This document shows, in pieces, positions 1 to 64,000 of a DNA stretch of 64,000 bases (its first letter is position 1; each line of letters begins with the position of its first letter). Position numbers and translations under genes: made by a program. The stretch spans positions 96,061,942 through 96,125,941 of the forward strand of contig NC_090380.1 of assembly GCF_036365525.1 (NCBI RefSeq), read 5' to 3'. A model generated the notes under the pieces. That model saw only the letters and a program-made list of their open reading frames with translations, had not been told where the DNA came from and made no database searches. This stretch comes from Heterodontus francisci. Its lineage: Eukaryota.

Positions 1-1499
1 ACCATCTATACCCATGGGAAATAGGTGTCAGATTCTCCTCCCTTTACAGCAGACTATAAGCTCGATCCTAAAGTCAGGTCTGAAGTTGTTTTTGAATCTA
101 AACTGGAGCAATTCTGATCTACTTGTTTCACAAAACAAAAGCTCATCAAGCTCACATCTGTTTTTTCCAGTTTTGCCCATGCTAGATGAATTCTGAGTTC
201 AGACATTACCCCTGTTCTCTCAGGCAACATTCCACAAAAACCTACCCAGAAAATACCAAGTTTCAAAATGGAACTTTTAATTTGGATTGATTGCTCCAAA
301 AAAACAATCCACATCTGTATCCAAAGCATGGATTCAGGGCTTCCAAAAATTAAGTTCCACATTAGAATCTGAAATTTGGATCTGTTGACTCTATGTGTCC
401 TTTAGACTACCTAGAATATTTTCAGTCGAACTGGCTAATCAATAAATGTTTGTTGCCTGAATATGTTTTTCAAACTGAGGTGAAGGGGCCAAACCTTAGG
501 GGGCAGGATGGTACTAAGGTTGAAGGAGATGAAACAAATGAGGAAATAGCGATTTAGTGATGATTACAAGGATGAGATAAGATTGGTGAGAAAAAACAGC
601 AAAACATGGATCAGGCAGCCATCCCAAGATACTGCACAAATCTTGTAGGACTCAGTAGTATCTAGTGGAGTGCCTTTTGATACTATACCCAAGTAATCTA
701 AAGGGATCTGTCAAAAACATTTGTTGATTGCTAATGTCAAGAAACATTTATATTCTTGAAAAAAATTATGTTTCCTTTTAAGTGGCTTATTCATTAGAAA
801 AAAGTGCAAATGAAGACAAGAATTGTTGCTTGCTTTTAGTAACTATATTCAACATGTATATAGTACAAGGTTATAGACTTAAAGTTTATTATTGATTTAT
901 GAGAACTCTGTTATTGAATATTTCTGATCCAACATTTTTTTCTCCTGCTAAAGTAATCTGTTATCCATACCTAATTATCTTTAAGGTGAAAGGTCAGTGG
1001 ACAGTGTCTGGTCAATGATGGTCAGATGGAAATTTATAACTACTTTCAGTACGTCTGCTGTCTTCTCAGATCAATTATGCAGCTAATGACAACCAATACT
1101 TTCATCTGTGATTAAACAGCAGCTCTATCTTAGAATAACTCGAGACTCTTTGGAAACCTATGTATTGATCTCTTTAATAGAAGAAAGGAAAAAAATAAAA
1201 TTATTGTGGTTGCTTGTGGCAAAACGATGACAAATGGGTACCTAGAGTGTTGTGGAAGGTTCTGTGTGAGGATTGTACTTTCTGTGTCAGAGTGCATATA
1301 AAATGTCTGTATTTTGATGTGAATCACCCTGAGTCAGTCTTGTGCTGCGCTGCATACTTGTGTAAAATTGTCTCAGTTTCTTCTCATGACATGCTTTCTC
1401 AGTAGCTAACTACTTCCAACCCACAAAGGTCAAGTGACTGTGCACAGTAATATAGGTCAAACTTATTGCAAACAACACAAACATTTCTGTGATTTTTCT

Positions 1500-1860
1500 T
1501 TTTCTGTTTGGCAATCTTGGGCAAAGAATCAAGGTTCCATATTACAGGACACCAGCAAAAGTTGAAAGAAGTATAAGTAACTCATGAAATAATGGCTGAG
1601 TGTCAGAGTTTGGGTTTTAAAAACCTGGAGATTTCACAAAGAATTAAGGATTGAAGTAGCCTATCATAATTTCGGAATCCAGGGGAAGAATAAATAAGAG
1701 ACATGTGGTGGCTCTTGATTTCAACAGAGGATTTGAGGGGTGGGGCATGTAGTACGTATCAGATGCACTTTCTTTTGATGAAGAGGGCATTCCCTTGTAT
1801 AATTGATTGGCCAAATGGCCTCTGTCTGTGCTGTAACCATTTGAATCTATTCTACATGGG
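1500..1860 (+). mobile_element. Old, degraded CR1 LINE 3' fragment
   Basis: Ends in ggccaaatggcctctgtctgtgctgtaaccatttgaatctattcta, resembling the CR1 tail hairpin plus (attctat)-type repeat of younger copies in this window. Confidence 0.45.
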
Positions 1861-2039
1861 GCCTAGTCAATGTACATCTATAAGGTATTAATGAGTGAAG
1901 AACAATGTATGAATATAATATATGCTGATATAACCCTTTTAAAGTTCCTCTATCATATTAATTCATATTTTTGTCAAAGGCTTGTTAAATAAGAAACAAC
2001 CTTTCATTATTTTTGATGTTATAAAGAAACTTATGTTTA

Positions 2040-3235
2040 TGTATTGCCTTTATCAGAGAAAATGGTTGCTGAGCCAAACGAGAAAACAACAGGAAGAATG
2101 ACAAAAAACTTGACCAGAGAGATGGGTTTTAAGAAGGAGGAGGAGGAGTTAGTGGATTTGCCAGTGGACTTAGGAAGGAACTTCCAGCGTTTAGGATCTA
2201 GGTGCCTAAAAACATAGCTGCTAATGATGGGGCGAAGGACAAGAGGGACATACACAAGAAGAGAGAGTCAAAGAAATGAAGATTTCAGCCAGGGGTTTGG
2301 AGGTGGAGCACTGGTGGAAGTTAGAGATAGTAGGGAGAAGACTATAGCGGGATTTAAAAACAAGGATGCAAATTTTAAATTTGAGGCATTGGGGGACTGA
2401 AAGACAAATTAGGTCAACAAAGACAGTGGTGATAGGTGAGTGTTGTGAGATAGGATATGACAGCAAAGTTTTTGAGCTCAAGTTAAGGGAGGTTAGAGAA
2501 TGGGAGGCTGGCTAGGACAGCATTGGAATAGTGTTTAGATGACAAAGGCATGAATAAAGGTTTCTGTGGCAGGTCGGGTGCAGGACAGTCATGTTTGCAT
2601 ATGAGAAAATAGGTAGTGTTTCTGATAGAGCTGAGTTAAAGATGAATCTCAGGCTTGAACAGGATACTGAGGCAGTGGTTCGGAGGAGAAAGGAATTGGT
2701 GGTGAGAGGACAGAGTTTATGAGGAGTGAGTCTGAATTCAATGACTGTAGTCGTCCCAACTTTTAGCTGGAAGAAGTTACAGCTCATCTAAGAAATGTCA
2801 GACAAGCAGTCTGACAGCACAGAGGCAGTGGAAGGGGTTGAAGGAAGGGGCGGGGAGATAGCACTGGGTGTTATTAGTGTGCATAGGGAATCTGACCCAA
2901 GCTGTAGATGATATTGTCAAAGAACAGCATGTAAATTAGGAAGATGAGGTGTGCTAAGGATGGATCCTTGACAGAATCCCAAGATGACAGTGTAGGGTGG
3001 AAAGCGAAGTCATTGATAGGGATGCTTGGGCTATGTTTGGATATATAAGAACGGGAGCAAGCAAGGGCAGTCCCACCGAGCTAACCAGTGAAGGAAAGAT
3101 ATTGAAGGAGGATGGTGACTGTGTCAAAGGCTGCAGAGAGGCTGAGGAGGAGGAAGGATAATGCACCACATTCACAGTCAGAAAATGTTTTTTGTGATGT
3201 TGACTGGAGCCATTTCAGTGTCATTTTAAAGCAGG
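2040..3235 (-). mobile_element. L2 LINE 3' fragment (degraded)
   Basis: Minus-strand peptides such as HSPITTVFVDLICLSVPQCLKFKICILVFKS and LGILSRIHP resemble the L2 ORF2 C-terminus and RT; similar to 13141-14735 and 39462-40085. Confidence 0.7.
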
Positions 3236-3679
3236 TAATCATTTCAGTAAAAATAACCTGGAAGCAGCATTATAGAGGCAATCCTGCAAAATGGCTGAGA
3301 GTTCTGGACATTCTGGACTCTTCTGGCAAATGGGTTACATACTTAAGATGGTTTCCTTTTTTACTAGATGAACCATGAAAATAATTGATACAGTTTTCAG
3401 GTGCATAACACTATGCGTTACAGTACCTTTAAATATACTACATATTAGGAAATGCTTATTAGTAGTATATAAAGACATTGCTTAAAAATCAATGCTTATT
3501 CACTACTGTGTACAAATTTATAAGATTGCATTTAGTTTAATCAATAGCATAAATTTCTAGGGGATCTGACTGCATCAATATTATTATCTCTCAACTGGGG
3601 GAGGGAAGAAAGTGGACCATGTAGGTAAGCAGACCTAGTAGAACAACAAGGCTCTAAATTCCTCAGACTTTCACAAATC

Positions 3680-4075
3680 TTGGGTATTCAACAACTTGTG
3701 TTTCTATAATGCCCTTCACACAATAACATACTTTACAGGTGGTGCAATGTGCATCAAGCAGGAAATAGGAGAGAAAGTAGAAGAGGTTCCTGAATGTAAT
3801 GGTGAAGCACAAAGTTTTGAGGAGTTTTTTGAAAGTAGGAAGAGAGATACTGAAGGCAAGAGGCCGAGAGAGAATTCCAGTATGAGAGAGCATAGTGATT
3901 TAAAGATGAGGATGACTTTTGAAGGACGTACTGAGGAACAGGAAGCCAGTAAGGATGGATGTACAAGACTTTATTTGGCATACACTAGGACCCACAGAGT
4001 GCTGAGCTGAGTGAGGTAGAGGTTGTGCAGGCTAGAGCTGTAGATGCTGGTGAGAAGACGATTGGAGACATCAAA
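3680..4075 (-). mobile_element. L2-like 3' end fragment
   Basis: Minus translation FSISLPTFKKLLKTLCF resembles the L2 ORF2 terminus. Confidence 0.5.
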
Positions 4076-5544
4076 ACGTTATATGAGAGGTTCAGTGGCG
4101 GTGAGGCGTTGCTGTGGTGTTCAACTTATGGTTATTAAAAAAAACTGGAATATGGAGCATGTATGCACTTCCCGGGTCCACTGCAGTGCTGATGACACCG
4201 CTGGCTTTTAATTGGCCCCTCCTAGTCATCCCTCACTCCCTCAATCGCACCCCCCCCCCATACTGATCACCCCTTCATTCCAATCGACCCTCCCCTTCCC
4301 AATCACCCCCACTCCCAATCGCACCATCCTCCAGATTTCCTCCTCGCAGCCTATCACTCCCTTCCTCCTTATTGCCCTCTGCTCCTCTCTATTTCCGCCT
4401 CCTGATCAGCCCCTTCTTCTCTACTGCCCCTCCCTTCCTCCTGATCGCCCTGACTCTCTCCTGATCACCCGCATTACTCACTCAGGACCTACTTGGGATG
4501 CAGTAGTCCGGAATTGAAGTCATCTTTGCTGGTGAGCTGCCTTGGGATACTCAGCAGGCATCTGTGGCTTGCCAGTTTCATGTAAGTGAGACTCAAGGCC
4601 CAATAACAGGTGTACCTCAGGCAACTCATTCCGGTGCAGCTTGCCCAGGATTGTCCTCCTAGCAGCAGTGTTCTGGTGGGACAGAACTTCCACCGGCACT
4701 TCCAACAGCACCAGAATCCTGAACCCAATGTTCTTCATGCCGACACAAATCAATTTCTAGAATTTAGCATTTTCTGTAGAAAAAGTCCTTGTAACAAGCA
4801 TGGACCTACCTGCCCAGATACAGATAAGGTGAAAACCCTGTAGATAATGATGGGACCCAGAAGATGGTGGAAACTAACTGAGTGCTACTATAGACTATCA
4901 TAGAAGACTTATCATGAAGAAAAAAATGAGTATGATAGAAACATTCAACTTTAGAGTGTTGAGGGCATGAGGGGTGAGCTAAGGAAACTGGACTGGACAG
5001 CATAGTTAGAGGGGAAGAGCATGGAAGAAAATTACACAGAACAGGAAGAAGGGTAACAGATGGGAAATGCCAATGTGGGCAGCAGTGTAAGCAATGCAGG
5101 AACAAGGCAAAAGAGATTGGCCAGGATTGTATTCCCAAGGCTGTGTTCCAGTGTGGTTGGATCTCCAACTGCATTTCTAACACCACCAGAATCCTGAACC
5201 AATTCAGTCCGCATACACGGTGGATGCCATGTGGGATCATCACCACTACAGCATTAGAACAGGAGCGAGGCATTTAAAGGGGCTGAAATGACCAAAGATC
5301 TGGTAATTGTCATCTTGGTGGACATAGCCAAAGAAGGTAAGTGAGGGCCATATTGGAGCGACAGGAGGCTACTGGTTAGGCTGCATACAAATCATGTTTT
5401 CTTGAACAAAGCTGACCCAGCGCCAGCTGCATTCAGTGATGCTTTACTTTGCAAAGGGGATCTCCTCAGGAAATAGGCCCCCTCTTTGTATGTGCAAACA
5501 TTTCAGACATGCGCCTTGGACACCTCTTTTTCTGCCTTTACCAT

Positions 5545-5945
5545 ATGAACATGCAAATTAGGAGCAGCAGTAGACCATTCGGCCCCTCGAGCCTGCTCCA
5601 CCATTTGATAAGATCATGGCTTATCTGATTGTGGCCTCAACTCTACTTTCCTGTCTCCCCCCTATATCCTTTGACTCCCTCGTCAATCAAGAATCCACCT
5701 AACTCAGCCTTAAAAATATTCAATGACCCTGCCTCCACTGCTCTCTGGGGAAGAGAATTCCACAGACTAATGACTCTCAGAGAAAAAAAATTCTCCTCAT
5801 CTGTGTCACAAATGGGAGACCCCAAGCTGTGTCCCTTGGTTCTAGTCTCTCTCATAAGGGGAAACATCCTTTCAGCATCCACCCTGTCACGTCCCCTCAA
5901 GATCTTATATGTTTCAATAAGATCACCTCTCATTCTTCTAGGCAA
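5545..5945 (-). mobile_element. CR1 LINE 3' fragment
   Basis: ORF 5643..5945 RRMRGDLIETYKILRG...FFSLRVISLWNSLP is the CR1 ORF2 C-terminus, followed by the tail hairpin. Confidence 0.9.
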
Positions 5946-6164
5946 CAGGGCTGAAATTTCAATATGTTAATAAATGTAAATGAATGAATAATTACTTACC
6001 TTGTTGCGCCAGCTGTCCCACTCCGATATTACGGTCAGTGGCCAGCACTCCTGCACCATCGGATCTCTGTCCGGAGGTCTAATGTGGGATACTGGTGGGG
6101 AGGGGGAAGGAGGAATGCATTTCAATGTGTGGGGAGGTGGGGGGTGGGAAGCAGGGTCAAAACT

Positions 6165-6300
6165 GGAATTGATAGATTTTTGTTAAGCAAGGGTTACGAA
6201 ACCAAGACAGGTAGATGGTGTTAAGATACATATCAGGTATGATCTAATTGAAGAGTGGAACAGTCTTGAGGGGCTGAATGGCCTCCTCCTGTCCCTATAA
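6165..6300 (+). mobile_element. CR1 3' tail fragment
   Basis: gaattgatagatttttgttaagcaaggg...gggctgaatggcctcctcctgtccctat. Confidence 0.7.
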
Positions 6301-6424
6301 TCTTAGGGTTAGTAATAGGGCCTGTTTATGTTTGCAGCAACATTCTTCACCCAGGATTCACCACTAATTGCAGCCATGTCAAGATAATGTTTGCAAGTAA
6401 ATACTAAAAAAAAGTACAATCGAT

Positions 6425-6560
6425 CAAAATCAAAATACTGCGGATGCTGGAAATCTGAAATAAAAACAGAAAATGCTGGAAATACTCAACAGATCTGGCA
6501 GCATCTATGGAGCGAGAAATAAATTTAGTGTTTTGGGTCGATGACCCTTCATCAGAACAA
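6425..6560 (-). mobile_element. Penelope terminal-repeat fragment with hammerhead-like core
   Basis: Reverse complement gttCTGATGAagggtcatcgacccaaaacac...gatgctgccagatctgttgagtatttccagc matches the Penelope 3' end at 32335-32435. Confidence 0.75.
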
Positions 6561-7342
6561 TCGATCAATGCTGGAGTGTAAATATAAAATTCAGGTACAC
6601 TATTCATTTGCTGCTGTAAATAAATTATGATAACTATTAGCAGCTCGTAGAAATCATTTTGAGATAACTGCATCATGTGATTCTTCTTGGAAAGTGTTGA
6701 GCTGCTTTCTCAGCACATCTAAGGCAAGACATGCATTCCAAGTTTCATTGGATGTCAGATTACCCCGCTGAGTATACAAGACCCACAGCAGTGGTCTGAC
6801 AGGCCTCAGCTGACCACAAAGCTATGCTTAAATGGAAGTGGAACTACTCAACATCATTATTATTACTCTTACTGGTTTGTCGGACACAAGGCATCACGGC
6901 TAACAAATGAGGGAGAGGGCACTGCATGCCTGGACTAGTGTTAGGAAATATTATTTAGTGTTAGGAAAAAAGCCCTAACAAGAACATCAATACCATAGCA
7001 ATCTTTATCTCCCAGTTATTGATGGGCAGCCATGCTGAGGGGTATTAACTGCAGTGTCTTTGAACCTGAATTGCTTTCCCTTTTATCTTTACAACTGAAC
7101 TAAAAGACTTTGCATTTTCATATTTCACCTTGATTAATCCTCAAGGCTTTTAGGGGGAAGTTATTTTAACAGTCCATTACTGGACTGATTTGCTTCTATT
7201 GACTGAACAATGCATGTCAAAACAATTACACCAAGTTTCATTAGATGCAGTGAGAGGGTGATGATGCTGTGGTATAGCAGCCCGTGAAACCAAACCAATG
7301 GCGGGAATAATTTCATAATTTAACCCTTTTAGTTCCAGTATC

Positions 7343-8120
7343 ATGGTTGTGGTTGTTGGAGGTCAATCATCTGAGCTTCAGGATATCACTACAGGAGTTC
7401 CTCAGGGTAGTGTCCTAGGCCCAGCCATCTTCAGCTGCCTCATCAATGACCTTCCTTCAATCATGAGGTCAGAAGTGGGGATGTTCGCTGATGATTACGC
7501 AATGTTCAGCACCATTCGTAAATCTTCAGATAGTGAAGCAGTCCATGTAGAAATGCAGCAAGACCTGGACAATATCCAGGCTTGGGCTGATAAGTGGCAA
7601 ATAACATTCGTGCCACACAAGTGCCAGGCAATGACCATCTCCAACAAGAGAGAATCTAACCATCTCCCCTTGACATTCAATGGCATTACCATCGCTGAAT
7701 CCCCCACTATCAACATCCTACGGGCTACCATTGACCAGAAACTGAACTGGAGTAGCCATATAAATACTGTAGCTACAAGAGCAGGTCAGAGGCTAGGAAT
7801 CCTGCAGCGAGTAACTCACCTCCTGACTCCTCAAAGCCTGTCCACAATCTACAAGGCACAAGTCAGGAGTGTGATGGAATACTCTCCACTTGCCTGGATG
7901 GGTGCAGCTTCAACAACACTCAAGAAGCTCGACACCATCCAGGACAAAGAAGCCGCTTGTTTGGCACCCTTCCTAACAGCACTGTGGGTATACCTACCCC
8001 ACATGGACTGCAGCGGTTCAAGAAGGCAGCTCACCACCATCTTCTCAAGGGCAATTAGGGATGGGCAATAAATGCTGGCCTGGCCAGCGATGCCCACATC
8101 CCGTGAAGGAATAAAAAAAA
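7343..8120 (+). mobile_element. tRNA-headed LINE family, 5'-truncated copy with internal deletion
   Basis: ORF 7343..8071 has GVPQGSVLGP, FADD and YKAQVRSVMEY; the tail gggcaattagggatgggcaataaatgctggcc...cccacatcccgtg ends in poly(A). Confidence 0.92.
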
Positions 8121-8256
8121 TGTTTCTGCCTTGTCTTTACTTTCCATGTTTGCTCGTTATTTCCTTTAGTTAGGATATTCTGCTTTCAATTCTCGGCACT
8201 GCACCTCTGGAAGGATATATTGGCCTTGGAGGGGGTGCAGTGCAAATTCACCAGAA

Positions 8257-11200
8257 TTTTTTTAAAATTCATTCATGGGATGTGGGCGTCGCTGGCCAGG
8301 CCAGCATTTATTGCCCATTCCTAATTGCCCTTGAGAAGGTGGTGGTGAGCGTCCTTCTTGAACCGCTGCAGCCCACAGTGCTGTTAGGAAGGGAGTTCCA
8401 GGATTTTGACCCAGCAACAGTGAAGGAACGGTGATACAGTTCAAAGTCAGCATGGTATGTGACTTGGAGGGGAACTTGCAGGTGATGGTGTTCCCATGCA
8501 TTTGCTGCCCTTGTCCTTCTAGTTGGTAGAGGTCGCGGGTTTGGAAGGTGCTGTCTAAGGAGCCTTGGTGCATTGCTGCAGTGTATCTTGTAGATGGTAC
8601 ACACTGCTGCCACTGTGCGTCAGTGGTGGAGCAAGTGAATGTTTGTAGATGGGGTGCCAATCAAGCAGGCTGCTTTGTCCTGGATGGTGTCGAGCTTCTT
8701 GAGTGTTGTTGGAGCTGCACCCATCCAGGCAAGTGGAGAGTATTCCATCACACTCCTGACTTGTGCCTTGTAGATTGTGGACAGGCTTTGGGGAGTCAGG
8801 AGTTGAGTTACTCGCCTCAGGATTCCTAGTCTTTGACCTGCTCTTGTAGCCACGGAATTTATATGGCTACTCCAGTTCAGTTTTCGGTCAATGGTAGCCC
8901 CTAGGATGTTGATAGTGGGGGATTCAGCGATGGTAATGCCGTTGAATGTCAAGGGGAGATGGTTAGATTCTCTCTTGTTGGAGATGGTCATTGCCTGGCA
9001 CTTGTGTGGCGCAAATGTTACTTGCCACTTATCAGCCCAAGCCTGGATATTGTCCAGGTCTTACTGCATTTCTACACAGACTGCTTCAGTATCTGAGGAG
9101 TCATGAATGGTGCTGAACATTGTGCAATCATCAGCGAGCATCCCGACTTCTGACCTTATGATTGAAGGAAGGTCATTGATGAAGCAGCTGAAGATGGTTG
9201 GGCCCAGGACACTACCCTGAGGAACTCCTGCAGCGATGTCCTGGAGCTCAGATGATTGACCTCCAACAACCACAACCATCTTCCTTTGCCCTAGGTATGA
9301 CTCCAGCCTGCGGAGGGTTTTCCCCCTGATTCCCATTGACCTCAGATTTGCTAGGGCTCCTTGATGCCATACTCGGACAAATGCTGCCTTGATGTCAAGG
9401 GTAGTCACTCTCACCTCACCTCTTGAGTTCAGCTCTTTTGTCCATGTTTGAACCAAGGCTGGAATGAGGTCAGGAGCTGAGTGGCCCTGGCGGAACCCAA
9501 ACTGAGTATCACTGAGCAGGTTGTTCCTCAGCAAGTGCCGCTTGATGGCACTGCTGATGACACCTTCCATCACTTTACTGATGATTGAGAGGAGGCTAAT
9601 GGGGCGGTAGTTGGCCGGGTTGGATTTGTCCTGCTTTTTGTGTACAGGACATACCTGGGCAATGTTCCACATTGCAGGGTAGATGCCAGTGTTGTAGCTG
9701 TACTGGAACAGCTTGGCTAGGGGCGCGGCAAGTTCTGGAGCACAGGTCTTCAGTACTATTTTTGTAATATTGTCAGGGCCCATAGCTTTTGCAGTATCCA
9801 GTGCCATCAGTCGTTTCTTGATATCACGTGGAGTGAATCGAATTGGCTGAAGTCTGGCATCTGTGATGTGGCAGGACTGCAGAGCTTAGATCTGATCTGT
9901 TGGTTATGGGATTGCTTAGCTCTTTCTATTGCATGCTGCTTACGCAGTTTGTCATGAAAGTAGTCCTGGGTTGTAGCTTCACCAGGTTGACACCTCATTT
10001 TGAGGTATCCTGGTGCTGCTCCTAGCATGCCCTCCTGCACTCTTCGTTGAACCAGGGCTGGTCTCCTGGCTTGATGGTAATGGTAGAGTGGGGATATGCC
10101 GGGCCATGAGGTTACAGATTGTGGTTGAGTACAATTCTGCTGCTGCTGCTGGCCCACAGCGCCTCGTGGAGGCCCAGTTTTGCATTGCTAGATCCGTTCG
10201 AAATCTATCCCATTCAGCACGGTGATCGTGCCACACAACACGATGGACGGTATCCTCAATGTGAAGGCGGGACTTCGTCTCCACAAAGACTGTGCGGTGG
10301 TCACTCCTACCAATACTGTCATGGACAGATGCATCTGCGGCAGGCAGATTGGTGAGGACGAGGTCGAGTATGTTGTTCCTTCGTGTTGGTTCCCCCACCA
10401 CCTGCCGCAGACCCAGTCTAGCAGCCAAGTCCTTTAGGACTCGGCCAGTAGTGGTGCTACCGAGCCACTCATGGTGATGGACATTGAAGTCCCCCACCCA
10501 GAGTACATTTTGTGCCCTTGCCACCCTCAGTGTTTCCTCCAAGTGCTGTTCAACATGGAGGAGTACTGAGTCATCAGCTGAGGGAGGGCGGTAGGTGGTA
10601 ATCAGTAGGAGGTTACCTTGCCCAGATTTGACCCGATGCCATGAGACTTCATGAGGTCCGGAGTCGATGTTGAGGACTCCCAGGACAACTCCCTCCCTGC
10701 TGTATACCACTGTGCCACCACCTCTGCTGGGTCTGTCCTGCCGGTGGGACAGGACGTACCCGGGGATGGTGATGGCAGTGTCTGGGACATTGTCTGTTAG
10801 GTATGATTCCGTGAGTATGACTATGTCAGGCTGTTGCTTGACTAGTCTGTGGGACAGCTCCCCCAACTTTGGCACAAGCCCCCAGATGTTAGTAAGGAGG
10901 ACTTTTCAGGGTTGACAGGGCTGGGTTTGCCGTTGTCGTTTCCGGTGCCTAGGTCGATGCCGGGTGGTCCGTCCGGTTTCATTCCTTTTTATTGACTTTG
11001 TAGCGGTTAGTTACAACTGAGTGGCTTGCTAGGCCATTTCAGAGGGCATGTAAGAGTTAACCACATTGCTGTGGGTCTGAAGTCACATGTAGGCCAGACC
11101 AGGTCAGGACAGCAGATTTCCTTCCCGAAAGGACATTAGTGAACTAGATGGGTTTTTACAACAATCGACAATGGTTTCATGGCCATCATTCGACCGGTTT

Positions 11201-11330
11201 TAATTCCAGATTTTTATTAAGTTCAAATTCCACCTTCTGCTGTGGTGGGATTCGAACCCATGTCCCCAGAGGAATACCCTGGGTCTCTGGGTTACTAGTC
11301 CAGTGATAATACCACTACACCACCGCCTAC
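8257..11330 (-). mobile_element. Near full-length single-ORF APE-RT LINE (CR1 group, Zenon-like) with tRNA-derived 5' head, copy 1
   Basis: ORFs 9979..10875 (APE: TESYL, YRPP, GDFN, SDH), 9061..9807 (RT: NYRPISLL, QFGFR, GVPQGSVLGP, LADD), 8620..8991 and 8308..8613. Frameshifted, with a ~190 bp deletion near 9866. Zenon-like label is from recalled motif similarity. Confidence 0.92.
11248..11330 (-). promoter_or_regulatory. tRNA-derived Pol III internal promoter (A and B box) at LINE 5' end
   Basis: A box TGGTGTAGTGG (11322-11312) and B box GGTTCGAATCC (11258-11248); anticodon-like loop CTAGTAA as in tRNA-Thr(AGT). Confidence 0.8.
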
Positions 11331-11439
11331 TGATTCAAGTAATTGCAAGTCCATAAAAAGTCAGCGTAAGGAATGGTATTCTGAATTGAAAATCATTCTG
11401 AAGTTGAGAATCATGCTGATTTAATATTAATTTCAAAGT

Positions 11440-12935
11440 AGAAAAGTCACCCAGCTCAAATGGGATGCATCCTAGGTTACTGAGGGAAATAAGTGTGGAA
11501 ATGGTGGCCACAATCTTCCAAACCTTCTTAGAATTGGGAGTGATGGATTGCAAATATTACATCCTGTTCTAAAGAGGGATGAGGGGTGAACCTGATAGTT
11601 ACTGGCCAGTTGGCCTAACGTTGCTGATAGGGAAATTTTTAGAGACAATAATCTGGAACAAGGTTAATTGGCACTTGGAAACGTATTGGTTAATAAATGA
11701 AAGTCAGCATGGATATGTTAAAGGCAAACAATGTTGCACTAATTTGATTGAATTCTTTGATGAAGTGATGGAGAGGGTTGGTGAGGATAATGCGGTTGAT
11801 GTGTATTTGGACTTTCAAATGGTGTTTGATAAAGTAACACATAATAAACTTGTCAGCAAAATTAAAGCAGGATTAAAGGAGCATTAACAGTGTGGACACG
11901 AAATTACTTAAGGTACTGAAAGCAGAGAGTAGAGGTGAACAGTTGTTTTTCAGAGGAAAGTAGACAGTGGTGCCCTCCAGCAGTATTAGGGCCACTTCTC
12001 TTTTTGATATTTATTAATGACCTGGGCTTGGGCATACAGGGCATAATTTCAAAGTTTGCAGATGACATGAAACTCAGAGATGTGGTAAACAATGCGAAGA
12101 ATAGTAAGAGGCTTCTGGAGGGCAGAGACAGATTGGTGAAATGGGCAGACACATGGCAGATGAAATTTTATGCAGCGAAGCGTGAAGTGATACATTTCGG
12201 TTGGAAGAATGCAGAGAGACAATGTAAACTAAATGCTACAATTTTAAAGGAGTGCCTGACCTGGGAGGTGTGTGTACACAAATTTTTGAAGGTAGCAGGA
12301 CAAGTTGAGAAGGCTGTTACAAAAGCGTATGCAATCCTTGGCTGTATTAATAATGGCATAGAATACAAAAGCAAGGAAGTTATGTTAAGCCTTTATCAAA
12401 CACTGGTTAGGCCTCAGCTTTGGGCACCACACTTTAGAAAGGATGTCAAGGCCTTTGAGAAGTTGCAGAAGAGATTTACTAGAATGGTACCAGGGATGAG
12501 GGACTTCCACAGAATGTGGAAAGACTGGAAAAGCTGGGATTGTTCTCCTTAGATCAGAGTAGGTTTAGAGGAGATTTAATGGAGGTGTTCACAATCATGA
12601 ATGATTTTGAAAGAGTAAATAAGGAGATTTTTTTTTCCAGTGGCAGAAGGGTCAGTAGCTAGGGGTCACAGATTTAAGGTGATTGGCAAATAAAGCAGAG
12701 GCAGCACAAGGAAAAAGAAAATTACACAGCAAGTTGTTGTGATCTGGAATGCACAGCCTCAGGGGTGGTAGAAACAGATTCAATAGTGACTTTCAAAAGG
12801 GATTTTTATAAATGCTTGAAGGGAAAACATTGACAGGGCAATGGGGAAAGAGCAGGGCAGTGGGATAAAGAGCTAGCACAGACACAAAGGGTTGAATGGC
12901 CTCCTTCTGTGCTGTATCATTATATAATTCTATAA
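11440..12935 (+). mobile_element. CR1 LINE, 5'-truncated and degraded
   Basis: ORFs 11579..11887 (SQHGYVKGK, YLDFQMVFDKV) and 11935..12552 (VLGPLLFLIFINDL, KFADD); tail gttgaatggcctccttctgtgctgtat. Confidence 0.92.
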
Positions 12936-13140
12936 GCTGCAGAATCTCCATCTAGCCAGAAAGTCCTACCAACAATACACTTTAAAATGACCTGATGTCA
13001 GTATTTAGGAAGAAAAGCTTCCCTAAAGCTTGTTGATATGTTAATAGTTGTAGGAAATAACATAACAATGCCGCCGATCATATTAAGTATGTGGGGTCCA
13101 GAGGCCTTTGGGCCAGTGCTAATTCAATTACTTTTAAACT

Positions 13141-14735
13141 CAACAACAATTTGCATTTATCTACCATCTTTAATGTAGACAAATATCAGAAAAGGATCAG
13201 CATACAAAATGAATATTAGGCCAAAGAAAGAAATATTAGGTTTGGTGACCAAAAGCTTAGTGAAAAAATGGTTTTTAGGAGGAGAGGGACATGGAGAGGT
13301 GGAGGGGTTTATTGAGGAATTTCCAGAACAACAGGCCTAGACGACTGAAGGCACAGTGTTAGTGGTGGGGTGAAGGGAAGAAGGAAGTAAAAAACAAGGG
13401 TCAGAGGAATAGAAAGCTTTCGGGAGTTGCAAAGCTAGAGGAGGTAACAGGGATACAGCGAGAAAGGTAATGAAGGGATTTAAACACGATGATGACAATT
13501 TAACGTTGGAGGCATTGGTGGACTGGGAGGACATATCGTCAGTGAGCATAGGGTGGCTGATGGGTGAGTGGGAGTCGATGTGGGTTAGATACGGGCAGCA
13601 GAGCTTTGGATGAGCTGAAGCTCATGGAGGGAAAAGGATGGGATGCTGGCCACAAGAACAGTGGACTATTCAACTCTGGAGGTGACAAAAGCATGGATGA
13701 GGCAGATAGGTTGAGTGGCAGGTAGGTTGAGACAGGACGGAGGTGGGGGAGGTTACAGAGGTGGAAGTTGGCGGGCTTTGTGATGGAGAGGGTGGAAAAT
13801 TGAGATTGCAGACTGTTTGGTTCAGCCCTCATACAGTAGATGGGGAGGAAAATGGGAATCAATGACAGGGCACAGAGTTGCTGTGGGGACCCAAGGTGAT
13901 GGTGTTTAAGAGGAAGAAATTGTGGCTCATTCAAGAATGGATACTGGACAAGCAGTCTGACAAAACATAGGCTGCGGGGATGGGGAGGCCAAGAGAGGTG
14001 GTGGAGACATAGATCAGTGTCAGAACATACATGTGGAATCTCACCTCATGTCTGCAGATGCTATCACTACGGGGTATAATGAACCTGATGCTTGGTGGCA
14101 TTTGGAAGTAATGGGGAGATGATGGTGTAGTGGTAATGTCACTGGCCTAGTAATTCACAGGCCCAGGCTAATGTCCTGGGGATGTGGGTTCAAATCCCAC
14201 CGTGGTAGCTGATGGAATTTAAATTCAATTAATTAATTTAAAACATCTGAATTGAAAGCTAGTCTCTATCATTGATTGGTGTAAAAACCCATCTGGTTCA
14301 CCAATCTCCTTTAGAGAAGGAAATCTGCTGTCCTTGCCTGATCTGGCCTACATGTGACTCCAGACCCACAACAATTTGGTTGACTCTTAACTGCCCTCTG
14401 AAATGGCCTAGCAAGCCACTCAGTTGTCAACAAGGGCAATTTGGGTTGGGCACACAAATGCTGGCGATGCCCACATCCCATGAAAGAATGAGGGCAGGAA
14501 GAGAACCCATTCTAGCTATGTTTGGATAAGCATGAGTGAGAGCAAGCAAGAATACTGCCACTGAGCTGGACAACAGATGAAAGGAGGAGGATGGTGTCAT
14601 CGACCATCTCAAAAGCTGCCCAGCGGTTAAGGAGGGATAATGTGTAATGGTCAGCCACAAAAGATGTTATTTACAACTGTTTAGAGCTTTTTCAGTGCTG
14701 AAGCAAGGATCGAAACCTAAGCGGAGAGGTTCAAA
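13141..14735 (-). mobile_element. L2 LINE fragment interrupted by the SINE at 14113-14490
   Basis: The L2 3' end (caacaacaatttgcattta) is at 13141; L2-like sequence resumes after the SINE and is similar to 2040-3235. Confidence 0.7.
14113..14490 (+). mobile_element. tRNA-derived SINE made of the 5' leader plus 3' tail of the tRNA-headed LINE
   Basis: A box tggtgtagtgg and B box ggttcaaatcc; body matches the reverse complement of 43443-43765; tail caagggcaatt...cccacatcccatgaa matches the LINE 3' end. Confidence 0.88.
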
Positions 14736-15059
14736 TCTCCAATACCTCGACCAAGTGTTTTTTTCCTTCATGTGTGATCCTAAACTGTGCTATTGGTCTA
14801 TAAAGTTTTTCGCAGCTGAACCATAATTCTGTTGTCACCTTGCATCATATATGCAGCTTTTCTAGGTGTGGTTATTACATAGCAGTTAAAAGTAGGAGAT
14901 TTAACTTGCTTCCTCCCCAGTCTGGGATACAAAGGTCGGGTGTAGCACTATTGGCACTGGTGGGAGGAAGATTTCCTTTTGTGCTAGGTGATGAAATTAT
15001 ACACATGTTCTTTATAAATATATTTATGAACTTGCTGCAGAAGAAATCTTACTCCATAG

Positions 15060-15870
15060 TGTTGTGACCAGGTGAGAAAGAAGTCTAGGGTTCCCTTTCA
15101 TCCTTCACCTGGTCTTACCATAACAGGGCTTAATTTTAAACACACCGTGTTTTTTAGCTCCCCCTTGGTGAATCCTTGTTCACCGCTTTCCAATTATAAG
15201 GCAAAGAAACCAGCGCAAACAGGCTTTCTTAGGTTTAAAGAAGAAAAGTTGAAATTTATTAAACTTAAACTCTAATTTGGGTGACACCTACAGATACATG
15301 ACATGCATACGGGATACACAGAGCAGAAGAAATAAAGTGGAAAAGTTTGAGGCAATATCTGAAGAGTTGTTACGGTTTTCGAGCTCACTAGAGTCCTTGA
15401 TTGTAGGTAGATCTTGTTTTTCGTTGGGCCCAGCTTTCTTCTTAAACCTTGTTTGCTGTAAGAGACTTCTCTCTCTTGGGGTTCGTGTGTCTTCAGTGGA
15501 TTCAGAGGCTTGTGAGAAACCTGCCCAACCTGTTTGTACAAATTCAAAAAACTCAAGTTGCCCAGCAGGTTAGTCATGTGACTAGCTGGTTTGACCATGT
15601 CTGTTTGTGTATTCAGCCATCTTAGCAGTCAACCTGGAATGCAAGCTTCCCCACCTTCAACGTCTGGTGATCAAAAGTCCATTGTGGGTTGAATGTCAGG
15701 GAATGGCTGCTTTGTCCTTCCAAACACCGTCTGTTAATATGCAAATGTCTTTTCCAGCCACGGCTGATCTGTTTTAACAAGTCCCTTCTTAACTCCAGTA
15801 ACAGTTTAAATCAATGTTCATGACAAAATTAATGTGCCTCATTCTTGGCAGGTGGGAGCCTAGCGTGACA
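15060..15870 (-). mobile_element. Solo LTR of the Gypsy family at 49686-55433
   Basis: TGTTG...TGACA termini, 4-bp TSD ATAG, colinear similarity to 49686-50506. Confidence 0.9.
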
Positions 15871-15944
15871 ATAGATTCTGAAATAATAAAGTGTATTATA
15901 AACAGCAGAAGAATTATCATGGCCTGCATAAGTTCAAGTACTTT

Positions 15945-16105
15945 TATTAGCCAAGATTGATGGAGTTAAGGGATAAACCTTGGCTGGGCACCAGGGAAAA
16001 GTCCCCTACTCCTCATTGAAATAGTGCCATGAGATCTTTTACATCCACCTGAGAGGCCAGATAGGAGCTTGGTTTAACTGCCCACAGTGCAGCACTCCCT
16101 CAGAT
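15945..16105 (-). mobile_element. Deu-domain SINE fragment
   Basis: atagtgccatgagatcttttacatccacctgagaggccaga is the reverse complement of the core at 17060-17140. Confidence 0.7.
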
Positions 16106-16112
16106 TCTACCC

Positions 16113-16215
16113 AGAGTTCCGAAGAAGGGTGGCTGACCCGAAACGTTAACTCTGCTTCTCTTTCCACAGATGCTGCCAGACCTGCTGAGTGATTCCAGCA
16201 TTTCTTGTTTTTGTA
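16113..16215 (+). mobile_element. Penelope terminal-repeat fragment with hammerhead-like core
   Basis: gttccgaagaagggtggctgacccgaaacgttaactctgcttctctttccacagatgctgcc is near-identical to 32337-32430. Confidence 0.8.
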
Positions 16216-16389
16216 GCAATTTTCATTGCTTGGCATGTTGAGTAATACTGGCCCATTCACTTGGGTTAGAGGCAAATTTAAATGCTAAACCTTCAGTAAT
16301 TGTAAGATCACATAGACCACCATAGCTAAAGTGTTCAGGACCCCAATTCACTGGCTTAAACATCCAATTCAGCCACCCTTGTGGCTGGA

Positions 16390-16720
16390 ATATGCACTAC
16401 CTACAGAATGCACTGCAGCAAGTCGCCAAGGCTTCTCCAGTAGAACCACCCAAACCCATGACGTCCACCACCTTGAGGGACAAGGGCAGCAGGTGCAAGG
16501 GAACAGCATCACCTCTAAGTTCCCATCCAAGGCACATAGCATCCTGGTATGGACATATATCACTGTTCTTTCATTGTTACTAATAGCATTGTGTAAGCAT
16601 CTTCACTACTTGGACTGCAGCAGCTTAAGAAGAAGGCACACCACAACCTTCTCAAGGCAACTAGGGATGGGATATAAATGCCAGCCTTGCCAATGGCACC
16701 CACATCCTGAGAAGAAATAA
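16390..16720 (+). mobile_element. Older 3' fragment of the tRNA-headed LINE family
   Basis: Degenerate SKFPSKAHSILVWTYI and the tail ctcaaggcaactagggatgggatataaatgccagcc...cccacatcc. Confidence 0.75.
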
Positions 16721-16924
16721 AACTATCTCGAGGATTCAAGTAGGTTCTGCTTCACTTTAATTGACAGAAGTTTTCCTGCTTGTAATAAACAAATAAATTC
16801 TAATTAAGATTTGGCAGATAAAATTACATGTTCTAATTATTCAGTTTGTTCCTTAATTACTTTGACCCATTTGGTTATTCAGATCTAAAAAAAAACCTAA
16901 TCAAATACCACGAAGGGAGAAAAC

Positions 16925-17290
16925 TGTCAGCTGTGGCTCAGTTGGTAGCACTCACCTCTGAATCAGAAGGGTGTGGCTTTAAGTTCCATTCCAGAGATTT
17001 GGACACAAAAATCCAGGCTGACACCCTAATCCAGTCTGAGGGAGTGCTCCACTGTTGGGGGTACCATCTTTCAGATGAGATGTTAAACTGAGGCTCTGTC
17101 TCCTCTCTCAAGTGGAGTGAAAGATCCCATGGCACTACTTTGAAATTTCCTGGCCAATATTTATCTCTCAATCAATGTAACAAAAAATAGATTATCGGAT
17201 CATTATCACATTGTTGTTTGTGGGAGCTTTTTGTGTGCAAATTAGTTGCCACGTTTCCTACATTCTAAAAGTGACTACACTTCAAAAGTA
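16925..17290 (+). mobile_element. tRNA-headed Deu-domain SINE (SacSINE1/AmnSINE-like)
   Basis: A box gtggctcagttgg; core gatgagatgttaaactgagg...aagatcccatggcact...ggccaatatttatc...gtttgtgggagc, recognised from memory as the Deu domain. Confidence 0.75.
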
Positions 17291-19129
17291 AAGACAACGT
17301 GTAGTGTTAAAATAAAGAAACTCTGAGTGGCTAGAGATGGACAGCTTTGAATAAAAATTCCACAATGTCACGTTATAAGCAGTTTTTAAATAGAATGAAA
17401 TAAAAATATTGAAATTATTTCATTGTGGTGGCTTGAGAAGAAATACTGGCACTGGCACCACACGCAGTTAAGTAGGTTTTCTCCCTTGGTGGTATCTGGT
17501 TTGAGATTTCCAGAATGACTGTCTATCCTTGATGGAAAGTACAATGCACTCTGTCTGTGTGCTCTTTACTTCTCTGATATTTGACAGTTGTTTCTATTCT
17601 ACTTACATATGTCACCGATATACCAAACATCTAATTAGATTAGACAGGATTATTAACTACATTTCATTATGATTGATCTTTTGAAGTTCCTGTGTTTTGT
17701 TTACTGTTTCTTTTGCCAAGATTCTCAATATTCAAAGCTACAAAATTACGTACAATTTTCACACAAAAAACAAAGATCATGTGAGAAATACTGTTTTGTG
17801 GCACAGCAGTTTAAGGAATGCCAGTTATGACAGATGTCAGTGTGCTACCAAGCAAATTGCTGTCATATATTTATTCATGGAGAAATGCAAAAGGCTTATT
17901 AGCTGAACTCAAAAACATTATTCTTCATTGATGTTTATTTTACATCAGTGCCTAAGTGGCGTGACTGGCATACAAAGATATTATTTAGTGTTACATTCAC
18001 TTGATATTCAGCTGTCGTTGTTTGTGATGCTTTGTTGCCTCAGGTAATTATGTCTGACGTCTGCTGTCTAGAGTTCTTGATAAGTGTGTGCATGCATAAA
18101 TTCTGACAGGATATCATGGGTCTGGTTAGCTAATTAAGTCATGCTTCTTTATCGTTGTGTATAATGGATGAACCCACGCTCATCTGTCAAAGGATGAAAA
18201 AGTTATCACAATTTTAATTTATCGATGCCAACCTGTATGACTACATTTCTTCACTCTAAGTGAATAGCAGCAAAATATCTCAGAATGCTAAATAACAACA
18301 TACTGCCATATAGCAAGCCATTAAGATAATACTGAACTATGTTTATTTTGATTAGGAACAAACAGAAACTCCTGCTACAGGAAACATACATTTGATGTTG
18401 TACAGAATTTAAACTGCAACATGCTAAATTCTACCTTGAAATTTTTTGTGGAGAGTAATGGGTACCAAAGAGCAAAGTCCTTCGTTCAAGACACCACAAA
18501 GCCTGAAGAGAGAAAAGATAAATCAAGGCAGAGTGATTAAGTGACTCCAAACATGGGCTTTTAAGAAGATACCTGTTGTGAGAGTATGGGAAAGCCAAAA
18601 AAGCAAAAGACTTCATAGTGCTGAGGTCCTGGGAAAGAATGAGAGATGCCATGAGTCACAGTTTCAACTCAGTCAAGTTGTGGGAAAGAGGAAGAGGGTG
18701 GAATAGTCAATCCATTCCATCTCTGCCCACTAATGGAAACAAACTAATTCACAGACCTTCAACAAATTGACTCAGTTCATGATAAGCACGCTAACTTTTT
18801 GAATTGTTGTTGTGCCAATGAAAATCAAATGGTAGCAATGCAATCTGGAAATGCAGCAAAATAATTATTGGAAAGGGAAACAGTGGGAGTTGTGGCTATC
18901 TTGTTTGTTCTCACATAGCCAAACTGCTGATTCAGCTGACCTGGGAACAGGCACAACAGGTTGGCTTGAATTTGATTAATATTTTCACTGTATTCTTGCC
19001 AATATGTTGAGATATTTTTCTGTCCAACTTAACCCATCTGTTGCATTCTGCTTCAATGTCAAAGATTAGCATTTGTTTCAGGATATATCAATGGCAATGG
19101 GGCACCACACAGACAAAATGGAATAGAGG

Positions 19130-20086
19130 TGATGTGACCCCTCCTGTACTGCCAATAAACACATCCGTCTGTTGAGGATGAAACTCATTAACCTCATTTG
19201 AATTAGCTCTGGGGAGAACCCATTGAAATTGAAAGGAGCCCATTACATATTGATGATTTCTATCTACAAGAATTCTGTAGACAGATTGACAGTCCAAACC
19301 AAGATGAATAGGTGTGAAGTAATACTGTTGTAACAGAATGGTCCCCATCTAGATGCCAACAGATAGCAATGGTTTCCATATCCTGGACTATTGTGTGGTC
19401 ACACAAGGGGATTGGGCCCTTTGTCACCTGACCAAGACTGAAATATGATGGATTTTTACCGTGGAAGGTAGTCCTCTGGAGAGACAGGGGAGATCAAACA
19501 AAGACCACAAAAAGCCAATTCCAGCCCGAGGCTGTGAGATGCAGTCTAGCTAAGCAGTAATACCCCACTGAATAACAACTTGACCAACCACTGCAGCAGA
19601 GAAATTGCAAGGTGACTTTGAGACACTCCATCTGTGAAAGTAAACCAGATTCACACCACCAGCTTTGGGCTGAGTTTTACAAAAGACTACAAAACTTCAG
19701 CAACCTCAAGACAATGAACATTCAGGCCTGCAACACTGTTCTAAAATTTCCTCCCGAAAGAAACTTTGAAGGCTCTTTAAGCAACGGACTCTTGTACAAT
19801 AATTTGGACTTTAATTGCATCCTACCCTTTTCCCTCTATCTATCTATTCTTGTGTATGCATGGGCGTGTGAATGTGTGTGTGGGTGAGGTTGCAACCATT
19901 TTGAGAATTATTTTAAAATAGTTATCTTTCTTTTTTTAACCTATGAAAAAACATGTCGATTGTCTGTTTATTTGACCCTAAAAACACTCAGGGGTTAACA
20001 CACCATTTTAAACAAAACATTATCTGTGGTCAGTTAGGAGGTGAAAGGTAGAAGCCACCCACACCACTTACCACCTGTCTGTAATA
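19130..20086 (+). mobile_element. Possible degraded solo LTR
   Basis: tgatgtgacc...ctgtaata termini and a layout similar to 20352-21387; no clean TSD. Confidence 0.35.
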
Positions 20087-20351
20087 ATGGTGTCTGTATA
20101 AAGTGTGTCAGTAATCATTAAATTACAGAAAATAATCCTTTGACTCATGTGAGGCTGTATCTAAGGCCGCTTATTGACCATAGCTTATAGCTTCCTAATG
20201 GTAATTTTGCTCAGTTGAGACAATTTTTCTCTTATGTTCATGGGTAGGATGGCTTACAGTTTCATACATTGGAAATTTGATTGATTGAAGTTGTTTGCAA
20301 GGTTCTGGTCTCAGTTTGTGTTTTTAGGGTCTTCTGCTCACATATGAGAGC

Positions 20352-21387
20352 TGTTATGAAATCCCCACATGACCAAATAGGAAATATTAATTTCTTCGAT
20401 TGGAACTTTGCCTGAGGCTTTTACTGGAAATTGTTACAAATAACTTTTTAAAAAGAAAAGTTAGCAGCCAAGATGGCGACGGCAATTTGCACATGAATCA
20501 TCAACAGAGCAGACTGGAGACAAACATGATTGACTCAACCTAGCCAGAACAATGGGGTGCTCTCTGATTCAATTACCTGAGATGGCCTTATCAATGCGGT
20601 CGTTAAGAGCCATTGACACCCATTGACTCTGAAAGAGCCAACACCCCCACCCAGTGTGACTGGAGAGCCTGAGGGGAGAGCCTTGGATCTCAGAGAACAT
20701 TACAGAAGAACCTCATTAAAACACAAAGAGGTGGTTCAGTTATGTGACTGCTTGTGCAACTCTGGGAGATTGTGAGATGTGACTCAGAAAACAGACAGTA
20801 ACAGAAAAGCCATCCACAGAACAGCTCTCGTTCTCTCCCTCTCTCCAGTAAAGATCCAGAGTAGCCTCAGCAGCAGCTGGTAAAGCTAGGTCTATAAACC
20901 ACCAGAAACAACAAGGGTCAAAACCCCCTCTTCAGCCTTCCAGAGCCTGAGAAGCAAGCTCGAACCATGCACAAGGCCCAGCGAGGACTTCAGGACTACA
21001 ATTTCAACTAAGAACTCTGGGACTGCTGAACTCTATTTAAATTCCACTTATTACAGGCACTACTCCAACCACCCAACTCTGTCTTCCCTCTGTAATCTAT
21101 TTGAATGTGTGTGTCTCTCGTGTGAATGTGGGTGTGAATGTTTAAAGTATTTTAGTAATACTAACTGGTTTAGAGTGTTAAGGATAATAAACTTTCATCT
21201 TTCTTGTTTAAACCCAAGAAAACTTGTCTGATTGGTTCATTTGCAATTATATTAGAGGAACAGAGCAAGCACTCACCTGAGGTGGTAAGTTCAATCACTG
21301 TATTAAAAAAGGATAATCCCTGTTTCGGTCAAACCAGAGAAGGGGCGAAAGGGGAGTCTGAGACCCCCTCTTCACCTGGTCGTAACC
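20352..21387 (+). mobile_element. Solo LTR related to the Gypsy family, in opposite orientation
   Basis: Starts TGTTATG and ends ttcacctggtcgtaac (reverse complement of the family terminus); flanks gagc/aagc; TATAAA near 20893 and AATAAA near 21186. Confidence 0.7.
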
Positions 21388-21639
21388 AAGCACCTTATGG
21401 AAAAGACAGAGAGAGGGAAGTAAAGCGTAACAGAAAGACAAAATCCAAGTGCCATACAACAAGCACAGAGGTTGCCTGGTGCCAACCAGCTTTGCAGCTA
21501 TCCCATAAAAACAGAGGATTTATTTCATTTTGAACTGTTGGAAACTCTTGACTTCTGTAGATAATGGTTTCAATCTTGTATAGCTTTATCTTTTGCATTT
21601 TTAAGAAATGCTTTATTTGCATATGCAAAGCACGCTTAA

Positions 21640-22420
21640 GTTTGCAGACAACATCAAATTGGTGCAAGGACCAATAATGCTGACCAATGAGCAACGATTT
21701 AACCGGGACTTGGACAGGTGAGTTTAATGGGAAAAGAGGTGACAGATGGAACTCAACACGCATAAGTATAAAATCATAAGATTAGATAGCAAATGTGAGA
21801 ATGTGAGGTAACAAAGCTGGACTTTTGGTGGATAGGTTGTTAAAACTCTTGATTCATTGTTAATAGAAAGTGAAATGTTGGAATATGCAATTACAGGTGA
21901 TGTTATATCTGGCCATGTTGAGGCCATATCTGAAGAGTTCAGTTACGATCTCCCTATTACAGGCAAAGTGGAGAATTATTTGAGTAGACGGGAGTACTAT
22001 GAAGTTAATTCCTGAAATTATCGGGCTTGAGTTATGAAGAAAGATTGTGTACCCTGGAACTTTACTGTCTGGAGCGGAGAAAGACGGACGTCTGCAGGTA
22101 TGGCGAATATGGATCTAGGAAAGTTCCTCTGGGCATAGGATTCAAATACTGGGAACACAGTTTCGAGTTCAGGGTGTCAAAGAAACGTAGACAATTTAGG
22201 CAACTCATTTTTAATAAGTGAGTGCCAGAATTGTGGAAGAGTTTACCATTAGAGGTACTGAACAGAAACTACAGTAGTTTTTTAAAAGGACTGGATAGAT
22301 TTCTGTGAAGCCAAGGCGATGGATTATTTTGCTCCAGAATTCGGTAAAGAACCTGTTTGGTTGTTTGGAACAGTAAGCTAGGTGAACCAATGGCTTTCTC
22401 ATGCCTATGTTACTATGACA
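21640..22420 (+). mobile_element. Old CR1 LINE fragment
   Basis: aagtttgcagacaacatcaaattgg (KFAD-like) and LSYEERLCTLELYCLERR. Confidence 0.7.
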
Positions 22421-24354
22421 TGGGCTATTTTCATGGCCTCAGTCGAAGGATCCCTTTCACAGTTGATGTAATGTTTCCATATTCTGGTATTTTCATAGTT
22501 ACTCAGAATAAGGTCATGCATTGAAAACTGAAAATAAACCAATAAACAGTAATCTGTAATTTGGAGGTAAGACACACTTGCGTGTTGAAATCAGTGGAAA
22601 GGTAAATCGGGCAGGTGTATACTGGGTAGCTAATCTGCTGCTGTCATCCCCACCAAAGTTACATTTCATACTCCTTGTCTATTCAGTATGATATATTCTG
22701 CAAACAACGTTGGGGTGGAAGTGAGATTTTTCCAAATACCTTTTATTTGATGTTACCTCTTAAGTGGTATTTAATGTGCTAACTTGCTAAGACTAAGTAC
22801 TTAAATTAATAGCATCCCTTATATCAGTTACATATATAATCTTTCATCAAGTTCAGGTCCATTGTACCTTAAAGTTTCACACTCATACATGTAAAGTATG
22901 TGTGACACTTGACATATTATTGACTTGAATATCACATTCAGAAATTTCACAACTGAACGGACGGGGAACTTATCAGTAAATAAATACTAAAGGATCTGAC
23001 AACTGCCAACCAAAAATTCAGAGGCAACAAATAGCTGTCATAAGACAAATAGCAAGAAGAAAGGGAACCAATGAAATTCTTTCAGTCACTATCTGGGATA
23101 TGATTTTAAAAATAAATCTTCTAAAAGAGTAAATATATTCTAAAAAATTAATTTGCAACAAAATCGTAAACTTGTCTACACAGCTGCTTTTTCTGTGCAC
23201 CCAAATGTCTTCAAAATTTCCTTCAGGAGGCGCACCCCTTTTTTAACCACCTGGGCCGTGCAAAGTCTCTTCAAAATCATCACTATGAGTACAGAGCCAC
23301 AACCAGTTAGCACATTACAAACTCCCAGAATACACCCGTGGTAGCGTGCAAGCACTCTGTGGATGCCAAATTAAGGCTGTCTGCTGTTAAGTTTAATAAA
23401 TGCCAGCACATTTTGGAATCGGGGAAGCACAAAGTAAGCAAGAGTGCTCATTTACAGCGCAGGCAATGACTTGCTGTTTGTAAACCATCATTTCCCCGCT
23501 ACCACAACCCAGCAGTGAAGGAAAACTGACGGCATTGCTAGGAGCAGTCAATATTTGAAGGTTGTTGTGAATGTTCTTGTTTAAAAGCACGAAACAATGG
23601 ACAGCAAGAACTTTAGAACTATAGCTGAGGTAACTGACAGAAAAAATCTGATTAAGTATATGCACAAGGGTGTATATAATTATAAAACAGGGCACAGCAA
23701 AAATAATATTTAATAAACATGAGCAAAACTGCAGCCCAGTAATAATAATTAGCAATAAATACAGACATCACACAACAATAATAGTATTGATATATTTGTT
23801 AATAATATAGTTAGAGCTGCAACCCCAAAGTTTTCCCTCCTTTCGTTTTCAATCCCAACCCAATCTTTAAGCCTCTCACTCTTTCCTAATGCAATGTCTG
23901 GTTTATTTATGCAAATACAGAAGATGGCACACACCCCAGCCCTCCTCACCCAGAGGGACAGAACATGATTTCTGTAGTTATCAGAAGTTTGCCACTCCAA
24001 TTCTGCTGTCAGATCTCCACAGTAGGTGAGAATATATAAATGAAAAATAAGAGAAAGACATATAGAAAAAAGGTTGAGATGCTCATAGAGTACCAAAAAC
24101 AAACAGAAAGATACGAAGTAAAAGATAGAAACTAAGAGACACATACAAAAGAGAGACAGAAGCAAAGAGAGACATACAAAGGGAGAGAAAGTAAGAAAAC
24201 GTTGGAGATGTATTTGCAGATAAACGGATAACATCAAAATATAAGACTGAAGAAGGGGAAGCAGGATGCAAAGTGGATGGTAAATAAAAGCAAAGGGAAA
24301 TAGAATGACTAATAATGATACAACAATAATAGTGCAGATGTGCTTTTTGGTATA

Positions 24355-24645
24355 AAGTGTCAGCTTGGTTTAGTGCAGTAATAGGGATTACTGCAGTGTG
24401 GGAGGTGCAGCCGTTCGGAATGAAGTGTTAAACAGAGGCCCTACCTGCACCTTCATATGGACATAAAAGATCCCGTGGCATTATCCTCCTTCAACCGACT
24501 TTACGATTCTCTATTTGTGGGAGCTTGCTGTTCATAAATTAGCTATTGTTTTTGCTCATATATCAATGGTGGCTGCATTGCAATCCATTGGATGTATAAT
24601 ACTTTGGGACTCCTGAGGATGTAATAATAGCTATAGAAGTACAAG
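24355..24645 (+). mobile_element. Deu-domain SINE (degraded)
   Basis: gtgttaaacagaggccc...aaaagatcccgtggca...tttgtgggagcttgctg...ctttgggac. Confidence 0.65.
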
Positions 24646-24994
24646 TTAATTCATACTGCATTCATCAACATTATAAAACAGCATATCCTCTGGCACAATG
24701 AGCGTTGTCTGGGGAGATCCACTTGCAATATTAAAATTTTAACTCTTTTTTAATTTCCCTTCCCTCTTTATCTCATATAGAGAACATTAAGAGAAGCAAT
24801 AATTTTCCCTTTAACTTTGTTAGCGAAGGAGCTTCCACTGCATGTTCCGGCAGTAATTTTCTCAATTTCATCTGTAAATAGCTGTCCTTTTATCATAAAT
24901 ATACAATGTATATGGACAGGATTTAATAGCTCACCATTGTATTTGCATCTATACCAGATATTGTATGAACAGTTGAACATTTCAGGGTGTCCTA

Positions 24995-27590
24995 CAGTAG
25001 AGCCATAGAACCAGAGAAAACTTACGGCACAGAAGGAGGCCATTCAGCCCATCGTGTGACCAGAACTGCATGCAATACTCCAGCTGTGGCCTAACTAATG
25101 TTTTATACAGTTCCAGCATTACATCCCTGCTTTTGTATTCTATACCTTGGCCAATAAAGGAAAGCATTCCATATGCCTTCTTCACCACTCTATCTACCTG
25201 GCATGCCACCTTCAGGGACCTGTGGACATGCACTCCAAGGTCGCTCACTTCTTCTACCCCTCTCAATATCCTCCCGTTTATTGTGTATTCCCTTGCTTTG
25301 TTTGCCCTCCCCAAATGCATTACCTCATACTTTTCCATATTTAATTCCATTTGCCACTTTTCCGCCCACACAAGCAAACCATTGATATCATTTTGGAGTC
25401 TACAGCTATCCTCTTCACTATCAACTACACGGCCAATTTTTGTGTCATTTGCAAATTTTCCAATCATGCCTCCCACATTTAAATCCAAGTCATTAATATA
25501 TACCTCAAAGAGCAAGGGACCCAACACTGAGCCCTGTGGAATGCCACTGGAAACTGCTTTCCATTCGCAAAAACATCCGTCAACACTACCCTTTGTTTCT
25601 TGTCACTGAGTCAATTTTGGATCCAACCTGCCATGTTCCCCTGTATCCCATGGGCTTTTGACTGGTCTGCCATGTGTGGCCTTGTCAAATGCCTTACTAA
25701 AATCCATGTAGACCACATCCACTGCACTACCCTCATCGAACCTCCTTGTTACTTCCTCAAAAAATTCAATCAAGTTAGCAAGACACAACCTTCCCTTAAC
25801 AAATCCATGCTGACTATTCCTGAATAATCCATGCCTTTCTAAGTGGCAGTTTATCCTATATCTCCTAATTGATTTTAATAATTTACCCACCAACGAGGTC
25901 AGACTGTATATTATTTGGCCTATCCCTTGCACCCTTTTTAAACAATGGTACAAGGTTCACAGACCTCCAATCCTCTGGTACCTCACCTGCATCTAGTGAG
26001 GATTTGAAGATGATCCTCAGAGCATCCGCTATTTCCTCCCTGGCTTCCTTTAACAACCTGGGATACAATCCATCTGACCTGGTGATTTATTCACTTTCAA
26101 GGATGTCAAACCCTCTAGCACCTCCTCTCTCATTATGCTTATCATATCCAATATTTCACACTCTTCCTCTTTAACTACAGTGTCTTCATCATCTCTCTCA
26201 TTTGTTGAGATAGAGCAAGGAAATACAAAGATAGAGGAGAGAAACAGACATGAGAATGGCAACAGAGGAAAAAACTCATTAAGAACCCTGCCCACATCTT
26301 CTGCATCCACGCATAAGTTCCCTTGTACATCTCTGATAGGCCCTACCCTTTCCTAAGTTATCCTCTTGCTCTTATTGTACAGATAAAACATCTTTGGGTT
26401 TTCCTTGATTTTACCTGCCAATAATTTTTCATGTCCTCTCTTTGCTTTCCTCATTTCCTTTTTTACTTTACCCCTGCACTTTCAATACTCCTCTTGGCTT
26501 TCTAAAATATTAAGTTTTTTGTGACTGTCATAAGCTTTCTTTTTCTGCTTTATCTTACCCTGTATGCTTCTAGATAACCAGAGGGCTCTAGATTGGGATG
26601 TACCACCCTTTATCTTTGTGGGGACATGTCTACACGGTGCCTGTAGAATCTCACTTTTGAATGCCTCCCACTGGTTTGCCACTGATTTTCTTTCAAGTAG
26701 CTGTATCCAGTCCACTTTCACCAGATCACCTCTCAGCTTCATAAAATTTGCCTTCCCCCAATTTAGAACTTTTACTCCTGTTTTATCTTTGTCCTTTTCT
26801 ATGATTATGCTAAAACTAATTGTATTATGGTCACTATCTCCAAAATGGTCACCCACTCCTACTTCATCCACTTGTCCAGCTTCTTTTCCGAAGACTAAAT
26901 CTAGAATTGTGCCCCTTCTCATTGGGCTTGTTATGTAATGGCTAAAAAAGTTCCCTTGAATGCAGTTCAAGAATTTTGTGCCCACTGTGCACTTCACACC
27001 ATTTGCATCCCAGTTGATATTGGGTTATTGAAATCCCTTATTATTTTTGCACTCAGAAATTTGCCTACATATTTGTTCTTCTATCTCCCTCTCACTATTT
27101 GAGGGTCCATAGTAGACTCCTAGTAGCGTGGCTGCCCCTTTTTTTATTTCTGAATTCAACCCATATGGCCTCATTTGATGATTCATTTAGCAAATCATCC
27201 CTCCTCTCAGCTGTTATTGATTCCTTAATCAATAATGCTGACCCCCTCCCTTTTTATCCCCCTCTCTATCCCGCCTGAAAACTCTATATCCAGGGATGTT
27301 GAGCTGCCATTTTTGACCCTCTTTAAGCCAAGTTTCTGTTACAACAACAATATCCTGTTGCCATGTGTCTACCTACACCCTCAGCTCCTCGGCTTTATTT
27401 GCTACACTCCTTGCATTTAAATAAATACCTTTTAACACCGCCAAATTCCTGTGCTGCACACTTTTTAACCGTTGCTTCTTCTGTCTTTCAGAGTCACTCA
27501 CTAATTTTCTGCCTCCTGTTCCCTGCACTGAATTTGTCCTATCTGAAACTGCCCTTGGGTTCCCATCCCCCTGCCAAACTAGTTTAAAAC
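24995..27590 (-). mobile_element. CR1 LINE (APE to RT) with internal deletions
   Basis: ORFs 26482..26997 (ILDLVF, GDSDH), 25883..26068, 25603..25953 (SQHGFVKGR, YMDFSKAFDK) and 24982..25527. The 3' tail is joined directly to the body near 25058. Confidence 0.92.
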
Positions 27591-28279
27591 TTCATTTTAA
27601 CTATTCAAAAAGCACAAGAGATGGAGATGAAAAACATGAGAAACCATTTAATTTTCAGTTCTTAAAAAAGCTAAGCATAGTTTTCTTAATCTATTTGATA
27701 TTTTTGTGTTCTACTGTTGTGTACCTATAATGAGTACTGAAAATCTGCCATTCAGTAACACCTTCAGTGCTGATGTGGATGAAATACTGCATTACAGGGG
27801 CAAGTAGACGTATTTTAAAGTAGCGTAAAATCCATAGTATAATCTGTGGTTTTATGTACATTTTCTGCACTGACATGAGAATTAGAGAAGACAGCCACAA
27901 CACTATGTATGGCACAGAAGAGAGTGTGTGTGTGCACATGTGTTTGTGTGAGTAAGAGACATAGGGCTGAGTTTTATTGGGGGTGCCGCCAACTGCGGCG
28001 GTGCCCTTTGAACTCGGCAGGGCACCTGCATTCGCCAGCCGCTGCAGAGCTCCCACAATATTAATCGCTGGGGCTCATTAGAATCACGGCGCCGAACTGC
28101 TCTCCCCATATTACGCGGGGTGAAGCTGGACATTCGGCACAGTGAGAGAGTCTTTGACAGTTGTGCAGCAGGTGCTGGGGCCCTATTTTAAGCGCTCCAG
28201 CACCTGCTTCCTCACAGCTGTCAAAGAAATACTTACCTGACTGCTGAAGAGTTGGGCTGCTGTCAATCTGGCAGCAAAG

Positions 28280-28435
28280 CAGAAAGTGCTGCAGAAATCC
28301 AGCAGGTCAGGCAGCATCTATGGACAGAGAAGCAGAGTTAACTTGTCCAAATCCACAGACCTGAAAGGTAACTTTGCTTCTCTCTCCACAGATGCTGCCT
28401 GACCTGCTGAATTACCCCAGCACTTTCCGCTTTGC
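28280..28435. repeat. Fold-back (inverted) pair of Penelope terminal fragments
   Basis: cagcaggtcaggcagcatct...agagaagcagagtta pairs with taactttgcttctctctccacagatgctgcctgacctgctg. Confidence 0.75.
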
Positions 28436-30526
28436 TGCCACGTACTTACCCTGCTGTGTCCCAGTGTCCTGTGAAGTTGTGATCCTCTTCTTCCATTCAA
28501 GTGTAACATTCCTTCTTGTAGGCATGCTGCACCTGGGTGAATAATCTTAATTTTGCACATTCCAGGACGTGAGACTTAAATAGACCATAAAAGGTATTAC
28601 AGAGGTTTATAGAGAACACACTGACACAAATGGGAATACATGGGTGTTACAGCAATGTAACTACATCTTTCACTAAATGTTCCTCATCAACATGTGTGTC
28701 CTTTTCTCTGTGTGAATGATGTGTGCCAGCATGTAGCGCCAATGTCACATCCCTTTGCACCGTTGGCCCTTCAGGAGAGCCAACATATGCAATAACATCA
28801 TTGCCATGCCACCATTACTCATGAGCGTCTCCACGGACTCTGTGACATGGACGTTGGCTCAGTCAGCTGCTGCCTCTAATGGTTTACACAGGGATGCTGC
28901 AGTTGTGGACTGGTGCACAGCAGGTGAGCGAGGGTGATGTATAACTTGCAGAGATCATGTCGGTTCCTATGGAGCAGACAGCCTTTGTCTGTTAAGCCAC
29001 TTCCGTACATCCCTAGCTCACTGCTTGCCCTGCGTGCAGAGCCTGGGTGTCATCTGCCCTCCCATGAGTCTTTCATGTTGTAGGTCTTCAGCATCCTCAT
29101 AGTCCGAGGAGGAATCCTGTTGGTGTCTCTCCTCATCATTCCAGGCCTGGCCCCTATTGGGTGCGTAGTTGTGCAGAGCAGCAAAGAAAGGAGTAGGCAT
29201 TTTCGGCCCATAGTACAGGGCATCACCCTATCCATCCAGACATTGGAGGCACTCTTTCAGCATGCTGATCTCCTGCTCAATGGTGGCTGATGTAGTTCAG
29301 TGGCTGGTGTTGTATCTCTCCTCTGCAGCAGTGGTGGGGTCTCTCACTGGTGTTGGGAGCCATGCCTGCAAAGGATATCCCTTATCTCCAAGAGTCCACC
29401 CCTCCATCTGAGACAGTTCAGTGAACAGCGGTGGCAGTTGGGACTGGCGCAAGACCCAGGTGTCATGGCAGCTGCCTGAGAAGCGGTCACACCTTCGCTG
29501 CAAGCAGCCGCGGTGTTCACATACCAGCTTCACTTAGGTTGAGAGGGCTCCTTTAATGGTGACGTCTGCAGGTAGTAGCCTGGCAGTAGGCCTCATGGCC
29601 ACATGAGTCCAGTCTATGAACATTACAACCTATGGTTCTCCGGCAACGGTGCCAAAACCAATGGCCCTTTGACCTGGCTGTGAGAGTCTGCCCTGAAGCG
29701 GACATCCTTACTGGCCCTCAGGTGACCTCCCTGATGCAGTGGTGTACAGCTGACACGACAAAGGTCTCTGGTGGACCCCTAAAAGGCTGCAGAGGCCTCA
29801 GACTTGAGAACCGCTGCCACTATGAGGAAAAAAGGCATGGGATGTCCACCAGAGCACATGGGCTGAAGGTCATGCTTGAGCAGGGCACAGAGACGTGTCA
29901 CCACCCTCTCTTTATGCACAGTCTCCTTTGACACTGGTGCTCTGACATCCGATGGCATGTCATGTGTGGCCTGCAGATGCATGGCAACCGTAATGGTGGG
30001 CTCCCCTTGAGGGCTGCTGGTCACGACCGGGGTCCTCTACGTGGATCGCACCTGCCTGTTGGTATTGCCCCTGTGCATACGGATCCTCATGTGCAGAGGA
30101 TCACACAGTGTAGGATGAGCCGTACCTATTTCCATGTCATAAATAAATTTGAACCCTGCATGTATTTGAAGGTTCCTAACAGGGCATGGATTGGTGTTGA
30201 CTGGGTACGTCAGCTGCTTTCCTGGATCAACTATGTGGCGTGCCATGGCATTTCCCATCTTGGCCAACACTCAGAGTGGCACAGCATGACCACATCAAGA
30301 TTCTATCAGCTGAATCGATTGCCCCCACCATCCATATAACCTAATGCTCCTGCCCTTTCTAGCACCCTCCCCACGTACAGGGTGCCTGGTGTGCCAATGT
30401 CCCCTCACAGACACAGAGCGTACATTGTTAACGGAGGGATAGCAGATGGTACCCTCCCTTCATGCCAGCACAGTTTTCCCTCCAGTAATACCAGACCCCC
30501 TTCCTTTCACAATGCATATCCCCCTG

Positions 30527-30995
30527 CATATCCCCCCTCCTCCCTTTAAGAATGCAGAGTTAGACCCCTGCATATTCCCCCTCCTCCCTTTAAGAATGCC
30601 GAGTTAGACCCCTGCATATCCCTCCTCCCTCCTCCCTTAAGAATGCAGAGTTAGACCCCTGCATATTCCTCCTCCTCCCTTTAAGAATGCAGAGTTAGAC
30701 CCCTGCATATCCCCCCTGCCTCCTCCCTTTAAGAATGCAGAGTTAGACCCCTGTGAATCCCCCCTCCCTCCTCCCTTTAAGAATGCAGAGTTAGACCCCT
30801 GTGAATCCCCCATCCCTCCTCCCTTTAAGAATGCAGAGTTAGACCCCTGCATATCCCCCCTGGCTCCTCCCTTTAAGAATGCAGAGTTAGACCCCTGTGA
30901 ATCCTCCCTCCCTCCCTCCTCCCTTTAAGAATGCAGAGTTAGACCCCTGTGAATCCCCCCTCCCTCCTCCCTTTAAGAATGCAGAGTGAGGACCC
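30527..30995. repeat. Minisatellite, 10 units of about 44-52 bp
   Basis: Unit cctcctccctttaagaatgcagagttagacccctg followed by catat/tgaat and a variable C-tract, counted 10 times. Confidence 0.95.
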
Positions 30996-31249
30996 ACCTG
31001 CTTTTCAGATCGTGAACGGGACGGCACGTGACGGCTGCCCGTTCAACGAAACATCCGGCATTGTCGGTGGAGAGGTGGCAGGCTGCATAATCAGCATAGG
31101 TAAGTAAGCATTACCATATGCTAATTGTGGTGCTGCCGCCGTATGGCGGGGCGACCGCACCGAGGTCACACTTCCGCCGGTAAAAAGTCCAGACTTTTCT
31201 GGCCCCTCATCTGTCTCACTCATCTCAACTCAACAAGCCATAAATGCAA

Positions 31250-32435
31250 GCATTTCCTCAACCGAGGATTCCCCCACACTGTGGTTGACAGGGCCCTCAA
31301 CCATGTCCGGCCCATTTCCCGCACCTCTACCCTCACCCCTTCCCCTCCCTCCCAGAACGTGACAGGGTTCCCCTTGTCCTCACTTTCCACCCCATCAGCC
31401 TCCATATCCAAAGGATCATCCTCCGCCATTTCCGTCAACTCCAGCATGATGCCACTACCAAACACATCTTCCCCTCCTTTCCCCTGTCAGCATTCCGAAG
31501 GGATCGTTCCCTCCGCGACACCCTGGTCCACTCCTCCATTACCCCCACCACCTCGTCCCCGTCCCATGGCACCTTCCCCTGCAATCGCAGGAGGTGTAAT
31601 ACCTGCCCATTTAGCTCCTCTCTCCTCACTATCCCAGGCCCCAAACACTCCTTTCAGGTGAAGCAGTGATTTACTTGTACTTCGTTCAATGTAGTGTACT
31701 GTATTCACTGCTCACAATGTGGTTTCCTCTATATTGGGGAGACCAAACGCAGACTGAGTGACCGCTTTGCGGAACACTTCCGCTCAGTCCGCAAGCAGGA
31801 CCCTGAGCTTCCGGTTTCTTGCCATTTCAACACTCCCCCCTGCTCTCATGCTCACATCTCTGTCCTGGAATTGCTGCAGTGTTCCAGTGAACATCAACGC
31901 AAGCTCGAGGAACAGCATCTCATCTACCAATTAGGCACACTACAGCCTGCTGGACTGAACATTGAGTTCAATAATGTCAGAGCAAGACAGCCCCCCATTT
32001 TACTTTCATTTTTAGTTATTTTTTCTTTTTCTCTTTTTTACATTTTTACAATCTTTTTTTTTGCATTTATTTCATTTCATCTTAGTTTGTTCAGTTTGCT
32101 TACCCACTGTTTTGTTTTCATGTTTGCACTTGCTGTTGTTCAATAGTCAGTCCGTTAACACCTTATCTGTACTAATGCTTTGTCTTTCAACACACCATTA
32201 ACATATTGTTTGCCTTTGCTCCATGACCTCTTGGTCAGCTATGTGGCCTTGTCCAATCTACACCTTCTCCTTTGTTGTCTCTTGCCCCACCCCCGCCTCA
32301 CTTGCTTATAACCTGTGACATTTCTAATATTTGTCAGTTGCGAAGAAGGGTCACTGACCCGAAACGTTAACTCTGCTTCTCTTTCCACAGATGCTGCCGG
32401 ACCTGCTGAGTGGTTCCAGCATTTCTTGTTTCTAT
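31250..32435 (+). mobile_element. Penelope-like retroelement 3' part: GIY-YIG endonuclease and terminal repeat
   Basis: FLNRGFP, CNRRRCNTC and VYCIHCSQCGFLYIGETKRRLSDRFAEH...HFN...GLNIEF (ORF 31694..32146). Confidence 0.92.
32335..32375 (+). ncRNA. Minimal hammerhead ribozyme-like motif (degenerate core)
   Basis: cagtt-gcgaaga-agggtc act gaccc-GAAA-cg-tta-act; the CUGANGA core is mutated here but reads CTGATGA in the copy at 6540-6557. Confidence 0.5.
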
Positions 32436-33119
32436 TTTATATTATATAAGCCATAAATGCATCCTGCCAGAGTTACAATAGAGTGCAATAGAATGTTTGT
32501 AAAAGCTCAAAACCGGACAGAACTGTTGGAAGAACAAAATCCAAACCAAAGAGTTTACATTAAAGTACAAGTAATTTTTTAGGCTTTTTATTTCCCCTAT
32601 GAATTTCAGATATTTGCTTTGCGTTGTCCCTTGAGGTATGCACCCACCTTTGACTGATATGGTGGACAGTCACTTCCCCCAGAGTTCCCACCCATCCTGC
32701 TCTCTAGCTGTAGAGTTTAGAGGATCGGGATGCATGTTAGTTGTCTATGTTTTCACTGGGAATGTTTAGATGTAATTTGTGAAGGCTGTCATGAACATGT
32801 GCTAGGCTGAATGATGATTCTTTTTATTCCACCAGCTGGAAACGTGAATTAAATTTTTAAAAAGGGGCAGATAAAAGGTGACTGCTAACAGCTAAAATGG
32901 CAACCACAATGTGCATCAAAATACCCTACATTCCAATGCATCAAGGTGGAGACATAGTGTCTGCTTAGTCCCCAGCCAGAACAATGACTTGGGAATTTTG
33001 AGTGAACTAGCTGTCCTGTCCCCATTAACAAAACATTAAAGGCAATCACTTGGGATATTAAACTGGTGGAGAGGAACCACTCAAGGCAATCTCTTGAACA
33101 ATGGGACCTTGGTTGAGAG

Positions 33120-33690
33120 AAGGGAATTCCTAGACATGAACTTTCTATATCGCTGGTTAGGCCTCAGCTGGGATTTTGTGGACAATTCTGGGCACCATAC
33201 TTCAGAAAAGATGTAAAGAATAGGGTACAAGGGTACAAAGGAGGTTCACCAGGATGTTACCAGGTTTAAGGGACTTCAGTTGTGAGGAGAGGTTGGAAAA
33301 CTTAGGACTGTTCTCCAGAGAAGGTTTACAGCTAACCTAGATTATCAGAGGTTTTGTTAGAGTATGTCGAGAAAAATTACTCCCTCTGACAAGTGGGTCA
33401 ATAACTGGAGGTCATATATTTAAAATCATTGCTAAAATATCTTGAGGCAAGGTGAGGTGAAGTCTTTTCACTCAGAGTTGTTGGGATCGGGAATGGTCTG
33501 CCTGAAAGCTAGTGGAAGCTGATAAATAATTTTAAATGGGAGTTTGACAGGTACTTGAGGATAAGGAACTTACAGGATTACTGACAAAAAGGCTGGGGTG
33601 TGGGACTCAGCAGGTCTGTGCTTTTAAAGAGCCACCACAGGCACTATGGGCTGAATGGCCTCCTTCTTAGCTGTAAGTTTATATGATTTT
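33120..33690 (+). mobile_element. CR1 LINE 3' fragment
   Basis: ctggttaggcctcagctgg...ttctgggcaccatac...atgggctgaatggcctccttct tail. Confidence 0.85.
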
Positions 33691-33919
33691 ATATGATGAC
33701 AAAAATGATGGTGCAAGGCAGAATGAGATGATAATGAAAAAAACAAAGAAAGAAAAGATGGGTCCTGAGATTTGCCTATCGTTTTGCTGCCCCATTCCCT
33801 GGCCATGGGAGCCTTCTTTTTGCAGATTTTTCTATGGTTCCCACCTCATCTGCTACTCTGCTGTATCAATTTTCACCTTCTCTGGACCCATCTTTTGTTT
33901 CTATACTTGCACCTTCTAT

Positions 33920-34010
33920 ACATTAACTCTGTTTCTCTCTCCACACATGCTGCCTTCCAGCATTTTCTGTTTTTATTTGATTTCCAGCATCCCCAGTATT
34001 TTGCTTTAGA
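33920..34010 (+). mobile_element. Penelope terminal fragment
   Basis: cattaactctgtttctctctccacacatgctgcc...ccagcattttctgtttttattt. Confidence 0.7.
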
Positions 34011-34380
34011 ACCTTTCATGGATGCTGGTGAAATCCCCAATACATACAGGCAACATGTAAAGTTATAAAAAAATGATTTTCTTCTGAGATGTTTATTATT
34101 TTTGGACGTGATTACGCACTTTGAGGAGATGCTCAAAGACTGAAAGCATTCCCTAATGTGAGTGCTTTGAGCTGTGCTTTAAGTGGTGGCCGTTGAAATA
34201 ATGAGCTATTAACTGGTGCACAGTGATGCTCAGTGACAAATGAATGATGGGAAGTTAATATGCGTTGTCCCACTGATTTATATGTTATTGACTCATAGTT
34301 AATTAAAACTAAAAGTTTTTGTATTGTATACAGTTTTAGTTGTGTGTTTGCCTGAAACATTAAAAGATTCTAGTATTTAC

Positions 34381-35368
34381 TGTTATGACCAGGTGAGAAA
34401 GGGGCTAGGGGGTCCCTCTCAGCCTTTTCCTGCTTTGGTTGTAACAAAGTTTAATTTTTAAAACACCATGTTTTTAGCTTCCCCTCAGTGAATCTTGTTC
34501 ACTGCTCTCCAATTGTAATGGCAAAGAAATCAACCAGACAGGTTTTCTTAGATTTAAACAAGAAAGGTGTAAGTTTATTAACTTTAAAACTCTAATTCAG
34601 TTAAAACTACGAAAATACGTGACGCGATCACGCTATCATGCATATGCGATAAACACACACGCAGATTGAGACAGAAAAGGAGAAAAAATCAAGGGAAAAG
34701 GTTTGAAGCAATAGCTGAAGTTCAGTTACCGTCTTTTGAGTTCGATGTAAATTCTTTGATTGCAGTAAAATTTTGCCGTCTTGTTGGGGCCCAGTGCAGA
34801 CTTTCAAACTTGTTTTGATGGTTTTCTGTCTTAAGGCTTGGCTTCTTCCGTGGGTCCCTGTCTTTGTGTGAGAGGGAGAGAAAGAGACTGGGATGCTGTC
34901 TTCTTAAAATCCAGTTGCAGTCTCTGCTTTTCGTGAGAGAGAGAGAGAGAGACAGGGAGAGATGCTCTTTCTTTCAGTCCAGTTGCAGTCTGATTTTTTC
35001 CTGTGTCACAATTCAAACCAAACCGGGGCCAGCAGGCTAGTCATCTGATTAGCTCCTTTTTTGGAACAACCTGCCGGGTGAGGTTTTGTGGATTCTTTTA
35101 ATCTTAGTAGACAGCCTCAGTAGGGGGCTGGAACACTGACTTTCATATCTTCGATGTCTTTTGATCAAAATTTATTTGGTTAATTGAATCAGGGAGCAGT
35201 TCCATTGTCTTCTCCAGGCAACTGTCTTTTGGAATGCAAGTCTTTCCAGCCACTGTCCTTTTATAATGCAGGTGGAGCCATGTTTTCAGTTCAGTAAGAG
35301 TTTAAAATTAATGTTCCATATGACAAAATTAATATGTATCATTCTTGGCAGGTGTGGTTTTCCTCACA
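34381..35368 (-). mobile_element. Solo LTR of the Gypsy family (longer variant)
   Basis: TGTTATGACCAGGTGAG...TCACA termini with 4-bp TSD TTAC. Confidence 0.88.
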
Positions 35369-37619
35369 TTACTTTATGCTGAGATGAAAGACCATTTGCT
35401 GGTGCAATCAGTTTCTGCTTTTTCTTCACTAAAGAAATGTTTCTAGAACCCACCAACCTTTTCTTAATGAAGTCTGAAAAGATTCACTATGAAGCTGCTT
35501 CAACTCTGTGCTTCTGGATCACCACCTCCAACATATTTAAATCATTTGTCTATTAAGTTTAAAATATAGCTGTCTTGATAAATGGATCATGTGCAGCAGG
35601 ATACTGAGAACCATCACATTGAGCTCCTTCTTCAATCTATAGTCTGTGCTAAATTAGCTATGTTCAATCAGGGGAGAAGATGTGCTACACCAATTGGTCT
35701 CCGAAATCCTGGGCTTGGGACAGGAAAAATCAAGCAAGGTTTCCAATCCTGCTCACTATCCCTTGACAGCATGTTCATGTGCATATTAGTTCAGTGCAGG
35801 ATCAAGCTAAGTTGAGATGTGTTCCATGATTGAATGAGACAATAGAGGGCACAATGAGAAAAATCAAAGACATTTATGAGACACCATAAACATGCAAATA
35901 GTTGAGGAGTTGGGTGAATAAGATGGGTAGAAATGGAAGCTTAGACGGCTCCTATGGTTCAGGACCCTAGGAAAAGAAACAGTAACTACTCTTCAAAAAT
36001 ACTTCACGGACTGTGAAACACTTTAGCACATCTAGAGGTCTTGAAAGGTGCTTGGTAAATGACTTGCCGCGGGTTTCTTAAATGATATCAATGAGGAAAT
36101 CTACATGGGCTGCATAGGTAGCGGTTGGCGGCATTGTCAGGCCTCTAGGAATGGACTTAAGTCTACGTAGTGATGCTAGAGTGGCATTACGTGAATAAAT
36201 TCCCCCATCTTTCTTTCCCTCCCTTTATTTCTCTTTCTGTACCTGATTTGACATTGAACTCACCCACACTAATTTACTCTTCCTCTCAGTCCTTCTGCTG
36301 TTAATTTCACAATCCTTCAGTCTGATTGCTGAAGGAGATACACAGCTGCTTGCCCTGTTCACTCAGGTCCCAGGTGCTCGGCTTCCCTTGCTGCGCCTAA
36401 ATCAACTCGCACTTTCAGCAACTTCCCACGCAAAAAATTGAAACCAAAACAGAGCTCATTAGATACCCTGCTGCCGAATATTATTGTGTGATAAACTAAC
36501 TTTTTAGTGGCAAGAACCATCAAGTCCATATCATGAGGCACTATGAGGGGGCCTTAGGTAAATGTTAGCGCCCAATCCATGGCTAAAGCAATTGAAAATT
36601 GTCAAGTACTAGATCTATCCATTTTGTTCTTGTGGAAGACAAATGGCTGCTCAGTGAGCTAAAAGTGTCACTCCACATTGTTTAGTTGGCTGACGGCAGA
36701 GTGCAATGCTGCTTTAGTTGCTTGCGGAATACTTTCCTCTTTCATCTCCATCCTGTTGGCTTTTTCTGTAAACGCTGCAAAGGTCATTTGAATTCCTAAG
36801 GAGCATTGAGCGATTTACAGGGCCAGAGGCAGGTCTAGTTACTTGTAACAGGGGTACCTGCAGACCAGTTTCCAATGAGTAGTGCCCCACAGGTAGTAAC
36901 AACAACTGGCATTGGGGAGAATGGTTGCTTTCACTGCCAATCTGTCCCACATGTGGACCAATCCAAATCTTTTCCATGGCGTTAGCTCTCTGCAAAAAAT
37001 GTGTTTTAGACATTAAAAATGGAAGCCTGGCGGTAGCCCATTTTCAGGTTCTAAAATAGTATCACGAGCTATAACAAAGCTCCTGGTTACCACCGGTGGG
37101 AAAATTGAGACCTTAATGTATTTCGTTTTAGAATTGTTTTCACAGATGTTGGAACCTGTCATTCACTTTTGGAACAGATTTTAGAGCTGGTTTGAGATCA
37201 TTAGTTATTATAAGAATATAATCAGATCAACTGTAAAACTCGACACAGGAGAAGCACAAAATCTGAGCTGATGTATTATTATTTTTTCTATTGTGAATTT
37301 AAAGCTGTAATTCCCTAGTAACCCTTTTCCATTAGATTAATACCAGACCTACATTTTCAGTTGTCAGTAAAGTCCAGTCTGATGGATATATTTCTAATGG
37401 TAAAAAAATTCCTTTAAAGGTTCCAGCCAGTTTCCTCTGTCTATAGATTATGTTGTAATGAATTGTAGGATAATGTCACTTGTCAGCATTTCATCCCAAT
37501 ATCATTTTCTTGTTGCAATCATCTATTTACTGATAGTTCAAGCACTATAGATTCTGCAGATTCCAAATTTATGAAATGGAGTTGAAATTGAGTATTAATG
37601 AACGAGGAAAAGAATAAAC

Positions 37620-40085
37620 TGGCAAGTAATTTAGCCTCTTTTTGTCTTCTTTTGTCCATTATCAACTATCCTCTTAAACCCCTCTATCCTGCTCCCACTG
37701 CCCTCACTTCCAACAAGTGTGAGGAGCATTTGGAATTCTTTGTCACTAAGATGGATGGAGACTATCCGTTCTGTTGCCTCTGCTGCATCCCTCCTTTCCC
37801 TTTGTGCGTCAAGCCAGTTTTCCCCCAAGGTCTCCTTACACCAGCCCTGGAGCCGCATCTTTCTTCAGTTTCTCTCTTAACTTCATAGAATCACAGAATT
37901 ATTACAGCACTGAAGGAGGCCATTCAGCCCATTTAGTCTGCACTGACTCTCCAAATGAGCAATTCAACTCGTGCCACTCCCCCACTTCTTCCTGTAACCC
38001 TGCACATTCTTCCATTCCATATAACTGTCTAATACCCTTTTGAATGCTTCAATTGAACCTGCCTCCATCACACTCTCAGGCAGTGCATTCTGGACCTTAA
38101 CCACTTGCTGCTTGAAAATGTTTTTCCTCATGTTGCTTTTGCTTCTTTTAACAATTACATTAAATCTGTGCCCTCTCTTTCTCGATCCTTTCATGAGTGG
38201 GAACAGTTTCTCCCTATCTACTCTGTCCAGACCCCTCATGATTTTGAATACTACTATCAAATCAGCTCTCAGCCTTCTCTTCTACAAGGATAACAGTGCC
38301 AACCTCTCCAATCTATCTTCATAACTGAAGTTCCTCATCCCTAGAATGCCTTCGTATCCTTCCTAAAGTGCGGCGCCCAGAACTGGAGGCAATACTCCAG
38401 CTGTGGCCAAACAAGTGTCTTATACAACATAACCTCCTTGTTCTTGTAATCTATGCCCCTATTAATAAAGCCCAGGATACTGTATGCTTTATTAACCTCG
38501 CTCTCAACCTGTCCTGCCACCTTCAATGACTTATGCACATATGCGCCTAGGTCCCTCTGCTCTTGCACTCCCTTTACAATTATATCCTTTATACTGTCTT
38601 TCCATGTTCTTCCCACCAAAACTTCACATTTCTCCGCATTAAACCTCATCTGCCACCTGTCTACCCATTCCACCAACTTGTCTGTTTCCTTTTGAAGTTC
38701 TACACCGTCTTCCTCTCAGTTCACAATGCTTTCAAGTTTCGTATCATCCGCAAAATTTTAAATTGTGCCCTGTACACCAAGGTCTAGGTCATTAATATAT
38801 ATCAGGAAAAGCAAGGATCCCAACACTAACCCCTGGGGAACTCCACTACAAACCTTCCTCCAGCCCGAAAAACATTCATTAACCACTACTATTTGTTTCC
38901 TGTCACTCAGCCAATTCTGTACCAATGTTGCTACTGTCTCATTTATTCAATGAGCTATAAATTTGTTCACAAGTCTGTTATGTGGCACTGTATCAAACAC
39001 CTTTTGGAAGTTCATGTACACCACACCAACTGCATAGCCTTCATTAACCCTCTCTGTTACCTCTGCAAAAAACTCCGGCAAGTTAATTAAACATGATTTT
39101 CCCTTAGGAAATCCATGCTGGCTTTCTTTAATTAACCCACATTTGTCCATGTGACAATTAATTCTGTCCCGATATAATCTTTCCAGAAGTTTTCCCACCA
39201 CCAAAGGTAAACTGACAGCCCTGTAGTTGCTGGGCTTATCTTTATACCCTTTTTTGAATAAGGATGTAATGTTTGCAATTTTCCAGTCCTCTGGCACCAC
39301 CTCCGAGTCTAACGAAGACTGAAAAATTATGGCCAGTCTCTCTGCAATTTCCAATCTCACTTCCTTCAGTATCCTTGGATGCATCTCATCTGATCCTGGT
39401 GCCTTATCCACTTTAAGTACAGATCTCATCTGATCCTGGTGTCTTATCCACTTTAAGTACATCTTCCCTGAGCCCTCTCCAAGCTGAACTTGTCCATTAG
39501 ACCCACCTCCTGCTCTGTCCACCAGACTTGACTATTCCAATCATCTCCTGGCCAGCCTCCTATCCACTCTCCTCCATAAATGGAAGTTTATCCAAAAGTC
39601 TGTGGCCTGTATTATAACATGCACCGAGTCCTGCTCAACCATCACACCTGTACTCATTGACTTACATTCTCTCAGACCTGAAATGCCTCAAATTTAAAAT
39701 GTTAATCCTTGTGTTCAAATCCTGTCATGGCCTCCCTCCTCCCTATCTCTATAGACCCTTCCAGTCTCACAACTGTTTGGGAACTCTGCGTTTCTCCAAT
39801 TCTGGCCTCTCACGCATTTCTCACTTGTTTCAACCCAATCTTAGTGGCTATGCCTTCAGCTTTCTCAGTTCGAGCTCTTGAATTCCCTCTCTAAACCTCT
39901 GCGCATCTCTACCTCTCTCACCTCCTTTAAGACCCTCCTTAAAACCTACCTCTTTGACCAAGCTTTTACTTTCCCTACCTAATATTTCCTTCTTTGGCTC
40001 AGTCTCAATTTTTATCTGATTCTGCTTCTGTGAAGCATCATTGGATGCTTTCCAATCCAAAAGGAACTACATAAATGCAAGTTAG
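37620..40085 (+). mobile_element. L2 LINE fragment split by the CR1 at 37884-39461
   Basis: TSNKCEEHLEFFVTK before the CR1; RLDYSN, LKFKMLILVFKSCHGLPPPYL and the L2 3' end acataaatgcaagtt after it. Confidence 0.75.
37884..39461 (-). mobile_element. CR1 LINE, 5'-truncated
   Basis: ORFs 38947..39522, 38341..38676 and 37964..38260 carry CR1 RT and C-terminal motifs; tail gaaggaggccattcagccc. Confidence 0.92.
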
Positions 40086-40478
40086 AAGAGAGAAATAGTT
40101 TATGTTTTATTGCAGAAACACAATACATATTAATTTCTCAATCGCCTTTAATTTTATGGAGATGTCTCTAATGTGTATTGTTAAATTTTACTGCAGTCAT
40201 TTATTAAAACATTAGGACAGTGAGCTGTTTTGACCCATTTTTTTCTGTACTAGCCTTTTATGGAATCCAAGTTCTTCAACTGGAAGAACTGCAGCTGATG
40301 AATCTGGCAGCCATTAGCTGTAGGTTTAGGCCAGACAACAGGAGCATTCCTTTAAGCAGAGGTTGAACAACAGTTGGAATAGCTTGCCTTGGAGAACAAT
40401 TTAAGGCCAGAACATTGGACTGGACTCATTTTAAAAACAACATTAGATGCAATAGCTGGAAAGATGTTGGGCTGCTAA

Positions 40479-43400
40479 TTTTTTTTTTATTCATTCATGG
40501 GATGTGGGCGACGCTGGCTAAGCCAGCTTTTATTGCCCATCACTAATTTCCCTTGAGAAGGTGGTGGTGAGCTGCCTTCTTGAACCGCTGCAGTCCATTT
40601 GGGGTAGGTATACCCACAGTGCTGTTAGGAAGGGAGTTCCAGGATTTTGACCCAGCGACAGTGAAGGAACGGCGATATAGTTCCAAGTCAGGATGGTGTG
40701 TGACTTGGAGGGGAACTTGCCATGCATTTTCTGCCCTTGTCCTTCTAGTTGGTAGAGGTCGCGGGTTTGGAAGGTGCTGTCTAAGGAGGCTTAGTGCATT
40801 GCTGCAGTGCATCTTGCAGATGGTACACACTGCTGCCACTGTGCGTCGGTGGTGGAGAGAGTGAATGTTTGTAGATGGGGTGCCAATCAAGTGGGCTGCT
40901 TTGTCCTGGATGGTGTCGAGCTTCTTGAGTGTTGTTGGAGCTGCACCCATCCAGGCAAGTAAAGAGTATTCCATCACACTCCTAACTTGTGCCTTGTAGA
41001 TGGTGGACAGACTTTGGGGAGACAGGAGGTGAGTTACTCGCCTCAGGATTCCTAGCCTCTGATCTGCTCTTGTAGCCAAGGTATTTATGTGGCTATTCCA
41101 GTTCAGTTTCTGGTCAATGGTAGGCCCTAGGATGTTGATAGTGAGGGATTCAGCGATGGTAATGCCATTGAATGTCAAGGGGAGATGGTTAGAGTCTCTC
41201 TTGTTGGAGATGGTCATTGCCTGGCACTTTGTGTGGTGCGAATGTTACTTACTACTTATCAGCCCAAGCCTGGATATTGTCCAGGTCTTGCTGCATTTCT
41301 ACACGGACTGCTTCAGTATCTGAGGAGTCACGAATGGTGCTGAACATTGTGAAATCATCCGCGAACATCCCCATTTCTGACCTTATGATTGAAGGAAGGT
41401 CATTGATGAAGCAGCTGAAGATGGTTGGGCCTAGGACACTACCCTGAGGAACTCCTGCAGTGATGTCCTGGAGCTCAGATGATTGACCACCAACAACCAC
41501 AACCATCTTCCTTTGCGCTAGGTATGACTCCAGCCAGCGGAGGGTTTTCCCCCTGATTCCCATTGACCTCAGTTTTGCTAGGGCTCCTTGATGCCATACT
41601 TGGTCAAATGCTGCCTTGATGTCAAGTGCAGTCACTCTCACCTCACCTCTTGAGTTCAGCCCTTTTGTCCATGTTTGAACCAAGGCTGTAATGAGGTCTG
41701 GAGCTGAGTGGCCCTGGTGGAACCCAAACTGAGCGTCACTGAGCAGGTTATTGCTAAGCAAGTGCTGCTTGATGGCACTGTTGAAGACACCTTCCATCAC
41801 TTTACTGATGATCGAGAGGAGGCTGATGCGGGGGGGTAATTGGCCGGGTTGGACTTGTCCTGCTTTTTGTGTACAGGACATACCTGGGCAATTTCCCACA
41901 TTGCAGGGTAGATGCCAGTGTTGTTGCTGTACTGGAACAGCTTGGCTAGGGACGCGGCAAGTTCTGGAGCACAGGTCTTCAGTACTATTTTTGGAATATT
42001 GTCAGGGCCCATAGCTTTTGCAGTATCCAGTGCCTTCAGTTGTTTCTTGATATCACGTGGAGTGAATCGAATTGGCTGAAGTCTGGCATCTGTGATGCTG
42101 GGGACTTCAGGAGGAGGCCGAGATGGATCATCAACTCGGCACTTCTGGCTGAAGATTGTTGCAAATGCTTCAGCCTTATCTTTCTCACTGATGTGCTGGG
42201 CTCCCCCATCATTGAGGATGGGGATATATGTGGAGCCACCTCCTCCAGTTAGTTGTTTAATTGTCCACCACCATTCATGGCTGGATGTGGCAGGACTGCA
42301 GAGCTTAGATCTGATCTGTTGGTTATGGGATTGCTTAGCTCTGTCTATCGCATGCTGCTTATGCAGTTTGGCATGCAGATAGTCCTGTGTTGTAGCTTCA
42401 CCAGGTTGACACCTCATTTTGAGGTATGCCTGGTGCTGCTCCTGGCATGCCCTCCTGCACTCTTCATTGAACCAGGGTTGGTCTCCTGGCTTGATGGTAA
42501 TGGTGGAGTGGGGAATATGCCAGGCCATGAGGTTACTGATTGTGGTTGAGTACAATTCTGTTGCTGCTAATGGCCCACAGCGCCTCATGGATGCCCAGTT
42601 TTGCATTGCTAGATCTGTTCGAAATCTATCCCATTTAGCACGGTGATAGTGCCACACAACACGACGGACGGTATCCTCAATGTGAAGGCGGGACTTCGTC
42701 TCCACAAGGACTGTGCGGTGGTCACTCCTACCAATGCACTCATGGACAGAAGCATCTGCAGCAGGCAGATTGGTGAGGACGAGGTAGAGTATGTTTTTCC
42801 CTCGTGTTGGTTCCCCCACCACCTGCCGCAGACCCAGTCTAGCAGCTATGTCCTTTAGGACTTGGCCAGTTCGGTCAGTAATGGTGCTACCAAGCCACTC
42901 TTGGTGATGGACATTGAAGTCCCCCACCCAGAGTACCCAGATTACATTTTGTGCCCTTGCCACTCTCAGTGCTTCCTCCAAGTGGTGTTCAACTTGGTGG
43001 AGTACTGAGTCATCAGCTGAGGGAGGGCGGTAGGTGGTAATCAGTAGGAGGTTACCTTGCCCAGATTTGACCTGATGCCATGAGACTTCATGGGGTCCGG
43101 AGTCGATGTTGAGGACTCCCAGGGCAACTCCCTCCCTACTGTATACCACTGTGCAACCACCTCTGCTGGGTCTGTCCTGCTGGCGGGACAGGACATACCC
43201 AGGGATAGTGATTGGGACATTGTCTGTCAGGTATGATTCCGTGAATATGAATATGTCAGGCTGTTGCTTGACAAGTCTGTGGGACAGCTCTCCCAACTTT
43301 GGCACAAGCCCCCAGATGTTAGTAAGGAGGACCTTGCAGGGTCGACAGGGCTGGATTTGCCGTTGTCGTTTCCGGTGCCTAGGTCGATGCCAGGTGGTCC

Positions 43401-43765
43401 GTCCGGTTTCATTCCTTTTTATTCACTTCGTAGCGGTTAGGTACAACTGAGTGGCTTGCTAGGCCATTTCAGAGAGCATGTAAGAGTTAACCACATTTCT
43501 GTGGGTCTGGAGTCACATGTCGACCAGACCAGGTAAGGACAGCACATTTCCTTCCCTAAAGGACATTAGTGAACCAGACGGGCTTTTACAACAATCGACA
43601 ATGGTTTCAGGGCCATCATTAGACTAGCTTTTAATTCCAGATTTATTAATTAAATTCAAATTCCACCTTCTGCTGTGGTGGGATTCGAACCCATGTCCCC
43701 AGAGAAATACCCTGGGTCTCTGGGTTACTAGTCCAGTGATAATACCACTACGCCACCGCCTACCC
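40479..43765 (-). mobile_element. Full-length single-ORF APE-RT LINE (CR1 group, Zenon-like) with tRNA-derived 5' head, copy 2
   Basis: ORFs 41797..43305 (APE to RT start, 502 aa), 41252..41899 (RT, FADD) and 40543..41217 (C-terminus) are joined by two frameshifts. Poly(A) at 40479-40488; no room for an ORF1. Confidence 0.95.
43681..43765 (-). promoter_or_regulatory. tRNA-derived Pol III internal promoter (A and B box) at LINE 5' end
   Basis: A box TGGCGTAGTGG (43755-43745) and B box GGTTCGAATCC (43691-43681), with a 53-nt spacer containing a cccagag/ctctggg hairpin. Confidence 0.85.
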
Positions 43766-45634
43766 GATGGAAGGATGAAATAATTGAGATGAAGGTTTTC
43801 TTCAATCATAAATATTTCATGATCTTGTGAAGTTGCATATTCTTAGACTCTGCAGCTATCTGTCAAGCAATGGATTAATAAGCTTTGTGGAAGGTGCCTG
43901 AAACTAAATATTTTGTGCAGAAAGTTCCCTTCTGTTAATATGAATGTGAAACCTAGTGCTCCAGAATGTTTTATCGTTAATTCATCACATTTCCACTTGG
44001 AGGCTTTCCACAAGAAGATATTAGGCCCAAGCTTTCTGGCTGCTTCCCGTCAGTTCTGCATTTGAGAGGACCAGGAATTGATGACACACTGTGCTCCTTC
44101 TCCACCTCCTCCCCAGTTCCTGGAAGAGCAGCCGAATTGCATAATATGTGCTCTTCCACATATGTAGGGCACAGGCAAAACATATTTAAATGAGTGAAAT
44201 ACAGTCTCCACTGTATTTCTTGCCACTTACCATGCTTGTACCTTCAATGCAATGGCCACCTACTAGATTTGGCATCCAGTGTTCGAAGCCAGTGGAGAAT
44301 GCCCCAGAGGTGTTATTTAGCATGGGATCCATCAGTTGGTCTCAGAGGATGGCTGTGTGTATGGGACCTAAAAGAATGTTCCAAAATCTTTCAAGGAATG
44401 TTTAAAAATTTTCAAGCAGTTTGGAGGCTGCCTGCTTCCTCCTGCTGTGGCAAACAAAATTATGATGTAGATCCTGTGACAAAAAAAAAACCATTTTTGT
44501 TTCTGATTTTATTTACTGGATTCTGTCTGTCTGCTATGAGTACAAACAGAATTACAATGAACTTAGCCCCAAAATTTCTCAAATAGCCTAACCGGTGAGT
44601 TGCATGAATATTTACTTCAAAATATAACATAAAACAAGCAATTATGCAGTTGGGAACTGCGTGTAACATATGTTATATTTATTCTTCTCTGAATGAGAAT
44701 CACTGTTTGAAGCCATAAAACTATCCTTATTAGGCACATTAGGCACAGCATGCTTAAGGAAATGCAACCATGGGAGTTTTTCTATCTTTAATGTAACTTA
44801 TTCTAATACCATAAAATGCAGTGAGGCAAAATTTAAAAAAAATATAAAAAGCATAAAACACCAGAAGTAGATTTTGGATCCTACTGCGCCTAAAATTATG
44901 GGAGAAATTTACGCCCATTCAGAATGGATATAAATGCAGGAAACATGTGTTCTCTGTTCTTTTGCAGAGGGAGAGGTGTGAAACTATGTTAATGAGCGAC
45001 AGAGGGTTTCAGTGGAGATTTCACTGAATAGGCACAGAGATCAAGAAATTTGGGGCATAGTGCAAAAATAGGCATAATTATACTTGAATTCCCTTGATCT
45101 TTTTTTTGCTGAAAATCAGCTTGGGTTGTCAAGAAGTTTCAGGCTTAGATTCTCTTACAGGATCGGCTTACTCTGGCTAATGTGCAAGTTCGGACAGGGA
45201 ATAGGTAAAGCATAGTTCAGGAAAGCTTTAATAAGCAGATGGTGATTACTGCCATCAACCTTGGATAAGGACTGCCTCAAAGCTCATTAAAAGAGCTTAG
45301 GGACAGACTAATCTACTTCCAAGGAGGCGCGAGGGTGCAGCCAGTCAATTCAAATACAAACATCTTTTGTATAATTTAAAGTATATATTTGACAAATTAG
45401 AGGGCAGGCTGGAAACTCCATGCTAGTAAATAGCTAGGTAAGAATTAAAGAAATCATGCTTCGAGGCTTAATTTTATGTTGAATGTTATCACATCTTTAT
45501 TGTTTTTAACGTTTCAAGGAGAACAATAAAGTCTGTGTTTTGTGTTTATTTGTGTTTGTTATTTACCTGTTTAAAGATCACTCAGTCAATCAGGAGGTTA
45601 TAATCGAAGGCACAATCTGATAGAATTCTTGAGA

Positions 45635-45845
45635 TCTGGCCAATATGTATCTCCGAATCAACATCATTAAGAAACTAATCATCTGGTTATTCTCATATTG
45701 CTGTTGTGGGACCTTTCTGTGCATAAATTGCTGTATTTCCTACATTCACAACAGTAATTATACTTCAGAAGTATTTTTTTGGCTGTAAAATGCTTTCGGA
45801 TGCCTTGAGGTTATAAAACATGCTATATAAATGCAAGACTTTCCT
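45635..45845 (+). mobile_element. Deu-domain SINE 3' half
   Basis: ctggccaatatgtatctc...attgctgttgtgggacc...ggctgtaaaatgctttcggatg...gctatataaatgcaag. Confidence 0.7.
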
Positions 45846-46656
45846 TTTTCTCGCTTCTGAAATCAAGGAGATTGTGTGGTGGCTTCTGATATGTCTAGTA
45901 AGTGGCAAGGGTTCACTGTTTGATCTCTGGGGCTCACTACATTTATCTAGATATTGGCTGAACAAAGGCTCACTGTGGCTTGGAGGGAATGGCAAGTTGT
46001 CTTTCAGGAGTGGTCAGTGACCATGTTCACAAGGAACGTATCGATCGTAGCGACCAAAACCTGAAACAGAACATTCATTGGAATCTTCATTGAACTCAAG
46101 TTCTCAGAACCACTCAGAAGTTCACATGAAAGGTCTATACCCAAAACGATAACCTGCCTTTTTTTTGAATATGGATAGATCTACTCTACATTTTCAGCAT
46201 ATTCTCTCACCGTTCATGAAAATCTCCACAAGCAAACTAAGAATTTGATGATTGGGTACACAGAGCTGGTGGAGGGTCACCAAAAGGTGTATAGGTAGGT
46301 GCAAAAGGATTACAGAAAAGCAGATTGCAGATATTAGCAAGAGAGCTCCAAAGCCTTTTGAAGCCCTGTTAGAAGATGGAGTATTACAAGCCATATAGGT
46401 CCTTTAAGTTGTATGGAGATATTACGCAGGATCAGGAGATGTCAAATGTGCTAAATTAATTCTTCACATTATTCCTTATGGATGAAGATTCACAAATATT
46501 CCAGAGCCTGCTATTTGAGCGCAGGACACTGGAACATTCATTGAAGTAATAAAATGTGCGTATTAAAAAACTTTAAAAATTAGCCCTTGCACTACTGGTT
46601 GATCCACAGAAATTTGATCTCTCAGCAGCTTTTGTTTTACATTTCAGATTTCACAT

Positions 46657-48435
46657 TGCAATGGGGGAGCCCAACACATCAGTGCAAAAGACAAGGCTGA
46701 AGCATTTGCAACCATCTTCAGCCAGAAGTGCCGAGTGAATGATCCATCACGACCTCTACCTGAGACCCCCAGAATCACAGATGCCAGTCTTCAGCCAATT
46801 CGATTCACTCCACATGATATCAACATACAGCTGAAGGCACTGGATACTGCAAAGGCTATGGGCCCTGACAACATTCCTGCAATAGTACTGAAGACTTGTT
46901 CTCCAGAACTAGCTGTGCCCTTAGCCAAGCAGTTCCAGTACAGCTACAACCTGACAATGTGGAAAATTGCCCAGGTATGTCCTGTACACAAAAAGCAGGA
47001 CAAGTCCAACCCAGCCAATTACCGCTCTATCAGTCTACTCTCGATCATCAGCAAAGTGATGGAAGGGGTCATCAACAGTGCTATAAAGCGGCACTTGCTC
47101 AGAGATAACTTGCTCAGTGACGCTCATTTTGGGTTCCGCCAGGGCCACTCAGCTCCTGACCTCATTACAGCCTTGGTCCAAACATGGACTAACAAGCTGA
47201 ACTCCAGAGGCGAGGTGAGAGTGACTGCCCTTGATATTAAGGCAGCATTTGACCGAGTATGGCATCAAGGAGCCCTAGCAAAAATGGAACCAGGGGGAAA
47301 ACTCTCTGCCGGTTGAGGTTATACCTAGCGCAAAGGAAGATAGTTGTGGTGGTTGGAGCTCAATCAACTCATTCCCAGGACATCACTGCAGGAGTTCCTC
47401 AGGATAGTGTCCTAGGCCCAACCATCTTTAGCTGCTTCATCAATGACTTTCCCTCCATTATAAGGTCAGAATTGGGGATGTTCTTTGCGACAGGTTTAGA
47501 TAGAGGATCTGGATCGGCGCAGGCTTGGAGGGCCGATGGGCCTGTTCCTGTGCTGTAATTTTCTTTGTTCTTTGTTCTTTGTATGATTGCACAATGTTCA
47601 GCACCATTCACAACTCCATGTTCAGATGTAGTAAGACCTGGTAAACATCCAGGCTTGGGCTGATAAGTGACCAGTAACATTCGTGCCACACAAGTGCCAG
47701 ACAATGAACATCTCAAACAAGAGAGAATCTAACCATCTCCCTTTTATATTCAATGGCATTACCATTGCTCAATCCCCCATTATTAACATCCTGGGGGTTA
47801 CCATTGACCAGAAACTGAACTGGACCAGCCACATAAATACTGTGGCTACAAGAGCAGGTCAGAGGCTGGGAATTCTGTGGCAAGTAACTCACCTTCTGCC
47901 TCCCCAATGCCTGTCCATCACCTGCAAGGCACAAGTCAGGAGTATGATGGAATACTCTCCACTTGCCTGGGTGGGTGCAGCTCCAACAATACTCAAGAAG
48001 CTCGACACCAGAACAAAGCAGCCTGTTTGATTGGCACCCCATCCACCACCTTCACCATTCACTCCCTTCACCACAGATGCACAGTGTTAGCAGTGTGTAC
48101 CATCTACAAGATGCACTGCAGCACCTCACCAAGGCTCCTTCGACGGGATCTTCCAAACCCTAGAAGGACAAGGGGAGCAGATGCATGGGAACATCACCAC
48201 CTGCAAGTTCCCCTCCAAGCCACACACCATCCTACTTGGAACTATATTGCTATTCCTTCACTGTCACTGGGTCAAAAACCTGGAACACCCTTCAGAGCAG
48301 CATTGTTGGTGTACCTACACCCCAAGGACTGCAGTGGTTCAAGAAGGCAGCTCACCATCACCTTCTCAAGGGTAATTAGGAATGGGGAATAAATGCTGGC
48401 CTAGCCAGCATCGCCAACATCCCATGAAAAAAAAG
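46657..48435 (+). mobile_element. tRNA-headed LINE family, 5'-truncated and more diverged copy
   Basis: ORFs 46735..47316, 47259..47558, 47683..48030 and 48185..48379 are homologous to copy 2; poly(A) end. Confidence 0.92.
47486..47582 (+). mobile_element. ~95 bp CR1 3' tail inserted in the LINE RT motif
   Basis: gcgacaggtttagatagaggat...cctgttcctgtgctgtaattttctttgttctttg matches the reverse complement of 61445-61545. Confidence 0.88.
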
Positions 48436-49685
48436 ACATTTTAAAAATCCTAACATTATAATGATAAAGTTATTTAGATGTTAGAACTAGCATTAGTATT
48501 GCAATATTGTCCCATGACAAGTAAAATAAACAATCAAATAATATTTTTAGTACTATTATTCAAAATGTATAATATAATCCCCTTCTCCAATCTCTATTTC
48601 TAATCTCATTCTACTATATTTACAATTTTAAAATGACTTTAGCTTTCTAATATCTTATATTCTACAATCTTTAACTTGAAAATGAATTCATTTAAAGACT
48701 TTACCTAAATGGGAGAATTTGCACTTGCCAGGCTGGACAGGTGTTGTGCAGGTGACTGGTGTGTTGAAGTGCATGGAAAACCCCATGGGACAGGAGCGTC
48801 TGCTAGTAATGTGCTACAAGGCAATTGAATGCATTTTTAACCCTGGTAACCCTGGATTCTGTCTCTAACTATCAGCACACAGGTTTCCTGGGCTTATTGG
48901 AACTCACCAGATTGAACAAGATGAATGGACAGCGGGGATTGACGAGGCTGGAAAGGCTTAAATACTGAGATATGACAGCTGTTTCTTTGCCCAAGATAAA
49001 AGCTTATGTTCACAGCACTTTTCTGAGAGTGCTCTTTCACTGCTTTGGAAATTATTTCCAAGACTTTGAAGGTCATTTTTCCGATCTTGGAGTTTTTTTG
49101 CCTTTGAGCTGCACTTCCCAGCTATCAACCTTCTCAGCAGCATGGGAGCTGCTTATGCAGCTCTATCTTGGACCTCTGATGTGGAACAAGAGCAGCAGCA
49201 CCAGCAACATCAGCAGCAGGAGCAGGAGCAGCATCACCAGATGCCTTCTCCTCAACCATCTGTTGCTCCATAGGACAGAGGAGATGAACGCAGAGCTCCA
49301 GCTCACAGGAGGTGACACCTCCAACACAAGGTATACAGACTTTCTCCACATGGCTGATTATCAGTGCCTCAGAAGGCTCAGACTCTCACGCCAGGTCATT
49401 GCTAACATTTGCAGCTTCCTGGAACAAGACCTCGTGCCAACGAGACCACATGGGGACGCATCGCTAATGGCAGTCTGGCTCCTTGAAAGGATCTGCTGGT
49501 AACATCTGTAGAATCTTACAATCGTAGAAATCATAGAAAGTTTATGACACAGCAGGAGGCCATTTGGCCCATCATGTCTGCCGGTCAATGAAGAGCTACC
49601 CAGCCTACTCCTACCTTCCTGCACTAGGTCCATGGCACTGCAGGTCACAGCTCTTCAAGTCGACATCCAAGTACTTTTTAAATGT

Positions 49686-50506
49686 TGTTATGACCAGGTG
49701 AGAAAGGTGTCTCGGGGTCTTTTACTGTCTTCACTGGTCTTATTGTAACAGGGTTTAATATTTAATCACACTGTGTTTTGAGCTCCCCCTTGGTGAATCC
49801 TTATTCACCGCTTTCCAATTATAAGGCAAAGAAATGAGCACAACCAGGTTTTCTTAGGTCTTAAGAAGAAAAGTGAAATTTATTGAAACTTAAACTTAAA
49901 CTCTAATTCGGTTAACGCCCACTGATATATGACGCACCCATGCTAGCCTGCACACGCGATCCACACATGCAAATAGGGACAGAAGAGAGCAGAAGAAAAA
50001 TAAAGTGGAGAGGCTTGAGGAAATATCAGAAGAGTTTCTTGTTTACTGTGCTTCAAGCTCACATTAGTCCTTTTGTAAGGAGTCTTGCTTTTTGTTGGTG
50101 CCCAGTATTCCTCTTCAGCCTTGTTCACTGTCAAAGACTTTTCACTCTTGGGGTTCACATGTCTCCAATGCGTCTTCAGTTCTGTAAGAAAGAGATGGGA
50201 GCATACAGGAGAGAGGACTTTTCCATTCCAGGAGCAAACAGCTTTCTGACTTTCCAATACTCTGTGGCAAGTTCATATTCAAACAGCCAGTCAGTCATGT
50301 GAGTAAACTGGTCTGACCAGGTCTTCTGTGTATTGGAGAATCAGGGACTGGGTCCTTTGTTCCAACACTGTCTGCTAGTATGCAAGGGGCCTGGCAATTC
50401 CTTGTGATAGTCCCTCTTTTCTTCCTAGCAACATTTTAAAGTTTTTAATGTTCATATGGCAAAATAATGTGTGCCTCATTCTTGGTAAGTGGGGGCCTAC
50501 ATGACA
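49686..50506 (-). repeat. 3' LTR
   Basis: TGTTA...TGACA; purine-rich gggtgtggagg lies immediately upstream on the minus strand. Confidence 0.9.
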
Positions 50507-53500
50507 CCTCCACACCCAGGGGAATGAAATGCGATTTGATTTAAAAAAAAGCGCATTTCATTACAAGGTTTGAGAGAAATATAAGTTACGGAAAGAAAAA
50601 ACATGTATTTCTCGCATTCATTTCCATTCATTCATCAATCTTAAAGCCTATTAAAATGATCTTTTTTGGGTGCCAGTGCTGCTTTAATTTCCCTTTTTTT
50701 ACCAGGAGAGTTAGTAGCGGGCGGGTCTATCCTGAACTCTCTGAGTCATGCAAAGACCTTTGTCTTCAGGGGATGGGTGGTTCCCTTTTCCTCTGACTGT
50801 GGGGAAGGATTCTTTGATAATCTCCCCTTTGTTCTCTGGGACACTCCTACCTGCAGGTATTTGTGCAGACTTGACTGCACTCTCCTCTGCCACTTCGACT
50901 AGGTGAGACATCACTCTCACGGTTTATGTGCACCCTAAAGGTCTCTCTTTGTCTCTGCAGGTTCCTGTAAATTATGCTAGCCACTCTGGTGGGCTGCTTC
51001 TAGAGTCTGCATTTACACAGGAGGATTTGGGGTCTGACTGTTCACATTTTTCGGGTTTGGTTGACCAGACAGTAGGGGTTTTCATCTGGGATTCCTCCTG
51101 GACTTCCTTTAACCTGCCTTCTTGGTCAACTTTTTCCCTTCTCTTTCTAAACTTTTGCCAGCCGTGTGCCTGCCTGTCCCCTTTTGTTCTCGGCAGGGGT
51201 CCCTTACAGTTCACCAGACCTCTGCTGGAGGATCCTCCTAACACTTAGGACTTACGGGTGTAGGTTTCCCTGCAGGTTGGGGTTTCCCCTCAACCTGGCA
51301 CATGTGGCAACTCCTGCAGTACTCCACCACGTCTTTGTGGAGCTTTGGCCAGTCAAATTGCTCTCTTATGTGGGCTTTGGTCTTTCATATATCGGCATGT
51401 ACAGCCACTGTAGTCTCGTGGGCCCTTCTTAATAATTCTCCCCGGTACCTCTGCGGCACCACTAACTGGTGAGCTACTGTCCACTCCTTACTCTCCGGTC
51501 TGTGAGGAGAACTCCATTTCCTCATCAGTACCTCATTCTTTAAATAATAGCAATCAGGGACTCCCTCTGCTTCACTTTCAGACTGGGCAGCCTGTGCTAA
51601 CTCTCGCAATACTGGGTCAGCTTGCTGAGCCTCAGCTAGGGAAAATCCATTTAATTCATTCCCTAGGTCTCCTAACTTTCCAAAGAAAGTCTTGGACAGG
51701 CAGACCTCATGGTACTCTGCCTGCAGTGCCAATGCAGTCTCCTCTGGGGGAGCTAGTTTGATCATGGCCTGACCGACTACACATTCAGGGACACTGCAGG
51801 GGACCGTCTCCTGCCGCTGCCCTGTCTCTCTGACCTCCTGTAGTCTTTCACTACTGGGGAGGCTACCACCTTCACCCCTGCCAGATCATTACCTCGGAGC
51901 AGGTCAACCCGGTCCACAGGCAAACTAGGGACAATCCCAATGGTCACCGGTCCCGAAACTAGGTCACACTCCAGGTGCACCTGGTGTACAGGTACAGGCA
52001 TACACTGCCCTCCAATACCATTCACCACCATTTTGGTGTTCACTGCACTCTCCGGGGGAAATGTCAGGTCTTTTCCCAGTAAAAGGTCCCTGAGAATCAC
52101 TATGGGCTTGCTTGCCCCACTCGAGGGGTATTGGGTTACTTTCCCTTCAGACACAAAACCCTGATAACCTTCAAGAATCCTATTAACATTTCCTGCACTG
52201 GATGTAGTAAGCTTCCTGGTTGCACTCTTACTGCAGTTAAAGCCACAACTTGTTCTGTGCTTTCCATCAGGGTCCTGTCTGCACTGAGTGGGTGTGCCCT
52301 GATTAACTCTACCGGTTTCCCCCTTAGTTTCCAGCAGTCAGCTTTTAAATGCCCTGCCTTATTACAATGGAAGCACACAGGTCTCCGGGTCTCACTGTCG
52401 CTCATAGCACCTTCCTTTTTGGCTGGAGGAGGGCCCCCTTTGTCTCCTGCTTTCCTTTCTCTCCCAGGATTTTCTGGGCTCCTATCACCTTCCCACCCTT
52501 TGTCCTTTTCAGATTTGTGGGGGTGACTAGGAAAGCTTCTCCCATGGGAAACTGACTTATAATTTAAAGCAAACTCATTGGCCAGAACGGCTGCTTGTCA
52601 GGCTCCCTGAACCTGCTGCTCCTCCACTTGGGTCTTTATGGAGAGTGGGAGAGAGTTTTTAAATTCCTCTAACAGAATTGCTTCTCTGAGATTCTCATAG
52701 CTGAGATGTATTTTAAGAGCCCTCAGCCACTGGTCAAAAGCCAGCTGCTTACTTCTTTCAAACTCCAGATAAGTTTGATTAGCTTGCTTCTTGAGGATTC
52801 TAAACTTTTTGCGTTAGGCTTTGGGTACTAATTCATATGCCACGAGGATAGCATTTTTGGTCAATTCATAATTTGATGAACTCTCGTCTGGCAACAAGGA
52901 ATAAACCTCATGGGCTTTTCCGGTTAGTTTGCTTTGCAATAAAAGAGACCAGGTCTCAGCTGGCCATTTTAGCTGCCTTGCCAGTTTCTCAAAAGACACA
53001 AAAATGCTTCCACATCTTCCTCATTGAATTTTGGAATTAGTTGAGTGAGATTTAGCAAATTTGTACCCAGTTCTGAATTCTGCTCCTCCATATTGGCCAT
53101 GCTTTCACTGGGGTTACTCTGTTGTCCCCTAGTTAACTCAAGCCGCCTCCACTCTGTTTCTTCGCATTCTTTCTGAAATATTTTTTCTCTCTCTCTCTCC
53201 TCTCTCTCTCCTCCCTTCTCCTGTCTTTCTCTCTCTGTCTCCTGCCTTTCATTTTCTTCACGTTCCTTTTTGAAGGCTCTCTCTTTCTCTCTCTCTTCTA
53301 GTTCAAGTTTCTTTTGTTCCAATTGTATCTTTGCCAGCAGTACCCTGTCTGGGTCTGCTTCTAACACTGCCTCTGCTTCTTCAAATTCAAGGGAAAAAAT
53401 GGTTGGCCACTGGCCTTCGGAGTTCAGACTTCCTAGCCTTACCATGTACAGTGTTCCCACACTGTTCAGCCATTTTTCTCACCTCTTCCATTGACAGTGC

Positions 53501-53553
53501 TTTTTAGCTTATCCCAAGTTACTTTACCCTGGCTTGGAGAACTACTAACTTCA

Positions 53554-54470
53554 ATGAATTTGGCCTAACCATCAGCCTCAAGAAAACGAACATCATGGGG
53601 CAGGATGTCAGAAATGCTCCATCCATCAATATTGGCGACCACGCTCTGGAAGTGGTTCAAGAGTTCACCTACCTAGGCTCAACTATCACCAGTAACCTGT
53701 CTCTAGATGCAGAAATCAACAAGCGCATGGGTAAGGCTTCCACTGCTATGTCCAGACTGGCCAAGAGAGTGTGGGAAAATGGCGCACTGACACGGAACAC
53801 AAAAGTCCGAGTGTATCAGGCCTGTGTCCTCAGTACCTTGCTCTACGGCAGCGAGGCCTGGACAACGTATGCCAGCCAAGAGCGAGGTCTCAATTCATTC
53901 CATCTTCGCTGCCTTCGGAGAATACTTGGCATCAGGTGGCAGGACTATATCTCCAACACAGAAGTCCTTGAAGCGGCCAACACCCCCAGCTTATACACAC
54001 TACTGAGTCAGCGGCGCTTGAGATGGCTTGGCCATGTGAGCCGCATGGAAGATGGCAGGATCCCCAAAGACACATTGTACAGCGAGCTCACCACTGGTAT
54101 CAGACCCACCGGCCGTCCATGTCTCCGTTATAAAGACGTCTGCAAACGTGACATGAAATCGTGTGACATTGATCACAAGTCGTGGGAGTCAGTTGCCAGC
54201 ATTCGCCAGAGCTGGCGGGCAGCCATAAAGACAGGGCTAAATTGTGGCGAGTCGAAGAGACTTAGTAGTTGGCAGGAAAAAAGACAGAGGCGCAAGGGGA
54301 GAGCCAACTGTGCAACAGCCCCAACAAACAAATTTCTCTGCAGCACCTGTGGAAGAGCCTGTCACTCCAGAATTGGCCTTTATAGCCACTCCAGGCGCTG
54401 CTTCACAAACCACTGACCACCTCCAGGCGCGTATCCATTGTCTCTCGAGATAAGGAGGCCCAAAAGAAGA
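53554..54470 (+). mobile_element. RTE-clade LINE, 5'-truncated, with an intact 3' ORF segment
   Basis: ORF 53595..54416 FTYLGS, LLYGSEAWT, RLRWLGHVSRM, CSTCGRACHSRIGLYSH; (AAG) tail; TSD AACTTCA at 53547-53553 and 54471-54477. Confidence 0.93.
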
Positions 54471-54602
54471 AACTTCAGTTGCAGACATGTTAGTATTCAA
54501 TTACACACAACCACAAGAAAACCTGTATTGAAAACTTGCTCTTTTTTTGATTGGGAACAATTTGGCTTCCCACTTCCAGTGTCTCTCGCTAGCACAAATT
54601 TC

Positions 54603-55433
54603 TGTTACGAGCAGGTGAGAAAGGTGTCTAGGGGTCTTTTACAGTCTTCACCTGGTCTTATTGTAACAGGGTTTAATTTTTAAACATGCTGCGTTTTGAG
54701 CTCCTCCTTGGTGAATCCTTGTTCACTGCTTTCCAATTATCAGGCAAAGAAATGAGCAGAACCAGGTTTTATTAGGTTTAAAGAAAAAACGTGAAATTTA
54801 TTGAAACTTAAACTTAAACTCTAATTCGGTTAACACCCACTGATATATGACGTGACCACGCTAGCCTACACACGTGATACACACATGCAAATAGGGACAG
54901 AAGACAGCAGAAGAAAAATAGAGAGGTTTGAGGCAATATCAGAAGAGTTTCTTGTTTACTGTGCTTCGAGCTCACTGGAGTCCTTTTGTAAGTAGTCTTG
55001 CTTTTTGTTGGGGCCCAGTATTCATCTTAAACCTTGTTCACTGGAAGACTTTTCTCTCTTGGGGTTTATGTGTCTTCAATGGGTCTTCAGTTCCATGAGA
55101 AAGAGATGGGAGCAGTCAGAAAAAGGTCTTTTCCAGTCCAGGAGCAAACAGCTTTCTGAGTTTCAAACACTCTGTGGCAAGTTCATATTCAACAGCCAGT
55201 TCGTCATGTGACTCAACTGGTCTGACCCGGTCTTCTGTGTATTGGAGAAGCAGGGACTGGGTCCTTTGTTCCAACACTGTCTGCTAGTATGCAAAAAAGG
55301 TCTTTCCGGCAAGGGGCCTGGCAATTCCTTGTGATAGTCCCTCTTTTCTTCCCAGCAACATTTTTAAGTTTTTAATGTTCATGTGATTAAATAATGTGTG
55401 CCTCAGTCTTGGTAGGTGGGGGCCTGCATGACA
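54603..55433 (-). repeat. 5' LTR
   Basis: Direct repeat of 49686-50506 with TGTTA...TGACA termini. Confidence 0.9.
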
Positions 55434-57178
55434 ATGTGGTGAGAGTTTCTGCCTCTACCAACCTTTCAGGCAGTGTGTTCCAGGTCCCTACCACCATCTG
55501 GGTGAGAAAATGTTTCCTCAACTCCCCTCTAATCCTTCTACTAATTATTTTAAATCTATACGCCCTGGCTTTTGACCCTTCTGCTAAGGCAAATAGATCA
55601 CCTCCATTTACTTAATCTAGACCCCTCATAATTTTATACACCTCGATTAAGTCATTCCTTAGCCTCCTATGTTCCAAGGAAAACAACCCCAGCCTATCCA
55701 ATCTTTCCTCATAGCTAAAATGTTCCAGTCCTGGCAACATCCTCAAAAACCTACTCTACACTAGTGCAATCACATCTTTCCTATAATCTGGTGACCAAAC
55801 TGTATGCAGCACTCAAGCTGTAGTCTAACTAATGATGTATATAGTTCTAGTACAACCTCCCTGTTCTTATATTCTATGTCTTAGCTAATAAAGGGAAGCA
55901 TGCTTTATGCCTTCTTAACCACCTTATCAACCTGTCCTGCTACCTTTAAGGATCTGTGGATAAGGTACCTTTGTTCCTCCAGACTACTCAGTATAGTCCC
56001 ATTTATTGTGTCTTCCCTTGCCTTGATGCACCTCCCAAAATGCATTACCTCACACTTCTCTGGATTGAATTCCATTTTCCACTTTTCTGCTCAACTGACC
56101 AGACCATCTATATGTTCTTGCAGCCTAAAGCTTTCCTTCTCACTGTCAACTACCTGCAAAGTTCTTTATCATGCTCCCCACATTTCAATCTAAATATTAA
56201 TATAAACTACAAAAAGCAAGGGACTGAGTACTAAGCCCTGCGGAACCCCACTGGTAACAGCCTTCCAATCGCAAAACACCCTCAACCATTACCCTTTGCT
56301 TCCTGTGCCACTAAACCAATTTTGGACCCAATTTTCCACCCTTGCCTGGATTTCGAGGGCTTTTACTTTTTTTACCAGCCTGCCATATTGAACCTTGTCA
56401 AAAGCCTTGCTAAAATCGATGTAGACCACATCCACCGCACTGCCCTTATCAACCCTACTTGTCACCTCCCCAAAAAATTCAATCGAATTAGTTAGACATG
56501 ACCTTCCCTTAACAAATCCATGCTGATTTTCCTTGATTAATCTATGTCTTTCTAAATGAAGCCTTAAACTGTCCTTCAGAATCGATTCCAATAATTTGCC
56601 TACAACCAAAGTGAAGTTAAATGGCCGATAATTACTTGGATTATTCCTTCTTCCCTTTTTAAACAATGGTACAATGTTGGAAGTCCTCCAATCCTCTAGC
56701 ACCACTCCTGTAGCCAGGGAGGATTGAAATATGATGGTCAGAGCCTTCGCAATTTGCTCCCTTGCTTCTTTCAACAACCTGGGGTATATTTCACCTGGGC
56801 TTGATGATTTATCTATTTTCAAAGACGTTGAAACCTTTAATACTTCCTCTCTTACAATGTTTATTCCATCCAATATTTCACACCCTTCCTCCTTTACTAT
56901 GATCAGCACCCTCTTTTGTGAAGATCGCTGTATTCAGTAAGAACCTTACCCACATTGTCCACTTCCACAGATAGGTTGCCTTTTTGGTCCATGATAGGCC
57001 GTACTCTTCTTGCCCTTTATGTACAATCTGCTGCACACAAGTGCATCTTCCAGGTGACAGTACTATGTTTGCCAGGGCTGACACTTATGTGCACTTCACT
57101 ACTGATGAAGCCAGTCAGAACGAGAAAGCTCTCTCATTTGCTGCAATGGTTGGATTCCCAGAGGTCCAGGGAGTCATA

Positions 57179-58266
57179 GGGAGGAATTTTATGAGTGCCG
57201 TGGCGTTCCCAATGGCGGGACTGGAAGTTGTCGTAACTTCCACTTCTGCCGCAATTCCCATTTCCCAAGCGATTTTGTATGTAAATTTGCCATGTATGAT
57301 GGGCACAGCGGACATGTGGGATCATGCGGCGGGGACGGCCTTTCATTGGTGGAACTTCACTGCCCCAATCATCACAATCACCACAGATATAAAACATTCT
57401 GTGCTTGCAGCCTCAAGAATCAGCGGCCTTCCTTTCATATAAGCATCTTCATAAATACTTAAATTGAAGCTTTTACTTAAATCAAAATGTTTTTGCCTCC
57501 CTTATTTTATGAAAGTCACCACCAACTTCACATAATTTATTTTATCTGCAGCCAAAGTGAATCACATGGCAGCCAGTACCCTTGATTTTCCCCACAGCTC
57601 CCCAGTGTTGACAGCACTCATCCCTCCCTTTAGGCCCTTGCCAAATAACTCCACACTGTACTGATCTAATCTACCCACCACCCCCACAGCCGACAACATG
57701 CATCTTCACCATCAACATCAACCATTCAACAAACTGGATGCTCCATTCCACTCTCCCCTGCTCCTCGATGCACCCTTCCCTTCCCTCCCTGACTATCCTG
57801 CCCTGCTCGTCTATGTAGCCCTTGCCCATGCCTTCAGTGCCAACCCCTGTTGCTGCCGAGCCTGGAGGCAAATATCCATTGCAATGCTGGCGCTAGTTTA
57901 GCAAATGAGTTAAAGAGAGAAGAGCACAGACATGAGACTCAACTGCACAAATCTGATCGCTGCACACTACGTTGAAACATTTGTGAACCCGGTGGCACAG
58001 GAATATCGCATGCCGTTCACTTAATCTGGCGGGTAGGACTAAGTTGTAACTATGCGTATGGTAATGAGTATTCATGTTATTTAAATGAATGCAAAGCTGC
58101 AATCTGCCGTCATGTTTGGTGACCCCCAGAATGCTACTAACCCACCCGCTAACTTAATTCCTCTAAAATATCCCAGCGTTCGGAATCTGCGAAAACACCT
58201 CCCACCTAATTATATCACCCCACACGTCACCAAATCCGCTGCGGCGGAGAGCATAAAATTCCTCCC
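57179..58266. mobile_element. Non-autonomous Harbinger-type element (MITE), 1088 bp
   Basis: Perfect 15-bp TIR GGGAGGAATTTTATG / CATAAAATTCCTCCC with 3-bp TSD ATA. Confidence 0.88.
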
Positions 58267-59627
58267 ATAGACTGCACCCATGTGGCAGTCAAGGTAGCAT
58301 CAGATCACCCAGCAGTATTCATTAGTTGAAAGAAATTCCTCTCAGCAATGTTCAGATGGTATGAAACCACTGGAAGATCATCATGCCTGCCCTGTGCAAG
58401 ATACCCAGGAAGCTGCCACGATTCTTTCATCCTGCATTAGTCAACTCTCCCATAGATATTCGCATCTCCAAGTGGAAGCAGCGGATGGTTCCTTGGAGAT
58501 GAGGGCTACCCTCTTAGGACGTGGCTGAAGACAACTGTGAGGAGTCCTACCACTGATGACCAGGAAAGCAAAATCACATGATTATAAGAGTGGTCATTGA
58601 ACAAGCTATTGGGTGCTGAAGCCAGATGCCTGGGAATGCCCTTCAGTCTGTTCCAGCAAGGGTGGCCAGAATGATAATGGTGTGTTGTGCCTGGCACAAC
58701 ATAACACAGCAGAGAGGACTGGAGCTGCAGGAGGATGAATGCTCTGCATCTTCAGAGGAGGAGGAGGAGGAGGAGGAGGAGGAGGAGGAGGAAGAAAAGA
58801 AGAAGATCAGGAAGAGCAGGAGCAACAGGAGAAATGCTGACAGAACCTCACACATTTTCTGCTGCTGCTCCAGAATAATTCTTCTAATTGATTAACCCCC
58901 GAGGCCCAGCATCTGCATTCGGCTGGGCAGAGCTTGGAGTGTCCTGCACCCTTAGGGGACTCTCTACTGCTGCCCCTATCTCCAACACCTGCTCCTGCTC
59001 ACTTGTGATGTGTGGCTCAACATGTGACAATCCAACTAACTGCCTTGGAGGCTCCACCGAGGCTTGTTTCTCTGAGCTTGTGGAGGGTGTGTGTGAGTCA
59101 TGTGAAGGTGCATCCTCAGAGTGCGTGAGCTCCTCTGAGGAGTTTTTGTCCTCATCCTGCACCAGCTCTGAGGGACACTTGCAGGACTTATGGGAGATGA
59201 AAGTCATGAATTAGAACTGAGAAGGTGACAGGGTTCTGAGTTATCATTGTGTGGATCATCATTTTTCATTGCCTCCTGACGCCAAGTCAACATGAATGCA
59301 TGTTATATGCCATGTGACTGTGTGATATCTAATTCTGTCAGCACGTCGCTGGGAGACCCCCACCTCTCCTTCTCTGATGACCATGCATGTGAAGCATCTG
59401 CTCTACTTCAGCATCTCCGCAGCAGCAGCAGTTGGGGTGGTGATGATTGGATGGCACTCCTGGTTCTCTGTCTCTCCCTGTTGTTCTGCACTCCCTTCTT
59501 TTGCAAGGAGTGAAAGAAGAGAGTTATGAGTGTGAGAAATGGAATGTATTGAGGGGATGGATTGACAGCATTTGTGGTTGGCACTGTGAGGGATGGATGT
59601 GTATTGACAATAAGATGAGGGTGAGCG

Positions 59628-60030
59628 TCAATAGTGGCTGTTCAAAAGGGGATGTGAAGAGATGCCTCGAAAGAGAGGTATGGGTGCACCTGCAAGGTAT
59701 GTTGTTTTGATGAGTGCTGTGCAGGAGAAGGCTGGTGACGTCAGACTGTAGGGTTTTGCACTTGAATGTGACATGTCACTCACCTTTCCTGCCCTGAGGA
59801 GGTGATTGAACCTCTTGTGGTACTGTGTCCAGGAGTGAGGCACCACACTCCTGCTGCTCACCTCCTCTGCCACTTCCAACTACACCAGCTTGGTCTCCAA
59901 GGCAACCTTTTCCTCCCATCTACTGGAAGAGAATACCCCTTACAGCCCACAGCATGATGTCCAGGGATGCATCTGAGAACCATGGAGCATTCTTCCCTCG
60001 TTGACACTCCATATGGCTCTTTCTTGACAA
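59628..60030 (-). pseudogene. Harbinger Myb/SANT-like DNA-binding gene remnant
   Basis: APWFSDASLDIML...ILF and EVAEEVSSRSVVPHSWTQYHKRFNHL, convergent with the transposase remnant. Confidence 0.75.
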
Positions 60031-61010
60031 TTGTAGAATGCTTCCATCCTGGCCCTCACAGAATCCCTTTAAATAGTGAAGCTTCAACAATCTGGTGCAG
60101 GCCATCTTCATGCCCACCCACCGTAATTGGTTGGGAAACCCGGAATTGGGATGCTAATGCTATGGCTGAGTTAAAAGGCCGCTGAGAATCCTGCTGCTCA
60201 CACTTTCGGGTTCCAGACATCTGCCAGCCTCCCCCACTGTGAGCAGGTTGAAATGTTAACATTCAGCCCTATGCTTTCTTCTGCATTCCAGGTTCTGTTT
60301 TGGAGCTGAAGAAATTGTCCATTGATTGGCTGAATGTTTAGCTGTATAGGTTATTTTCCTGTCCATCAAGGCCAGTAAATCTGTACTCAATTCTGATTTT
60401 TTTAGGATCAAATAATAAGGCAGTGTTGCTGGATGAGTTATCTCATCCACAGGACAAGAAGCTCAGTTGTGTTCAGGCAAGATAATGGCCCCACATTTCC
60501 TTAGGCCTGCCATGCTGGCATAAGTACAGTGGAGCAGTTGCCACTGACCTGCACTCCTGACCCCACCAGAGTATCACTGGTCAAGGTTGGGTCATCTAAG
60601 TTATATATTTCTAGCAGGCATCCACACCAACATGTGTGTCTGCTAGAGGAATGCGGTAGGTAGAAGATAGAATGGCCATTGGTGGGAAGGAGAATCTGGC
60701 GTGGTATAAAACAGGCTGTTGATTTGCTATTGGCCATTTTGTGCTGTTGCCAAAGGCTAAATTCACCCCCATTATATATATTTTTGGGTACTTTACCTTC
60801 TAAAGAACACTGATACTTTGGAGGCATTTCAGAAAAAAGTGAAATGGATAGAATCATAGAATAATACTGCACAGAAGGAGGTCAGGAAATATAGTGAAGA
60901 CAAACTCGAGGAAATTGACTTGTTTTTATTGGAGAAAATAATGCTAAAAGTGAATGTAATGTAGTCCTATAAAATGAGAAGGGGAATGTGGACAATATGT
61001 ATATAAATAG

Positions 61011-61165
61011 AAACACTCAGCCGGTCTGGCAGCATCTGTGGAGAGAGAAGCAGAGTTAATGTTTCAGGTTAACTCTCCACAGATGCTGCCAGACCTGCTG
61101 AGTATTTCCAACATTTCTTGTTTTTATTTCAGATTTCCAGCATCTGCAGTGTTTTGCTTTTAATG
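61011..61165. repeat. Fold-back pair of Penelope terminal fragments
   Basis: actcagccggtctggcagcatctgtggagag pairs with ctctccacagatgctgccagacctgctgagt. Confidence 0.8.
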
Positions 61166-61444
61166 TATATAAATAGGTTATTTAATATAGTTTGTGAGTA
61201 GATGAGTATAATTTTTCTCCTCGCAAAATAGTGGTTATGTGCAATAAGCTCTCAACAAAAGTGATTAGTGATATGGAAATTCATTCTTAAGAACAGTATT
61301 TAATACAAAAAGAATAAGTGCTGACACTAGTCTATGGAACACCCTGTTCATAGTCTCTTGGAGCCAGGGGTGAGTCATCTGTGGAATGCATTCAGTCGGA
61401 GTTGTAAGTGTGGGTGTTAGGTTCAATTACCATTCTGGGGTTTT

Positions 61445-62660
61445 AAAGAACAAAGAACAAAGAACAAAGAAAATTACAGCACAGGAACAGGCCCTTCGGC
61501 CCTCCAAGCCTACGCCGATCCAAATCCTCTATCTAAACCTGTCGCCTATTATCTAAGGGTCTGTATCTCTTTACTTCCTGCCCATTCATGTATCTGTCTA
61601 GGTACATCTTAAAAGACGCTATCGTGCCCGCGAATACCACCTCTGCTGGCAATGCGTTCCATGCACCCACCACCCTCTGCGTAAAGAACTTTCCACGCAT
61701 ATCCCCCCTAAACTTTTCCCCTTTCACTTTGAACTCATGTCCCCTTGTAATTGAAACCCCCACTCTGGGAAAAAGCTTCTTGCTATCCACCCTGTCTATA
61801 CCTCTCATGATTTTGTACACCTCAATCAGGTCCCCCCTCAACCTCCGTCTTTCTAATGAAAATAATCCTAATCTACTCAACCTCTCTTCATAGCTAGCGC
61901 CCTCCATACCAGGAAACATCCTGGTGAACCTCCTCTGCACCCTCTCCAAAGCATCCACATCCTTTTGGTAATGTGGCGACCAGAACTGCACGCAGTATTC
62001 CAAATGTGGCTGAACCAAAGTCCTATACAACTGTAACATGACCTGCCAACCTTTGTACTCAATACCCCGTCCGATGAAGGAAAGCATGCCGTATGCCTTC
62101 TTGACCACTCTATTGACCTGCGTTGCCGCCTTCAGGGAACAATGGACCTGAACACCCAAATCTCTCTGCACATCAATTTTCCCCAGGACTTTTCCATTTA
62201 CTGTATAGTTCATTCTTGAATTGGATCTTCCAAAATGCATCACCTCGCATTTGCCCTGATTGAACTCCATCTGCCATTTCCATTTCTCTGCCCAACTCTC
62301 CAGTCTATCTATATTCTGCTGTATTCTCTGACAGTCCCCTTCACTATCTGCTACTCCACCAATCTTAGTGTCGTCTGCAAACTTGCTAATCAGACCACCT
62401 ATACTTTCCTCCAAATCATTTATGTATATCACAAACAACAGTGGTCCCAGCACGGATCCCTGTGGAACACCACTGGTCACACGTCTCCATTTTGAGAAAC
62501 TCCCTTCCACTGCTACTCTCTGTCTCCTGTTGCCCAGCCAGTTCTTTATCCATCTAGCTAGTACACCCTGGACCCCATGCGACTTCACTTTCTCCATCAG
62601 CCTACCATGGGGAACCTTATCAAATGCCTTACTGAAGTCCATGTATACGACATCTACAGC
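61445..62660 (-). mobile_element. Young CR1 LINE, 5'-truncated, with an open 369-aa RT/C-terminal ORF
   Basis: ORF 61533..62642 MDFSKAFDKVPH, GVPQGSVLGP, KFADD, RRRLRGDL; tail (TTCTTTG)n. Confidence 0.95.
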
Positions 62661-63819
62661 CCTTTGCTTCTTTATTCTCAGGGATGGGGGGAGCTTTCAC
62701 AAAGCTTTATTTTCTTGGACATTGCATGCTTCAGGAGACTGATTATATTGGATAGATTCCATAATAGGGCAAAATGAGCATGCTTTATGGAAGTTATGGG
62801 CTTGTTGACCTGAAAGGCATTTTCTTATTTCATATTTGATTATCTTCTGAACCAGAAAATCAGTCATCACTTATAGTTTCAATCTGCTGGCTACAATTGC
62901 AATGAGCTTCATTTGGTGCAGAGTTAGATGAAACTGTCCACTCAGGAGGAGGGAAAACTGAAATGTTTGTCTTTCATCGTTACATGTGACACAATCAAAC
63001 ATGAACTAGATCATCCAATAAGCTGATTAAAACAATCTTTGCTGATTAGCCCACTGTTGTTGCTGATGAAGAATATCTATAATTTCAGGTTTTATTGTAA
63101 AATAGAGAAAGACAAGTCATTCGAAATATCAGCTAGTGATTATCAGCCAATGCCCTTACATAATTTATATTTGTAAAGAAAGTTGGATGACTGCTGGTGA
63201 TGGAAAGAATTAAACTGAACAAAATAACTTCAACTGTTTTCTTTCATGCCAACACCATTTGCATGGGTATCCAATTCTTTTATGAAAAGCCACAATACTT
63301 CCGTCTACTTATTGAATTTTAGGTGCTGTGTAATAAGCCTAATATATCTTGTTTTCAATTCTATCCCTCAATAAAGCTGAAGTATGACGGAGCAGTTATG
63401 GGTGTAGGAAGCAATCAGAGTCGGGAAATGATGTGCTGCTGCTCACAAGTGTTCCTTGGCTTCAGTTTCACAGTAATATTGGAGAGCTGAATGCTGGGTT
63501 AAATATTAGACTGTGCCGCCACTCTGTATACACAGCTGTGGAAGGAATGAGTGAACGCCTTCAGCAGACAGGAAACATGCAGCTCCCACTCAGACCAAAA
63601 TAACCAGCCGGTATCAAATCTGCCTACAGATCCTAATGTCAGGCGAATGCATTTTTGTTTCGCAATGGTAGATTTATCCTAGCCTGCTTAAAGTTACCCT
63701 AACTGTCGTGGACAAGGCATATATTGTATTACCTTACTATATTGCAAGTTATATTGCAGCACATATACATCTGGAGATAAGAGCTTGTATTTAAGAGAGT
63801 TTAGCATTTGCATTTGACA

Positions 63820-64000
63820 AATTTGGACAAAATGTTTGACTTGAGTGAATATGAGGTGATCAAAGAGAGGCAGCATGGATTTCTAAAGGGTAAAGCGCAT
63901 CTAACAAACCTAGTTGAATTTTTTGAGGAGGCAACTAATGTAGTAGATAAGGGATTGTCTATCGATGTTATATATATGGACTTCCAGAAGGCATTTGACA
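63820..64000 (+). mobile_element. CR1 RT fragment running off the window
   Basis: RQHGFLKGKAHLTNLVEFFEE...DVIYMDFQKAFD. Confidence 0.9.

Follow-up and report, generated by a model that had tools for sequence, protein, structure and literature searches.

A Zenon-type LINE of Heterodontus francisci with a tRNA-like head and a T-poor coding strand: a candidate for transcription by RNA polymerase III

The window, a 64,000-nt stretch of Heterodontus francisci DNA, contains an autonomous Zenon-type LINE with an A/B-box head and a T-poor coding strand, which is probably transcribed end to end by Pol III. On the sequence evidence, a probability of about two in three is given to this reading. The RNA is likely to be made by Pol III because the element combines a tRNA-type promoter, avoidance of T-runs, and a reading frame with no in-frame start codon. 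LINEs are Pol II messages, and SINEs are short non-coding Pol III RNAs; if the proposed reading is true, a coding family behind a tRNA promoter breaks this divide. A vertebrate Pol III would then be able to produce a working mRNA of 3.3 kb, translation of an uncapped RNA would become testable, and one deletion in a Pol III LINE would be a direct path to the birth of a SINE. The family, with thousands of candidate copies, is common to sharks and rays. It is already catalogued; the mechanism would be the new part.

Copies, tRNA-like head, and family identity

The features of the element and its copies in the window are collected in Table 1. The initial annotation placed the element at 40479-43765, and both coordinates and strand proved correct, copy A being read from 43765 to 40479 on the minus strand. 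Family members are 3.3-kb LINEs with a tRNA-like head, a leader of ~300 nt, one APE-RT frame, and poly(A). The single frame claimed earlier exists as 975 codons in the majority sequence of 23 copies, but in copy A itself it is broken by frameshifting insertions near 41830 and 41230.

Table 1. Positions of the element, its parts, and related copies in the window.
Feature	Positions	Strand	Remarks
Copy A, full-length decayed Zenon-type LINE	40479..43765	-	Sense strand free of T4; 95.8% identity to the majority of 23 copies
tRNA-derived head of copy A	43670..43765	-	Long variable arm; A box from nt 11 of the element
A box TGGCGTAGTGG	43745..43755	-	
B box GGTTCGAATCC	43681..43691	-	
Leader block	43443..43590	-	LINE and SINE majorities almost the same; by eye, published shark/ray Zenon consensuses too
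Predicted hairpin with 7-nt anticodon-like loop CTAGCAA	43447..43472	-	Candidate tRNA-mimic start signal
In-frame GCT, complementary to loop AGC	43432..43434	-	Candidate frame-setting codon
Out-of-frame AUG and short overlapping uORF	43272..43412	-	
APE-RT reading frame	40543..43458	-	975 codons in majority; disrupted in copy A
3' tail common to LINE and SINE	40479..40559	-	Stem-loop (predicted), poly(A), and an AATAAA (40534-40529)
Copy B, a separate full-length insertion	8257..11332	-	~170-nt internal deletion; a single TTTT where poly(A) begins
5'-truncated, internally deleted copy	7343..8120	+	
More decayed 5'-truncated copy, same family	46661..48428	+	84-88%; 2 sense T4
Old 3' fragment of the Zenon-type family	16381..16722	+	69%
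Partner SINE	14113..14490	+	LINE nt 1-323 fused to LINE nt ~3219-end

The copy at 46.6 kb is split by 96 nt (47487-47582) with a match to the CR1 end at 61450-61545. This copy was considered as a member of an older subfamily and rejected as such, and it is no independent test, because the majority of its 29 best relatives is 99.9% identical to the main majority; the 16.4-kb fragment gave the same outcome. Target-site duplications of 6-8 bp were found in about 4 of 22 copies, with the remainder at chance level. All 22 full-length copies have one common tail end followed by an A-rich tract, which is decayed in a few. The SINE probably arose from the LINE by an internal deletion, kept the promoter and the tail, and depends on the LINE enzyme. 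Contigs from four runs, for which the RNA label is a guess, span the whole element as well as the head-to-tail joint of the SINE.

The tRNA-like head with its A and B boxes is part of the LINE. Its claimed presence on two independent insertions was confirmed: the boxes and the loop were located (in copy A the CTAGTAA loop lies at 43731-43725, between the A and B boxes), and in copies A and B, as well as in the SINE, ARAGORN reports the head as a tRNA. The Rfam tRNA-clan similarity of the head is weak (19.7 bits, under the cut-off). A genome search for the parent tRNA gave only Thr(TGT) and Lys(TTT) loci, neither of them convincing, and a search with the head by itself, in which common words are skipped, gave no match. 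The commonest A-box form was found in 35 copies and the commonest B-box form in 48; among the top 8 forms listed, the next by frequency are CpG-type changes. The view that the head is part of the element and not a chance neighbour was likewise upheld. With an ORF-only query, 29 loci were found, of which 20 start at nt 1-10 and 2 at nt 22-45, the other 7 being 5'-truncated. Among the best 39 other matches to head plus ORF, 22 are contiguous, 3.2-3.3 kb long, and identical in their start. The upstream flanks of 60 head-bearing loci have nothing in common, except for one locus fetched twice, and no upstream ORF1 was found there.

Judged from sequence similarity, copy A is a Zenon (CR1 group) LINE of sharks and rays. 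The assignment is based on a match, made by eye over the first 400 nt and by length, to the published elasmobranch consensuses from CarCar, RhiTyp, ScyCan, HypSab, and SquAca (Stuart et al., 2026; PMC13343379). In the same comparison by eye of the first 400 nt, the head opens all 7 elasmobranch Zenon consensuses, with degenerate boxes in some, and is missing from 2 hagfish and 1 coelacanth consensuses. The elasmobranch elements share with the one analyzed here the head and leader (by eye), a single APE-RT ORF, the lack of ORF1, and poly(A), and are of similar length (2886-3314 nt, five of them 3244-3314 nt). The suggestion that the family might be undescribed therefore had to be dropped, since the published consensuses match it, head included. 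The main text of Stuart et al. (2026) contains 0 mentions of tRNA or Pol III, and the accessible part of that paper does not remark on the head, the T-tract avoidance, the missing AUG, or the partner SINE. No published remark on the Zenon head was found in the literature, and no proposal of a Pol III-transcribed autonomous LINE was found in the open full-text literature searched. In an RT tree, which included no named Zenon, the family groups with unnamed relatives (88/96 support) and not with the CR1 or RTE of the host.

Reading frame and leader

The 975-codon frame carries the Pfam domains PF03372/PF14529 and PF00078. Its first in-frame Met in the 23-copy majority is codon 285, with none ahead of the endonuclease domain, a feature that the initial annotation had overlooked. 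Shared non-CpG variants comprise 39 synonymous and 26 non-synonymous changes, as compared to 521 and 1779 among singletons; purifying selection acts on the frame in lineages that spread. At nt 325-433, the four commonest shared variants other than reference-CpG decay are all synonymous in the main frame. In 48 of 53 copies, 77 nt separate the AUG of the uORF from the APE start downstream. In the uORF frame, the most frequent shared variants change the amino acid, and some of the common ones remove the uORF stop. Initiation at this AUG followed by a -1 frameshift was considered and disfavoured, as no canonical slippery heptamer was seen by eye and variants hit the uORF codons or stop.

The GCT after the predicted hairpin is in frame in the best consensus of four of the five species and off by one in SquAca-1. 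The loop and the GCT show no covariation, and the loop U is replaced by G or C in some copies. The hairpin preceding an in-frame GCT hints weakly at initiation of the IRES type. A comparable arrangement, a non-AUG frame after a possible anticodon-stem-loop mimic, is described for the type 6 IGR IRES of dicistroviruses (PMC10275262; bioRxiv 10.1101/2024.04.17.590008), to which the leader block is similar in size (about 160 nt). In contrast to that IRES, the leader offers 3-4 possible loop-codon pairs, has no established PKII/PKIII, and has no Rfam match; the L1.1a and L1.1b motifs of the IRES were not seen in position by eye. A search of the leader against Rfam for a ribozyme or IRES gave no match at gathering or useful E-value. 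In one copy, folding of the 5' 502 nt is only slightly stronger than that of shuffled sequences (z -2.1).

Scarcity of T-tracts on the sense strand

Runs of four Ts (T4) are absent from the sense strand of 40490-43765, 8268-11330, 7343-8120, and the SINE. The initial annotation was right within these four intervals, but in copy B the poly(A) tail opens with a TTTT, just beyond 8268. Its estimate of about 16 sense A4+ runs agrees with the 16 and 15 found in the two long copies. Of its other counts, the 3 sense T4+ runs assigned to the CR1 at 61445-62660 became 5, and the two T4 runs reported at 46657-48430 are correct for the LINE part but not for the whole interval, which holds 3, the third one (47559) being located between LINE pieces.

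In the ORF of the 23-copy majority, codon-usage-preserving shuffles gave 2.1 expected T4 vs 0 observed (P=0.085-0.096). In the same shuffles, much larger deficits were found for T3+ (4 vs 12.7 expected, P≤0.0005), windows with four Ts in 5 nt (1 vs 10.8, P=0.0015), and windows with four Ts in 6 nt (10 vs 32.6, P≤0.0005), and A, C, and G show no comparable deficit. Relative to composition-weighted synonymous draws, the absence of T4 has P=0.006-0.007, and T3+ and T-rich windows are far under expectation in both nulls. In the comparison with codon shuffles that the initial annotation proposed, the depletion is thus significant for the wider set of T-tracts but not for the T4 count alone (P≈0.09 with codon usage kept), and a lack of significance here had been named there as a ground for refutation. 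The T4 count is by itself weak evidence.

T-ending codons are found ahead of TT-starting codons in 0 of 20 cases and elsewhere in 206 of 781 (P=0.0024). When the shuffles keep the number of TT as well, T3+ remains under expectation (4 vs 6.5, P=0.027), and the absence of T4 has P=0.50. The ORF is depleted in TT (o/e 0.68) and TA (P=0.0045); part of the T signal may be a general dinucleotide bias, because host RTE is depleted in both as well. Only 40 sites are a single change away from T4, vs 116-144 for the other bases, and none of the 164 shared variants creates a T4. With copy decay, T4 climbs from 0.10 to 0.76 per kb. The oligo-T avoidance is confined to the sense strand.

The comparison with co-resident CR1 and RTE, suggested in the initial annotation, yielded two negative controls, both near expectation: CR1 has 7 T4 (8.1 expected) and 29 T3+ (29.3 expected), and RTE has 3 T4 (3.6 expected) and 15 T3+ (16.4 expected). 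Among 80 metagenomic relatives, the 76 with an ORF of ≥350 aa have at least 3 T4 each and no upstream B box; these controls come from unknown hosts, are 26-40% identical to the family and richer in T, and in many cases lack a complete 5' end. A relaxed ARAGORN run over the metagenomic loci produced calls at all positions, that is, noise. In H. francisci itself, T4 is no absolute rule, since tRNA-Lys(TTT) genes hold an internal TTTT and tRNA-Thr(TGT) loci have no T4 within 45 nt downstream.

Proposed mechanism, alternatives, and related systems

In the proposed mechanism, TFIIIC would bind the internal A and B boxes, and Pol III would initiate some 10 nt before the A box. Selection against terminators would let it read through 3.3 kb, up to the T-run that comes first in the flank, where it would halt, as Pol III does on Alu. 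Translation of the uncapped RNA may then begin at a non-AUG codon around nt 330; pairing of the hairpin loop with the in-frame GCT possibly sets the frame and is the weakest step. The encoded protein would attach to the stem-loop and poly(A) at the 3' end and insert a copy by target-primed reverse transcription, which is established for LINEs. The loss of interrupted T-tracts fits the termination of human Pol III by degenerate T-rich elements (PMC3141230). Several points count against Pol III: the AATAAA near the 3' end, the 3 T3 runs within the head, and statements in reviews that Pol II transcribes non-LTR retrotransposons and that length is restricted by the processivity of Pol III (PMC10886601). 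A bolder and rather doubtful version is a retrotransposon free of Pol II, cap, and start codon, in which a tRNA-mimicking pseudoknot would load ribosomes at a non-AUG codon in the manner of dicistrovirus IRESs and the SINE would keep the ribosome-binding part to hijack the enzyme.

It is unlikely that the element is an ordinary Pol II-transcribed Zenon LINE that captured a SINE head by template switching, with the leader as Pol II promoter and the boxes as passengers or chromatin openers. T scarcity would then have another cause, such as avoidance of U-rich sequences or UU/UA through RNA decay or innate sensing. This would agree with the non-significant T4 count under the strict null, the joint depletion of TT and TA, in host RTE too, and the position of AATAAA. 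RNase L prefers UU/UA. RNase L/OAS orthologs are reported from the elephant shark (PMC1845163), and lepidopteran Zenon and its deletion derivative are described without a Pol III promoter (PMC6740152). However, the boxes are intact by eye at the extreme 5' end in five shark and ray species (some consensuses being degenerate), the depletion of T3 and interrupted T-tracts exceeds the TT bias in the Zenon-type family only, and ribosomes scanning a capped RNA would pass many upstream AUGs with no in-frame one until codon 285.

Much less probable is a dual or processing mode, in which the element RNA is cut out of longer host transcripts at the head by an RNase P-type activity, or Pol III and Pol II make template and mRNA separately. 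The ARAGORN calls, despite the loose tRNA fold, and the easier translation of a Pol II mRNA would suit it, but the element starts 10 nt before the A box, which is about 3 nt upstream of a mature tRNA 5' end. Cleavage defines the 5' end in several LINE clades (PMC5786205); here, no ribozyme family in Rfam was matched, and processing alone does not explain terminator avoidance. As for the head-ORF junction, an artefact or repeated chance chimeras of a SINE with truncated LINEs would draw on the great abundance of SINEs bearing the same head. Such an origin is effectively refuted: the head-to-ORF spacing is constant (in 67 of 76 scored copies, the motif after the GCT lies 21 nt away), the head is present on copies anchored by the ORF, and the same junction is found in the published consensuses of five species.

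The Pol III reading has partial precedents. The element is not the first LINE with a tRNA-like part, because RTE-1_DAn and elements related to it, autonomous LINEs, are said to contain a tRNA-like sequence (Kojima, 2018; PMC5786205). Unlike Zenon, they belong to the RTE clade, and the accessible part of that paper does not discuss the position of this sequence, a promoter role, or terminators. SINE2 elements, including bipartite LINE-derived ones, also have an A/B-box head and a LINE tail (PMC5786205), but are short and non-coding, whereas the element here is 3.3 kb long with an ORF under purifying selection. In the Kojima model the head joins an already deleted LINE (PMC5786205); here the coding parent itself has the head. 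Internal deletions also arise from Zenon elements, such as Persaeus, which is non-coding and described without a Pol III promoter (PMC6740152). Cassandra, Helenus, and Ajax (TRIMp3) are retroelements with the Pol III promoter of a small-RNA gene, but are non-autonomous LTR elements of 0.3-1.3 kb, and their autonomous partners are argued to need Pol II (PMC10886601). Motif look-ups for shark SINEs in two supplements gave no matching element. The shark SINEs HE1, SacSINE1, and CmiSINE are defined by a V, Deu, or CORE body with an HER1 or L2 tail, and they are listed with other LINE partners.

Structure and family of the element

The element studied here is a Zenon-type LINE of the CR1 group, represented in the window by two full-length copies, A and B. 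Their tRNA-derived 5' end, herein referred to as the head, was called as a tRNA by ARAGORN in both copies, and its Rfam similarity is under the cut-off. In this 6.0-Gb genome, the number of first-look candidates varied with the query between 3,690 and 15,823; these are not copy numbers. Among the 39 other loci that best match the head plus ORF start, 22 are contiguous elements of 3.2-3.3 kb, and most of the rest are copies of the element that have suffered deletions or gained insertions. To escape the selection built into that query, the ORF alone was also searched. Of the 29 other loci found, 20 begin within nt 1-10 of the element and 2 within nt 22-45; the remaining 7 are 5'-truncated, starting at nt 122-381. 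The head is part of the element, and its linkage to the ORF, posited in the initial annotation, holds in these loci. Directly upstream of the head, no common sequence was found among 60 head-bearing loci, except for one place fetched twice. Therefore, the upstream ORF1 or promoter that had been named as contrary evidence is absent.

The majority sequence of 23 copies (identity of copies to it, 96-98%) has 3,298 nt and a single 975-codon APE-RT frame at nt 308-3235. Non-CpG variants shared between copies are synonymous in 39 cases and non-synonymous in 26, against 521 and 1779 for singletons; this synonymous excess shows selection on the enzyme in the lineages that spread. The main frame before the endonuclease (window 43432-43335, minus strand) encodes an Arg/Lys-rich peptide, which could be a nuclear-localisation or RNA-binding segment replacing ORF1. 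High-identity protein matches are only element fragments within Heterodontus and Heptranchias gene models. Public shark gene models (P0009, P0011, P0014, and P0102) contain parts of the LINE frame at no more than 87% identity, probably through annotation read-through into repeats.

The suggestion that the element is undescribed did not survive comparison with published consensuses. In their first 400 nt, compared by eye, head and leader start all seven elasmobranch Zenon consensuses, from five species including one ray, and are absent from those of hagfish (two) and coelacanth (one) (Stuart et al., 2026; PMC13343379). The main text of that paper mentions neither tRNA nor Pol III. The RT tree includes no named Zenon reference and is weakly supported at its deep nodes; in it, the element stands apart from host CR1 and RTE. 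Full-text literature searches listed no paper that puts forward an autonomous LINE transcribed by Pol III. The family is known and its architecture apparently unremarked.

Partner SINE and translation start

In 29 of 30 loci of the partner SINE, LINE nt 1-323 are fused to nt ~3219-end, with the breakpoint immediately before the in-frame GCT described below; the joint is also present in contigs from four runs. The SINE head is an older variant, by eye nearer the dogfish consensus. Lepidopteran Zenon likewise spawns a deletion element, described as lacking a Pol III promoter (PMC6740152). We infer that the shark SINE arose by deletion from the LINE, although the LINE may instead have captured the head of a pre-existing SINE.

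The first Met of the main frame is codon 285, beyond the endonuclease domain. At nt 354 stands a conserved AUG, which 48 of 53 copies carry out of frame, as does the ray consensus when compared by eye. With reference-CpG decay set aside, the four shared variants found most often in nt 325-433 (9-20 copies each) are silent in the main frame but change the amino acid in the frame of the nt-354 AUG, which favours a non-AUG start near nt 330; rarer variants are mixed (3/9 synonymous). A predicted hairpin at nt 294-319 has AGC in its 7-nt loop; together with a GCT that lies in the main frame at nt 332, it resembles PKI of dicistrovirus IRESs, and tRNA-mimic initiation is hypothesized. GCT is in frame in the best consensus of four of five species; only two length changes are informative (whale shark in frame, dogfish not). 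The loop's U varies among copies, and no covariation was found. By eye, dicistrovirus L1.1 motifs are missing from the expected positions, and the leader has no Rfam IRES match. A review raises IRESs of this kind in non-LTR elements as a mere possibility (PMC3894237).

T-tract avoidance and the transcribing polymerase

As initially annotated, no sense T4 run occurs in 40490-43765 or 8268-11330. These stretches contain 16 and 15 A4+ runs, respectively, and a single TTTT lies in copy B where the poly(A) tail joins. Counts were corrected elsewhere: the CR1 control (61445-62660) has five sense T4 runs rather than three, and the more decayed copy (46657-48430) has three rather than two.

The majority sequence contains no T4 and 8 T3, whereas runs of at least three number 44 for A, 49 for C, and 41 for G. 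Taken alone, the absence of T4 from the ORF is weak evidence, since P = 0.085-0.096 with codon usage kept (0.006-0.007 under a composition null), and the codon-shuffling test set out in the initial annotation gives no significant T4 depletion under the stricter null. The wider T-tract depletion is strong: T3+ runs number 4 where 12.7 are expected, 4-T-in-5 windows 1 (10.8 expected), and 4-T-in-6 windows 10 (32.6 expected), and a TT-starting codon never follows a T-ending one (0/20, against 206/781). Equivalent windows of A, C, or G are not depleted. When the shuffles hold the TT count constant as well, T3+ (P = 0.027) and 4-in-5 windows (P = 0.029) remain low, but T4 does not (P = 0.50). Host CR1 and RTE show no run deficit (T4, 7 vs. 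8.1 and 3 vs. 3.6 expected), although RTE is also low in TT and TA. Among 80 metagenomic relatives, which are distant, T-richer, and often 5'-incomplete controls, all 76 whose ORF reaches 350 aa or more have at least three T4 and lack an upstream B box; their T3 z-scores lie between -2.7 and +3.1. No shared variant creates T4 (0/164), and T4 density climbs with copy decay from 0.10 to 0.76 per kb.

Pol III transcription would be the simplest single cause of the intact terminal A/B promoter, the family-specific T-tract avoidance, and the missing AUG start, and is favoured on this ground with a probability of roughly 0.68. A Pol II LINE carrying the head as a passenger is unlikely beside this one cause, and processing or dual modes of RNA production are considerably more doubtful still. 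Under Pol III transcription, a strict T4 rule is disfavoured because host tRNA-Lys(TTT) genes hold internal TTTT; degenerate T-tracts are reported also to terminate human Pol III (PMC3141230). Many near-identical tRNA-Thr(TGT) gene copies (L330-L346, L357-L359; e.g., C35, C1806, and C1960 of G000) have similar 3' flanks with only interrupted T-tracts and no T4 within 45 nt.

Other repeats in the window

Between its direct repeats, the LTR element, presumably of Gypsy type, has ORF pieces on the minus strand that include a zinc knuckle. The RTE fragment is very young (99-100% identity to its best genomic copies). A 96-nt piece of the CR1 end interrupts the decayed Zenon copy at 47487-47582.

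Repeats located in the window
Feature	Position	Strand	Description
LINE copy A	43765→40479	minus	A box at nt 11, CTAGTAA loop, perfect B box
LINE copy B	11332→8257	minus	92% identical to copy A; full-length; A box at nt 11, CTAGTAA loop, perfect B box
Decayed LTR retrotransposon	49686-55433		Direct repeats of ~830 nt (49686-50506, 54603-55433), 88% identical
Solo repeats related to the LTR element	15060-15499 and 34377-34720		
RTE LINE 3' fragment	53549-54416	plus	Lodged inside the LTR element; RTE control
Young CR1 family	61445-62696	minus	Copies 98% identical; CR1 control
Penelope-like fragment	31125-32146	plus	Weak GIY-YIG match under the Pfam cut-off
Tandem repeat	30496-30995		Period ~85-100 nt
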